Below, piece after piece: positions 1-64,000 of a stretch of DNA of 64,000 bases. Made by a program: the position numbers and the translations under genes. A model generated the notes under the pieces. The model ran no database searches. It was not told the origin of the DNA and worked only from the letters and a program-made list of their open reading frames with translations. How positions within the stretch are numbered: position 1 is the stretch's first letter; the number at the start of each line of letters is the position of its first letter. Origin of the DNA: Botryllus schlosseri (Eukaryota); NCBI GenBank assembly GCA_051294905.1, contig CM119373.1:2854001-2918000 (forward strand). The letters are read 5' to 3'.

Positions 1-679
1 TGAAAAGAGATCACTACGCCAGTGCCATCGATCTCATCGCGGAATGAATTTTCTTCCCGATCCTTTTCCAGGAGTTTCCTGTGTTCTCTCTCAACACATT
101 CTATTTAGTAGCCCGACCATCATTTCTCCTTCAGTCGACCGGTATATTTTCGGAAGACTTTTGTCATTTCAGGTAGCTTTAATATTGCTAACTCGCATGG
201 AAGAGTCCTGGGAAGGTTAGCTTGTTTGAGAACATTGACGCAACAAGACTGTCTGGCAAAACGAGACTATGCAGCTCAGAAATAGCCAGACAGTTTGTTG
301 CGTCACCATGTTCAACTCGATCACGATGCAAAAATCGTGGTTGATTTTGGGTATTCCAGTTCCATGAGCAGAATATAATTTATATTTTAATAATCAGTAC
401 TGCGGCAGCTTCTCATTGATACCCGTTTTATCAAAGTTAGCGCTCGACAAGCCGGTCAAAAATGGTTGTAAAATTGCCTTTGGACAAATGGAAAGTATGA
501 CATAAACCAAATGCAGTCAGCGGTTCAATCTCGCTGTACCCACACCATTTAGGACACCATGCTTTCACCCCTAATGGGTGGGCTGGACCCAGATTAAGAA
601 ACCTGCCTTTCATAAACGCTCTTCTCGCTTGTAAAGCGGTCCTGTTAACACAACACCACGAACGAAATGCACTATTTGG

Positions 680-794
680 CAGGCCGTGTTATTTTTGGCA
701 TATGCCAAAAATTGCTTATTTTTGGCATTTTCAAATTTTTGTTTTTGGCAGTTTTGGCATCTGGCTCCTGAAATGCCAAAAATAACACGGCCTG
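680..794. mobile_element. 115-bp near-palindromic MITE (hAT-like TIR CAGGCCGTGTTATTTTTGGCA)
   Basis: Terminal inverted repeats caggccgtgttatttttggca...tgccaaaaataacacggcctg; same termini as the longer element at 37004-38178; no clean TSD. Confidence 0.7.
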
Positions 795-800
795 CCTATA

Positions 801-1680
801 GGGCTCGCATGAACCCCGGTTGAGAACCAAAAACTTAGTAGTATGATGAGCATTGGTTGGTTTGGATTTTTTCCTGATTTAAATTCTCGGAATCGCCTAA
901 TAAATATAGTCGCCGTATCATGAACACTGGGAGCAAACACGACATTGTGTCTCTATAGATGTTAAATTGACACGCGCCGCACATGGTCTTTTCGGCACCC
1001 TTTCATCTGTTGATTGCGACATTCTGTGTCTTGATTATCGCATTGTTCGTGTGAATGAAAATAATAGCATCCCTGGTTGCATATTCTTTCCGAAATTGGG
1101 TCTCGATAGAACAGTACCCACTAAATGATTTTGTAAAAATACTGTACCGGGAATTCCAAGCGAGTTCTTCCCGAAAAGCAACAGAATGGACGATATCCAG
1201 TGGGCTAACATCACGGATGTAATTTAATTTCTTGTCGAAAAATAAACAATTTATTGGTTTTAGTTCATTCTGAAAATATCGTACACTTAATATAAACGCA
1301 GTGTAGATTCCTTGTGTTTGTAATTAAGTCCAGCAAAATCGAGTGCTGCTCCCGTGATTTGACTCTTAATCGACTGGTTTGCGTCGAGTCCAGTATTGTA
1401 GTATCGCTTATCATGATGTCATAACAGTATGGAAGACGTGGAAAGCTTTAGCATACGCGACCACAAAGAATGCAATTCCAGTTTTACATCACATTAAAGA
1501 ATATTTGGTAAATTTCAACCATGCCTATTTCATTGCACTTTCTGCAAATGATATGAATTGATCACGAGTTTACAGATATGACATTACCACCAACGTACGT
1601 AACTTTGTACTACTACACTAACTACAGGATTTGTATGCTTCAGTACGACCAATCGAGGTTTCAAGGCTTCCACAGTAGAC
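801..1680 (+). repeat. Duplicated block X, copy 1
   Basis: Alignable by eye to 27553-28710 and 61260-62050 (gggctcg(c/t)atgaacc...gtatgatgagcattg...atcatgaacactggga...). Confidence 0.85.
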
Positions 1681-2414
1681 CTGTACCTCCAGCTCCGAAT
1701 CCTACTATTTCCGCATAGATGTTTTATACACATATGCATATATAGCTACCTACCTTATTCCAAGATATACGATGATTCTCAAAAAACAACGTGCAGCATA
1801 TTCAAGTATTTGAAGTGTTGCGTCTACGGCAAGATATTGCTTAACAAAGCAGTAGTTCTAACTGTGGCATATTTGTATTACGTCTAAGTAGTAGTGTTAA
1901 CTTCCGCGTTGTGATGAATAGCGAGTGCGAATGGTTGCACTAGTGACTTAATGTAAATGACAGTCATTGATGCTGGGCAGCTGGCACAGTTTGAAACTCT
2001 GCCAATCATTCCAATGCATATGCGTAAACGTAATGTAATCCACACTATACCACATGGCCATCAATTCAGAGGCCGCCAGCGGGCATTGGTCGATATACAT
2101 TGAACGATCACGCTTCCACGAGCAAGCTGTATTTCAAATGAAATGGCAGTAGTTCTGCATTATATTTTAAACAAATTCAATGCAATCCCCAATGCAACTC
2201 ATCGGTCGTCGCTAAGCAAATTACGGTCCCTCCCACATGCAATTCAATTGAACGTTGATAATCCAGTATATAAGTTGTCTGATATGATACATGCATTTGA
2301 ATAAATTCAATGTGGCAAGTTGTGAACCAATGTGTACCAATATGATTACAGACTGACAACTATCTAACATTTATTCTCTCCCTTGACCGCGACGAGAAGG
2401 TGTAACAGTGAAGG

Positions 2415-3760
2415 AATGTGTGCAAGAAATTTAGCAAATGGACGAAGTCACGCGTCACGTCGGTATCACACAGATCGATAAAATCGCATATACTTTTTTC
2501 GTGAAAGTATTTTAGATGCAGTTTCAATAATGGCCGCTCGGCTATGCTGGTGCGGTATCTTCGATCAGCTGATTGCTATTTGTTAGTTACAATACACGTT
2601 ACGTATGGAAATAACCATGGCTGAAACTCTTCACAGATCTTAGACACACTATGAAACCAGGAATATTATTATCATTGCAGCGGAAGTGAAATTACTTAGC
2701 GGGTTGTATAGTAAATAAGCAGCTGAGACTTCTTGATGTTAATATTAATTAAAGAAATGGAATTTTTATATATAATAGGACAACTAAAATCATATGCAAC
2801 AATAGCTTGTCCAGCAAAACCAGCAATAATTTATTTTTTCATTTTCAATTTAGGCCAAACGGGTTGTTTGATTGAATGGCCGCTACAGGTCGTCTCGGTT
2901 CCATCCTATCGAGTCATTTAACCGCAATCTGATGATGTGGTGAAATTATTATTGAATAAATATGCCAAAACGTCATCGCGAACGCTTCGTCCACCTAGTT
3001 CGGCCAAGTCACGGTCGGATCACGCCTGGTCACGGAAACACGGTCGGTTTGTACAACGTATGCGTCACGGCCTTTCGGTCGTACATGTACCGATCTCGGA
3101 AACGAAGGAAATGAAACGATCAATTAGTTTTCAGACAAATTCGGACAAAGACATTTCTTCGCTTAATTCGTCTAAAAGTGAGCGGAACGACACTGATCTC
3201 ACTAATCGGAATCGACTGTATATGTAAGACGATGAAAGGAAAGTTACTGTCCACTTTAGTTTGATGACTTGCAGCACAATACTGTGTTTGTAACACGCCT
3301 CTGCAAATCATTCATTTCGTAAATCTGGACGTCAACTTTCAAGTAACGATTGTAAGCAATCATTACCTTCTCAAATTTCTGATTCCAACTTCCTGCAAAC
3401 GCAGCAACGTCTTCTTTGCTTCTTTCGTCGCTATACTTCAACGGTAGAATAGCCTACAGCATATACCTTGAATAATAGCCTATCTGTTTTGCTTTAGTAG
3501 TCAGCCCCTATTTGTATATACGAGTATATGTTATATTTCCGCGTTGCTATGACTATTTGTAAAGTGGAATATGGGTGCATTAAAAGTCAGTCACACATCA
3601 AAATCGTGGACGTAGGTATTACGGAAATAGGACATCAGGTATTTTCAGCTTTTGTGCTCCCAGCGACAATGATTTAGAACGATTTTTTGATTTAATGTTT
3701 ATTCAGCAGTAGCCTAACTGTCACACATGAAATCATCTTGTTATCGCATTCGTACTGCGA
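2415..3760 (+). repeat. Duplicated block Y, copy 1
   Basis: Collinear, highly similar to 31303-32645 (cgcgtcacgtcggtatcacacagatcgat ... ggaatatgggtgcattaaaagtca). Confidence 0.9.
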
Positions 3761-4879
3761 AATTCAGTACAATTTGAAAGCATGCATACAAAATACTACT
3801 TAATATCCCAGCAATGAGATGTTGATATGTATATCCCCTACACCTGTGATACTCAAAGGGGCACTGCACTCTAAAAATGATGTGGTCTTGAATTGAAGTG
3901 CAAAACGAAAAAAAAATGTTGGGCGCGGCCATTTTCTTCAGAACGACACCGTGATGGAGCTGCAATTTGTTGAAATTTCGACAGGGGTTTCCCGCTCCAG
4001 CAGTCACGCAGGGATCGAACTTTATATAGTTGTCAGCCGCTGTTATGAAGGAAATATGTCGTACACGCCAAGGGAGTTTAGATACCGCGGTCAGCGGAAG
4101 ATGTCCAGTCAGGAGAATTATGTAAAAATCGGGCCTAGTGTATTCTATTTCTTTAGGACAGAAATAGATCGTGCCCTATTCTTATGTATAAAACATTGTT
4201 ATACATGACCCATGTAGTACATTATTATAGACTACTGTTGCACGAAATTAACTGTACATCAACATGTTGTACGAATACAACCATTAAAATAGGATTTTCG
4301 CCCAAATCGAAAACACTGCGATAAATACTTATTGCTAATCAGTTGCTCCCTTCAAATTTCAGTTCAGAAATGTGAGGCTTCACCTTGGAAAGTGACATCG
4401 TATTGTTCGGTCCAAAGGCAACAGTCTGATACCCATTCGTTGATTCATTGCAAATGAACTTTTAAATATTGGAGACGGGTTTCCATTTCGCACTCCAATA
4501 TCTCCTGCCTATGCCACTGCACATTACTTCCCACCACCACAACGATTCACGATTCGACTATCGGTCCCGTCATTAATTGCCTGCAATGCAACCCATGGCG
4601 GCGAAGTCTAACGTATCATCAAAATCATATGTATGATTTGATTGTGTGTCTTTACTTCCAGTGAACCCTTGGTACTGGCTCAGGCAACACCTGGTGTTCC
4701 AGGTAAGACTTCTTAAGAACCTAGAAGATCAGTGCCAGTTTTCGCGCGATGCAGCCTTTTACCGCTGGACTATAGCATAAACTGGCAGACCCAATTTAAG
4801 TAAATCACGTCTGCGGTTCTGGCTATGCACCAAGAGCAGCAGGCTGCAAAGTAAAAGGATGCTGCACAGTGCACATTGC

Positions 4880-5210
4880 ACACAGCATGGAGAGATGGCT
4901 ATTTATGGTTGTGCCTGAAACGTTATCTTACTATTGGTGTTTCGATTGTGATCTGTGAAAGGAGGTCCTCAACATGATAAAGTATTTACGTTCAACGATG
5001 AATGATGATCGCCTATAAGTAAACGATTGGTGTCTCAGCTGTGGATCATACCACTTCGCTATCTCGCCACACATGTGAGTACAGTGTGGTTATGGTCTAT
5101 CAAGCGTCATTACAGAGTTAGGTTGTCCAGGGTGACAGAGACTTGGCGCGCACGAAGCCGGACTACAGAAAACAATTTAACGCCAATCCATCATCATTGG
5201 GACAAATATC
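4880..5210 (+). repeat. Duplicated block Z, copy 1, starting with a decayed hAT transposase C-terminal fragment
   Basis: Matches 33240-33380 and 33845-34010. Confidence 0.75.
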
Positions 5211-5539
5211 CTTAAATTATCAAATATCATCACTACTCTTCTAGTTTATTGTAATGCACATCGATTTACTTGAAATAATACTGGACCCTGGATCTGCCAA
5301 TGCGTCAGAACTGATATTTTAGTCATCATAATCGCAAGTGTCGCGGCCAGACTAATCATATTTTTGGTTGGCCTTGCAAGTTCACAATCTGAGCAATTCA
5401 ATTTCGATAATATAACAGGATTTCGATAATATAATGGGAAATTAGCTCGCGGGCTATTCAAAACCTTCTCGCGGGCCACATATAGTCCACAGGCCGCGGG
5501 TTGCCCACCCCAGATATACACAGGCACCTTCGATAGTTT

Positions 5540-5680
5540 TCAGAGCTGGAGCCGGAGCTGGAGCCGGAGCAGTGGTAATAATGCGACTCTGAAGCTGGAG
5601 CCGGAGCTAGTGTATGATAGGAGAAAGCTCCGGAGCCAGAGCTGGAGCAATGCATATTTACGGCTGCTCCAAAGCCCTGG
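5540..5680. mobile_element. MITE end with GGAGCC/GGAGCT subterminal repeats
   Basis: Repeated gagccg/gagctg units ending in agccctg; related sequence at 46490-46650. Confidence 0.55.
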
Positions 5681-5686
5681 TTATAA

Positions 5687-7970
5687 CCAGGGCCGAAGCC
5701 GCATTTTTCAGCCCTCTCCCTCCCAAATAAACACTGATCTTGGGCCCATCGCAGGGTAATCGATGCAACTTCTGGGGCTTACTATATGTATCTGGTCGTA
5801 ATATGATTTGAATGAATTATGCCAATAATATTGGTTCTTTCATATATTACTAAATAACTTGATCCCCTCACCGCCAACGTGATCACAGTTAGTGGTAGAG
5901 CTGGTGAAGGATGATGACTTCGAAAGTGCAAGGAGCGTAAATTGTACATCGTTAAGTCCTGTTCATCTCACACCGCACATACGGTGGTTTCCAATCGTTT
6001 ATGGTCATGACGTCATTTCCAATTTGAAAATGTTCCGTAGTCCAGCTCAAAATTTGATAAGCTGATTACTAATTAAAGGTCGACACATTTGCCAAGACTT
6101 ACTCACGGCCTATTCAGCAAGCTGATTACGTCCAACATCTTCTCGAACTACAGAATAAAGTCCAACTTCCTAGTCCCATGTTCAGAACCACTATATCTTT
6201 GAATAAAGCATCCAAACGGCCTAAACCGACTCTACAAACATACCGCTATCTGGTAATTACGATAACAATTAGACTTATTTCTGTAAACGAATGTTATTTT
6301 TATTTATTTTTGATCGCAGTTTTTGCGAGGGTGGTAGTCTCCAATGTTCCCTCTAAGCTGCGCACGTGCGCAAATGCGCTGTGCTGAAACAGTCTATGCG
6401 CACAGAAAATTTAAGCTGCGCACAGAAATTAAATCTGCGCACAAAAAATCCGAAGTGATTTTATTTAGTCGTTGCGCACTGTTTTCCTAGGGACCACGCA
6501 AACTCGTGAAAAATTAGAGAGAACATTGCAAGGGGCAAATAGTGTTATCGCTGCAGTGTGAAACTGAGGTACGAGTGCGGCCCGCAAAGGTAAATATTGC
6601 GATCGATTTGCAATCACGTGCATCTCACGAAGACGATTTTTCTCTTATAGTAGGGTCTCGTACGCGTGAGCGATACTGGTATCGCTTCAATAGCGCATTG
6701 TTTTCTGGGAATTGCGAAATACCATGGTTTAACAAAGTTGGGCTAGCTCGAAGTTAATCTGCGAGAAACTAACGAATAGTCTTCTCCGCGTGTCATAAAC
6801 ATTGCGTAAGATTTACTCAGGACCGTAACTGCCGCACCCCAAACCCCCCAATTGGAGGGGCCGAGCTCGAAGGGGGCCCAAAATTATTTCGTGAATTAAC
6901 ATAAATCATGATGTATTTTTTTGGAACTTTTCAAAAAACTTCGCGCCTTGCGCGATTTAGTTTTGTCAAATATCTTGATGATTGGGTATCCGCTCCCCAA
7001 TAACAAAATGTACGGATGATTTATATAAATGGGCACTTGGGCGTCGGCTATTACCGCGCCACGGCGCACCAAGACATATGAAGTTAAAGCTATGTAACAT
7101 GCGACACCGAGAAGTGCGCCAGAACGATCAGCAGCGAGAGAACCTTGACCGAAAAGGACTTCCCTTGTGATAACCGAAAACTTCGATATATATAAATATA
7201 TATACTTAATTGTCCATAGGCGCCTAAATGGCTGGCACTGAATGTTCCTGTTCTGGCGATCTAACTCCCACAACCAGACAAATGCCATATCGAGGGAACA
7301 TTATTTGCCAGTACAGAAATACCAATTTGAAATGGTGTACGTCCTATAGTTTAGTACGTTTGGGCGACTTCAATATCTTTTTATATAGCAGATAAGAGGT
7401 CACGAAATAGCATAATGTAACGAAGTCGGTAGGCCTATACCCAATTTGATAGGAATATATATGCAATTCCCGATCATATTGACCGATTGAATCATGAATT
7501 ATAAAAAAAATTCGCGCTTCGCGCGTTTAGGCGAAAGAACCACTGAACGGACAACCCAATGTAGACGATAAGTACCGCCCAAAAGCTCAGAGCCCGATGG
7601 GGGTCTGGGGAGCGAAGCCCCTAGAAGTTCGATTTATCACCCTATGGGGGCCTGGTTGCGCACTGTTGTCGAAAGGCCTGCGCAGTGAGTTGGCGTGTTT
7701 GCGCAGACTCGTGAAAAATTCGAGGGAACATTGGTAGTTTCCATATCAAAACCAAAATATGGGATACCAAATCGCGCATAGCGCTAAGAAAAATTTCATG
7801 TAGCATAAATATGCCCAAAATTATTATCAGTTAGGAAAAAAATATAAATTAACTTCAAAATTCCGGACATTTAGGCATATTTTAGAAATTCCTCCCGGAC
7901 GCAGGCTTTAACAGTGAAATTTCGGACATGTCCGGGAAATTCCGGACGTATGACAAGTGGCAACCCTACT
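5687..7970 (+). repeat. Duplicated block W, copy 1 (interrupted by MITE 6342-7733)
   Basis: 5687-6341 plus 7734-7970 align contiguously to 41437-42350. Confidence 0.85.
6342..7733. mobile_element. Non-autonomous hAT-type element
   Basis: TIR caatgttccctc...gagggaacattg; 8-bp TSD gtagtctc/gtagtttc; empty site in the paralogous block at about 42116. Confidence 0.85.
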
Positions 7971-8530
7971 CTTATCAAGAGCAACCGGCACGATATAGGA
8001 TGCAGAACAGAGACGGATTCAAAACCAAATGGCGAATGGTGACGCAATAATGGAAATTTGTAAATAACATGAATGGAAATTCGATCATAGCAACAATGCA
8101 GCGTGTTGCAATGCTGATTAGAATTTGAATTACTGAATTCGCAAAAACTGAATGAATACAGCAGAAATCAGTTCATATCAAGTCACAGTGCGTTCCCATA
8201 ACCATAAAAATGGTTAATGTCTGTACAGTGTACACCCAAGCTTGGCTCGGTTTTTACTATGCCAGGGGTCACCGCAATCGCCGCCGGCGATTTGATTGGA
8301 AATTTGGGAAATCCGCGAAATCAAGTATTTTGAGATGCTAAAAATTATTTCAGTTTCAAACTATTGTTGCTGTTTCAAAATAAGGTATTCCCCCGTGACT
8401 AACAACATTATTCAACACTAGCTGAAACGGTTTCGGCGATGGCAACAGCATTCCATCGATGGGGAGTCTTCTGATATCAATTCAGCAAGTAAAATCAAGT
8501 TGTTGAATTGATTGCATAGGGTAGGAACTA

Positions 8531-9514
8531 TAGGAATGATGTGAACTAGAGGTTCACGTTCGAGTTCTCTGTGCGTGAACCTCAGAAATTTAGAGGTTCG
8601 CGTCCACATACGGACCGTGGTAGGTTCTGAACTGTGAACCTGTTTCATATATTACAAATTTCACTTCATTAAAACATCTTTGGTTGAAATTTATTGTATT
8701 TCAACTGCGGGTCACTCTATACATGACGCTGGCAGCGTAAAACATTCAACACTTAACGAGCATCCAACTTAACAGTCTCAAAAATTTTACTTGCTTTGTT
8801 ACAAAAGTCTGCTTGAAATATCCAGCTTTCCGTTTATGAATATTTTGTGATTCGTTTCTGTTGTGAGCTTAAACACAATCACACAACATCAAGAGCGAAA
8901 TACACTACATGTAGGTAGTCAGAGAATGAGTGCGAATGAGTGGTATTCAGCCATTAAATGAAATTGATATCGTTGTTTGATGTAAAAAAATCTAGTAAGC
9001 GTACGTGGTCAATCTTAACGTCATATGTTTATAGTATCATTAAAAACCACATTCGTGCGACTGGGGTGTTTACTAATTCTGTAGGCTACTTCTTTCAATG
9101 GGGTAATATCGCTACCAAGCATAGAAACCCGATTTGCACTCAGCTCAATATCAACGTAGCAATTATCAGACGCCGAATACATTGTCCGGTCTGGCCTAGA
9201 CTGTTAATGCGTAAGCTTATTTTTCCTCGCAAGTCGTCGTCAAAATTGTTGGCAAACGACGGAAGATAGGGATTATTGTGTCATTTGATTGCCCAAGTTG
9301 ATACATTTGGCGACGTTTTAAAATATCAATACGTACGTCAGCATTGTGGCAATATGTGGTCCGAGTCGTCGCGAGGCATCGTGGAGGTCTACAATAATAT
9401 AGGTTATCAGTTCACTGAAATGTAGGGCTGGAACTAGCAATATGACATCACGTGACGTCTTGAGGTTCGCGTTCGCGTTCACACAGAACCTTTTCGAGAT
9501 TCACACCATCCGTA
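8531..9514. mobile_element. Non-autonomous hAT-type element (TAGG...GTGAAC family)
   Basis: TIR taggaatgatgtgaac...ttcacaccatccgta, flanked by direct repeat gtaggaac(ta); same family as 18064-19723. Confidence 0.8.
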
Positions 9515-10109
9515 GTAGGAACTAGAAACTTTAGCTTTGATTTGAAACAGTTTAGCTTGTATTGCGGTTAGCTTGAGTGCGCATGTGTAAGGCTTGGATT
9601 AGCTTTGGTCACCTGTTTTGAGCCACACACTATCATGACAATCGGTATTTTGAATTTCTGTTCTGAATCTGACACTTCCTGTTCAGACTAATGCAATTTT
9701 TAACGCGAACTAGATGCGTGATAGATATCCTGGCTGTATTGATTGTTATTGCATGCCTGCCACCTGAGTCTGCATACCTGACCATCATTTCCCGAATCCG
9801 TAATTTTCCCGGGGGAACCTGTTTCAGTATCCTCTTCTAGAAACATTTAGATATGTTGTACAGTTCACCTGCACTATCAATTCGACCGAATACTTTATTG
9901 GTTTGCAAATACGGACTCAGCATATAAAAGTCATCTTATAAACTATGAAAAATAAACTTTGTTTAAGTCCGACATCTATAATGTCACGGTAATGAAGAAA
10001 AAACTTACCTATATCAACATTTAAATATTCAATAAACACTCACAAAATATACCAGAAAAAGATCAATGTCATGTACAACTAAAATTGTGTTCGTTCACTA
10101 TACGTTAAG

Positions 10110-10955
10110 ATATTGTAGAAACAGCATATTCAGCCACTCATTTATACGTATTGTTCACCGTAGATATAGAAATTGCTGTAAATAAATTATTATAGATGAT
10201 ACACAACGTATAACCATTCACCAATACTTGTGTATGTGTCAGCATATAATATCAATGTCTTGATACCAGCACCACAGAGTGCTCATTGTGACTCCCAAAT
10301 ACCACGTTATAGCGATAATTAGAGATGTGTATTGTGTATATATTATTGCTATACGTTGCTATGTTTACCTGGTTATCTTGACGCCTAATTAGTTGTTTGC
10401 AATATTTTGCTTAAATTAGATTCGGTGTTTCATCGGTGTCTAGTCTACAAAACTTATAGTTGAAGAGAAAACAATCCTGCTATTGATATCATTACATAAA
10501 ATATATGAGTTCTCATATCGCATGTTAAAAGCCCTATACTTAACACTAGAAATTATTATCAGTTTCTCCGGCTGCAAGGTTTTCATTGGCTACACAATTC
10601 TGGGTTAATTGCGTTGGCGGAAAGCTCCTGCCAGCATGTGCAGTTATAGTAATTATAATATTTAAATTACCTAATTCAATTATAGAAATTACCAGAATGG
10701 AGTGATTGGATTATAGTGGAGAACTATCGAAGTATTTCCATCACAAGAAGTCATCGGAACCACATCTCCGTACTCAGCACACATTTTAGCGTATAATTTT
10801 GCCTCCTCGCCACCAATGTGATGAATAATAACGACCTATATAATTTTGAGTCGAGTTTCTGCTTATGAATTTTGCATGGTAGAGAAGCCATATTCCGAAC
10901 AGATGATTGAATCTCTATACGTGAGACGATTAGCGTCTGTCATATTGAGACGTAC
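10110..10955 (+). repeat. Duplicated block V, copy 1 (downstream flank of locus A)
   Basis: Aligns to 36050-37003 plus 38179-38315. Confidence 0.8.
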
Positions 10956-10977
10956 GCTGTACTCGCTGTTCATGGTT

Positions 10978-11185
10978 TCATGGAGCCCAACACAACACCC
11001 CGTCTGCCGTTGGAGTTTGCGATGTCTCTATCCATTTACATTCTTTTGTTCTCCATACCTGACTATCCGTCCCATCATCATCGGTCTCTCGTTCAATATA
11101 CATCTTTCTCCCGGTATTTGTTTCATGTCTCTGAAAAGAGATTGTATTGCCAATCAATTCTATATTTGGCGTGTCATCGTTGTAC
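10978..11185 (-). CDS. Candidate terminal exon, possibly the C-terminal half of the C-type lectin-like domain
   Basis: tacAG acceptor, then open frame YNDDTPNIELIGN...QVWRTKECKWIETSQTPTADGVLCWAP*; the ending resembles a lectin last strand (GVLC). The acceptor is phase 2 while the upstream lectin exon ends in phase 0, so the link is unresolved. Confidence 0.35.
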
Positions 11186-11193
11186 CTGTAACT

Positions 11194-12010
11194 ACACACA
11201 GTGTAGCCCAGACGTCTCAAACACGCGGCCCGCGAGAACATTTTGTGCGGCACGCGACGGTATTTTCGAATTTCAAGTATTCGACAATGCATTCGTGTGT
11301 CATATATCTCTTTAGGTATGAGAACGTAATGTTCACCGTGAAACTACTATAAAATTCACCGAAATCTCAACAAACTTCACATCTGTGAGCAGCGATCCGT
11401 TCAGATTTACTAATTCCACTTTCGGATCAGTGCCAGGACATACAATGCGGACAGCATCATAACCAAGTTATCTTCAAACACGCTTCCACAACGAATCTAC
11501 CTAAGGCACGCGGGAATCGTTTTTTTATAAGCACATCACAGAAATAATTGAAACTGGATTGGCCAATCTGAAATCACACTAGTGATCCGAATTACGACAC
11601 ACAGTGTAGCCCAGAGGTCTCAAACACGCTGCCCGCGAGAACATTTTGTGCAGCCCGCGACGGCAATTTCGAATTTCAAGTATTCGACAATGCATTCGTG
11701 TGTCATATATCTCTTTAGGTATGAGAACGTAATGTTCACCGTGAAACTACTATAAAATTCACTGAAATCTCAACAAACTTCACTATCACATCACTTTCAA
11801 AAGCTACCGTGAGGTAGAAGATCAGTTCTTACGTCACATTTCTAGTTCATGAAGATAAAACATGACCCGGTGATGATTCGTGATTGTTTTTTTTTCGTGT
11901 CAAGCGTGAGTAGTACGATAGTGAATTACATTTTCACGATGTTTGTGGAATGCCCGCGTGCAACTGCAAGGTCCCGTCAAATAATGCCTACTTGGAATAG
12001 GCAGCGTAAT
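11194..12010. mobile_element. Truncated copy of the CAGAGGTCTCAAAC MITE with its left end tandemly duplicated (period 403 bp)
   Basis: acacacagtgtagcc plus MITE start occurs at 11194 and again at 11597; internal sequence matches 15027-16403. Confidence 0.75.
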
Positions 12011-13428
12011 CGTGGCATATTACTGAACAGGCTTCAAAGTAAACGAATTTCCTGTTCATTTTATACAGTGTATGGTTTTCGTCATTCAAAAAGTAAGTTT
12101 TATGTTTTGAATTCGAAGAAACCTTTCGCGGGCCGCGCCGAATAGCTTCGCGGGCCGCATTTGGCCCGCGGGCCGCACTTTGCCCAGTTCTGTACTAGAC
12201 TATCATGGAATTATGCCTAGAGACCGATACGATCTGTGGAGAGGTAGTTCTCAACCGCCAGTCCGAGGCAAGTGCCCTCTCAGCCCACCAGATGTATTAG
12301 AATTTTATATCTCAATGCAAGAAGTTGGACGCTTGATCAATAATTTTTAGAGATATGAAACATCGTCAAATGTTAAATTATTTAGAAGTGTGAAACGTGC
12401 CTTTTGGTATATTGTCGCAATGGAGGATTTATGGTCTCCTCTGGGCGTGCTTTACAATAGTGCAAGTGTTACAAAATAGCCTACAATTCGTTTTGGACGA
12501 ACATATTATATAAATACTGCAGAGACATTTAAATAAACTTAATTCCGCATTTCCGCAATATATTAGACGTTAAGGCAAATAGCAAAGTCGCAATTCTTTC
12601 AAAGGATGCCGAATATTCACGATCAGTTTAGTGCAGTGCTCTTCAACATTCTTCGTCGTGGTGCACCCTTCTAAGGTTTACTCAAAACTCGTATCCCCTG
12701 ACCACATAATACAGCGATTCCATAGTAAGCCTAATCCTGGGGTGTTCAACCTATTTTGTTATTCACGGCAGCATTTCGATTACATGTGTAGCATATGCGG
12801 CCGCATGCAAGACCGTAACTGCCTCATTGGAAACCCACTAATTGGGGGTGGGCGAGCTCGAAGGATGTCCAATATTATTTCTGGAATTAAAATAATTCAT
12901 AAATTATTTTAATTTATGCAACTTTTGCAAAATTATTTTCACGCTCCGCCCGATTTAATATTGTCAAATATCTTGATTATTGGGTAGGCCTACCTTCTCC
13001 CAACAAACTTTACGTTTGATTTGTAGAAATGGGCATTTCGGCGTCGGCCACTACCGCGCCACGACGCACCAAGACATATAAAGATATAGGCCATGTAACA
13101 TGCGACTCCGAGAAGTGTGCCAGACCGATCAGCAGCGAGAAGCCCTTGGACGAAAATGACTGCCCTTATGCTGGCCGAGAACTTCGATATATATATATAC
13201 ATATATGTTTAATTGTTTAATTTTAGGTGATTGATTGATCGTCATTTCGACAACGTCATTTGCTCAACAGTTCATTGTAACGCATTCTGAAAGGTGCATT
13301 GCATGGATAGGATGAATAAACTGATACAATTAGTTTAATGTTCTTCGGAATAATTCCTTCGACACAAATGAATCAGTTCGGCTTTACCACGACCATTATT
13401 GGAGCAGTTTCAAATTATCTGAACTCAC

Positions 13429-13655
13429 CGATGCGGTCCATATTTCAATATCTAACGATGGCGAATACCAAGTCATGTCGTCCAAAAGCGAACACATGCG
13501 ATCTTTATCAACATTGTTGGGATTTGAAGTCGAAGTCGAAATTATAACTACTTCCGAGTTATTTTTTTCGCAAATTTCCCTCGCTTTTGTGAAATCAAGC
13601 GGTGTCCGCATTTTAATCCAGTAGCATTCTTCGGCTTCATAGATATCGCAAACTC
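13429..13655 (-). CDS. Locus A C-type lectin-like domain exon (N-terminal half)
   Basis: tttAG acceptor phase 1, GTGAGT donor phase 0; GVCDIYEAEECYWIKMRTPLDFTKAREICEKNNSEVVII...IEIWTAS has the CY..F..A..C and W-motif pattern of CTLDs. Confidence 0.75.
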
Positions 13656-13961
13656 CTAAATTTGTGTATATAAATAACAGAATTAGTAGAACAGCATAAC
13701 TTGAAAATGCTCAGGTACAATTTGAAAGTCCTCGAGATACACATCGTTTCGTTACATTTATTTATGGCTTCGCAATACAGAATGTGAATGCACTTCATAC
13801 ACTATATCCACTATATATTAGCTACGATTCAAGTCTTTTAGTGAATCCGAGCAGAATAGCCAATGTTATAATACACAATGTCACAATAATTACAGCGACT
13901 TCGACAATTCATAAATTAACTTTTCAAGAGGCAGTAGAAAAAGCAACAGCGACATTCTCAC

Positions 13962-14087
13962 CGCCGCAATCCCTCCCATAATATCCTTCACTGCATTTGC
14001 ACGAGTAATACGGCTGGATGTAATTGCTCATGTTCGAGCATGTTCCTCCATTTTTACAAGGATTCGGGTGGTGTTGACAGTATTTGA
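13962..14087 (-). CDS. Locus A EGF-like exon E11
   Basis: 126 nt, AG/GTGAGA, phase 1-1; KYCQHHPNPCKNGGTCSNMSNYIQPYYSCKCSEGYYGRDCG. Confidence 0.9.
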
Positions 14088-14170
14088 CTGTATGGAAACG
14101 AAGCGAAAAATATGCCTGAATATTTATTTTCGTTAACATAGTAAAAGAATCAACAGAGATATATACTTAC

Positions 14171-14290
14171 GGCCACAGTTCGTCCCATAATATCCGTCGT
14201 TGCAATCGCAGGTATGGTACGGTGAAGTTTCGATATTCACGCATGTCCCTCCATGTTGACAGGTATTCAGGTGGTGTTCACAGTATTGGT
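14171..14290 (-). CDS. Locus A EGF-like exon E10
   Basis: 120 nt, AG/GTAAGT, phase 1-1; QYCEHHLNTCQHGGTCVNIETSPYHTCDCNDGYYGTNCG (absent from ORF track). Confidence 0.9.
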
Positions 14291-14392
14291 CTGTATGGAA
14301 ACTGTGTTAAGCCTACTCAAGTTATACACGGGCACATGTTGTGGCAATGACCTAGTCATTTCGTCGACATAGCTCAGGAATTAGAAGCGATA

Positions 14393-14478
14393 TAGGTATT
14401 TCGATAATATCAGTCGATGCAACTGCACGTATAGTAAGGATGAGTGCCATTACTAAGACATGTTCCGTTCTGTGGACA
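14393..14478 (-). pseudogene. Locus A dead EGF exon remnant E9
   Basis: CPQNGTCLSNGTHPYYTCSCID*YY: in-frame TGA, donor deleted, 5' part replaced by repeat DNA. Confidence 0.85.
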
Positions 14479-14716
14479 CTAGGACTGTTCAAAAATATCC
14501 TTTTTTCCTTAATCTTGCGGGCTACGTGATTAAATTGTTAGGTTGCCTTAAAAAACGACGCACACCAAATTTGAATTCATTCCAACCAATATTCGCGGTT
14601 TACGTAGAGTTTGAAAATTTTGAATTTGCGCAGAAACGCAAAAAAATTTTTTTTCAATTTTTTCTGCCAACCCCGTGAAATTGTTGGGCTGTCTTCAAAA
14701 ACTATTCAAAACAAAT

Positions 14717-14860
14717 TTTACTCAATTCCAAGCCGTAGAAGTGGAGTTATATCAGTTTTTCTTTGATAATTCTGGGATTATCCTTGATCGGTGGATAAGC
14801 CAACAATTTTCATCGAAAAACTGGAATAACTCCGCTTCTACGGCTTGGAATTGAGTAAAA
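14717..14860. repeat. Inverted repeat, ~34-bp arms
   Basis: ttttactcaattccaagccgtagaagtggagttat ... ataactccgcttctacggcttggaattgagtaaaa; probably internal to a DNA-transposon derivative. Confidence 0.8.
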
Positions 14861-15026
14861 TGCAATGGTTCGGAAACTGAGCGTGTTTAATCAATCCCTG
14901 AACATGTGCCTTGGACCCACCGGATAAAGACACAAAAATTGTTTGAGCAAAAGTTTTGAATGTTCATTGCGGTTTTTTACAGACATGGAGATTTATCGAT
15001 ATGTTCAAGAGACGGAAGCCCTAGAA

Positions 15027-16403
15027 CAGAGGTCTCAAACACGCGGCCCGCGGGCCGCATGCGGCCCTCGAGAGCATTTTGTGCGGCCCGCGACGGTATT
15101 TTGGAATTTCAAGTATTCAACAATAAATTCAAGTGTCATATATCTTTTTTAGATATAATAACGTAAAGTTCACGATAAAACTACTGTAATAATCACAGGA
15201 AGCTCAACAAACTTAACTACCACATCACTTTTAAAAGCTACCATGCGGTAGAAGATCAGCTATACGTCACATTTCTATTTCATGATGACAAAACATGACC
15301 CGTTGATGATTCGTGATTGGAAATTGTGATTTGGTTTGGTGCGACCTTCTCGTAAAATGACTTGATCTCGGATTGACTGGTTGCTTGCGTTGCGCAGGGT
15401 AGCTATCTAATCAGGTCAGCATGGCAACCATTGGTATTCTTTGATCCCGTGACGTATAGTTGGTTGCATGCTGGGTAATGTTTGTTCTCTTTATCCATAT
15501 TATTATTATCGGTGACGAGTAAGATAGTAGTACGCTCTACAGCTGTAACACCTATGAATTCCTCACGGGTTGGACATTTCTGTTCCAGGTAGGCCCACTC
15601 TTAACCAGGGTCCGTAAACCCCATCGGGGTACGAAGCACCACATCAAAGTGTACGAGATGTATTGTGGAATTAGGCCTATGTGCTGTGGGATATTTTCTC
15701 GGCCAATTTATTCAACTAGAAAATAGTCTTCGCGCTACACGCGATTTTGTGTGACTGGGATTTCGGATTTTAATACAGGTACAATCAGAAATTGTGTTGA
15801 AAACTGACAGGGACTACGAGAAATCTTATTGGAAGCACAAAGGGTACGGTCGCTAAAAAGGTTAAGAAGCAATGTGGGCTCAATAATGATTATATTTAAG
15901 TTGTTATTGATACGTTCCAATAATAATCGAAGGTAAAATCTAACGCCGATTTAATTTGACTTTGGTAATGACAGTAACAAGCCTATAGCCTACTTATATC
16001 GACAATCTCAACACCAGGATTAGGCTACACCGCTCAAATGCTCTGATATCAATATTCTACATAACTTGTGGCACGTCAAAGGTCCATTAGCCGCAATATT
16101 ATAACCTCACAATATTATAACTCGCATGATGTCTATAACTCATTAATTAAAACAATTATGCTCGACACGAAAACAATGTTATTCAAATATTTGATAATTG
16201 AACTTTTTTCCGTGTCAAGCGTGAACAGTACAATAGTAAATTACATTTCCACAATATGTGTGGAATGCCTGTCCGCAAGGTCCCGTCAAATAAGGCCTAC
16301 ATGGAAATTATACATTGAATATCCCTATTACTGATGCTGCGGCCCGCGGCGTCATCAAAACTAGGAAAGTGGCCCGCGATCACATTTGAGTTTGAGACCT
16401 CTG
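15027..16403. mobile_element. Non-autonomous hAT (Charlie-like) element
   Basis: TIR cagaggtctcaaac...gtttgagacctctg; perfect 8-bp TSD ccctagaa; gcggcccgcgggccgc subterminal palindrome. Confidence 0.92.
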
Positions 16404-16608
16404 CCCTAGAACGAAGTCTTGAATGTCAAAGAGCGTTGCTTTTCACAATTGATGGATTGGGTTCCTGAGAGTACATCTGCCTTGACCGACTAGCCTGTGC
16501 ATGGCTTGCCAAGGCAATCTGAAATGTTGTAAGAGGTTGCTGATTTCCATTCATCCCCAAATAATTTTAAGGGCCATATCGCAGGAATCAACAGCGATAC
16601 ATACACAC

Positions 16609-16734
16609 GATCGCCATTCGTCCCGGGATATCCTATGACGCATGTGCACTTGTAGTGCGAGTGGGTGTAATCGTACGTGTTCACGCATGTTCCTCTATTT
16701 TTACAAGTATTCTGGTGGTGTTGACAGTATGCTT
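16609..16734 (-). CDS. Locus A EGF-like exon E8 (6th Cys replaced by Gly, weak GTGTGT donor)
   Basis: 126 nt, phase 1-1; AYCQHHQNTCKNRGTCVNTYDYTHSHYKCTCVIGYPGTNGD. Confidence 0.7.
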
Positions 16735-16854
16735 CTGTGTGGAAACCAAGCTATAACTGGGTCAAACCAACTCAAGTTAGAGGCTGACAAATATTGCGGC
16801 AGTGGGCGAATCTTTTCCTCGACATAGCTCAAGAATTAGAAAAGATATACTTAC

Positions 16855-16974
16855 GTTCGCAGTTACTTCCATAATATCCATAGATGCAGTTACACTCATA
16901 GTACGGATGAGTGTAAGTAAACTTACATTTTTCATTATGATGACAGGTATTTGGGTGGCGTTCGCATTAATTTA
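16855..16974 (-). pseudogene. Locus A EGF exon E7 with premature stop but intact splice sites
   Basis: 120 nt, AG/GTAAGT; N*CERHPNTCHHNEKCKFTYTHPYYECNCIYGYYGSNCE, TAA at the conserved Tyr codon. Confidence 0.8.
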
Positions 16975-17094
16975 CTGTATGGAACAAAGTGATTTGTCAA
17001 ACTTACTGAATCTATACACAGCCAAGTATTATGGAATTGAGCGTGTCTCATTCTGGTCATAGCTCAATATTCACAAGAATTATGGGCTACTTAC

Positions 17095-17214
17095 CACTGC
17101 AGTTAATTCCATAATATCCGTCAATGCAATCGCACGTATAGTACGGACGATTGTCATTATTCAGGCACTTCCCTTCATGTTGGCATGTATTCTGGTGGTA
17201 TGCACAATATCTCT
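17095..17214 (-). CDS. Locus A EGF-like exon E6
   Basis: 120 nt, phase 1-1; RYCAYHQNTCQHEGKCLNNDNRPYYTCDCIDGYYGINCS. Confidence 0.9.
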
Positions 17215-17333
17215 CTGTGTGGAAACGAAGCGAATATGGGCCAGACATACTAACTTTAGACACGGCCAAGTGTCGTGGCAGTGAGTGAGTCTTTTTCTGA
17301 CCATGGCTCAAGAATTAGGATCGTTTTACTTAC

Positions 17334-17453
17334 CACTGCAGTTTTTCCCGTAATATCCGCTGGTGCAATTACACGTATAATACGGACGAGTGACATTATT
17401 CAAACATTTACCTCCATGTTGACAGGGATTCTCGTGGTGTGCACAATATTGTT
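17334..17453 (-). CDS. Locus A EGF-like exon E5
   Basis: 120 nt, phase 1-1; QYCAHHENPCQHGGKCLNNVTRPYYTCNCTSGYYGKNCS. Confidence 0.9.
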
Positions 17454-17579
17454 CTGAACGTATGAACAAAGCGATAACTGGGTCATACGTACTGAATTTA
17501 TAAACGGCAGGTAGAGTGACATGGCATTGAGCGAGTCTTATTATGGCCATAGCTATAATTAGAAACGTGTTACACTTAC

Positions 17580-17699
17580 CAGTGCAGTTTTTTCCATAAT
17601 ATCCGTCGGTGCAATTGCACGTATAGTACGGACAGGTGACATTATTCAGACATTGTCCTCCATGTTTACAGGGATTCTGGTGGTGTGCACAATATTGTT
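17580..17699 (-). CDS. Locus A EGF-like exon E4 (extra 7th Cys)
   Basis: 120 nt, phase 1-1; QYCAHHQNPCKHGGQCLNNVTCPYYTCNCTDGYYGKNCT (absent from ORF track). Confidence 0.9.
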
Positions 17700-17818
17700 C
17701 TGTGTGGAAACGAAGCGATTACTGTGCCATAAATACTGAATTTAGGCACGGCCAAGTGTAAGGCAGTGAGCGAGTCTCATTCTGGTCATATTTTAAGAAT
17801 TAGGATCGATTTACTTAC

Positions 17819-17938
17819 CACTGCAGTTTTTTCCATAATATCCGTCAGTGCAATTGCACGTGAAGTACGGACGAGTGACATTATTCAAACATTTTCCTTC
17901 GTGTTGGCAGGGATTCTGGTGGTGTTCACAATATCTCT
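17819..17938 (-). CDS. Locus A EGF-like exon E3
   Basis: 120 nt, phase 1-1; RYCEHHQNPCQHEGKCLNNVTRPYFTCNCTDGYYGKNCS. Confidence 0.9.
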
Positions 17939-18063
17939 CTGTATGCAAACGACGCGTATACGTACTGAATTTGGACACGGTCAAGTGTCGTGGCAATAAC
18001 CAAGTCTTATTCTGGCCATAGCTTAAGAATTAGAAGCATTATACTTAACAGTGGAGTGTTTTA

Positions 18064-19723
18064 TAGGGATGTTGTGAACGTGAGGCTCACATTCGCGTTC
18101 TGTATGTGAACCTCAGAATTTTAGAGGTTCACGTTCAGAAACGAATCTCGGTAGGTTCTGCACTGTGAACCTTTTTCATACATTACAATTTTCACTTCAT
18201 TTTAACATCTTTGGTTGATATTTATTGCATTTCAACTGCGGGCCACTCTATGCATGGCGCTGACAGTAAAAAATAAACACTAAACGAGCATGCACCGTGA
18301 CAATCTCAAAATATTGGCTTGCTTTGTTACAAGTAGGGTTGCATTTAAAACAAACGGTTGTTTAAAACACTTAGTTTAAAACATGTTTTAAACATTGTTT
18401 TAAACAAATGCCATTTAGAAAAAAACAAAATTGTGTTTTTTTTGCAAAAGTTTTATAATTATATCGTAATTCGTAACCTGTCTTGATATTTTCGAAAATC
18501 ATATTGCATGAACCCTCGGACGATTTGCACACGAAATCGTCGACGCATACAATATGGTAGGAATGGAACCCTCGACATCGGCACCGCTTAAGCAATTAGG
18601 CCTGTAACATGCAGGCCATATATCACTTGAACCGATTGGATGTTTTGATGATGATGGCCCTACTCCATAAAAATTCCGCATGATGAGGTAGACCGATAGA
18701 TATGGGCCGAAAAAGCCGAGGAAGTACCCAACGAAACTGACGATGATGATACATACCCTACGACTCTTCTGAGTCGTGTAAATGGTATATTCAGTCGACT
18801 TGAAGGGCGGGACGATTTCATAGCTCCGTCCATGATGCAGGATGACTTATTTATGAACAATATTGACGATGATGTCGTAAAAGTAAAGCAGTTGTTGCTC
18901 TATGCTGCTCACTGTGCCGTGGAAGACACTCAGTGATTTTTTTTCAATAAAATATTCGTTGAATACAAGAATTTTCTTCGAGCATTCCATGCCGTGCAGT
19001 CGCAGTAATCACTGCATCGTAATTTTAGAAGATATTCGTCATCATTAGGATATCATGGGTAGAAAAAAACAAAAAAAAACAATAAAAAACATGTTTTAAA
19101 CAAGGGCCATGTTTTAAACATGTGTGTTTTAAATTGATTTTTGTTTTAAACACAACCCTAGTTACAAGAGTTTGCTCAAAATATCCAGCTTTCCGTATGT
19201 GAATATTTAGTGACTCTCTGCTTTGAGCTTGAACCGCAATCACACAACATCACGAGCGAAATACACTACTGGTAAACGTAGTCAGCGAATAATGCTATTC
19301 AAGCAATCAATGAAATTGATATCGTTGACTGATGAAACAAATCTAACAGGCGTACGAGGCCAATATCAACATGGCAATACTCCGACGCCGAATACATTAT
19401 CCGGTCTGGCCTAGACCGTTAAAACGTAAGCTTATATTCCGCTTGCAAGTCCTCGTCGAAATTGTTTGCAAAGTGACGAAAGATATTGATTTAATGGGAT
19501 TGTTATATCATTTGATTGCCCCAGTTGATACATTCGGCTACGTTCAAAACGTCAATATGTATTTCAGCATTGTGGTATTATGTTACCCGAGCCGTCGCTA
19601 GGTGTCATGACCAATTTTACATTAATATACGCTATGACTTCACTGAAATGTAGGGTTGGAATCAGCAATATGACGTTCGAGTTCACACGAACCTGAGCCT
19701 TTCAGAGGTTCACACCGTCCCTA
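18064..19723. mobile_element. hAT-type non-autonomous element inserted in EGF exon E2
   Basis: TIR tagggatgttgtgaac...gttcacaccgtcccta; TSD gtgtttta/gtgttttc; same family as 8531-9514. Confidence 0.88.
18334..19160. mobile_element. Nested hAT-type MITE
   Basis: TIR tagggttg...caacccta; perfect TSD gttacaag; absent from the sister copy (site at about 8798). Confidence 0.9.
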
Positions 19724-19961
19724 GTGTTTTCGATATTATCCATCGGTGCAATTGAACGTATAGGAGCCTACGGACGACTGACATTATTCAGACATTGTCC
19801 TCCATGTTGACAGGGATTCTGGTGTTGTGCACAATGTTGTTCTCAACGGAAACAAAGCGAAAACTGGGCCATGCGTACTGAATTCATACACGACAGGGTG
19901 TCGTGGCCATGAGCGAGTCATATCCCGGCCATAGCTTAAGAAACAGAAGCGGTATACTTGC

Positions 19962-20081
19962 CACTGCAGTTCTTTCCATAATATCCGTCGGTGCAATTGC
20001 ACGTATAGTACGGTTTAGTGTCATTATTCAGACATGTTCCGATATGTTGACAGGGATTAGGGTGATAATTGCAGTAACCGC
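19962..20081 (-). CDS. Locus A EGF-like exon E1 (GC donor)
   Basis: 120 nt, acAG acceptor, GCAAGT donor, phase 1-1; GYCNYHPNPCQHIGTCLNNDTKPYYTCNCTDGYYGKNCS. Confidence 0.85.
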
Positions 20082-21235
20082 CTGTATTGAAACGCAGCGA
20101 GATCATGTTAAAGTTCCTGGTGTGAGGCAGCGACTTTGTTGGATTCCGACTACATCATTTCGCATCAACAATGATAAACGTAACAAGAACAATCACCGGA
20201 AATCCTACGGATTCACTGGCTCACTTTCATGTATACTTGAATAGTACTGTTACTTTCTATTTTTCAAAAATGTGCCTTAAATAATATACAGCGATTCAGA
20301 AAGTGCCTATTTTGAATGCTGTATACGCCTTGCGGGATGGGTTTATGATTTAGCTTATAGTCTGATGCTAAGCTCTTGTGAGCCACGACCAGACACTACA
20401 ATATGTATATGCTAACTATTCACATGAATATTTCTGAGAAGTTTATTCAATAGCAATAAAATATTTCGCGCCTCGTGCGATGTTCTTATTGCTGTTGGCG
20501 ATTGGCAATTATAGAGCGGTATCTAATTTATTAATAATCCATATCATCTCTGCCAATCATGATATTATGGTTTTTGCAAATAGTCGAAATCATATGCTTA
20601 CTCCGCGTTTGCTCTTGGCCCGCCATATTTTTAACGATGACAATACGTCACGACTGCATTGCAACGTGGTAAAAACTAGTGACGTCACAAGGTCACAGTC
20701 AAATTTCGACGGATATGTCCCATAGTTACACCCTTGTATATAACTCATACAGAATACGCACTATGTTTCTGTTTGGATTGAACACTGTCTGTTGCTAATA
20801 ATTGCGACGGTGCATCGTATTTTGGTGGGGTTGATGATTAGAATTTATCATATTAAAAACAAAAATTACAATTCCCTGTTTTGTGGTGGAATTTATATCA
20901 TCCAATATATAATTAGATCATATACTTCATTCCCAATTATCTGTCTCAATCTACTATTCCCAATTTACATGAGCCCGCATTTACTGGATATCCTACTCTG
21001 TCGCATTGCACATTACATATGGCCCTGGTAAAACATGTTTCCTGTTATATTGGTTCTTATCTATTGTATGATTGAATTCTAACACTTTGCTGTTAAACGT
21101 GGAGTTAAATTCATTCACGAGCGTCAGCATTACACCACACCGACGTCATGCATTCTATATTTCAAATGCAGACCATAACATTTACCGACGCTCGTTCATA
21201 ATCAAATTCATCGTAAAAGCTTGAGAAAGACTTAA
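20082..21235 (+). repeat. Upstream flank of EGF array A, paralogous to 55907-55992 plus 56871-57712
   Basis: Long shared stretches, e.g. gaatagtactgttactt, agacactacaatatgtatatg, ttctatatttcaaatgcagac. Confidence 0.88.
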
Positions 21236-22101
21236 CTCAGTTAAATATGTAGTTAGACCGACGTTTTATCGTCGTAGGGGTAAAGTATAAATCAAGCTGA
21301 ACTGCTTTACTTTTGAGTTGAATTGGAAACGGAGTTTACGGTGATCGACCTATCGATTTATATAGATTGTTAGTTGCTTGACGATTACTTTATCCAACTT
21401 ATCGCAATATCACCTTGTAGAGTAGGTTCAACTCGTTCTCTTTCAGCCAGCTTTTCCAGGTCACTCATAATCGTTTCAAGAGATGTTCCGTCCTTAAAAA
21501 CATACAACCTTATTTACCTTTCTCGTGAAATCCACCTTATGTCATGAGTCACATACATGAAGGCCTGAACAATATTTATGACATGGAATATGAAGAAAAT
21601 GACGAATGTTTTCATTCTTATTTGCTTCTTAGCAGGTGGGTTTACTGATTGCTCGTGTACCGTTATGTTGAATTCGTGACTTGTCTGTTGGCTGTTGATT
21701 GCGTATCGCACAACACTTCTAGCTGCTTTGTTGGTATCCACCTAATTTCATTTGAATCCGACATATTCAACTGGCTTACCTCACAATTTCCATGAGAGAT
21801 CCATCGTCCATTGATGTAATTTCTACTGCAAAATTGGCCTGCAATAAACGGAAATATTCGGTTCAGCGATCGTGTTTTTCAATCGACGGTATGACGTGAG
21901 GCTCGGTATGTGACGTCTAGGCTATCAAAGGAGTAGGGCTATAACATTATTGGGACCCTTTCTGGATTGTTTTGCCAAGTTACATCCTTGCAAATTTAAC
22001 TTACAAACCACATATATAACCAACCAAGAGTGGATTATAACGTCGCAGCTTTGTCAAATATCTAACGACATATTGTACGAAAACTATATCGACTTGACTT
22101 G

Positions 22102-22416
22102 GTTTGTTTTGTTTTATTGACACACATAATTGGCGCTTTTAACAACTTGGTCAAATGCGCCCGCACAGTAAATGTCATAAGGTCTTTTTTACGCTTGTCT
22201 TGCGCCCCTTTTCCGGTCCATTTGCTGCCATCTTTCAAGAGTTCGGCTCTCTCTTCCTCTGAGCTCTTCAATGCGCTGTATTTACATCGGGATCGGCGAT
22301 GAGGAGCCCAGATAAACCTCCGACACATAGAGACATGGCAGAGCCGAGACTCGAACCAGCAACCATCAGTGTCGTGACTGCTGTGTTTAACCAAATGCAC
22401 CACTCGCTTACTCATT
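22102..22416 (-). mobile_element. tRNA-derived SINE
   Basis: Reverse strand has A-box (gtggtgcatttgg), B-box (ggttcgagtc) and an (aaac)n-like tail; TSD gacttgacttg; same family as 28225-28575. Confidence 0.85.
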
Positions 22417-22635
22417 GACTTGACTTGTAGTTGCTGGTTGTCGGGCGTCATCATGATATTGTTTTTCCATGATATGTTTGGGAGTCTCAGATATCCCACC
22501 ATTATGATATCCTGATTATGTAATGCCGACAATGTCTAACATATTATCTATTATTGCTTGATCATGAATACATGAGTTTGTAATTCTGATTATTTTTTGG
22601 CGTCTGCAGAATTATTCATATTACATGTGTTACAG

Positions 22636-23048
22636 TAGGCTTACTAGAGGACACTTTTTCTGAAATTTGCAAGTTGCAGAACCGGAGTGAAATTCTCCCA
22701 CTTTGTGATCGGTTGACTAAAAAAAAAAAAAAAAAAAAAAAAAAAGGTCATCTTCTCCGCTCAGAACTCAAAATAACGTTTTTTACTCCACATCGCCAAG
22801 TGGATGACTGAAAAAAAAAAAGGTCATCTTTTCGCTCAGAGCTAGAAGCACCGTTTTTCACCCGTCGGAGCTTCACGTCTGTGCTAATATGTGGCATATC
22901 ACTCGCAATTTGCTCTGAATCTGCTCTAAATCCTTAAAAAGAGGACAAAATCTCAAAAAAGAGGACAAAAGGGCGTCCTCCGAGGACACTTTCAAAAAAG
23001 TCAAAAAAGAGGACAAATCCTCTTAAAAGAGGACGTATGGTAAGCCTA
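22636..23048. mobile_element. hAT-type MITE
   Basis: TIR taggcttac...gtaagccta; perfect TSD tgttacag; gaggac subterminal repeats. Confidence 0.9.
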
Positions 23049-23257
23049 TGTTACAGTAACTGTGATACTCAACCTTTACTATAACCCGCGGAACACTTAT
23101 AGGCTAATCAGCAAGCCTTCGCGGAACTCAAAATTTTTCGTTGAGTCAGAAAAACATAAATCTAACATTACATATCTAACTAGACATCTTATACATTACT
23201 ATAGATTGCTGGTGCATAAACTGAACTGTACATCAACATCGGGAGTTGAGCTGGAAA

Positions 23258-25927
23258 CAGAGGTGGTCAAAGTAGTCAAGAAAGCTACTCAAGTAGAAGT
23301 AGAAGTAGCGACGAAAAAATCTACTCAAGTACGAGTAGAAGTACTTCTTCCATAAGCAACCTAAAACTACTTGAAGTAGAAGTAGAATTGACTGACTTTA
23401 AAAGTACTCAAGTAAGTAAGTAGTTTTGAAAACGATCCTAATTCGTTCACCTGGATTGTAAAAAGATACAAATTGAGCTATGCGACAGGTGACGAGCTTG
23501 ATTCATGTTGATGCATACCAGCAGGTATCCAATTTCCGATAGCATAAGCAATAAGTATTATTCCACATCATGTGATGAAAATTATAGTATTGATATGGAA
23601 ATGCGATGCTAATTCTCTGTTTTCTCGAACAGCACGTTTTAGAAAATAGCATGGTATGCAGCCATCCCCCATACTATAAGGACCGTAGTTTAGTCGAAGA
23701 GCAATACGGAGAAGTTGTATAGGATACGGTGTAATCACGTTGCGCGATTAGTAAACGTTAATAAAAAATATGGTGGATCGTAAAAATGCCATATTGTGTA
23801 GCTTTATTTTCAGAAATTAAAGACATTACCACACTTGCTTTTATACTTCAACATGTATGTTATTTAGACAAAAGAACTGATATTAATTATAACTCAAAGT
23901 ATATGATACTGGGAATTGAAAGTGAAATATATATACTACTTCTAAAAGCAGAACATGTATTTCATGTTTTTAGTCCAGAAAGTTTAAAAGGTGGTATGCT
24001 AAAACAGCTCTAAAACATAAAAAAGTCAGCTTAGGACACGCCATGGACATGCTAGATCAGTGGTTCTCAACCGCCGGTCCGCGGACCGGTGCCGGTCCGC
24101 GACGACATTCCTGCCGGTCCGCGAGGAATATTACAATTTTATACTTTAATTTCAAGATGCAATGTTGAAGGCTTGTCCTTTGATAAAATAAATAAAACAT
24201 CTAATTTTAAACTGATTCAAAACTTCGTGAGGTAACATTAGGGCTAGAAACATGTTCGATTTGACTTAAAGTACAAGATGTTTCATTTGACGACATGCGA
24301 GCGACAAATACAGAACAGATACGAGCTCCCTCATCGCTAAGCCGCGCAGTTTGATCATTGGTTTTGATTCATTTATTTTGTGCAGGACCGTAACTGGGGT
24401 ACCCCAAACCGCCCAATTGGAGAGGGGCCGAGCTTGAAAAGGGCCCAAAATTATTTCGCAAATGTACATAAATCATAGCGTTTTATTTGAAACTTTTCCC
24501 AACATTTTTCAATTTCTTTTCGGGCTTTGCACGATTTACTGTCCCTAAATGTCTTGCTTATTAGGTGCCCTTCTCCGAGAAATACGCATGATTTATAGGC
24601 ATTTCGGCGTCAGCCATTGCCGCACCACGACGTATCCACACATAATGAAGTTTCGGTAACATATGGGACTCCGAAATTTGGGCCTAAAATTCGACCGAGA
24701 GAAACGCGCTTCAGTCGTTAATGATTAAAAATTTTCGCCATTGTCGCGATAAGCTACGTAAACTCTCTGCTTACGCTGAGTAGAATGGATGTGATCACAA
24801 GTACAGGTGAAAACATCCATTCAAATGTAGGGTCTTGGGGCGAAGCCCCCGGAAGTTTGACTTATCGCCCTGTGGGGGCCCCACGACAAGCGTTTTTGGG
24901 TGTGGGCTGACGAAGTGCTTTTTCGGCCCGGATTTGCGGATGGCTGGTATAGCTGCTGTAATGTGTTTTCTTGCGGCACGCACTGTATTCGTAGTTGCCG
25001 GAGTAGCCTGCGTCTGGTGGCAGTGGGCAATGAGCAAGGTAGCACGACAAGGTGCTTGGTTCGACTCCGATACGCTTCTTCTCTTGATATTGTCAAAGAG
25101 AAGAATATTACGAAGTTGACGTGGCCGTTTAAACCCACGGCCTTTGGCGCGAAAGACAGTAAACGACTCTCGGCGATAGCACGTTTATCTGGACAAGGCA
25201 ATTTTACCTCGACTTGACAGACTCACTACCATAAAATCACATGAATGCCATCATGAATATTATTAAATACGACCAAAACCCTCCAAATGTCACTCTCTAG
25301 CATCATATAATTGCCAAAAACGGTTGCATACTTTACATTTTGGCTTCATTTCAATTTTGACAGTTCACCGGTCCGCCAGACATTTTTTGAAATTTTACCG
25401 GTCCGCGAGGCGAGAAAGGTTGAGAACCACTGTGCTAGATTACGATATGACAAGTAAATGATAGATTGCGAAACATCAGTTTCAAACATTATGATGAGCC
25501 ATATATACTGTGATGAATTATTTCATATGGGTGAAGGGCGACAATGTGGTGCGAACGGAACCACGCCCACCCTCTACCTAAATTATATTCACCGATACTT
25601 TCGTGAAATCACATCGGCCACTCCGTATCCACTGCGCGCGAAGCGCGACGAAAATTCTGGGTTTTACTACACTTTTATGAATATTAAATGTTGTTACTCC
25701 GTAAAAACAGCCCCGAAATTCCTCAGGCTATCTTCCTGATTGGTAGATTGAACTACTTCTACTTGACAAACTTAAAATAGCGAAAAGTAAGTAAGTAGAT
25801 CACAAAATATTACCAAGTAGAAGTAGAAGTAGCGAAAATCAGATCTACTTGAGTAAGTACCAGAAGTAGAGGAAAACTACTTGAGTACTTCGAAAAAGTA
25901 GAAGTACTTCGTTACTGACCACCTCTG
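23258..25927. mobile_element. hAT-type non-autonomous element carrying a nested element
   Basis: TIR cagaggtggtca...tgaccacctctg; perfect TSD gctggaaa; aagtag subterminal repeats. Confidence 0.92.
24058..25432. mobile_element. Nested Charlie-like hAT element
   Basis: TIR cagtggttctcaacc...ggttgagaaccactg; perfect TSD tgctagat. Confidence 0.92.
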
Positions 25928-26712
25928 GCTGGAAAATATTACTGTTTCTAGTCAACCCAGCAATAATAATTCACTTAAGATTTTGATACTACCCGTTTTC
26001 TCGTCCGTTGCTATATCTTTTGTAACTTGTAAAAAGTGTCCACTTTTCGGATCTCAACATATGTTAACTCTGCACTACACAACAGTCGAAATTCGATATG
26101 TGACTTCTAGGCCAGGGGTCGCCAACTCAAAATGGGTCGCGGGCCACTTTTAAAATTTCGTGAGTGCGTGTCTTGGCCCCCCACGGAACCCCTGAGAATG
26201 GTCAAGGAACCGCTAGTGTTCCGTGGAACACGGGTTAAGAATCATTGCTCTACAGTTTTCAAACTAGTTTTCTTTTGGTTGAATTAGACACAGCATGAAC
26301 ATTTGCGAATAATTATAATGGTTCAAGTATCTAAAGTATTTCCTGTGATATTCGCAACATTGATGCCCAGATAGGGTCGAAAACTCTTTCAATTAGTCAC
26401 GTCTGCTCCAAAAATGTGTGTGTTTGCTTTTCACCAACCGGTATTACCAAACTACTTGGATTAGCCTGAAACTATAATTCGTGTACAGGCGATATATATA
26501 AATAAGTATTTACAGACCTTCGAGAGCTCCGATAGCATTTTCATGGATCGAATATGCATATGATTTCGGGAAACTTACTGATGTATAAATCTTACACTTT
26601 AGTTGGGGCTGTAGAGGGCTTCATTATTAATTATGGCAATATCGCCATAATTTGACTCTGTCGCGGCCAAACGTTGAGTATAAACGAAAACTAGTCATAA
26701 CGAACAACTCAC

Positions 26713-26785
26713 CCGAAGAACGCGAAACTGTCGAAATCAACGCAGTCGCTTGCAAAATTATCGAGAGCAGTGGAAACGCAACCAT
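26713..26785 (-). CDS. Candidate signal-peptide first exon of locus A
   Basis: ATG...MVAFPLLSIILQATALISTVSRSS-G then GTGAGT donor in phase 1, compatible with every EGF exon; not in ORF track. Confidence 0.55.
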
Positions 26786-27552
26786 ACTGCCTGACTATAG
26801 TATTCAATATAAGTTTACCTTCATAAATCATTTCTGGCTCAATAACAACGTGGAACGAGGAAGTTGCGCTTTGGGCATAATTTTGGTACTACGTGAGAGA
26901 TGCCCTGGTATGAACTGAGTCAACTGACTAACATTTGTTCCCCGTGTTTTTTTAAGTTGACATCTGACGGCTGTGCAAGTGTGCATGTTGGGCTGTCAAT
27001 CATATACACATCGCATCATATACAACTACATTGGTTACATTTCATCGTCAGCGCTCAGAATTTGATACAATAGTCATCACTTCATGCTCTTGTGATATAA
27101 TTACTAATAACACTGATTTTTGTACATAAAAACTCGATTTTATTTGTTATGGGTAATGTTAAAAGGCCTTTGAAAGCACTTGCTTTCATATTAAAAAAGT
27201 TGAAGTCAGAGTCAGGAACATTATCACAAACTCCGACCCCGACTCCAGACAGTAATTTTTCACGACTCTGACTCCGTCACCAAGGAGGGCTGAAACAAAT
27301 TTGAGAGTCCGACTCCATTATGAAAAATATTACAGGAACTCCAACTCTGACTCGACAGACTCCGACTCCACAGCCCTGCTATGTACTACTGCAGCAGAAC
27401 ATCAACTGCTCACCAACAACAATGTAAAGAGAACAATGTAAGTAAACATGGTTGTCACACAAAACAAAAACATTGGAATGAATTTTAATTGAAAATCCGG
27501 TTGACTTCTTTGGTATAAGTCTGGTGTGTGTATTGACCTCCAGCGAACTCCC

Positions 27553-29700
27553 GGGGCTCGTATGAACCGCGGTTGCGAACCACTGATTCAGAAGTATGAT
27601 GAGCATTGATTGGAGTGGATTGTTTCCGGATTTAAATTGTCAGAATCACTCAATAAGCATTGTCGGTGTATCATGAACACTGGGAGTAAACATGACATTG
27701 CGTCTCCGTGGATGTTAGGGATGGTCGTTTCGACATCCTTTTATCTGTTCATTGCGTCACATTGTCAGTTGTGCATCGCGTAGTGCGAGTGAATGAAAAT
27801 AATAGCATCTATGGTAGGATATTTTTACTGAAATTGGCTGTTAAGAGAACAGTAGGCTACTGATTTACTGAAAATACTATACCGCTAATTCCAAGCGACT
27901 TCGTCCCGAAAAGCAAGAGAATGGACGATATCCAGTAGGCGAACATCACGGATGTCATTAATTTCCTGCAGAATAATCGACAAATAAATGTTGCATATAC
28001 TATACATGTAGGTTCAGTATATGTAAAATAATCGTAGTGTATATTCCTCGTGTGCGTAATTAATAAGGCTGGCAAAAGCGGCAGCCTCAGTGATTCTATT
28101 CTTAATCGTGTAATATGCGTCCAGTAGAGTCGAGTATTGTAGTATCGATTTTTATGACGTCATATCAGTATGGAGGATCGGGAAATATGTATCTTTTATG
28201 CGACGACAAAGAATGCAATGCCAGAGTGGCGCAGTTATGGTTGAGCACTAGCGTCACGACACCAATGGCATTGGTTTGAATCCCTGTTCAGACCAAGTTA
28301 TATGTGTCGGAGGTTTATCTGGACTCTTCGTCGCTAACCTCACTGCCATTGCGATGCTTCAAGATAGCCCAGAATGATGGTGGCCGTGCCAAAGAGTCGG
28401 CAGCAAAGAACAAGTTATACGGTTACATGAAAAGCGAGAGAGACTGCTGGGTGAATGGATGTGTGGCTGTAATTCGTTCGTTAAAGAGTATGCAAAGTCA
28501 AAAACACTACGGTGAACGTTACCTCCATGACCTGATGATAAACGCCACAATTGTTCAATAAAACAAGCAAACAAACAATGACAGTTCTACATAAATGAAA
28601 GATATTTGGTATTTTTCCGCACTTTGTGACAATGCTGTGGGATGATCACGACTCAGCAGACAGGCTCTGTACTACATGTTTCGTATGCTGAGGTTTCAAA
28701 GCTGCCACAGCAGGAAATGGTATCAAAATATAGTTTTTGTGGATGGATTGAATCTTAGATGCAAATAACGTATATTTCAGTACTCGAAAGAATCATACCT
28801 CACTACTCGACTCGAATCATTAGAATTAATACTTGGTTTATAGATTCAAAAACTCGAATCATCGTGTCCAACCTTATTCCCTATCATTCAGTTTTCATCA
28901 TGCAATACTGAAGCATGCTAAAAGTGTAGGTTATTTACCATTGGATCTTTGGCGAACTCCACTAAACATTTGTCAAAAATGAACCTTTCCCAATGGGGAA
29001 TTCGCAATATATTATGCTGCCAAAGTCGTATGTGAAGCATTGGTAGTTTTAAAAGTCATTAAATAGTAAAAGCCGTATATTTTGTTCTTGCCAACTGTAA
29101 TTTCTGGTCACTAAAATCGCTTTTCGGCTACAATTACATCCTGGTTCGGATACAAGGCATCGGATACAGATTATCGGCGACGTCAGCAATTTCACTATTC
29201 ATAGTTTACCTACAGCTGAAATAATATGAGTTAATGTCAACAATGTTGCAATATCGTTCCATGACTAATGTTGTAGCTGGTCTACATAACTGTATTACCA
29301 ACAGAGGTGGTGAAAGTGGTCATTGTTCGTACCGTAGCAGATGTAGAATTACCGCTGTAAATTCCTACCCGATTTCAAAGAGGGCGTTTTGTTGAGACGC
29401 CGGATACCTTTAGTGGTCAATTGAAGGCGCCACTCTCAGAATTGCAAAATGAATCGCCGCCGCTAACGCAAAAGTATATGACACCACAACCCTTATATAC
29501 GGGTGTGAATATACTACACACCCATAGCACACGAAGTCATAACCCACCTCCTACTTATACCGCGCAATAAATAGAGTAGACAACATTTTATTCCAAATTT
29601 AGCATGCATGTAGAAACGAAGGAAGGTATGCACGTAGCCGCGATATAATTCTAATTCAGATAACCTGTTGAGTAGAAGTGAAAGTAGTAAATAAACACAA
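27553..29700 (+). repeat. Duplicated block X, copy 2
   Basis: Aligns to 801-1680 and, over a longer span, to 61260-63720. Confidence 0.88.
28225..28575 (+). mobile_element. tRNA-derived SINE
   Basis: gtggcgcagttatgg (A-box), ggtttgaatcc (B-box), (aaac)n tail; TSD caatgccag/caatgacag; empty site in paralogous blocks (about 61895). Confidence 0.87.
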
Positions 29701-30081
29701 CCACTTGCGAAAGTATTGCGAGTAGGAAAAACCTTTAAGTACTCCCGAAAGTAGAACAAATATGCATAACACCATGTAGCAAAAAATTAGTTGAGCCATG
29801 TTTTCATATTTCCTATGCCATATTCCTCGATAAAACATGTTTCAGCCATTTTTGCCTCAAGTGTCGCTTCAAAATCTCATTTTCACTTTTAAACTTCCCG
29901 CACAACGTTTATTGAATTACATATTAACTGCGACTTCACATTGATACATCACTCAATTCATAGTAGCTGGTTGTTAGTAACAATCATCGTCTCAGTCTCA
30001 GGTAGTCAGCGTTGGCTACAACCAGCAATTTCAAATTCATTTTCGTTTCGTTCCGTTAATGCACTAATTGTGGATCTAGTG

Positions 30082-30720
30082 CAGTGGTTCTTAAAGTATG
30101 GGTCGCGACCCAAACATAGGTCGCGAAGGGTATAATTTTGGGTCGCGACGGTACCAGAAAGGTCCTTTAATATGTATGTAATATTATTTGAGGTCATTGC
30201 AACAACAAAAATATCTTCGCTTTTCGCGCGATTTACTGCAGTTGGTTTGAGCATATCGGAGGTCACTGAGTTTGGTACCACGGCCAATAAGCGAGACACG
30301 TGGAGAAGTCGCCACCACAACATGACTTGATCATGAAAATGTGCCGACCTTTGTATTAAACAAATTGCTTTGAATTCATGATAAGATTTTTTCAACATTG
30401 GTTTCTCTGGAAAACACCTCTGGAGACCTGGGACGCTTTAGTGTAGAGTTGTACAACGAGCGGTTGCCGGTTTATGAGGCCAAAACCCGTCCACGCTTGG
30501 ACACATGAATATATGACGTTGGGCCAACATACAGCTGGGCAAAGTGCGGTGCCAAAAAGTTCGGTGGCGATAATTGACCGTCGCTGGGTGGCCAAACCCT
30601 TCGTTATTGATATAATTGGTCGGCACCCAAATGCATTCATTTTGGTGTGTTTTGCTTGGGTCGCGAGATACAACTAAAAGTCAGATTTGGGTCGCGGTCT
30701 AAAAAGTATAAGAACCACTG
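30082..30720. mobile_element. Charlie-like hAT MITE
   Basis: TIR cagtggttctta...taagaaccactg; perfect TSD atctagtg; gggtcgcgaccc palindrome. Confidence 0.92.
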
Positions 30721-30756
30721 ATCTAGTGTGTATCATTAATGTAATCTACGGATTAC

Positions 30757-31290
30757 AAATGTAATCTGCGTGGTGGCTGTCTTTGGTATATCTGTGGTCT
30801 GTATATCAGTTTGATAATACAGATATAAGTAAGTTTTTTTTTACTCTTATTAACTTTACTTTTGCATGAAAATTGTAAAGAATTGTAAAGGTCATTTCGT
30901 ATAATCGGCGAAACATACCGATGAAATATGGTTGGATGTCGAAGGGGAGATCGGCATTTAATGTCATTTGCTATTAAAGAATCTGAAGGGAAATTCGAAA
31001 CCTTATAGATGACTATTATTTCGATATGGCTGACCGCATTCCAAGGTTCAGAATACCTAGTGACTAGACATTGCATATCCTTCGAAGCCATCTCCTCGTA
31101 TGAAGATGTTCCGTATTGCAGTAAGTTTTCATTGCCCAAATTATGAGGCAAGAAAGCTCCAGGAGACTCGACAGGGCTTAAAGATACAGAAAATGACTCC
31201 GATGACGAATTCAAGATCTCTCATATAGATATAAATTTAGAACCACACATTCTGAACCAACACGAAATTGATGATTTAGTTGGGACCCAC
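30757..31290 (+). pseudogene. Decayed Chapaev3-like DNA transposase 5' fragment
   Basis: Frameshifted + strand pieces KCNLRGGCLWYICGLYI, MSFAI, RI*REIRNLIDDYYFDMAD, IAYPS and EPHILNQHEIDDLV match, in order, the remembered Chapaev3 motifs FCYICG, W-REP-NH-DCYFC, YP and EPH-Q-EL-DLVRDL. Confidence 0.7.
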
Positions 31291-31302
31291 AAAATCAAAT
31301 GC

Positions 31303-32645
31303 GGTGTGCCAGAAATTTCGCAAATGAAGAAATAACGCGTCACGTCGGTATCACACAGATCGATGGAATGGTATATACTTTTTCCGTGAGAATATAGTAG
31401 CCGCAGTTTCAATGATGGCCGTTCGGCTATGCTGACGCTGTATCTTCGATCAGCTGATTGCTATTTGCTAGTTTCAATACACTTTCCATATCGAATTAAC
31501 CATGGCTGAAACTCCTGACAGAACTTGGACGCATTACGAAACCCGGAATTTAATTATCAGCAGCGTAAGCGAAATTAGTTTGGATGGTAGGAAAAGCAGC
31601 TGAGACTTCTTGGTGTTAAATTAACGATTTGCAGTTCTTATATCGAAGGACAGCTAAAAACAGATGCAGTTGCTTGCTAATATGTTATCCCAACAATCGC
31701 TTGTCCTGAATACCAGCAATATTTTATTTTAACGTTTTCAATTTAGACCTGCATGTTTCAGGTCAAAACGGGTTGTTTGATTGAATGGCCGCTACAAGTC
31801 GGCTCGGCTACTTCCTGTCGAGTCATTTAGTCTTAATCTGGTGATATGGTGAAATTATTTATGAGGAAGTAAGCCGAAAACGTCATCGCGAAATCTTCGC
31901 CCGCCTATTTCGGCCAAGTCACGGTCGGATTACGCCTGGTCATGGAAACACGGTCGACATGTAAAACGCATGCGTCATGGCCTTTGGGTCGTACATGTAC
32001 CGTTCTTGGAAACGAAGTAAATCAAGCGACCAAGTAGTTATACGGCAAATTCAAGCCGTTTCTTCGATTAATTCTTCTAAAAGTGAGCGGAACGAAACTG
32101 CTTTACTAAGCGGAATCGACTGCGTATGTAAGACGATGAAATCAAAATGACTGTCCACTTTTGTTTGATTACTTGCAGCACAATACTGTGTTGGTCACAT
32201 GCCTCGGCAAATCACTCATTTCGCATATATGGACGTCAACTTGCAGCTAACGATTGTAATCAATCATTACCTTCTCAAATTTCTGATTCTAACTTCCTGC
32301 AAACGCAGCGACGTCTTCTTTGCTTCTTTGTTCACTATACGTCGACGGTAGAATACAGCATATAGCTCGAATATTATCTGTTATGTTTTAGTAGGCAGGC
32401 CCTATCAGTATGTACGAGTATATGTTTTATTTCCGCGTTGGTATGACCATTCGTAGAGTGGAATATGGGTGCATTAAAAGTCATTCGCACATCAAAATCG
32501 TTGACGTAGTTATTATACGGAAATAGGGCATCAGGTGGTTTCATCTTTTGTGCTCCCAGCCGCGATGATTTCGAAGGAGTGTTCAGTTCAATGTGGATTC
32601 AGCAGTGTTTGTCGCCATAAAATCACCTTGCTATCGCATTCATAC
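31303..32645 (+). repeat. Duplicated block Y, copy 2
   Basis: Collinear with 2415-3760. Confidence 0.9.
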
Positions 32646-33239
32646 TCCTAGTCCAAATGTAGCCTTTCTAGTTTATTTCATGTTCAAATATAACAATGGA
32701 TGTAAAGATGTTCAAATAAATGCTCTGAAGCTTTGAAAATCTGCTTATGTATATCCAACTTAATTTTAATATCAGCTGAATGTATTGGGGTTCTCCGTCA
32801 AGGTGTGAGATATTGGTTTTATCGGTATCGACCCAAAAATCCAATATCGATCGGGCTCTATAGAGTATACCAAATATTATTTGCTGCTATTTTTGGGTGC
32901 GAATGTCCTGCAGCGATAAAGTGCCTTAAAATCTCATTGGAAGTCGGATATTTCCGTTGTATATGTCCCTGGCACTAACATAATAACAGAATGTGAAGTC
33001 AAATGGATGGATGAACTTTACCAGAACTACAAAAGTACATATATATGAAGATTAAATTTTTAGCAAAGAATACCTTTGAATTGTAAATTTTTATATATTT
33101 GGACCAGTGTCGAAAATTGAAGTTGGTTTGTGAGGGACATTTTTTTCGATTTGAACAAAATGATTAGAATTTTTTTAATTCATACCAAAATAATCATCAA
33201 AATGCTACAGGCGAATTTTTTTCTTCTAGTCATAACCCT

Positions 33240-33488
33240 ACTGCACACAGCTAAGAGAGATGGCTGTTTAAGGTTGTCTCTGAAACTGTATCTTACCATT
33301 GGTGTTTCAATTACGATTTGTGAGGGGAGTTTCTCAAAATGATAAAGTATTCACGTTCTACGATGAATGATGATTGGCTATCAGTTTCAAGGATTCTTTC
33401 TATAGAAAGAGACTACGTTCAAAGACATGATTTTGTAGATGTTATCGCCGATTTTGCTTCGGCGAAAGCTCGAAAGGTTCAATTTTGA
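33240..33488 (+). pseudogene. hAT transposase C-terminal dimerisation-domain relic
   Basis: LKLYLTIGVSITICEGSFSK...RSTMNDDWLSVSRILSIERDYVQRHDFVDVIADFASAKARKVQF*, frameshifted. Confidence 0.8.
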
Positions 33489-35414
33489 TCTTTTATTCAC
33501 CTAATACGTTTATTCTCCATTTATTGGCCCTTAATGCTGAAACAGCGAGGCTTCTTTCTCAAGCAATATAGAACTTCTGAGACGCGGCACATTATTTATA
33601 ATTGGAGCAGCATTTGCTTCAATGCCACTGACGGTATCCATGAGGGTTTTCGACTCCGATGGACACCAACACTAGACTGATATTCTTTCTCGTGATTTCG
33701 CAGCTTCCAACTGATAGCACGGCCCATTTATCGGCTTTCAAGACACCGCCTACGCGGATCAGAATGCAAGAAGTAGCCTAGATAAACCAGTAACACTTAG
33801 TAAGGGATTCTGGCATCGACCTCAGTCACCTGCTGGTGTTGCAGATGTGAATCATACCACTACGCTATCTCGCCACACATGTGAGTGCAGTGTGTTTATA
33901 TGGTCTATCAACTCTCAGTACAGACTCCAGAGTTAGGTTGTCCAGGGTGACAGAACTTGGCGCAAAAGAAAACAATTTGATGCCAATCCATCGCCGTTGT
34001 GACAAATATCAACAAGATGTAATTGATGGCCGTAAATTCAAATAAATTTCCCTTCTAAATTTCATTTATGTGCATTGTGCAATAACCCCTCTGCCGAGTA
34101 AGAAACAATAAGTGTATTTTAGGCCGACAGGAATAATTTTAGTGCTGGAAATCAAACATGGAAGCATTTTCCCAAAATGAACCTCGATTATCATCACCGG
34201 TGAATACAATCTTACTGAAGAGTCTAATCACCCAATGTTCATTCTGGCTACGCTTATGTCTGTGTAATGAATATTTATTGATTTTTCACTGTTCGTAAAG
34301 TGACGATTATCATGTTATGAACACGTCGAACTTCGATGTTAAGCATTTAAACATTTTCAGACGCTGCTGACGCTTGAATCTAATCTGCTCAATAGAGCTC
34401 TCTCGCGTGTCGAGCTGTCGAATTGCTTACATATGTTGTTACTTTCAATGAATGGATGAATGAATGAATATGGATATACCGTGTTATTTATAATCCAGCA
34501 GGAGTTCATCCATTGATATACTAAAACAAGGATGAAATATTATGGGATTAAACTTATTGTCGATGGTTGTACATTGAACAGTCTGGTAATTCGTCCCATG
34601 ATTAACATAACCGCATCTACGAAACTCTGCCGTGTTGTGGAAGCAGCAAATTGCACTATTTGGCAATTCGCAGCGTAGTATATGTGGTAAGGTAATGCTG
34701 TTTCCAACGGGGTGTAAAGTCTTGACCCGCGGTTCCTTCTCGTCGGAAATAGGAATATTCCGAAGGTTCGCACGGCGAGTTCACGTTTAGTAACTGGCTT
34801 TTTGGTAATGTTCCGGCTCGTATGACCGCGTGCACTTCCAGCATTGTCGCTATAGGCCCGCTACATCAGACGTCATAATGAGTGACACTCGAGTCTCGAC
34901 TCGACGCCCAATACTCGTCTCAGAATCTAATCACGCAGGTGGTCGATTTCGTCCAGCCCTAGTCGTTGGTACGTCGTCATTGTGACATATATACAGAAAC
35001 ATGGTACCCCATTTCATCTATCGCCCGTTGACTCCAACAAAACGCAAAATATCTATTTATGACCAATCGTGATGGGCTATGCGTGGGCTGGACACTAGGG
35101 TTATGACTTGAAAAAAAATTGCCTGTAGCACGACTTAATGAAGATTTTGGTATAAATTAATATAATAATTTTGCTCAAATCGAATAAAATGTCGCGTACA
35201 AACTAACTTCAATTTTCGACACTGGTCCAAATATAGAAAAAATTTACAATTCAAAGATATTCTTTGCTACAAATATATGTCCTTTTGCACTTCCGGTAAA
35301 GTTCATTCATCAATTTGACTTCCCTTTCTGTTATTATGTTAGTGCCAGGGACATCTACAACGGACATATCCGACTTCCAATGGGATTTTAAGGCACTTAT
35401 CACTGCAGGACATT

Positions 35415-35900
35415 CCAGCGCATTCTGATAAATCTGAGGACATGCCGGTTCATGCGTTCCAACATGTCCCCAGATTTATCAGACCACGTGTAGCCTATCA
35501 CGTTCGGTGAAAAGCTCACCCTTGACTCATCCGCTTGAACTGGATGTTGACCGATCAAAGGCCATTACTTCTGCCATCGGCAGACATCTGCTAGATAATC
35601 CGATTTGTGCGAATAATTATCGAGACAACAGATTTCGCGTCGTTGGGATGGGCCGGTCACACTTCCATTTGTGCGCCTTAGAATGGACTTTTATCAAAAT
35701 ACACCAACCAAAACTCTGTCAACAAAAGGAGTTCGTGTACCACCTGAAGATAGTACTTTGAACGCTCTCTCATTCGAGATTTCATGCTGGTGACGTCATA
35801 TTTCGTGATACGATGTTGATATACAATGTTCTTTCCAATTCTCTACTAGTTGGTGACCATTACCGCTGACGAGTGTTAGCCGAAAATATTCGGATTCATT
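35415..35900 (+). mobile_element. Penelope-like retroelement 3' fragment (GIY-YIG endonuclease C-terminus)
   Basis: SAIGRHLLDNPICANNY...FRVV...HLCALEWTFIKIHQPKLCQQKEFV; a short reverse-strand copy lies at about 44890-44980. Confidence 0.75.
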
Positions 35901-36049
35901 TCAATATGAATATACTATTCAATTGTATACTGAAGTTCTGTACCTCCAAGAAGCTCTTCGTATATATACCAATATTCAAATTCACAAATATATCAGGAAT
36001 AACTCAGTAGCGCATAGAACTACAATTGTGCTCGTTTACTACATGTTAA

Positions 36050-38315
36050 GACGTTGTAGAAAGAGCATATTCAGCAATGCATTTATACCTATTGTTCACC
36101 GTACATATTGGAATTGATGTAAATAATTTAGTATTGATTAGGGTTACCATATGAATATGTCCTCTTTTTGAAGAATTTGTCCTCTTTTTCTAGAAAAGTG
36201 TGTTAAAATGCGATCGAGTTGGCAAAACAATCATAGAAAAATACGACACAACTGGTACTTTGGGAATAGAAATGGGAAATATGACCTTTAGTCAACACGA
36301 CGGAAGTGGGGAAAGCGGGCCGGGAATTGAGTCGGAAAGATGACCTTTTTTTCTTTTCCGGTACTACAGCTTTCAGAATTTTTGAAATGTGCCCTCTTCT
36401 TCGGATATAAAAATAAGATAACCGTAATATTGATGCTACACAACTACCAATTACTACGCTATAGCGATAATATATCTATTAGATGTGTATATATTATGCT
36501 GCTTTACTGTGTTTACATAATCATCGTATTGCCTAATTAGTTCGTTAGAATATTTTTGGCTTCTACACAATGTATAGTCGAAGAGAAAATAATCCAGCCA
36601 ATGATAGTATTACATAAAATATATGCTATTTCATATAGTGTAATAAAATCTCTTCACTTGTCGCTAGAAATTATTGTCAGATTATTCGGGTGCTGGACGC
36701 CTGGACGCCTGGTTTACATTGGTTACATAGGAATATTTACATGTTTACACTGACCAAAATATTAATTCCCAAAATATACAATCTATGCCACAGACGCTAT
36801 AAAACGCGCTTCTGTCAGCATTTGCAGTTATAGTAATTTAAATTAGCTAATTAAATTAGCATAGTGAAGCGATTGGATTACAATAGAGAACGATCGAAGT
36901 ATTTCCGCCACAAAACGTCGTCGGAACCAAATCTTCCGTATATATAGTACAAATTTTGAGCGTGTGATTATGCCCCCTCGCCAACAATACGATGAATAAT
37001 AACCAGGCCGTGTTATTTTTGGCATTTCAAGAGCCAGATGCCAAAACTGCCAAAAACAAAATTTGAAAATGCCCAAAATAAGCAATATTTACGCTTCATA
37101 ACTAGTAAGACTCCAGAGCTCACATCAACAGAATGGCAGTCTGAAATGAAATATCCTACGGTGCAGACTCATTTTAATTGCTAAATTGCCATCAGCCTAC
37201 GGACACAACATTATCCTGTTTAGAGACGTTTTTTGGGGGATAGTGGAAAATAAGTTGGATGAGTAAGTGTTTAGAAAATGTTTACAAAAGGCCATTTCTC
37301 TCGCGATATATAATACCTTTTTTCCAAAATAACTTCAAGATTAGCTGCTAGATCAGTGGTTCTCAAACCGAAGGGCTCACCCCCCTTGGGGGCGTGAAAG
37401 CATCTGAAGAAGGGCGCGAAGCTGCGGCCAACTGACAGTTGTTTCTCGCTCCTTGCGGTTTACCTCCAATTCATGGTTGTTGCCCTAGGTATAGTCCGAA
37501 ATTCATATTTGAGAACTCTCTCATCAACAGTGATAACTTTCCATGCCATCAAACTATCCCCTGCGATTGCTAGCACTCTGGTTTTATTTTGTGATATGAC
37601 GATAAGGGGGCGCGAAATGTTTCACTATCATAATGGGGGGCGTGTTTAAAAAAAGTTTGAGAACCACTGTGCTGACTAGGCTTGACAATATATGTTCATT
37701 AAAAAAATGTTTGCCAATGTTGGTGCCATATTTGTTGCGATTATGTGTCGTATGAAGCGTAACGCGCTATTATTACATTTGCCACCACCTATACTGTGGA
37801 GATGGATTTTCGGCACTCGCTAATATCCATTCGAAGGCGCGGATTTCCAAGACACAACCATGTATTTCAAGAAATGCAATCGCAGAATTCGCTTTGAAAT
37901 AACAAAAGTCAGTTGACACAATCTCTACATAGATAATATTTGCAAGTAAATTAATTTTGTTGCTGTTTATCACTGAGTCTGCAGTCATGAGGTCAAATGA
38001 CGATTGCATGATAATTGAGCTAAATTTGAACTAAAACATTCTGGGGGTCCGCGGGGGTCGAAACGGTCCGACAGGGGTCCGCGAAGACAAAAAGGTTGAG
38101 AACCACTGATCTATTTAGAGGACGATGCCAAAACTGCCAAAAATAAAAATCGAAAAATGCCAAAAATAACGCGGCCTGATAATGACGGATCAATAATATA
38201 TTTGACTTTTGTCTGTGTCTGAATTTTGCATAGTCCATGATCCCGAACTCTGAACAGTGGCTGAATCTCTACACGGTAGACTATATTGGCGTATGTCTTA
38301 TTGAGACGTACCCTA
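36050..38315 (+). repeat. Duplicated block V, copy 2 (with insertions)
   Basis: Aligns to 10110-10955 once MITEs are removed. Confidence 0.78.
37004..38178. mobile_element. hAT-type element with nested MITE (37354-37669)
   Basis: TIR caggccgtgttattttt...aaaaataacgcggcctg; TSD ataataac/ataatgac; empty site at about 10825. Inner element cagtggttctcaaac...gtttgagaaccactg. Confidence 0.85.
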
Positions 38316-38744
38316 CCCGCAACCTACATCGCTGACGACTTTTGACACATAGAAATTTGGCACATCAGGGCTGTTTAATTTAATTTAATTCCATTCAAAT
38401 TAATCAGAATATAAAGTTCGGATAATTTCCACACATGAAAAATATAATATTATCAGAGATGTTGGGAAACTGTGAAAGTATGGAAACAAATATCATATAT
38501 GGTATAGAAGAATGTTGCTATGGAATGGGAAATTGCAAGTATGGTATGGAACGATTAAGGAATTCAGGAACATTTTTGGCCGCATTAGTTGACTGTAATG
38601 AATGCAGACAGTCTTTCACCATACCTCCACGTATCGAAGGCTTATACGGGCGCTTCGAAACTGCAGTACAGCCCCATCTTTAGAAAACCAAAAAAATGGC
38701 TTTCTTCAAATAAAAACAAAGTTGGAGGAATGGAGAGAGAGAAA

Positions 38745-38995
38745 GAGATATGGTATTCTTTTTAGCCTGCACCATCGAGATGCTTTGACGCCGGAGATGC
38801 GATACGGCCTTTATAGTAAGGTCATCTAGTCTGCACACCCGGGTTTTTTCTCCTTCATGCTATCCGTGATTGCTGAGCGCCTAGCGGGAAAGCCGCGGAT
38901 ACCAGTTTTCGAGTCTCTGGTCTGACCCGGCCGGGGACCGAACCCACGACCTGCCGATCGAGAAGCCGGACGCGCAAACATCACAGTATCTCGCT
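38745..38995 (-). mobile_element. tRNA-derived SINE (different family)
   Basis: Reverse strand contains gtcgtgggttcggtccccggccgggtcagaccagagactcgaaaactggtatcc, a B-box followed by a SINE core. Confidence 0.65.
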
Positions 38996-39679
38996 CGGTA
39001 GTGGTGTAGATGGAAAATTATTAGCAAGAGATAAAAAGCTTTACACCGTGATAAATGAACTACAGAAATCCATTGAACAGCTCTAATGTCACTATTGTCT
39101 ATCGCCCGACAATATTCGTAATATACCAGCGAGATGGGATTACTTTTTGATTAATTGCTCTCGTAAAGTTGTTTCGACAACGTCCTATTTCTTCAACTGT
39201 TCATAGTAACGAGCGTAAACTGTATAGCTTTGAATCGGATGAATATACTGGTAAAATCGGTTTACAGTTATTAGGATTAATTGCTTTGAGACGGCAACGG
39301 CCACGAACGCGAGGGCTCGTCGGTCAAAAGCAAGTACGCCCGATCAACAACGCTCTTATAGAGAGTTGTAGTCGTAATTTTGGCTACTTCTGAATTATTT
39401 CTTTTGCAAATACGTATCGCTTCTTCGTAATACATGAATGTCTTTGAAATTTCCATCCAGTAGCATCCTTCCGTTGCATTGATATGGCATTGTTCTAAAT
39501 TTGCAGAAATAAATTACAGAACCAATTTAGTAGTATAAATTGAAAATGTACAGGTACATTTGACAGTAGATGTATGTGGAGTAGTGGTTCTCAATCCGGG
39601 CTCGATCGAGCCCCAAGCTTTCACTAAGTTACTTTCGGGAGTTTGGCGAACTAGTGGTAGCCTACGTGATGCATAAAAA

Positions 39680-40245
39680 TTCATATATTCATGCCAATCA
39701 ACGACTGCTTCGCTTATGAAGGCGTGCGTCGAACTATGTAATAACCGATATTCCCAATCGGACAAGTCACAACAATATAAGGAATGTTTTCCAGCCGTTT
39801 ACAACAGAGAAGACGTGAATGGACTACCGAAAAGGTATCAAAAGATAATGTTCCGACTACAAACCGGACATTGCGGATTACAAGCGCACCTATTCAAATT
39901 GGGCATAGCAGATTCGGCCAATTGCTCAACGTGCCGTCAAGAAGAGAGTGTCACCCATTATTTATTGACATGTCGAAGTTACAGACACCAGAGAAGAGTT
40001 CTCGAGAACACGGGTCGGAGAAAGAATATCATTCCCACCGTAACAAACTTGTTGACTGACGCGCATATTTTCCCATGCATTGTTGAATTTGTTCTCGCTA
40101 CGAAGCCAATTTTGTATTGTAATGTCCACCCGTAGATGTTAAATGCTCTTTTGGATATGGCGAACACAACCATTCGAGTTATAATTCGCCAATCAAATAA
40201 TCATCATCAACAACGACGACGACGACGACGATGACGACGACGTGA
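39680..40245 (+). mobile_element. 5'-truncated non-LTR retrotransposon 3' end (I/Nimb-like ORF2 CCHC tail)
   Basis: RLQTGHCGLQAHLFKLGIADSANCSTCRQEESVTHYLLTCRSY, followed by a short UTR and a (cat/caa/cga)n tail. Confidence 0.85.
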
Positions 40246-41436
40246 CGACAAAATTGAACATTCGTGATGTCGCCGTGGCACGATAGGATTCGTCCTGTGC
40301 TCCCTATTTACTGTGTTAAGAAACTACCGTGATTTTTACAGTCCGCATTTACCATGCCTGTAGCTGGACCCTTGGGTCACGGTGCGATCAGTCCATGCCG
40401 CGATCTGATCATCACAAATCGACTATCGACCAAATATCCAACAGTTCAAAATTCTATTTTTGTGCTCTCCGGCGGCATCTGACCCGCCAGGAATCGCGAT
40501 TTAATAATCATGAAGGAAATTCTAACGTCCGCGTTTTACAATTAAATAACATGAATTCCTCACAACGCATAACGCAGGGCTAAAGTCAGAGTACTACTAA
40601 ATCTGGTTTAGCGGTTTGTTACTGCATTCAACCGACTAATCGTTGTATTTTAGGCAATTCCGTTGTTTGCAAATAAATGTTTTGCTGGAATAGAACTCCT
40701 TTGATCCCTATTATAATATTATATGCTTTGATGTATATAGAGGTTTCATAATAAATTATTGAAATGAAACACACTGTAATAAACCCTCCTGTATATCCAA
40801 TCTACATGTTTTCCTGTACATTGGCGACCGAGACTGTAAACGTCCGTGTAAATCGGGATTAGATGCCAGCTTGTAAATTCACATAAATCCATACCTATCG
40901 CAAACCAACGCGATGCTAAACTATCGCAACAGTTTCTTCACACTCCCAAAACGACATTGGAACAAACTGTATATTCATTCATGACTCAGATGAAATGGTT
41001 ATCGATGGAAAAGTATTGCTGCTGGAGGTCTAATTCTTCTTTAGGAAGCATGCCGTAACAGGAGTGGTCTCACGACAAGATGAATTAATTCCACTATCGG
41101 CTAAACTTCCAATTGTTTCTTTTTCTCGTCCTCGTGCATTCCTTCTGTGTAACTAGTATCTTGCAGTTCCACTAAAAAGAATTCATGGGTAAGTCGCGAT
41201 ATTGAGCAAAGTTCGTAACCTAGACATGATATTATGAAGACTAAGACAAATAGGTAAGGGTTGCCATATTTGAGTTTCACAAATTTCGGGCGCTCTTCAG
41301 CGCCCACTAGCGGATTTCAAAATGAGGTATGACCACATTGTCGTTCAATATGATTTCACGCCAGCAAACCTTTGTCTATCGACTAGAAGTGGTCACGATC
41401 CGGTTCAGGAGTATGTGGTTGGGTGTTAAATTGTAA

Positions 41437-42350
41437 CCAGCGCCGAAGCCACCTTTTTTCAGCCCCCTCCCGTCCAAATAACACTGCTCTTGGGCCCACC
41501 GTAGGGCAATCGGTGCTACTTCCGGGGGCTTACTATATGCATCTGTTCGTTAAATGATTTGAATGAATTATGTCAATAATATTATTTCTTCCATATATTA
41601 CTATACAATTTTGCTCCTCTCTCCGCCCACATGATCAGAGTTGGCGATAGAGCTGGTGGGGGATGATTACTTGCTGAATGCAGGGAACGTAATTGTACAA
41701 GTACATCGTAAAGTCATGTTCATGTCACACGGTTACGACTATTTAGCAGCCTAACTGCCGGTCCGCACCAGCAGGTTGCACATCCGGAGGTTTTCAACCT
41801 TTTATGATCGCGACTCCGTTTCGAATTTGAAAATGTTCCGTGGTCCAGCTGAAAACTTGATAAGCTGATTACTAAAAAACGGCCAGCACCTTTGCCCAGA
41901 CTTACTCACGGCCTATTTTGGAAGCTGATTACGTTCAACATATTCGCGAACTTCAGAATAGAGGCAAACTACCCCCAGGTTTACTACCACTATTTTTGCA
42001 TAAAGCATCCAAACGGCGTAAACCGACTCAATCTTGTAATTGCGATTATAATTCGACTTATTTTTGTAAATGAATGTTAGTTTTATCTATTTTTAATCGC
42101 AATTTTTGCGAGGGTGGTATTCCCCATATTAAAACGAATACTTATGGTAGGCTACTAAATCACGCGCAGCCACGAAGATAAATTTCATGTAGCATAAGTC
42201 TGCCCAAAAATAATATTGTTTATGTTGATTTACGAAAATATTATGAGCTTACTTCAAGCCTTCAAAATTCCGGACATTTAGGCATATTTTAGAAATTCCA
42301 CCAGGACGCAGTTTTAACAGTGAAATTCCGGACGTATGGCAACCCTAAAA
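41437..42350 (+). repeat. Duplicated block W, copy 2
   Basis: Aligns to 5687-6341 plus 7734-7970. Confidence 0.85.
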
Positions 42351-45300
42351 TAGGCGAAAAAAATATAACAATTTTTGATGTACCAATACTTGTACATTGT
42401 GTGATGACGGATCCGCATTTTATATGATATAGCAGAGATTCATGACTTACTTTATCTCTAATGTATTGAAGCAAAAGGTTCCTCATTTGAGGGGGCATGT
42501 GCGCCAAACATATCCAGCAGTGGATGAAAACATATCTATGCTATGGCCCGATAAATGACATTACCAAGCCAACAGTTTCAACTCCTCCGCGGCGGAGTAT
42601 GTCGTGTCACAGGTCACTATATAAGTCGACTAATGGCCCGAAATAGAACAGAGAATGCGGCGAATGAAATATTTCAATCATGAAATCAGAGTCAGTCGGG
42701 TGGTGTGCGCAGTCGTAGATATTCACGGTAAGAAATAATGTGTAGTAGGCTACTGTACCTTTCACGATGTGTATCTCGTTCATCATTCGCAGAAATCTTC
42801 AACGATCGTGTCCACTTCCTGCACAAGTTTCGCACCACCCTTTGCTCAAAGCACTCAGACGACACTCGGACGATTCCGAAGTAAGTGATATTCATATGCT
42901 CACATATGCCACCAATAATATTTACTGACCAAGTTATAATGTTTAATCTTGGTAAGGGGTTCTCAACCTTTTTGTAGACATGCCCCCCTTTATGATAGTG
43001 AAAAATTTCGCGCCTCATTTATCGTCATATCACAAAATCTAACCGGGATGCTAGCAACCTCAACATATTGTTTGATGGCATGGAAGGTTATGACTGTTGA
43101 TGAGTGAATTATAAATTATATGAAATTCGGTCTATATATAGAGATACACGCGTAGCGCGAAATTTTATATCAGTTGGCCGCTTCTTCGCACCCCCTGCTG
43201 ATGCTTTCACCCCCCCCCCCCCCGTTCTTTCGCCGTTCTTTCATAGAGAAGCATTTATCAACACACATAGTCCCTTTCTTTTCCATCTGATTTTTTAACT
43301 TATGAGCCCTATACGTGACAACGAATCTAACAAGCGAGGCCGGCGTGTAGCCATAGCCTTATAATATAATATAATGACTTTGGTGTAACCCAGTGATTCA
43401 CAAGCGCGGCCACCAGCTAGCCTTCTTGCGTCCCCCAAAAATATATAAAGAAATTGATTTATGACGAAAAATAAAATTTATATTTATAAAATACTCTTGC
43501 TTGGCTTGGAGTCTGGAGCTTTTAATTAGGATTGTAGGAAAGTTGTAAAGCTAACGTTACATCACTGCTGTGTCAATGCAATGTGCTCTAACCTTCCTGT
43601 TGAACGAGCAGTAGCTATAGATATAGGTATTGATAACTAATCTACGGATAGATGTGCAACACGTGACTCACGGTTGAATATGCCGAGATGGTGACTGCTT
43701 AGCCGGCAAAAAGCAGCATACCGTCAGGGTTGTAAATTTTAATGACTCGAGTCATGACTCGACTCTAGTCACGATTTTCTGATGAATCGAGACTTGACTC
43801 GAGTCATTTTCTCAAAATACGTAAATGACTCGAACCAAGTCATATGACCCGAAACTCAGACGGTCAAGACCGACATTTCATTGTAATTTCGATGAATAGT
43901 AATGTAACTACCACATTGGCATTTCGTCTATTGGTACTGGTACTTGAAAATGAGACCAGAAACTGCTATAAGTGAGGCAAATTAGTCTATCATAAATGCG
44001 AACCATTCGATATCGCTAAACAGTTTTATTAAAAGTGGGTTTAACAATACTTTAACAGGATACCGACCAGTCAATACAATGAGTCGCACTCGAGTCATAA
44101 TACCATGACTCGGACTCGATCGACTCGACGAATTGAAATCTGGCGAATACAATAAAACTAGTTTGGAATAGCCACCAAAGGTCGATTGTTCCGAACAATG
44201 GGAGCGCAGCAACACAATGACCTAAACAATGGCCAATAGCGTCAAAGCGATTGATCGGAACAACGCCAATTTTCATATTTTGGGTCCGTTTCATTGCCCT
44301 GGTATTCGTGCGGCCCCGACCATAGTCTGAAATTCTAAATTTGACCCTGACACCGAAAAAGGTTGGGAACCACTGGTGTAACCACATTAGCTTGTCAGTT
44401 GTTTCTTGTACCGTACTATATGTACTATACTGAAATTCGTACTAGGGTCAACCATTTCCGTATGACCCACCCCTGTCTCGCGAACGAGGTTGAATCAGGT
44501 CAAATCACCACGAAAATAAAATATCAGTAACATTCAGTTCCACGTGTACATTGGCTGCAGCGATTTGGAAGCTAATCAATTTTGACTTGACTTGGCAATT
44601 AAATTAGGGTAATGTTACATATCAAAATATAAAATTACAAGCTACGCACAGTTAGTGGCTGCGACCTGTAGACCCTAATTTGTTGTAAAATTTACAGAGA
44701 TTTCTTTGATGAGCTTCTTAAAGGTACAGAACTTCAGTATGGTATATTCACAGAATAGAATAGAATAGAATAGTATATTCATATTGAAATGAACTCGAAT
44801 ATTTTCGACTGACACTCGTCGCAGGGGTAATCGTCAGCAACTAGTAGAGAATAAGAAAGAACATTGTATATCAACAATCGTATCATAAAATATGACGTCA
44901 CCAGCATGAAACTTCGAATTACAGAGCGTTCAGTGCGCTATTCCTAGGTGGTACACGAACTCCTTCTGTTGACAGAGTTTCTTTGTAAATCTACCAGATT
45001 TTTTACAGTGCACAGGGCTTGGGTTTTAAGGTAAAATTTGGGAATCATTTTGCTGGTCCGACCCGCAAGCGATCTGAAGGTTTGGATCCGGTCCTCACTC
45101 AGGTTGAATTCGACACCCCTGTCTCATACCCTATCGCCCGGATCTTTACACGCATAAACCATTTGATGTGTGTCAGTGGCAAGACAGACTCAAAAGGGAC
45201 ACATCGTCAACGGAACTGCGTAAAATGTGTTTGATGAAAAATTAGAAATGTAATTTCACGGCAGTTATTTGTTAGGTTTACTTTTAAATGAGTCACCATC

Positions 45301-45720
45301 TCATTGATGTTTTTTACAGTTCCTATTCTAACCCAAAATCGGGTCAATGTATCCATATAATTCGCATGTTTTCCAATCAATTCTTGTGTAACGGTGGATT
45401 ACTTCACCAACTTATTATCTGGGTGCAGCAGCATGAGTTAGGAAAAGTGGGCGAAATTTGAGTATTTGAGATCATGCGTCATCAATCCCGGGTACCGGCT
45501 TGGGGCCAAGGATTTGATTGAGCACGGGTTTTTATTGGTACGTGAATATTCTTTAGAAACGGCCTAGATTTCCAGATATGTTCAGAGAATGTAGCGCCTG
45601 GACTGAAGTGCTTAATGAACAAAAGTTTTGCTGTTCTCTGCTCGTGTGCGGAAGAGCATTTCGTATTTTTCAGTCACACTTCGCCGTTAGTGCCCTATCT
45701 ATGAATCAACTATATCAGTG

Positions 45721-45987
45721 GCGAGATAGCGCAGTGGTATAATCCGCGGCTGCAACACCAATGGGTGCGGGTTCGAGTCCGACCGAGGTCGACTTCCGAA
45801 TTCCGATACCTAAGTGTTGGAGGTTTACCTAGGCTCCTCCTCGCCACATCATCCGCGTCAGCGGTGTCTTACAAAAGCCTAGAGGTGGGCCGTGCTATAA
45901 GTCGGCAGTTACGGAAAATAAAAAGAATATCGGCCTGGTGTAAATGACCATAGTAGTCGACAAACACCATGAATACCACAAACCAAC
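45721..45987 (+). mobile_element. tRNA-derived SINE with 14-bp TSD
   Basis: A-box tagcgcagtgg, B-box ggttcgagtcc, (aacc)n tail; perfect TSD caactatatcagtg; related 3' end at about 63265-63372. Confidence 0.9.
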
Positions 45988-48659
45988 CAACTATATCAGT
46001 GCTTTGCAACCTGAGTGACGGTTCGCACTTGGCGAATGAAAAAAATTGCAGCGCGAATGACGAAGGTGGTGCGAATGAAAATCCGGATGACTGCGAATGA
46101 AAATCGTGAATAATTGTTAGTTTTTCTGACGTGGAATAATTCCAATGAACCTGATAGTAATTTCAAGGGCAGTGTAAGTGTGCGACGCAATTGTAAAATC
46201 TTGTTTAACTTACGACTAATCGTAGCTCTCAAAAGCCGTAGTGAATTAATATTTTGCACTATAATTATAGCGTAACCCAAAAACCTGGTTTGTAATCTGG
46301 TGTAGTTGCAGACATACAGTATGTCAGTTCGTCTGAGTATGCGACATGCGACAGGCTGAAAAAATGACTTTCTGCTTTTTTCGCTAAACAATCATCATAT
46401 TTTCGAAATAACTGTTCGATTGGCGCGAGGCGCGAGGATAGTAGTAAATACCATCATTACAGAATCACATTTGCAAGTTACTGTAACGCAAGGGTTATTG
46501 AAGTATGGACAGCAAAGCAGAGCTTTGAGAGTCGGAGCAAGGAGCCTGAGTCACGGAGCCGAGTATTTTCAACGCAGCCGGGGCTCTAAATAAAATTCTG
46601 ATGGAGCCGGAGCCGGAGCTGGAGCCGGTTGTTGGAAAGGTAGCTCCGTTCCAATGTATTTTATTAGCTGCTATGCTAATACTTTTGGCTGAATTCACAA
46701 AAATTTTCAGTAATCGTTCAAAAAATTAAAAATCATCGCCTCGTGGCGCCCCTTTTTGAACTTAACATGTTCAAATTGTTCATATAGAACGCGCTAAACC
46801 CGGGTATACGAGATATGCCGTGTAATACTGTATTCTGGGACGTGGTTATTCGTCATACCCGCAATTTCGTCATCAGCACGACACTGATGGTCAATGGAGC
46901 GGTTCCAAAAATATGAGCAAATGTGAGAAGAGCAAATTAATTAGTGAGTAATTAGCCAGTACTTTTCATTAAATTATGCATTCTTGTCATCCATTGGGGT
47001 TGCGGTATAGTATGATCAGGAATAACTAACAAACAACAAACACCGGTACGTTCAAGTAAAATAAGTAATTAAGGTGTTACTACCTGTTGTGAAAAACAAG
47101 TTAGTGGTAAGCGATGGGAAAAAGTTTGAGAAACACTGAATTCGACGAAGCGATGTCAGATGATGAACGTGACCTTGCTGCACTTGCACCGCACGCCGTC
47201 TACTCTCTGAATTAGACGAGCAAATGCCCGTTCTTTGGTGATAGCTTTTTAATCATGCCGCGAAATTCAACAGTGTGTTATTGTGTGTGCCTGCGAATTG
47301 GAATTGTATCCTGCGCATGATAGTGTATTGCTGTAAGGATATGCGAACGTAAATAGAGAAACGCATCCCGAAACTCCGTTTAGTCTGCGAACAATTTTCG
47401 CGATGCGGGCTAGTCAATTCGATGCCCCAACCCCAATGTCCCAACCCCATGGTGTTGTATATAATAGAGAGGAATTACTGATTGAATGCGCGCATTCCCG
47501 TATATGTAATCATCTGTTTTGTGCATTTATTCTTGTATGCTTGAAACAGTATTCCTGAATTGTCACGCAATGAACGTGTATAGTTTAATTTGTTAATGAC
47601 ACGGTGTACTGCACACCAGATTATCAGTAGAACTAGCTCTGCAAATAAATCGGTTCTTTTGAAGGGAAACTTTCTATATTCCAGTTAACTTGATCGACAC
47701 GGGACGAACTGGTAACGATCGCATCAATATCGAATTTCAACCCATTGGGTATTTGGTAGAAAGCGAATTTCTGGTCGCTACAAGCGCTCATGTTGCGCTT
47801 GCTGCAATTACGCTTGAACAATCCCACATTTTCAAGATTACAGTCAACTATATGGCTTGATATGAGCAAGTGCAACGCCAACGCCAGTATTGAAACGTCG
47901 CGTTAGTGTTTTGATGTGGTACGCAGCAATGCCTTGGAGTGAGTTCTCATGCGACTATGACGTTTCGGTCCATTCGTCAGTTTACGGAGCCGGAGCGTTA
48001 TTATATAAAGTTGCGTGCTATAGACTCTGTGTATAGATTCAGTATATAATAGGTTTAGGAGGATTTGTTCTCTTTTTTTACTTTTTTGAAAGTGTTCTCG
48101 GAGGACGCCTAAATTACCTATTTTTTTTAGAATTTTGGTTAAACGTAAGTGGAAATTGGACCGACATATACGAAATCAACGGCCAAATAATCGTCAGAGG
48201 GGTTTACCCAGACTTGTGATGAAATTCAGAATCTACTCCGTTCTACCTACGGCTTGAGATTCTTATTACTTACACTTGACAAACACCAGTACAACACACA
48301 CAGCAGAGTATATTACAGCGGACCTGTTCATACAGCGAGCGACGTATCGTACTACCACGAGGTAAGCCAGAATAAAACCAATTATACCCGAGTATCAAAG
48401 CATTAACTTGAACGTACACGAGAAACCAGAACACTTTCAATATGAGTCGTTCTCACTCATGCAGGGAGACTAGTGGTTAGCTATCAAAGTTCCAGAATAT
48501 TCCAAACACTAGTACAGTATACAACGAATACACAACATGTACAATATATACAACAGTTTAACAATGTCTCATGCAACATGAAAATCATCATTTTCAACAA
48601 CTTGAGCCAGAAAATGACCTTTTTTTAGTCAACCGACCATGAAGTGGGTAAAATGATTG

Positions 48660-49152
48660 AGGATTTTAGTATATATTTAGTATAAAGATAACGAAAAAGT
48701 AACGATAAAATTGTAAATAGCATGTAAGTATAGGTCTATAGTGAAAGAAAAACTGGATATATTATGTGCAACGGGAAAGCGACGGGTAAGAACGTGTGGT
48801 ATTAATTGAAGCAGTCTATAAATGTAGCCGCTAGTAGCCTGTGGTTTGCATAGAACACACAAATAATATCTACTCGAGCAGTCAAAATGAATTATGATGT
48901 ACCATTTTTCAGGATTTTAGTATATATTAGTACATATTTAGTATAACGATAACGAAAAAGTAACGACAAAATTGCAAATAGCATTTAGGTATAGGCCTAT
49001 AGTGAAAGAAAAACTGGATATATCATGTGTAACGGGTAACGGGTAAGAACGTGTGGTATTAATGGAAGCAGTCTATCAATGTAGCCGCTAAGTAGCCTGT
49101 AGTTTGCATAGAACAAACAAAGAATATCTACTCGAGCAGTCAAAATGAATTA
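48660..49152. repeat. Diverged ~250-bp tandem duplication
   Basis: aggattttagtatata...ctactcgagcagtcaaaatgaatta occurs at 48660-48894 and 48911-49152. Confidence 0.9.
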
Positions 49153-49451
49153 GAAGACCGAATTTCGACCATACTAGAGGTGAGAAAATAACGGCCTGGC
49201 CATATTGGATTCGTACGACCGGCCACGAGAAAATCGTTTTCTCGTGGATTTTCATATTGTGCCCTGACCGCGAGGTGGCGTTATGAAGCCCTATTCCTTT
49301 CTCCTCTTTTCGAAACCTTTGAAAAATCGATCACCGCGAGAAGGCGCTATGAAATTTGAGTCAATACAGTCATACGTCGGCGTGACGTCACACTCATACG
49401 AAAGGGATGATCCTTTTGAAGTGTGACGTCACAGATCCACAAAAGTTAAGT

Positions 49452-51515
49452 TCACGATCTTTTCCGGAACTTCATCTCCGAGAATCGCAGGAGGTTGGAG
49501 GAATCACCCCACCAAATTCCCTTGGCGCCTTCTTTGTTGAAGTTTCCGTTCAGATTGCTGACGGCGCAGTTGCGATACCACCAGCCTGCTTCGAATTTAG
49601 AAGCGCAACCATCGTGATCCGCGTCTTTCGTCGAGAATTGCTGATTGTCGTGAAATGAGAGGGCATCGTGGGTTGCATTCCCGGAGTATCCGGATACGTG
49701 CAGTCTGTACTTGTCGGAGTCCGGTCCGATGTGGAAGGATCTGAAAATGAGAACCGCCGAGTGAATGTCAAATGATTCCAAAATGTTAAAATCCTTGCCT
49801 TGTTTTTCGCTCGAATAGATTGTATGCCAGCCTGCATACGTAATATCATAAGCCTATAAGCATTATGTTACGGATCACTGGGGTTCTATCCTAGCAATAC
49901 TTTTATTCGCCAACCATGAAATTGGCAAAAATACCGTGATTTACCGGTTGTATACAGGTATTATTACTAAAACAGTGGCCCCAACGACTATATAAGTAGG
50001 CATATCTCTATGCTCACGTTGAGTTAGTCGCAATCTGGCGTTATAGCCCTGCGTGTGCGTTGTGAGAAATACAAGATTGATGAAATGCACCGAAATGATA
50101 ATGCCAACGACTCATATTCACCTGTATTTAGCATCCCAATAAACCTCTTTTTTCGTGATCATTTTGATTTTCATCTCCATATCCCCTGTCTTGGTCAATT
50201 GATGCAATGCTTCCAGGCCTGGAAGAAAGTAGATTACCAGATCATCATCATCATTGGTTTATTAGCAATTTTATCAGTTCAATACACCACAAAAAATGCG
50301 ATACAATGAATAGACAGGAAGATGTCGAAGCGACTTGGATTTGTCAATGGAATCGGACACCCACCTTGGCCTAGGCGTAGTAAAGAGGAGGCATGCACAC
50401 TGAATGAAAGTAAAGAATACAGTATAGAAAAAGAAAGCGACAAGAAATAGGGCGGCATGTCATGGGAAGCGAGATCGATAGGTCAGTCGTGGTCCGGTAA
50501 TCTTGAGGATGGACTGTATTTATTTAGTAGTAATTGCTTGTATTTCGACTTGAATGTGGACATGCTCGTCGACTGTCGGATGGCCGGCGGGATACTGTTC
50601 CACACATCAGATGATTACAAACTAACATATGTGAACCAGAAGCTCTTGTTGTGCGCGCAGTGACAAGATGGTGAAACAAATACTCAAGTAGTGCTCACTC
50701 TAAACTCGCCCACACTGCCAATTTACTTTACCATAGATCTGTTAGATCACGACCAATGGATATGGCGCCTCTTCGCCCCCCATGTGTGTCTGGGCGCACT
50801 TCATGAGATAATAGAAAAGTTGTATATGAATAGGTCAGTCGTGGTCCGGTAATCTTGAGGATGGACTGTATTTATTTAGTAGTAATTGCTTGTATTTCGA
50901 CTTGAATGTGGACATGCTCGTCGACTGTCGGATGGCCGGCGGGATACTGTTCCACACATCAGATGATTACAAACTAACATATGTGAACCAGAAGCTCTTG
51001 TTGTGCGCGCAGTGACAAGATGGTGAAACAAATACTCAAGTAGTGCTCACTCTAAACTCGCCCACACTGCCAATTTACTTTACCATAGATCTGTTAGATC
51101 ACGACCAATGGATATGGCGCCTCTTCGCCCCCCATGTGTGTCTGGGCGCACTTCATGAGATAATAGAAAAGTTGTATATGAAAAGTCGTACCCAACCAAT
51201 GATCTCCTTGCAAATTGCCGAATCCTTTCACGTAATCATCCCAACCTCTGTAGAAATCAACGTCTCCGTTCATTCTTCGCTGGAAAACCTTTCATGAAAA
51301 TGGAAATAAATCAATTTTTTTCTGCAACAATCGCGCAGTGAACTCACGGTCCAGTTTCCTCCATCGTCAGTTACGTCACAGAATACATTCGTGATTCCGA
51401 CTTCCGGTATGTCTAATTTGAACACACCCCCAGAATCATTACGTGCTAATGCTGATTCCAATTTGGCACCATCACAACTTCTCATTAGAGCTAGAAATAA
51501 TAGAATTCGTTTCAT
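49452..51515 (-). CDS. Fibrinogen-related domain (FReD; ficolin/tachylectin-5/MFAP4-like) protein; exons 51348-51515 (or 51348-51490), 51192-51288, 50122-50218, 49452-49740
   Basis: GT-AG introns join in frame (phases 0, 1, 2) to give 216 aa: ...MRSC...[54 protein letters not shown]...AKYR|SFHIG...[10 protein letters not shown]...[12 protein letters not shown]...[14 protein letters not shown]...SEMKFRKRS*. Confidence 0.93.
50240..51181 (-). mobile_element. CR1/L2-type LINE 3' fragment in FReD intron 2, with a 352-bp tandem duplication
   Basis: Reverse frame [27 protein letters not shown] and a (tga)n tail; 50478-50829 is repeated at 50830-51181. Confidence 0.75.
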
Positions 51516-51876
51516 AATCGTCAATCGACGAATGACGTCAATCATTCCAGCCTTGAAATGTCAGTTTGGCGGCAGTGAACAGCGTGATACTTGTCAAGTT
51601 ATTACTGCTCTGAGCGTAATGCGTACTACCGATCCGTTGATATTTTAATGCTAAACCGCGGAAGAGTGTCGGTGCCCCTCACCGAATCTTGACGTGTTGT
51701 GGTTATGGCGTTGACATCATTTGTTAGTGCATTCATTAATGTATGCATATTAACGAAACTTGGGATATGCTCAACCCATCTATTTTCTATGTCTGCAATA
51801 TCTGTGACTGAATTTACAATCCTGGATGTTCGTTACACCGGTTGGCATTTCAACTGTTCAGCCAAATACTGTATAC

Positions 51877-52849
51877 CAGTGTTGGGATGATTCGAGTCAT
51901 GACTTGACTCGAGTCAGACACGAGTAACCTTTTTCGTATGACTTGACTTGACTCGAGTCACTTTGCTAACATGACTTGACTAGGCTTGACTCGGCGTATC
52001 AGAAATGTGGATTGACTCGTGACTCGGAGCAAAATTCACGAGTCAATTTCAAGTCATCAAGTAATCGGTGTCGATAAAGATCCCTGTATCTTGCATATGG
52101 TCGGACTGTTCGCTAAATGCTGGCGTAACCCGTGAGAGCGACCAATCTTTCAGTGGTCGTGCGCTTTGCTGAACCTCCATTGTTCTCTCACAAATAAATT
52201 GACCGCAAACGAAGTGATCGAAACTTACAGATTACGTTGTCGTAAACTAGTGCAGGAAAGTAGTTTAATAGCAAAATGTCTATTTCTGTTCTCTGTTCTT
52301 TCCTTAATCAAACCTCTTATTTTATTGAAATTGAATTCAATTATAGTTGATAAAGCCTCAACTATTATCGTAGGCTTGAATAGTATCACATCAATTAGTA
52401 AATAGGTAATGTATTGCATCTTATCAATTCGTTTCGCTATTCTCTATTTTGACTGGTAACTATAAACTGAGGCTGTATAATTACTTACGTAGTTTAGCAG
52501 TTCTACATATATGTGAGCGATACAGGGCCTTTTTGCTTGTATATTTGACTCTATATTCGCTCATTGGTTTAGAATCAATGACCACTCAATCTGTATTTCA
52601 GACAGCTAGCAAAATGCAATGACGTAATCATACCTCATACTTCAAAAAGGCAACATGACTTGAATTGTGACTTGACTCGTGACTTGTCTCGACTCGACTT
52701 GACTCGAGTCACCTCCAAAAATCGAGTGACTTGACTTGACTCGAGTCACTTTCGAAAATCGATTGACTTGACTTGACTTGACTCGAGTCAAATGTGCAAT
52801 GACTCGAGATGACTCGTGACTCGAAGGTAGTGACTTGATCCCAACACTG
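51877..52849. mobile_element. hAT-type MITE (GACTT/GACTCGAGTC repeats)
   Basis: TIR cagtgttgggat...atcccaacactg; perfect TSD ctgtatac. Confidence 0.92.
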
Positions 52850-54071
52850 CTGTATACTGTAATAATTTCTGATTAAAATTCGTGATACTAATTTCAATTA
52901 ATCTACGAATTATTTTGGTGCTATATTTAGCCTTTATTTTACGATGGAGAGTTGGAGACTGAAGCCAGATTGCTCAAATATCAGTATAAGTCTGATGGTG
53001 AATTGACAAGAATGCAGTGTTGGCGAAGGCAGCAGTTCATAAAATATCGTCCTCGGTAAGCATTAGTTCAATCTGCAGCGACAATGTCCATGATCCGCCG
53101 ATTATCACTGCTAAAGATATCTGGCTGACAATACATCGCGCGAATATGAGGCGAGTGGAATTACCCGGGTATCAGAGACTACGCCAAACTTAAACTTGGG
53201 GGAATCATTCTTAATTCGGCTCTGAATGAAGTTAGCGTGCCACACGATGAGTGGGCTGCTGACGGTAGCTCCGCGTTGCTTGATCCTATTCTTTCCTCCA
53301 AGGCACAGACTTGTTTGATAAACCAGATTTTGTCTGTATTGCAATTCAAGAGCAGGAATATGAATTTATGAATTTTATATGACTGTCTGTCTGTATTTGA
53401 CCGGTATTTGGTATGTATGCTCGTGGTGGATTTTGGCATAACTACACGATAATGAAAATATATTGTCAAATTGTGATGTCTTAGACACAACATAATTAAG
53501 GGTCAGTATTAGCTCAGTATTTCTGCCAGAAAGCAATAATGATTTAGGCTAATAGCGGTTGCAGGCTGCAGTAGCGAGAAGGACGGACGGCAACAGAAGG
53601 ATTAATGAGTCTGCAGCTCAAGTACGAAAATTGTATCTTTTGCAGCCTCATTTTGGCATTGAATGCGCATGATACGCCGGGCGAACGTTTCCCATTTTAT
53701 TGACTGGGTGTTGGACTGTTGGTGTCTATGTCCCAAACATATAATTTACATTAAATACGAATAATTCCATAGGTGGATAAATACGCGTTCGATTTAGGGA
53801 TCCGACCGGCCAAGTACTTCATTTTTTCAGATCCGGCTCGCTGACCGCAGAAGTTGCCCGCCCCTGGGTTGGTGCAAGATTCGGTATCATTGTGTGAATG
53901 GTACGACGCAAATATGACATTAAAAATCGAAATATAATGAGGATTAGGCCTATTGCCATTGTTGACACTTGGAAGTTTCAGCACAGATTAAACTCATTAT
54001 GAGTTCAAGAAATATCATTTCTGTCAGGCGGCTTCGCGTCTCCCCTCGAGAAGTAGCAACGATGTACTTAC

Positions 54072-54191
54072 CAGAGCAGTTTTTACCATAATATCCATCG
54101 GTGCAATTGCACGAATAGTACGGATGAGTGACATTACTAAGACATGTTCCGTTATGTTGACAGACATTCGGATGGTGGTCGCAGTAATTTT
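54072..54191 (-). CDS. Locus B EGF-like exon B5
   Basis: 120 nt, AG/GTAAGT, phase 1-1; NYCDHHPNVCQHNGTCLSNVTHPYYSCNCTDGYYGKNCS. Confidence 0.88.
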
Positions 54192-54307
54192 CTAGATGGA
54201 AATTATGCGATGTGTCAAACCTACTGAATTTATACACAGCCAACTGTTGCGGCAGTGAGCGAATCGTATTCTGGCCATAGCACAGGAATTAGAAACGATA
54301 TACTTAC

Positions 54308-54331
54308 CACTGCGGTTTTATCCATAATATC
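54308..54331 (-). pseudogene. Locus B EGF exon remnant B4 (3' end only)
   Basis: TAT TAT GGA TAA AAC CGC AGT G|GTAAGT followed by the family intron. Confidence 0.7.
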
Positions 54332-54848
54332 TGTTTACGATTGTCAAATCATTGTTTTCCCTTATTTTCGTTGCGCAATTTAATCGTTGTAGCAATGTAA
54401 TTATTAGTCATATTCTTTATCGCGTCGTTTCACGTGGGGTATATAAAGCTTCTATCGTAACATATTAAGTTGGATATTTTTGATGACGCTTAATTAAATA
54501 TTCCATCTCAGATGACCATTTCAATGATATGAGTCCTAAAGTTTTAGCTAGCATGAAGCGAAATAAGCTCATGCTTTTCCAATTTGAAAAATAAAATAAA
54601 AATTAGGTTGTTACTCATTTTACAAATCCAGAGGCTTCGCGGACCCCCTGAAATTGCTTCACGGACCACCAGCGGTCCCGGGACCCCCGGTTGAGAACCA
54701 CTGCATTAGGGTGATGTTTACAGTAATTTTCGGTACGTAAATGAAATGATACGTCAAAACTACTGAATTTAGAAACATCCAGGTGTTATGGCAGCAATCG
54801 AGTCTTTTCCTGGGCATAGCTCAAAAATTATAGAAGTGATATACTCAC

Positions 54849-54968
54849 GGCTGCAGTTTTTTCCATAATATCCGTCGGTGCAATTACACGTATGGTACGG
54901 ATGAGTGTTATTATTCCGACACGTTCCGTTATGTAGACAGGTATTCGGGTGGTGTTCACTGTAATTTT
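54849..54968 (-). CDS. Locus B EGF-like exon B3 (1st Cys replaced by Ser)
   Basis: 120 nt, AG/GTGAGT; NYSEHHPNTCLHNGTCRNNNTHPYHTCNCTDGYYGKNCS. Confidence 0.8.
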
Positions 54969-55561
54969 CTATATAGAATCCAAGCGATGCGTCAAACCTA
55001 CTGAATTTAGCCACGAGCAAGCGTATTGACAGTGAGTGAATGCTTTCGCGGGCGCGGCTCAGTAATTAGAATCATCGCTGGGAAAATGATTCGGGTACTG
55101 AAAGCTGGAAAAGGATTATTAATTCTAATAGTCGAGTCAAGTAGTGCGGGATGACTTTTTCCATGTACTGGTATATATACCCTGTTACCACTAAAAGTAA
55201 TTTCATCAACGAGAATTATAGTTTCCATACTATTTCCCACTTTGGAAGCCTTGAAACCGCGATTGCTCGTATCGCAGGGTAAGATCGAAACATGAAGTGC
55301 CAAGCTGCGCAGAGTGCGCACCCTAAGAGGAAATGTCATATCTATGAAGTCGCGATCAACCCACAGCAACATCCCAAAGTGCAATGAAATGGGGATGATT
55401 GTAGAAATCTCATTGTATTCTTTGTGGTCACAAAAAGTTACATATTTAAACTTTCCACATCGTTCATACTGTTTTGACGTGCTAATGAGGGATACTGAAA
55501 TGCTAGACTCGACTCGAGGCAAATTACTCGAATCAGATTCGTCCCTATTCGTTTCCGCAAG

Positions 55562-55664
55562 ATCCATCGGTGTGATTACACGTATGGTACGGTTAAGTGT
55601 TATTATTCAGACATGTTCCGTTATGCTGAGAAGCATTCATTCGTGAGGTGTTCACAATATTTCT
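55562..55664 (-). pseudogene. Locus B dead EGF exon B2
   Basis: 4-bp duplication (GAAT), TAA stop, Cys losses; 3' end replaced by unrelated ~490-bp sequence. Confidence 0.82.
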
Positions 55665-55786
55665 CTGCATGGAAAAGAAGCGATAACTGGGTCGAACCTA
55701 CTCACGTTATAGACACAACCAAGTACCATGGTAATGAGCTAGTCTTCTTCTGCACATAGCTCAATAATTAGAAGCGATATACTTAC

Positions 55787-55906
55787 GGCTGCAGTTTCTT
55801 CCATAATATCCGTCGGTGCAATTGCACGTATAGAGCGGTTTCGTGTCATTATTCAGACATATTCCGTTATGCTGACAGGGATTCGGGTGATTATTGCAAT
55901 AGTCAT
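55787..55906 (-). CDS. Locus B EGF-like exon B1 (paralog of E1)
   Basis: 120 nt, AG/GTAAGT; DYCNNHPNPCQHNGICLNNDTKPLYTCNCTDGYYGRNCS. Confidence 0.9.
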
Positions 55907-55992
55907 CTGTATTGACAAGCAGAGACATCTTATTAAAGTTCTTGGTATTAGTTAGATGCAGCGAATTTGTTGGGTCCCGGTTACATCATTTC

Positions 55993-56870
55993 TAGGGCAA
56001 TTTTTTTTTACCTAAAAAACGGAAGATTTTGACCTAAAAAATCTAGATTTTGACCTTTTTTGACCTAAAAAAACTGAAATTTGACCAAATTTTGACCTCA
56101 CGTATGCAAATTAGGTGTTTTCGCATATAATGTTAAAATTGTACTACTTATCTTCATTTCTGGTTGGAACTATCTGTCCTTACAAAGTAGATTGGCCTGA
56201 AAAAACGTTTTTGGCTCAGAAACTGACAGATTTTTACAAGAAAAACTAGTATTTTAGCGAAATCTGGCCCTATGAAGAATTCCAGTAGTTACATTACGTA
56301 TTCTGGTGGAAATAATTAAAATTTGTTGTTGTACAACGAAAGATCCTTTCCTACATTTTCGGGTAGAGAGTGTCTGTCCTTACTACGTAGCTTGCCAAGA
56401 ACGGAGAAAGAACGTTCAACAGCAGCATTTGTTGGCTGACAACACTCAAGTTGTGTGCACACTGCTGGTGACAAACCGTGTTGCTTCATTCTGACAATGT
56501 TGTCTATATCACAATTGGTCAGCTTGCGCTTCTTGATATAAGAACCATGCAATGTCCAAGCAGTCTTGCTTCAGCTAGGATATTGCGGTACGTTGACCAT
56601 AAAACCATGTCGCTATTTGTTTCATTTGACCATTTATGATTCACAATGAGCAGACGATGGTCCGTTTACAACGGTAGGCCTATAAAGTAGGCTACAAGCT
56701 GTAAAATATCAAATGATAAGTTCACCGACAGCGCAAAATCTACGATACAAATGAAATGCTGAGGTCAAAAAATGTTTGACTTTGTAAACAATTTTGACAA
56801 ATTTTGACCTAACGCTACAATTTTGACCTAATTTTGACTTTTTTTGACATGTCAAAAAAAAATTGCCCTA
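55993..56870 (-). mobile_element. Internally deleted hAT element retaining the transposase C-terminus
   Basis: TIR tagggcaattttttt...aaaaaaattgcccta; perfect TSD atcatttc; QPTNAAVERSFSVLGKL motif; empty site at about 20154 in locus A. Confidence 0.92.
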
Positions 56871-58510
56871 ATCATTTCTTATCGACAATGATAAGCGTAA
56901 CAAGAACTATCCCCGGTAATCTTACGGATACAGATCACTGGTTCACTTGCATGTAAACTCGAATAGTACTGTTACTTGTTATTTTTCAAAATTGTGCCTC
57001 CAACGATTCGGGACGTGCCCATTTTTAATGCTGTACCTCTTGCGGGATAGGTTTATGATTTAGCTTAGTCTGATGCTCTGCTCTTTTGAGCCACGGCAAG
57101 ACACTACAATATGTATATGTTATCTATTCATATGAATATTTCTGACAAGTGTATTCAATAACAAAAGAATAATTCACGCCTCGTGCGATGTTCCTGTTGC
57201 TTTTTGCAATTGGTAATGATAGAGCGGTATCGAAAGCATATACTTATCGCGCGTTTACTCTTGGCCCAAAATATTGATAGCGATGACAATAAGTCACGAT
57301 TTCATAGTAACGTGGCTAAATCTATTGACGTCACAATGTCACTGTCAAATTTTAGGGGATATTTCACTAGCGACGCCCTTTTATATCACTCATACGTAAT
57401 ACGCACTCCCCTGCCTCAATCTACCAGTCCCAATTTGCATGAGCCCGCATTTACTGGATACTCTGTTTCATTGCACATTAGATATGGGCATATGGCTCTG
57501 GTAAAACCTGTTCACTGTTATGTTAGTTGCCATCTACTGTGTGATTGAATTCCCTCACGTTGCCGGTAAACGTGGATTTGAATTCTTTCACGAGCGTGTT
57601 TACTTGTTTACGTTACTTCGCAGCGATGTCACGCGTTCTATATTTCAAATGCAGACAATAACATTTACCGACGTTCGATCATGATCAGATTCATCCAAAA
57701 AGCCTGAGGAATACTAAAGATAGTTTAATTTTATTTAACATAGTCTTAACATAAATATATGGTGTCATTGTAAATATCTTCTTATCATTTCTATATTTAT
57801 GAATACTTATGAACGTACCTTTTCTAATATAATTAGGCTAGGCAAAATCGAGTACATCAGTGATTCGATTCAGAATCACGTATTATGCGTCGAGTCGAGT
57901 ATTCGAGTGTCACACACTATGACGCCATAACAGAATGTAATATGTCAAAGTTCAAATATGTAGCTTGTATGCCACAGCAAAGAATATAATGCCTGTTATC
58001 CACCACATTAAAGATGCTTTGATATTTTTTCGACCATATACCGATTTCATTACACTTCGTGACAAGGTTATGGGATGATTATGACTTCGAAAATGTGTTA
58101 TTTCACGTAAGCTTTGTAGCTTTGTACTATGTTTCGTATGCTTTAATGCAGCCAATTATTGTTTTAAGCCATCTAAATTGGAAACTAGCATCAAAACTAT
58201 AATTCTCGTTGATAAATTAACTTTCAGTAGCGAGGAGCTTGTAATTTCAGTACTCGAAAATATCGTATTTTACTACTCGACTCGAATCATTAAAATTAAT
58301 TCTCGATTCAGATTCGAGTAGGCCTACTCGAATCATGGTGCCCAGCCCTAAGTATAATAAGACAAATTATACTGAATGACCCACTGTTCATCAACTTCAA
58401 AATTTGCCAATAGCTCTGTGGCCCACAATCAAGTGATTGCCTCTCGGTTAGTTTAAGCCTTGGTTGTTTTAAGCCTTGGTTGGTTGGTTGGTTGGTTGGT
58501 TGGTTGGTTG

Positions 58511-59447
58511 CAGTGTTGGGATCAAGTCACTACCTTCGAGTCACGAGTCATTTTGAGTCGTTGCACATTTTGACTCGAGTCAAGTCAAGTCAATCGATTT
58601 TCGAAGGTGACTCGAGTCAAGTCAAGTCACTCGAATTTTGGAGGTGATTCAAGTCAAGTCGAGTCAAGTCAAGTCAAGTCACGAGTCCAGTCACAATTCA
58701 AGTCAAGTTTCCTTTTTGGAGGCATGCTTACGTCATTGCATTTTGCTAGCTGACTGAAATACAGATTGAGGGGTTGTTGATTCTGGACCTATGAACGAAT
58801 ATAGAGTTAAATATAAACGCAAGAAGGGGCTTTATTACTCACATATACGTAGAAATGCTTAACTACGTACGTATAATTGCATAGCCTCTGATTATAGTTA
58901 CCAGCCAAATAGAGTATAGAGAAACGAGTTGATAAGATGCAATACATTACCCATTTACAAATTGATATGATACAATTCCAGCCTGCGCCGATGGTTGAGG
59001 GCTATATAAATTATATTGGAATTCAATTTCAATAAAACAGGAGGTTTGCTTAAGTTAAGAACAGAGAACAGAAATATACATTTTGCTATTAAATTACTTT
59101 ACTATACACTTTACGACAACGTAGCTGTAAGCTTCGATTACTTCGTCTGCGATCAATTTATATCTGAGCGAACAATGGAAGCTCAGTAAAACGCACGATC
59201 ATTGAATGATTGGTCGCTCTCATGTGTTACACCATCCTTTCGCGTACAATCCGGACGTATGCAAGATACAATGATTTATATCCACATCGATTGTTTGATG
59301 ACTCGAAATTGACTCGTGAATTTTGCTCCGAGTCCGCGTCCACATTTCTAATACGCCGAGTCAAGTCAAGTCAAGTCATTTTAGCAAAGCGACTCGAGTC
59401 AAGTCAAGTCATACGAAAAAGTCATGACTCGAGTCATTCCAACACTG
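58511..59447. mobile_element. Second copy of the 51877-52849 MITE, opposite orientation, inserted in a (GGTT)n microsatellite
   Basis: TIR cagtgttgg...ccaacactg; reverse-complement similarity throughout; flanked by gttggttg. Confidence 0.9.
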
Positions 59448-59522
59448 GTTGGTTGGTTGGTTGGTTGGTTGGCTGGTTGGTCCTGGTTGGCTGTATCCGT
59501 ACTATTAGTATATTATTCTTAC

Positions 59523-59621
59523 CTGAGAAGTCATTGGTGTAATATATGGTGGTTTCAATTTTACAACCGCCCTCAACACAGTTCGAAAATAATTTTTGGA
59601 GTTTCGCCATGTTACTCGAAC
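59523..59621 (-). CDS. Candidate phase 1-1 internal exon upstream of locus B/FReD
   Basis: tttactttcgcAG acceptor, AG|GTAAGA donor, 99 nt open: SSNMAKLQKLFSNCVEGGCKIETTIYYTNDFS. Confidence 0.5.
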
Positions 59622-61259
59622 CTGCGAAAGTAAATCATTTCATCATGTGGAATCATGCGATATCGCAATGAGTCTCATGAAGTGTCACGTTCGCATGTTT
59701 GGTATTATAGTAAAACGTTTATAGTGCGATTATCGTCATTGTTATTGTTATAGCACAGCGAGGTGGAAAAGTAATGGACATTTATATAAAGAAAGAAGAT
59801 TATATTAATTTATCTGAAGAGATCTAATAGGCTATCAATTATAACGACTTATAAAACATGTTATTGTAATATTTTTTCATGTTAGAGCATATATAAGCCT
59901 ACATCTGATGCGAGGTACATTAACTCATTCTCATTTCGTACAAATTTGATGACGAGGATAGAATCAACCATTTGGAACTCAGCGAACATGTCGTACTGAA
60001 ATATAAAAGAATGAAATTAGGTAATATTTAAGCCTTCAGTCTACATGATACATACATATACAACATCACGTTACACGCATACGAAATATAGAGGCATATA
60101 ACAGTACGGGCCTTATTATTAAAACCATCCACTATTCAGCCTGCTATTGAATTGTATTCATCCCCCCTAATTTAGCGGGGGGTCAATTTCGAACTGGTCT
60201 GATGTCGATTTCCATTGATTATTGGCTATGATTCGAAATGAAATTGAAAAAAAGTGTTATCGAAATCAGTGATTCTTAATTTTGCTTTGATTGCTATCTT
60301 ACATCAACCTCTTGATTCAAGTTTTAAATAAAACTTAATTTTTATTAATCTAGTAAGAGATGCTCTCAAAACGACACTCACTTGAGAATTAGGTCTCTAA
60401 ATTACAGTATCTATCTGCTGATCAGTTCATATCTTCATCGTGGTCGCAGATTTCAGTGGCACGATTGAAATATCATAACTCGCTTACATCGAACTTACAT
60501 CAGTAGAAAAGTTTTTCAATCATGCTGAAACGGAGACCATGAAAATGCTGACCCGAAATCGAAGACAATTGATGGGTCACATAAGGTCAATATGAAGGGA
60601 TTCTGAAATTGTGGTGAGCTTGAACCGAAAAAAATTCTCCACGAAAAATCAAAACTTCAGGAATTGATTATATCCAAGCTATATAATAGTTGACGGGCCA
60701 ATATATGGCATTATCCTAATATTTTCATGAGTCATGACATACCGTCATTGTCAGTGCGCCTGCCTTTTCGGGTGCGCAATGGTGATCCCCTGAAAACAAG
60801 TGAGTAATCTTTAAATGAGTATCTTAGGGAATTACTCTATTCAACTCGGTTTATCTTTACGGTACTGCTAGATGTAGACACTATACTATAGGTTGGAGAT
60901 AATTGACCCCACTATTCGAGTTTCGAGTGTTTGTAGTTTTGGAATAATCCATGCCTGTAAACTCAACCTAAAAATGACGCGAACGCGGTTCATAGTTATC
61001 ATATATTTAGACAAGTGGTTCTTTACCTTTAATAACTTGGCGAACACTGCGATCCTTCGGCGAACCCCATACATTCGTCTATTCACAAAACTCTATCGCA
61101 TTACACATCTAATATATTACCATTTACTAGAGCACAAAATTGACTGCGCATCCACAGCAGTGTTAATAGTACAAAGCAATTCAAACGTGGTTGTCACGCA
61201 AATCAACGTGACTTCCGCAGTATGAGTCTGGTGTGTGCCTTCACCTCTAGCGTACTGCT

Positions 61260-63720
61260 AGGGCTCGTATGAACCCCCGTTGAGAATCACGGATTTAGAA
61301 GTATGATGAGCATTGGTTGAACTGGATTGTTTCCTGATTCAATCTGTCAGAATTGCCCAATAAATATAGCCGCTTTATCATGAACACTGGGAGTCAACAC
61401 AACATTGTGTCTCTATGGATGTTAGATTGACACGCCTCTCATGGTTGTTTCGGCATCCTTTAATCTGTTGATTGCGTCACATTATGTCTTGTTTATCATA
61501 TTGTTCGAGTGAATAAAAATGATAACATCCCTGATTTCATATTTTTTTCGGAGAGTATAGGGCCTACTGACTAAATGATTTTGTAACAATACTGTACCAA
61601 GCGAGTTCGTCCCGAAAAACAAGAGAATCAACAATATCCAGTGGGCGAACATCACGGATGTCATTAATTTCCTGTCGAAAAATAAACAATGAATTGATGA
61701 TATATTATAGGTTCATTATAAATATCATTCGCGTAATACAAACGTAGTGTATAGATTCCTTGTGTTTGTAATTAAGTCTGGGCAGAATAGAGTACCTCCG
61801 TGATTTGATTGTAGCTTCGATTTTTATGTCGTCATAACAGTATGGAAGATGGGGAAAATTCAAATACATACCTTTCATGCGACCAAAAATAATGCAATGC
61901 CAGTTCTACATCACATTAAAAAATATTTGGTATCTTTTCGACCTATTTCATTGGATTTTGTTAAAATGCTGTGGGTTGCTCACGACTCGGCAGACCACTG
62001 CATAGCTTTGTACGATGTTTCGTGTGCTGAGGTTTCAAGGCTGCCGCAGCAGCAAATGGTATGGAAATATAGTTTAAGGAGATGGATTGAATCTTAGCTG
62101 CAATTATCGTATAATTTCAGTACTCGATGAAAGCATCTTCCACTGCTCGACTCAAATCATTAGAACTAATGCTCGATTTAGATCCGAGTGGAGTACTCGA
62201 ATCATTGTGTCCGGCCTTATTCAAAATCTTTGAGTGGCCAATTCATAAATTTGCATTATGCAATATTGTAGCATACTAAAAGTGTATGTTATTTTACATC
62301 AGTTCTTTGCCGAACTCCACTAAAGATTTGCCCAAACGTAACCTTTCCCAATAAGGAATCGTATGGCGAAAGTCGTATGTGAAGTACTGGTATTTTTACA
62401 AGTCAATAAATAGTCAAAGTCGTGTATTTTGTTCTTGCCAACTGTAATTTCTGGTCACTAAAATCGCTTTTCGACTATACAATTACATCCTGGTTCGGAT
62501 ACAGAGCATCGGATACAGAGTAATGTTGACGTCAGCAATTTTACTATTAATAGTTTACCCACAGTTGAAATGTTATGGCTTAATGCCAACAATGGAGCAT
62601 TATCGTGACATGAGTTGTCTGGTAGCTGGTCTGACTAACTCAGGGGTTCCGAAAGGGCGGGCCATGGCCCACTGGTTGGTCACATGATTAATTTGAGATG
62701 GGCCACAAAGCTATTTCAAAAATTGTAGATTTAGTAAAAATTTAGTTATATTTCTTATGTTCATATATTCAAACATATACTCATTATTCATATTATCGAA
62801 TTATACGTTGGCTACAAAGCTTTTCATCCGACTATGATGAGATATAGTAGCACGTATGGAGTCACAATGTACAAGTCGAAAATGGTAGGGGAAACGGCGG
62901 CTTTTATCCCCCGGCTATGGCAACTTACGGCTAACAGCAACGTAAATAATTTCTGTCATATAATATCTGGAACTTAATGCTGAAGTGACCAAGTATTCCG
63001 ACAATGTCATATGTCGTATGCCCTTGAAAAGGGCGTGCATTAAACTCGAACTGAAGTGCATTTGATGTAGATGTACGGTACTTCTGTAGGTCGTATTATT
63101 ATACGATCTTCCGGGCCGTAACTGTCGCACCCCAAAACCCGAAGGGGCCTGAAATTTCGTTGGTTGTTTGTTGCATGAGATGTATTCATCTTGAAAATAT
63201 TCGTCGCCATTCGCGCGACTTCATGTCTAGGTCTACACTTTAATACGATTATTACGACAAAAATGTGCTATAAGTCGGAGTTATGGGTAAAAATGAAGAA
63301 TATCGGCCTGGTGTAAATGACCATAGTAGTCGATAAACACCATGGATGCCACAAAACAAATAAACAAACAAAGTAGAATGACCGCTGTAAATTCCTTCTC
63401 AAATTTCAAAGAAAACGTTTCGTTGAGTCGCCGGATACCTTTAGTGGTCAACTGTAAGGCGTCACTTTCGAAATTGCAAAGTGCATCGATGCCACTAACG
63501 CAATAGTATATGACAACACCACCCTTTTATACGGGTGCCAACATACACCCAGAGCAAACGAAATCAGAATCTACCTTATACCGCTGTATAAATCGACCAC
63601 AACACTTTACACATTTTGCATGCACGTAGGAACGAAGGAAGGTATGCGCGTAGGCCCTTTCGGTGTGAAGTGACCATCTTTTCGATAAGAGTGTACTGAT
63701 TGCTAAAATCTCTTTCGCCC
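61260..63720 (+). repeat. Duplicated block X, copy 3
   Basis: Aligns to 27553-29700, with an insertion at about 62640-63372. Confidence 0.88.
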
Positions 63721-64000
63721 AGTCCTTGTGACAGGGTTGCATTTAAAACAAATATCAACTTAAAACAAACATGTTTAAAACAAGGCCCGTCTGAAACGGT
63801 AATTTAACGCAAACGCCGATATCGGTGACCTATCTGTTCATTTTGAGGATGTTTTAAACCGGGATGGGTCATATGATTTGGTATGGTATATCTTGACGAT
63901 ATCATCGAACATTGTACCAAGTTTCAAGTTTGTCAGTCCGCGACTAAGGTAGGAATTGCCTTATTCAAATCGACTACGTATAGGTGTGCTCGAAACTGAA

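What the first reader, a model, noticed from the sequence alone, without database searches (positions are those of the whole stretch)
13962..20081. Tandem ~240-bp exon+intron cassette array of phase-1 EGF modules undergoing birth-and-death
Seen: eleven modules, intact ones 120 or 126 nt and all phase 1-1, separated mostly by 119-126-nt introns that are homologous to each other. Three are dead (E2, E7, E9) and two have altered Cys patterns (E4, E8). Because each module is frame-neutral, any subset can be skipped, gained or lost. Inference: stalk length may vary by alternative splicing and by copy number between haplotypes.
Basis: partly seen in the sequence, partly recalled or inferred. Interest (0 to 1): 0.7.

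Follow-up and report, generated by a model that had tools for sequence, protein, structure and literature searches.

The report
Partly decayed EGF exon repeat array
A probable sea-squirt gene grew a string of eleven small EGF protein modules by copying exon-plus-intron units and has since lost several; this is a real but familiar way for secreted proteins to evolve, and there is no evidence yet that the modules are skipped in RNA or vary in number between individuals.

Summary
Confirmed: eleven minus-strand EGF modules, 120/126-nt phase 1-1 exons, homologous introns (mean 70% identity, shuffled 35%). Births (E2-E6 clade, 99/98) and deaths (E2, E7, E9) are real. Corrections: E7 keeps both splice sites but carries an in-frame TAA, so it is a poison exon, not a neutral relic; no membrane anchor was found and the array runs into a C-type-lectin-like exon related to secreted Styela clava proteins, so 'stalk' is unsupported. 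New: modules before E7 are under purifying selection (omega 0.24), those after it are not (omega 1.0; difference p=0.003, split chosen after looking), yet E10 and E11 keep all six cysteines. Two RNA subsamples gave zero depth on eight bins of exon-bearing or 5' sequence (no positive control). Alternative splicing and copy-number variation are unshown; 120-nt introns argue against free skipping. Best reading: a lineage-specific secreted EGF(n)-lectin gene shaped by module turnover, this allele probably recently disabled. The scan noted the neighbouring paralogous array before (same window), not this array on other DNA.

The parts
21518..21615 (-). Candidate first coding exon with signal-peptide-like hydrophobic start (inferred)
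   Evidence: ATG, hydrophobic run, GT donor; no counterpart found in paralog B; no RNA support
21186..21219 (-). Candidate small exon 2 (uncertain; weak AAG acceptor, shifted 1 nt against paralog B)
20969..21041 (-). Candidate Cys-containing exon 3, phase 0-1 (uncertain; differs from B by two compensating indels)
19962..20081 (-). E1, intact EGF exon, 120 nt, GC donor; sister of B1
18049..19841 (-). E2, dead: 5-nt insertion, stop, two Cys lost, donor TT, split by a transposon
18064..19723 (.). 1660-bp element with terminal inverted repeats and 8-bp target duplication (7 of 8 match) inside E2; hAT-like by recalled hallmark
18334..19160 (.). 827-bp element nested in the former, perfect 8-bp target duplication
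17819..17938 (-). E3, intact EGF exon
17580..17699 (-). E4, open EGF exon with a seventh Cys
17334..17453 (-). E5, intact EGF exon
17095..17214 (-). E6, intact EGF exon
16855..16974 (-). E7, in-frame TAA but both splice sites and six Cys kept; most diverged module
16609..16734 (-). E8, 126 nt, last Cys lost, weak donor; sister of E11
15027..16403 (.). 1377-bp element with terminal inverted repeats and perfect 8-bp target duplication, between E8 and E9
14394..14478 (-). E9, dead: 5' part missing, stop, donor deleted
14171..14290 (-). E10, intact EGF exon
13962..14087 (-). E11, intact EGF exon, 126 nt
13429..13655 (-). Open phase 1-0 exon encoding the first half of a C-type-lectin-like domain, in frame after E11
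10978..11130 (-). Candidate last exon ending in a stop (weak: resembles the lectin C-terminal motif by eye only, not statistically)
54072..55906 (-). Paralogous array B: five modules, B1 and B5 intact, B3 lacks first Cys, B2 and B4 broken by insertions
39280..39495 (-). Lectin-like exon of paralog B, broken (deletions, stop, donor lost)

Best explanation
The array is the middle of a lineage-specific, probably secreted ascidian gene (signal peptide, EGF x n, C-type-lectin-like domain) that has a decayed tandem paralog 35 kb away. Shown: a 240-bp exon+intron unit was duplicated head to tail; because the exon is phase 1-1 each copy kept the frame; some copies arose only in this gene (E2-E6); E2 and E9 died long ago through transposon insertion and loss of splice sites and now lie in introns, while neighbours stayed under selection. 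Inferred: duplication was by unequal crossing-over or slippage between units; turnover is an evolutionary (DNA-level) process, not regulated splicing; the six 120-nt introns are spliced constitutively, so E7 is probably included and its stop disables this allele, most likely recently, since E10, E11 and the lectin exon are still open. The product would have been an extracellular carbohydrate- or protein-binding molecule with a glycosylated EGF spacer.
For: Unit homology and phases. Tree: E2-E6 99/98, E8+E11 96-97, E1+B1 96/96. Omega for E1, E3-E6: 0.31 (95% 0.16-0.51, counting method) and 0.24 (codon model, p=4e-5 against 1; 0.35, p=0.006 without Cys columns). Lesions cluster in E2 and E9. Conceptual model: stop at codon 271 with E7, open 518 codons without it. 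Lectin exon: profile of the A and B exons finds Styela clava multi-lectin proteins at E 3.8e-15 and 7.5e-7 among 1.84 billion proteins. Zero RNA depth in 8 bins covering E4-E8, E10-E11, part of the lectin exon and the 5' region in 2 of 2 raw RNA runs. Recent date of the lesion: E10, E11 and the lectin exon would all stay intact with P 0.24 at 2%, 0.055 at 4% and 0.006 at 7.5% neutral divergence. Paralog B is broken in its lectin exon and two modules.
Against: The RNA test is weak: 6% and 13% of two runs, tissue unknown, no positive control, and a tissue-restricted gene would be missed (HrVC120 is gonad-only, PMC9265791 passages). E7 carries 15-18 private substitutions, mostly amino-acid changing, which could mean it has been skipped and free for a long time in a living gene. 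The 5' exons and the last exon are inferred only; the second half of the lectin domain has no statistical support. The private-substitution test gave p=0.01 with one set of rows and p=0.30 with another, so it is not reliable. The state of the E7 stop in other individuals could not be read.
Confidence: 0.5

Rival explanations
1. The gene is alive and E7 (perhaps also E8) is always or mostly skipped; variable inclusion of modules gives isoforms of different length.
For: Skipping E7 restores an open 518-codon model. E7 has 2 synonymous and 13-16 non-synonymous private changes against 1-3 non-synonymous in E1, E3-E6, as if long released. E10 would keep frame, six Cys and splice sites with P 0.005 if its whole branch were neutral. 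The two listed variants of another sample that fall in an EGF exon are both synonymous (2 of 40 rows shown, 938 not shown). Precedent: EGF exon skipping in EGF-TM7 receptors (PMC4419612) and aggrecan G3 (PMC8956744), passages read.
Against: No read on the exon bins in two RNA subsamples. E7's splice sites match those of intact modules. Flanking introns are 120 nt, a setting in which skipping is reported to be rarer (PMC2767349, passages). E7 kept six Cys and both splice sites, which 16-20 neutral substitutions would allow with P 0.03-0.06, favouring a late stop in a previously translated exon.
Confidence: 0.25
2. The E7 stop is the new end of a shortened protein (signal peptide plus five glycosylated EGF modules); everything downstream is being abandoned.
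For: Selection changes at the stop: omega 0.24 before, 1.0 after (p=0.003; highest contrast of three split points tried); lectin exon A against B omega 1.0 over 42 codons; E8 lost a Cys, E9 is dead.
Against: E10 and E11 kept six Cys, frame and splice sites over long branches (P 0.005 and 0.09 under neutrality). No AATAAA/ATTAAA in 16300-16970; a stop followed by introns would be expected to trigger nonsense-mediated decay (recalled). The split was chosen after seeing the data, rests on 3 downstream modules and coincides with two clades.
Confidence: 0.13
3. The whole array is old pseudogene debris amplified neutrally.
For: Three of eleven modules dead, heavy transposon load, paralog B broken, no RNA reads on exon bins.
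Against: Omega 0.24 for five modules; exons E3-E6 differ without indels in 6 of 6 pairs while their introns differ by indels in 6 of 6; lesions are clustered, not spread.
Confidence: 0.1

Closest known systems
Ascidian vitelline-coat EGF-repeat proteins HrVC120/HrVC70, HaVC80, CiVC57 (PMC9265791, passages read)
   Same: Ascidian signal peptide plus tandem EGF repeats; repeat number changed by duplication of one module (12 against 13 between two Halocynthia species).
   Different: They end in a ZP domain; none was found here. Here the array precedes a lectin-like exon and holds dead modules.
Styela clava secreted multi-C-type-lectin proteins LOC144430564 (XP_077974709.1) and LOC120332703 (XP_039255940)
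   Same: Closest relatives of the exon after the array; one annotated isoform lacks a whole lectin repeat.
   Different: Four or five lectin repeats and no EGF module; only the first half of the domain is matched here.
Lectican G3 region (aggrecan: EGF1, EGF2, C-type lectin, sushi; PMC8956744, passages read)
   Same: EGF modules directly before a C-type lectin domain; EGF exons alternatively spliced there.
   Different: Two EGF modules, a sushi repeat and (recalled) link domains; not a tandem array of homologous exon+intron units; splicing is unshown here.
EGF-TM7 receptors CD97/EMR2 (PMC4419612, passages read)
   Different: Seven-pass membrane receptors with calcium-dependent EGF domains; no membrane part here and EGF_CA stays below cut-off.
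Generic EGF-repeat proteins (fibropellin-like, Notch, mussel PVFP-5)
   Same: Best database and PDB matches of the module profile, 35-54% identity.
   Different: No close relative of these His/Tyr-rich modules was found; the similarity is at the level of the fold family.

Membership tests
EGF-like domain (PF00008/PF07974) | Six-Cys pattern and profile match | tested here: met
   6 of 6 array-A references match; six Cys in E1, E3, E5, E6, E7, E10, E11; seven in E4, five in E8
Tandem exon duplication of class 1-1 modules (term recalled) | One module per exon, phase 1 at both ends | tested here: met
   9 of 9 spliceable exons are 120 or 126 nt, phase 1-1
Tandem exon duplication of class 1-1 modules (term recalled) | Flanking introns duplicated with the exon | tested here: met
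   Mean 70% against 35% shuffled
Birth-and-death evolution | Lineage-specific births | tested here: met
   E2-E6 clade 99/98 in the intron+exon tree; 82/88 in the exon tree; E3-E6 85/95 in the third tree
Birth-and-death evolution | Dead copies beside copies under purifying selection | tested here: met
   holds for E1, E3-E6, not shown for E8, E10, E11
Birth-and-death evolution | Module number differs between haplotypes today | tested here: inconclusive
   One other sample laid as contigs: two versions over E8, no depth at 13548-13928; holes and summed depth are not proof
Alternatively spliced EGF cassette arrays (EGF-TM7, aggrecan G3) | Transcripts with different module subsets | tested here: inconclusive
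   No RNA read on exon bins in 2 of 2 raw runs, so no junction could be seen
EGF-TM7 receptors | Seven-transmembrane region after the EGF repeats | tested here: not met
   4 hydrophobic stretches on the coding strand against 6 on the opposite strand in 1-13400; no Pfam match in 117 of 117 downstream frames at E 0.01; sequence beyond the window not seen
HrVC120/HaVC80/CiVC57 vitelline-coat proteins | C-terminal ZP domain | tested here: not met
   None in 117 downstream frames of 33 aa or more; short ZP exons could be missed
Lecticans | EGF then C-type lectin then sushi | tested here: not met
   EGF then lectin-like exon present; no sushi match
Botryllus fester/FcoR receptors | Ig-like and sushi ectodomain with transmembrane helices (PMC12582321, passages) | tested here: not met
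   Modules are EGF; no Ig, sushi or membrane part found
C-type lectin-like domain (PF00059) | Profile match of the N-terminal half | tested here: met
   No direct Pfam hit, but indirect: Styela hits carry Lectin_C; profile of their repeats finds both exons first among 3436 frames, E 1e-9 and 5e-5; Atlas lead 0.93 to a cluster with Lectin_C in 11% of members
C-type lectin-like domain (PF00059) | C-terminal half with closing Cys | tested here: inconclusive
   Candidate exon 11130-10978 does not beat 175 other acceptors or shuffles

The most novel reading that the evidence does not exclude
The array is a two-zone recognition protein: a conserved, heavily N-glycosylated proximal spacer (three sequons in each of E1, E3-E5; omega 0.24) and a fast-evolving distal end (E7, E8, E10, E11 with zero or one sequon, cysteine scaffold mostly kept, omega about 1, plus a lectin exon with omega 1.0 against its paralog) that differs strongly or is absent between individuals, with the E7 stop as a segregating switch between a long lectin-tipped form and a short or null form. 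It would be an undescribed polymorphic self/non-self, gamete or immune recognition family of an ascidian.
Probability: 0.15. Interest if true: 0.65.

Novelty: new member of a known kind. Interest (0 to 1): 0.3.

Why it matters
As shown, it is a clear small example of module turnover inside a gene, with introns still alignable, transposon-caused deaths and an apparently undescribed EGF(n)-lectin layout; the mechanism itself is well known, including in ascidians. It would matter more if the distal modules and lectin proved hypervariable between individuals and expressed in gametes, blood cells or contact tissue, because it would add a candidate recognition family.

Tried and rejected
No genome is held for this window, so other paralogs could not be counted. 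Run search with 16560-18060: 8 of 24 listed runs hold part of it, in 5 studies; no RNA holder listed (no evidence on expression). X7 (RNA only by guess) has pieces running through exon and intron, so it was not counted as expression. Summed contig depth in X5 was not used as copy number. X15 has a few partly fitting reads in bin 21168-21548; not resolved. Protein searches with the lectin exon and with the E4-E5 frame found nothing; the module profile found only generic EGF proteins, 17 of 70 candidates. Metagenome scans: exact motif 0 matches; profile 80 loci at 38-55% identity, none pursued. Atlas search of the candidate last exon was uninformative. A second lectin half, sought with half-profiles in all frames and in five downstream regions, was not found; resemblances seen by eye near 10960-10790 were rejected. 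Three other hits (P0003-P0005) are unrelated repeat proteins and were dropped. Private-substitution test rejected as unstable: 10 synonymous/16 non-synonymous, p=0.01 (rows E8, E11 left out) against 3/8, p=0.30 (rows E2, E9 left out). One search failed to fix omega and was redone. Fester/FcoR membership rejected. Literature: 8 searches showed no listing that describes this gene family; subscription journals are largely outside the library and no supplements were read. Earlier-findings look-ups by protein, DNA and words found no look-alike.
Full report
Observation. The stretch lies on the minus strand. Tandem Repeats Finder gives a 239-bp period at 17088-18062 (4.1 copies, 77% matches). A nucleotide profile of the unit finds eleven modules from 20094 to 13934 and a second array at 55918-54045. 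Pfam EGF or EGF_2 matched 6 of 6 array-A references scanned. Six of ten spacers are 119-126 nt; the rest are 110, about 103, 83 and about 2100 nt. Twelve introns are 70% identical on average (56-84%), shuffled ones 35% (maximum 51%). E2, E7 and E9 are broken, E4 has seven Cys and E8 five.

E2 and E9 have lost their donors and are silent intronic relics; E2 is split by a 1660-bp element with an 8-bp target duplication, with an 827-bp element nested in it, and a 1377-bp element lies between E8 and E9 (the hAT label is recalled from the 8-bp hallmark). E7 is different: canonical CAG acceptor, GTAAGT donor, six Cys, but TAA in frame. A conceptual model stops at codon 271 with E7 and is open for 518 codons without it. 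E1 has a GC donor and E8 a weak one.

Gene context. E11 joins in frame to an open exon at 13655-13429. Pfam does not match it directly, but a profile of this exon and its paralog finds, among 1.84 billion proteins, two Styela clava proteins at E 3.8e-15 and 7.5e-7 that consist of four or five C-type lectin repeats and no EGF module; a profile of those repeats finds the two exons first among 3436 frames of the window. The organism is therefore probably an ascidian (inference; earlier scan notes say the same; species not determined). The second half of the lectin domain is unresolved: the candidate exon 11130-10978 is not better than controls. No Pfam domain was found in 117 downstream frames and hydrophobic stretches are no more common on the coding strand (4) than on the other (6), so a membrane-anchored stalk is unsupported within the window. 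Upstream, three candidate exons give a signal-peptide-like start in frame with E1; they are inferred only. A paralog B shares the upstream region (20154-21246 with 56871-57729), five EGF modules, a broken lectin exon at 39495-39280 and downstream sequence.

Births. In the intron+exon tree E2-E6 form a clade (99/98) and E8+E11 another (96/95); in the exon tree E1+B1 group (96/96) (rows without the needed flank were left out: 5 of 15 in the second tree, 3 of 15 in the third). So E2-E6 arose in this gene, at about the depth of the A/B split (dS 0.31-0.33 for the closest pairs, 0.335 for E1/B1). The one closer pair at synonymous sites is E8/E11 (dS 0.16). No two units are near-identical, whereas two contigs of another sample differ from the window by 10 of 366 and 24 of 367 letters. 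Ongoing unequal crossing-over is therefore not visible.

Selection. E1, E3-E6: omega 0.31 (0.16-0.51) by counting, 0.24 by codon model (p=4e-5), 0.35 without Cys columns (p=0.006). Disabling lesions cluster in few modules (P 0.0004-0.004 by sum of squares; the count of untouched modules gives 0.004-0.06). E8, E10, E11: omega 1.0 (range 0.6-2.0), different from the upstream set at p=0.003; the lectin exon against B gives 1.0 over 42 codons; B modules give 0.47 (p=0.057). The split at E7 was chosen after seeing the data, rests on three modules and coincides with two clades. Plain decay does not fit the distal set well: E10 and E11 would keep frame, six Cys and splice sites with P 0.005 and 0.09 if their branches were neutral (these two were picked because they are intact). 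Proximal modules E1, E3-E5 carry three N-glycosylation sequons each, E6-E11 zero or one. A private-substitution test was unstable (p=0.01, p=0.30) and is not relied on.

RNA and other individuals. Two raw RNA runs (X11, 1934 million letters, about 6% of the run; X15, 1497 million, about 13%) gave zero depth in the bins 13548-14309, 16596-17738 and 20025-21167, while transposon parts drew reads of which 95-97% run on into other sequence. There was no positive control and the tissue is unknown, so this is weak. X7 pieces cross exon and intron and look like DNA. X5, another sample, has two versions over E8 and pieces over the E4-E5 intron, E1 and the 5' region, low depth over E10-E11 and none at 13548-13928; the tool warns that holes prove nothing. 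Two of the 40 variant rows shown (938 not shown) fall in an EGF exon and both are synonymous. Only 15 of 455 joints were shown, all in transposon parts.

Mechanism. Shown: duplication of exon+intron units, frame symmetry, gene-specific births, deaths by insertion and splice-site loss, past purifying selection. Inferred: a secreted EGF(n)-lectin protein; constitutive splicing across 120-nt introns (exons between short introns are reported to be skipped less, PMC2767349, passages, not ascidian data); E7 included and this allele recently disabled (0.5). Rivals: living gene that skips E7 (0.25), shortened five-EGF product (0.13), old neutral debris (0.1).

Comparison. It works like other class 1-1 module arrays (term recalled). 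Ascidian precedent for gain of one EGF module: HaVC80 against HrVC70 (PMC9265791, passages). Precedent for EGF exon skipping: EGF-TM7 (PMC4419612, passages) and aggrecan G3 (PMC8956744, passages). It is not a member of these families or of fester/FcoR (PMC12582321, passages): their defining ZP, membrane, sushi or Ig parts were not found. Other papers were seen only as search listings; no supplements were read. No close protein relative of the modules was found and eight paper searches showed no listing for this family.

Verdict. Real feature, new member of a known kind. The birth-and-death part is supported as history; alternative splicing, stalk function and copy-number variation are unshown. 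Interest 0.3.

Noticed in passing
window 49452-51515, minus strand: A fibrinogen C-terminal domain gene with its own signal-peptide-like start lies between array B and B's lectin exon, on the same strand (Pfam E 1e-17); covered by an earlier scan note.
   Followed up: partly
window 50478-51185: 352-bp tandem duplication, 99.7% identical, inside the fibrinogen-domain gene: very recent duplication or assembly artefact.
   Followed up: no
window 19723 and about 55547: Dead modules E2 and B2, each second in its array, are interrupted at the same module position by insertions that begin with the same six letters but continue differently: shared old insertion or a preferred target.
   Followed up: partly
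window 14394-14410 and 19724-19740: E2 and E9 share a Gly-to-Arg change next to where E2 is interrupted and E9 has a short deletion removing the donor; possibly an excision footprint or coincidence.
   Followed up: no
window 10024-10966 with 35971-38320: Downstream sequence shared by paralogs A and B (75-82% in the best blocks), with indels in all frames; could be UTR or decayed coding sequence.
   Followed up: partly
window 39677-40135, plus strand: Reverse-transcriptase zinc-binding fragment (PF13966, E 3e-6), a retroelement relic.
   Followed up: no
window 56316-56570, minus strand: Weak hAT dimerisation-domain match (E 0.011) in an insertion just upstream of B1.
   Followed up: no
window 51929-52850 and 58510-59421: Inverted pair of about 930-bp repeats, 85% identical, flanking array B and its upstream region.
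   Followed up: no
Styela clava LOC144430564 isoform X5 (P0009): Annotated isoform has three lectin repeats where the others have four.
   Followed up: no

Follow-up and report, generated by a model that had tools for sequence, protein, structure and literature searches.

A FReD gene beside a damaged EGF-exon array in Botryllus schlosseri, with related cassettes elsewhere in the genome

A four-exon FReD gene and array B

The window, a stretch of 64,000 nucleotides of Botryllus schlosseri DNA, holds a single fibrinogen domain (FReD), here called FReD B. Its gene comprises four exons on the minus strand (51515-49452) with GT-AG introns throughout, and its CDS of 651 nt encodes a protein of 216 aa. 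An array of EGF exons, array B, lies upstream. In the order of transcription, the features are:

55787-55906, minus strand: EGF exon B1, intact, six cysteines (Pfam EGF 29.0 bits)
about 55545-55664, minus strand: remnant of EGF exon B2, with in-frame stops and without a donor
54848-54972, minus strand: EGF exon B3, open, five cysteines, Ser replacing the first (Pfam EGF 18.2 bits)
54308-54730, minus strand: EGF exon B4, broken, 5' part at about 54730-54703 and 3' part at about 54331-54308
54072-54191, minus strand: EGF exon B5, intact, six cysteines, donor G|GTAAGT (Pfam EGF 22.9 bits)
51554-51874, no strand assigned: transposable-element repeat whose near end lies 39 nt upstream from the FReD ATG, running on into a nested repeat to about 52858
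51491-51492, minus strand: AG, candidate phase-1 acceptor, preceded by the tract ttctattatttct; use of this AG would start the exon at 51490
51348-51515, minus strand: FReD exon 1, with ATG at 51515, leader and first FReD cysteine (C14), to ...GGNWT; donor GTGAGT
51192-51288, minus strand: FReD exon 2 (Pfam Fibrinogen_C 39.1 bits)
50122-50218, minus strand: FReD exon 3, 100% identical to exon 3 of cassette D (see below)
49452-49740, minus strand: FReD exon 4, carrying the stop codon (Pfam Fibrinogen_C 61.4 bits)

As the initial annotation claimed, a complete FReD lies 2.6 kb downstream of array B on the same strand. The open frame across the four exons contains the cysteines C14...C46 and GCAS...RNC, which we take to be the disulfide pairs of the domain. 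Exons 4 and 2 both exceed the Fibrinogen_C (PF00147) gathering cut-off of 22 bits, and PF00147 is present in all of the best database relatives. Exon 1 is conserved in all six cassettes described below, and the fastest-evolving of the four exons is exon 4. The FReD family is very large in this genome, with at least 150 matches among 411 candidates. The repeat upstream of the gene occurs across contigs at 84-93% identity (at least 40 copies listed among 153 candidates), and the joint 51874->52858 is present in X20 and in X1.

Array B does not consist of five good exons. The exons are of phase 1-1. Only B1 and B5 have six cysteines together with a profile score above the Pfam EGF (PF00008) cut-off of 21.5 bits. 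B3, which is unique at 100% in the assembly, falls short, B2 is dead, and B4 is interrupted by some 370 nt of foreign sequence (54702-54332). A signal-peptide exon for array B was found neither in the window nor within 22 kb upstream.

Paralogous arrays, lectin-like exons and six cassettes

Further features of the window relate array B to a second EGF array, array A:

56871-57729, minus strand: upstream flank of B, paralogous to 20154-21246 of array A
55995-56865, no strand assigned: insertion present in B as compared with A, separating B1 from the shared flank (A/B alignment)
39280-39494, minus strand: W39, paralog of the lectin-like exon after array A; acceptor tttag, phase 1, frame ended by an in-frame TAA (...SQSN*)
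26713-26785, minus strand: predicted signal-peptide-like exon MVAFPLLSIILQATALISTVSRSS, donor GG|GTGAGT, phase 1
13962-20081, minus strand: EGF array A, 11 exon-like units, 7 of them intact
13429-13655, minus strand: the lectin-like exon that follows array A, encoding 75 aa with a likeness to the N-terminal part of a CTLD; donor GTGAGT

The proposed paralogy of A and B holds for the arrays (55540-55992 against 19716-20161, 74% identity) and extends to the upstream flank (77-82%). Within this flank (56871-57729) we found no signal-peptide-like exon. The insertion next to it has high-copy depth in X20, and its 84-aa ORF belongs to no Pfam family. In array A, the unit at 16856-16969 has an in-frame stop, another unit has Gly in place of its last cysteine, and a transposable element is inserted at about 16400-15020. 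The signal-peptide-like exon at 26785-26713 joins A1 in frame. Its only other full copy is located upstream of array C, and the A and C copies are identical.

The suggested join of array A to the exon behind it (13962->13655) is in frame. That exon had been named a C-type lectin exon; its phase 1 stands, but its identity as a C-type lectin is weakly supported. Pfam returned no family, including C-type lectin (PF00059), for this exon or for the ORF at 39280-39513, and only the N-terminal part of the domain is present, from CYW... to ...IWTAS. The C-terminal half of a CTLD, with the long-loop region and the last cysteines, was absent among 88 minus-strand ORFs in 1-13420. A profile of four paralogous lectin-like exons gave 13 matches among PDB sequences, nine of them CTLDs, the best of these being the weak match to CLEC10A (E = 0.015). 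The top match overall was a designed repeat protein and was judged spurious. In an atlas search with the exon after array A, 11% of the members of the nearest clusters carried Lectin_C (score 0.93, 160 shared features). A lectin-like paralog, L024, reached 18.7 bits against the Link domain, under the cut-off of 27. The exon may be called weakly C-type-lectin-like.

The statement that no lectin exon is recognisable after B was wrong, because W39 lies downstream, 10 kb beyond the FReD B stop. The in-frame TAA of W39 precedes the position of the donor in the A exon. No further lectin-like ORF was found in 30000-49452, and genome-wide the lectin-like exon has only five matches, all on contig C3.

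An EGF array together with a FReD was found at six loci in the genome, each with the same layout: the EGF-exon array, a repeat-rich spacer of 1.7-2.7 kb and a four-exon FReD. All six of these FReDs are accompanied by an EGF array. Judged by sequence, this pairing is conserved and repeatedly duplicated, and locus B is not special. Array A is without a FReD segment, and its closest array relative, array D, is followed by one. Cassette D has the same order as B, namely array, FReD, about 10 kb and a lectin-like exon, while no lectin-like exon was found near cassettes C, C14a and C14b. The idea that duplication swapped the head on a shared stalk is too simple, given that B also has a lectin-like exon downstream and D has a FReD. 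What does find support is a modular locus that contains EGF exons of phase 1-1, a FReD and a lectin-like exon whose acceptor is of phase 1. The fairest pair for comparing the same stalk with different heads would be A and C, which share the identical signal-peptide-like exon, rather than A and B. A fusion of EGF exons and FReD somewhere in the family is plausible, with cassette C as the best candidate.

Transcription and start of FReD B

Expression was followed in X23, a bulk RNA-seq data set of which about 6/100 of the run's raw reads were sampled, with depth taken by bins at a likeness threshold of 93%. FReD B is covered: mean depths are 4.3 and 5.4 in the exon 4 bin (49439-50072), and position 51391 in exon 1 has 12 reads, nine of them with the reference base. 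The bin 53877-54510, which holds B5, has depths of 0 and 0, and depth amounts to 0.14/0.12 in the B3 bin and 0.19/0.26 in the B2 bin. Among the fetched regions, exon 4 reaches 84% identity or higher only against locus B itself, and the intron 3 repeat copies, cassette paralogs excepted, are at most 84% identical, so that at the 93% threshold the reads of the exon 4 bin are locus-specific. Nor does the read filter remove sequence of the B3/B5 type, since such sequence is carried by a spliced contig in X4 (record 21, 569 nt), in which an exact B3 (a 121-nt piece) is followed directly by a B5-like exon, B4 being skipped. The last 180 nt of this contig match nowhere on 45001-64000 and hence lie outside FReD B. 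A dip in depth alone is no finding, and the X23 evidence comes from one run.

Whether FReD B is transcribed alone, with array B as a decaying remnant of a cassette, appears to us evenly balanced, and we prefer this reading. Array B would then be degenerating, with two of its five exons destroyed and a third having lost a cysteine, and FReD B would be an active gene transcribed without the B EGF exons. Its transcript most likely begins at its own exon 1 or slightly upstream of it; reads just upstream of the ATG are uninformative at this point, because the repeat begins 39 nt upstream. Translation would start at ATG 51515, which has an A at -3 and is kept in five of the six cassettes, and would give a very short hydrophobic leader right before the first FReD cysteine; the product may be secreted.

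This start has weaknesses of its own. By eye, the leader consists of an n-region MKR, an h-region ILLFLALM of eight residues and RS before Cys14, and it coincides with the conserved splice-acceptor-like tract. The hydrophobic core of eight residues, placed two residues from the first cysteine, weakens the own-start reading. In a stand-alone FReD gene of the same genome, L007, the signal peptide likewise shares an exon with the first cysteine; it has 21 aa and is followed by a 23-aa linker, and in comparison to L007 (MEFLMPLLLFLIAFSTSPTWA) the FReD B leader looks poor as a signal peptide. The presence of stand-alone genes of this kind and the very large size of the FReD family nevertheless speak for an own start. 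The own-start reading is further weakened by cassettes E (TGA at codon 6) and C14a (ATG lost, 10-nt deletion), in which the ATG-led frame is broken and the FReD frames are open through all four exons, while the tract and the AG are kept in six of six cassettes.

The alternative proposed initially is that B1, B3 and B5 are spliced from 54072 to the acceptor at 51491, which would yield a secreted protein with an EGF stalk and a FReD head and turn the apparent signal peptide into a polypyrimidine tract. The join of B5 to 51490 does keep the reading frame. By chance, a single AG would match the phase in 1 case of 3, so the match alone is not significant. Apart from the conservation of the tract against the two broken ATG-led frames, and from the poor leader, this alternative gains from the consensus donor of B5, which needs a partner, and from the phase 1-1 exons, which allow dead ones to be skipped, as B4 is in the X4 contig. 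EGF modules beside a FReD are also a known architecture, in Mytilus, in Physella and in the FReM of Biomphalaria. Against it, X23 has FReD B reads, none for B5 and almost none for B2 and B3, the X4 contig does not run into FReD B, and no signal-peptide exon for array B was found in the window or the 22 kb upstream. The AG itself is unremarkable: under a PWM trained on 38 acceptors of the gene family it scores 3.0 bits, below the lower quartile of the training sites (9.1), and it takes rank 26 among the 266 AGs of 54100-49400. Neither the binned depth of X23 nor the X4 contig places EGF and FReD on one transcript at locus B, and the junction 54072->51490 is unsupported; of the phase-1 acceptor, the in-frame join stands and its use at this locus is unsupported by RNA. 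We consider the spliced protein unlikely. The homology to L007 does not begin until about 10 nt past the AG, as expected of an exon-shuffling junction, which is a further point against the own start; under the preferred reading the AG probably marks the original join of the FReD to an EGF gene in an ancestral fusion.

The depth pattern is not decisive for FReD B being transcribed alone, because the same pattern would result if the transcript started from a distant first exon and skipped every EGF exon. Such an upstream exon, for example one encoding a signal peptide, could be spliced to the AG at 51491, or FReD B could have alternative first exons, one with its own start and one spliced. Both variants share the acceptor evidence just described, skipping phase 1-1 exons would preserve the frame, and both are compatible with X23, where the FReD is covered and the EGF exons are not. 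We found no candidate first exon in 51516-54071 or 55907-64000, the X23 depth is zero in the unique bins 57047-57680 and 59583-60850, and copies of the signal-peptide-like exon are confined to A and C, which makes this possibility rather improbable.

Least probable, and quite doubtful, is that array B pairs with W39 across a 14.6-kb intron downstream of B5, with the FReD as a nested independent gene: W39 is in frame with B5 by a phase-1 tttag acceptor like that of A, the order of array, FReD, about 10 kb and lectin-like exon recurs in cassette D, and W39, like the final 180 nt of the X4 contig, lies outside 45001-64000, but W39 stops after 70 aa, half a domain at most, and the few lectin-like matches on contig C3 leave C, C14a and C14b without such an exon.

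Comparison with known systems

As a gene transcribed alone, FReD B would resemble the stand-alone secreted FReD lectins of the ficolin-like or tachylectin-5-like type. The common ground is a protein of about 200 aa made of a signal peptide and a FReD, which is the most frequent form in the database relatives and is represented in this genome by L007. FReD B differs in its unusually short leader, located on an acceptor-like tract, and in the EGF array that stands alongside in six cassettes.

Proteins with both modules are known from molluscs. The Mytilus 'fibrinogen-like protein A' (P0010) has an EGF-like module seven residues before the first FReD cysteine, and the Physella 'ficolin-1-like' protein (P0042) combines three EGF_CA domains with a FReD. 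In Biomphalaria glabrata, a lophotrochozoan with a large FReD gene family, FReM has an EGF-like region and a C-terminal FBG domain (PMC7588048). There, EGF-like module(s) stand N-terminal of the FReD, as the EGF array stands before the FReD here; in contrast to FReM, a single transcript for both is argued against at locus B by X23. Among 88 database hits for the EGF type found here (YCxHHxNPCQHxGxC...GYYGKNC, one exon per repeat), no close relative has a FReD.

The gastropod VIgL family (FREP, CREP and GREP) joins a common IgSF stalk to fibrinogen, C-type lectin or galectin heads (PMC5433772). In contrast to that family, the stalk here consists of EGF repeats and not of IgSF domains, the lectin-like head is half a CTLD-like domain, and the fusions are predicted only; no Ig-type Pfam family occurred in any ORF scanned. 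The resemblance, by analogy only, would lie in one stalk with alternative heads: array A leads to a lectin-like exon and array C to a FReD, with the signal-peptide-like exon and the flank in common.

FReD B, array B and their transcripts

At locus B the fibrinogen-related domain (FReD B) appears to be expressed alone. The window is eukaryotic sequence of about 40% GC, all genes and exons described from it lie on the minus strand, and FReD B is the sole FReD within its 64 kb. The initial annotation had described a complete FReD downstream of the EGF-exon array B on the same strand, and this holds: the gene is an open four-exon model of 216 aa with Pfam Fibrinogen_C matches above the cut-off of 22 (61.4 bits for exon 4, 39.1 bits for exon 2). 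Exons 1 and 3, each searched alone, gave no Pfam match. The paralogy of arrays A and B was likewise borne out by the exons and by about 1 kb of common upstream flank with 77-82% identity; about 870 nt of inserted sequence lie between B1 and this flank. As an EGF stalk, however, array B is preserved in part: B1 and B5 are intact, whereas B2 is dead, B4 is split and B3 lacks one cysteine.

Features of FReD B and of arrays A and B
51515-49452, minus strand: FReD B gene, four exons of 168/97/97/289 nt, GT-AG introns, 216 aa
55906-55787, minus strand: B1, intact EGF exon
~55664-55545, minus strand: B2, EGF exon with stops and without donor
54972-54848, minus strand: B3, open EGF exon, first Cys changed to Ser
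Between B3 and B5, minus strand: B4, EGF exon interrupted by ~370 nt of foreign sequence
54191-54072, minus strand: B5, intact EGF exon, donor G/GTAAGT
20081-13962, minus strand: array A, 11 exon-like units, 7 intact

Some further observations concern these arrays. The donor of A1, the first EGF exon of array A (19954-19961), is of the GC type (G/GCAAGT), as is that of the first EGF exon of array D; GT is found at every other intact EGF exon. Array A is split between its seventh unit and a partial, decayed exon by some 1.4 kb of inserted sequence (15020-16400) that is bounded by terminal inverted repeats GGGCAGAGGTCTCAAAC.... Within the insertion upstream of B1 there is an 84-aa ORF (56319-56570, minus strand) without Pfam match, in which we see by eye a resemblance to the C-terminus of a hAT transposase. 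A Pfam scan of 317 further ORFs from the window and two loci returned solely a zf-RVT fragment and sub-threshold noise.

Transcription was assessed with raw bulk RNA-seq reads of B. schlosseri (run X23, the one RNA-seq run used, about 6% of it read), in the form of depth by bins, where a dip is not by itself a finding. Other candidate RNA runs, of small share, contained mostly repeats. The bin 49439-50072, which holds FReD exon 4, had a mean depth of 4.3 + 5.4. Since exon 4 has no match of at least 84% identity among the fetched regions other than locus B, and since the intron-3 repeat has, cassette paralogs apart, no copy above 84% identity, this depth is locus-specific. Of the 12 reads over position 51391 in exon 1, 9 carry the reference base. 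Depth was 0.14/0.12 in the bin of B3, 0.19/0.26 in that of B2 and 0 in unique intergenic bins. The 5′ end of the FReD transcript is unreadable from depth, because a repeat of at least 40 copies extends from 39 nt upstream of the FReD ATG onward. A long 5′ UTR, suggested by even X23 depth in 51341-53242, was rejected, as 51554-51874, like the stretches next to it, is repeat sequence of high copy number; a pile of read starts at 53317 was also discarded, being without splice signal and within a repeat of about 200 copies (by depth in the deep DNA run X20). Intron 2 (50500-51170) carries a unit of about 352 nt in two tandem copies. In both, X23 reads pass at 50610 and 50962 into one common foreign sequence GTCCGGCATATTTGATGG... 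(bin depth ~190), which identifies the two units as parts of a repeat with high copy number and high expression.

In a second run, X4, a contig (record 21, 569 nt, on 54076-54969) aligned in three pieces, namely a B3-like exon (7 differences), the exact 121-nt B3, which is unique at 100% in the assembly, and a B5-like exon (6 differences). B4 and all introns are absent, and 180 nt follow that match nowhere on 45001-64000. As the contig joins EGF exons without introns, the EGF arrays are transcribed and spliced, and this transcript does not enter FReD B. Its composition suggests a different array B haplotype in that animal, or a chimeric contig. The splice from B5 to the FReD that had been proposed is thus not supported at locus B, where X23 reads cover FReD B and the bin holding B5 has none (0/0), and where the X4 contig misses the FReD. 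That FReD B is expressed on its own, with array B as a remnant, is in our judgement the most probable reading, at about even odds.

The acceptor tract and the cassette copies

The AG at 51492/51491 is preceded by ttctattatttct, and its join with B5 (54072 to 51490) is in frame, as expected of the phase-1 acceptor that had been proposed; the prior for a phase match by one AG is 1 in 3. With a position weight matrix trained on 38 acceptors of the same gene family, this AG scores 3.0 bits, less than the lower quartile of the training sites (9.1), and takes place 26 among the 266 AGs of a 4.7-kb stretch. Because the matrix is over-fitted to related sites, the low rank is weak evidence against use of the AG.

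The window (C3:2854001-2918000) was compared with 198 kb around matching loci. The EGF exon type has 112 matches in the assembly, clustered at C3 2.80-3.22 Mb and on C14. An EGF array followed by a spacer of 1.7-2.7 kb and a four-exon FReD, here called a cassette, exists in six copies (B, C, D, E, C14a and C14b) with homologous spacers throughout, and arrays A, F, G, Z1 and Z2 are without a FReD. Every array is a mixture of intact and dead EGF exons, and the intact exon nearest upstream of each FReD belongs to the B5 type and has a consensus donor. Tract and AG are kept in all six cassettes and the ATG in five. Cassettes E and C14a are without a usable start of their own, yet have the acceptor-like tract and open four-exon frames.

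Exon 1 of cassettes E and C14a
C3:3059541-3059708: cassette E exon 1, MKRIL followed by a stop (TTA to TGA, codon 6), rest of the FReD frame open
C14:995380-995526: cassette C14a exon 1, ATG removed by a 10-nt deletion, unrelated sequence upstream

The sole in-frame upstream Met of C14a gives no hydrophobic leader, and in cassette D FReD exon 4 is broken. Frame and a kept acceptor speak for a fusion of B5 to the FReD at locus B and the transcripts speak against it; we regard it as unlikely.

The 5′ end was compared with one stand-alone FReD paralog, L007, in which the exon of the first Cys also codes for a convincing signal peptide MEFLMPLLLFLIAFSTSPTWA and for a linker of 23 aa. Homology between L007 and cassette exon 1 does not begin at the AG but about 10 nt beyond it. 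The cassette leader comprises an 8-residue hydrophobic core, two further residues and then the conserved first Cys. The conserved AG, the limit of the L007 homology and the short leader would all fit a cassette that arose by exon shuffling and whose acceptor tract also serves as a minimal leader. Such a dual tract is, at the level of sequence, an attractive hypothesis.

The FReD family itself is wide. A search of the 496-Mb assembly with FReD exon 4 gave at least 150 matches listed of 411 candidates. Among longer database proteins the best identity to exon 4 was 53% and none came from B. schlosseri; no candidate for exon 1 was found among database proteins of near length. In the six cassettes dN is 0.15-0.36 for exon 4 versus 0.04-0.11 for exons 1-3, exon 4 diverging much faster. 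This evidence supports a large, fast-evolving family with a quicker exon 4, in which one subfamily is always accompanied by an EGF array. For five cassette FReDs dN/dS is 0.5-1.0 in every pair, values by which function of E and C14a is neither proven nor excluded. A 5-residue insertion before the CAS cysteine is present in the FReDs of C, E and C14b and absent from FReD B.

First exons and lectin-like exons

The 19 kb upstream of A1 were scanned for hydrophobic exons that begin with ATG and end at a phase-1 donor, and a sole candidate first exon was found.

26785-26713, minus strand: signal-peptide-like exon, MVAFPLLSIILQATALISTVSRSS, donor GG/GTGAGT, phase 1, joins A1 in frame

Apart from this exon the genome contains one full copy, upstream of array C (C3:2941244-2941444) and identical over 201 nt; two partial matches of about 80% identity are at C3 5.44 and 5.55 Mb. 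Since full copies occur only at A and C, these would be the best pair to share a stalk and differ in the head, an idea formulated for A and B that fits A and C better by the shared first exon. No signal-peptide-like exon was found for B, including the flank shared with A and the B5-FReD spacer, and B seems to be a cassette that lacks a start. A feed of acceptor 51491 from another upstream exon, or use of both starts, seems to us quite unlikely.

Lectin-like exons
13655-13429, minus strand: lectin-like exon of A, 75 aa, in-frame join to the last EGF exon
39494-39280, minus strand: lectin-like exon after B, paralog of the exon of A and with the same tttag phase-1 acceptor, in frame with B5, TAA after 70 aa

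The join of the last EGF exon of A to its head (13962 to 13655) is in frame, as had been predicted. The assignment of this head to the C-type lectins is another matter, for which a weak, consistent remote similarity stands beside the lack of a Pfam family and the recovery of half a domain. A protein-atlas search gave, as a lead only, nearest clusters with 11% Lectin_C members (score 0.93, 160 shared features). Against PDB sequences, with E values up to 10 admitted, a profile built from four paralogous exons had 13 matches; C-type lectin domains account for nine of them, matched in their N-terminal part (best CLEC10A, E = 0.015), and the top match, a designed repeat protein, was dismissed as spurious. 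One paralog matched a Link-domain model below the cut-off. The rest of the domain was not found among 88 minus-strand ORFs downstream, and the exon of A therefore probably represents the N-terminal portion of a CTLD-like fold and does not amount to a demonstrated lectin domain.

Array B had been thought to lack a lectin exon, and the paralog at 39494-39280 shows otherwise. A splice from B5 to this distant exon with the FReD nested between them, for which frame and phase are suitable, seems to us very unlikely. The surrounding 35500-42000, about 8 kb when aligned to C3:2948950-2957440 downstream of cassette D, is 92-98% identical to it, a sign that this segment was duplicated very recently, over a distance of about 61 kb. 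An ORF at 39677-40132 (plus strand; zf-RVT, E = 3.3e-6, 28.1 bits) is a retroelement fragment and lies on the opposite strand, immediately before the lectin-like exon.

Arrays A and D have near-equal exon spacing at an offset of about 100 kb. Array D is followed by the FReD and, 10.7 kb further, by a lectin-like exon, and B has the identical order. Because both D and B show this order, A looks like the form without the FReD segment, rather than B having gained it. The view that duplication swapped the head is not upheld, as B keeps a lectin-like exon and the spacing-twin of A has a FReD.

Modular heads and known systems

The initial annotation was largely right in what it observed, with three corrections: the lectin-like exon after B, the weak lectin identity and the decayed array B. 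Its modular idea is partly supported at the level of the family, and its specific B5-to-FReD junction is unsupported. For annotation this means that array B and FReD B should not be one gene model without junction reads and that the last exon of A should not be labelled a C-type lectin domain.

We tentatively propose, while considering it rather doubtful, that the cluster is an EGF-stalk counterpart of the gastropod VIgL lectins with varied heads, in which a FReD acceptor was turned into a start codon and a minimal signal peptide. One signal-peptide exon and phase 1-1 EGF exons would carry heads that vary from cassette to cassette: a CTLD-like exon in A, a FReD in C, and probably a FReD also in E and C14a. 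Read as ILLFL, the pyrimidine tract ATT CTA TTA TTT CTA G would free the FReD head as a stand-alone gene at locus B. The same 25 nucleotides would then close an intron in some copies and encode a leader peptide in others, and the cluster would show a gene fission under way. An acceptor tract read as leader would be a concrete example of how a shuffled domain might become independent.

FReD expansion and EGF-FReD cassettes are kinds already known. FReM proteins, with EGF-like and FBG domains, are described from Biomphalaria in passages of PMC7588048, and database proteins of Mytilus and Physella have EGF modules directly ahead of a FReD. A profile of the cassette-type EGF returned 88 generic EGF proteins from the databases, none of the 88 with a FReD. 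According to passages of PMC5433772, one stalk with several lectin heads is established for the IgSF-based VIgL family (FREP/CREP/GREP). There the stalk is IgSF, whereas in the B. schlosseri cluster it consists of EGF repeats. If the EGF-FReD fusion is true, heads would have been exchanged through segmental duplication and deletion within a single 200-kb cluster, and the principle of one stalk with several heads would extend from snail IgSF stalks to EGF stalks.
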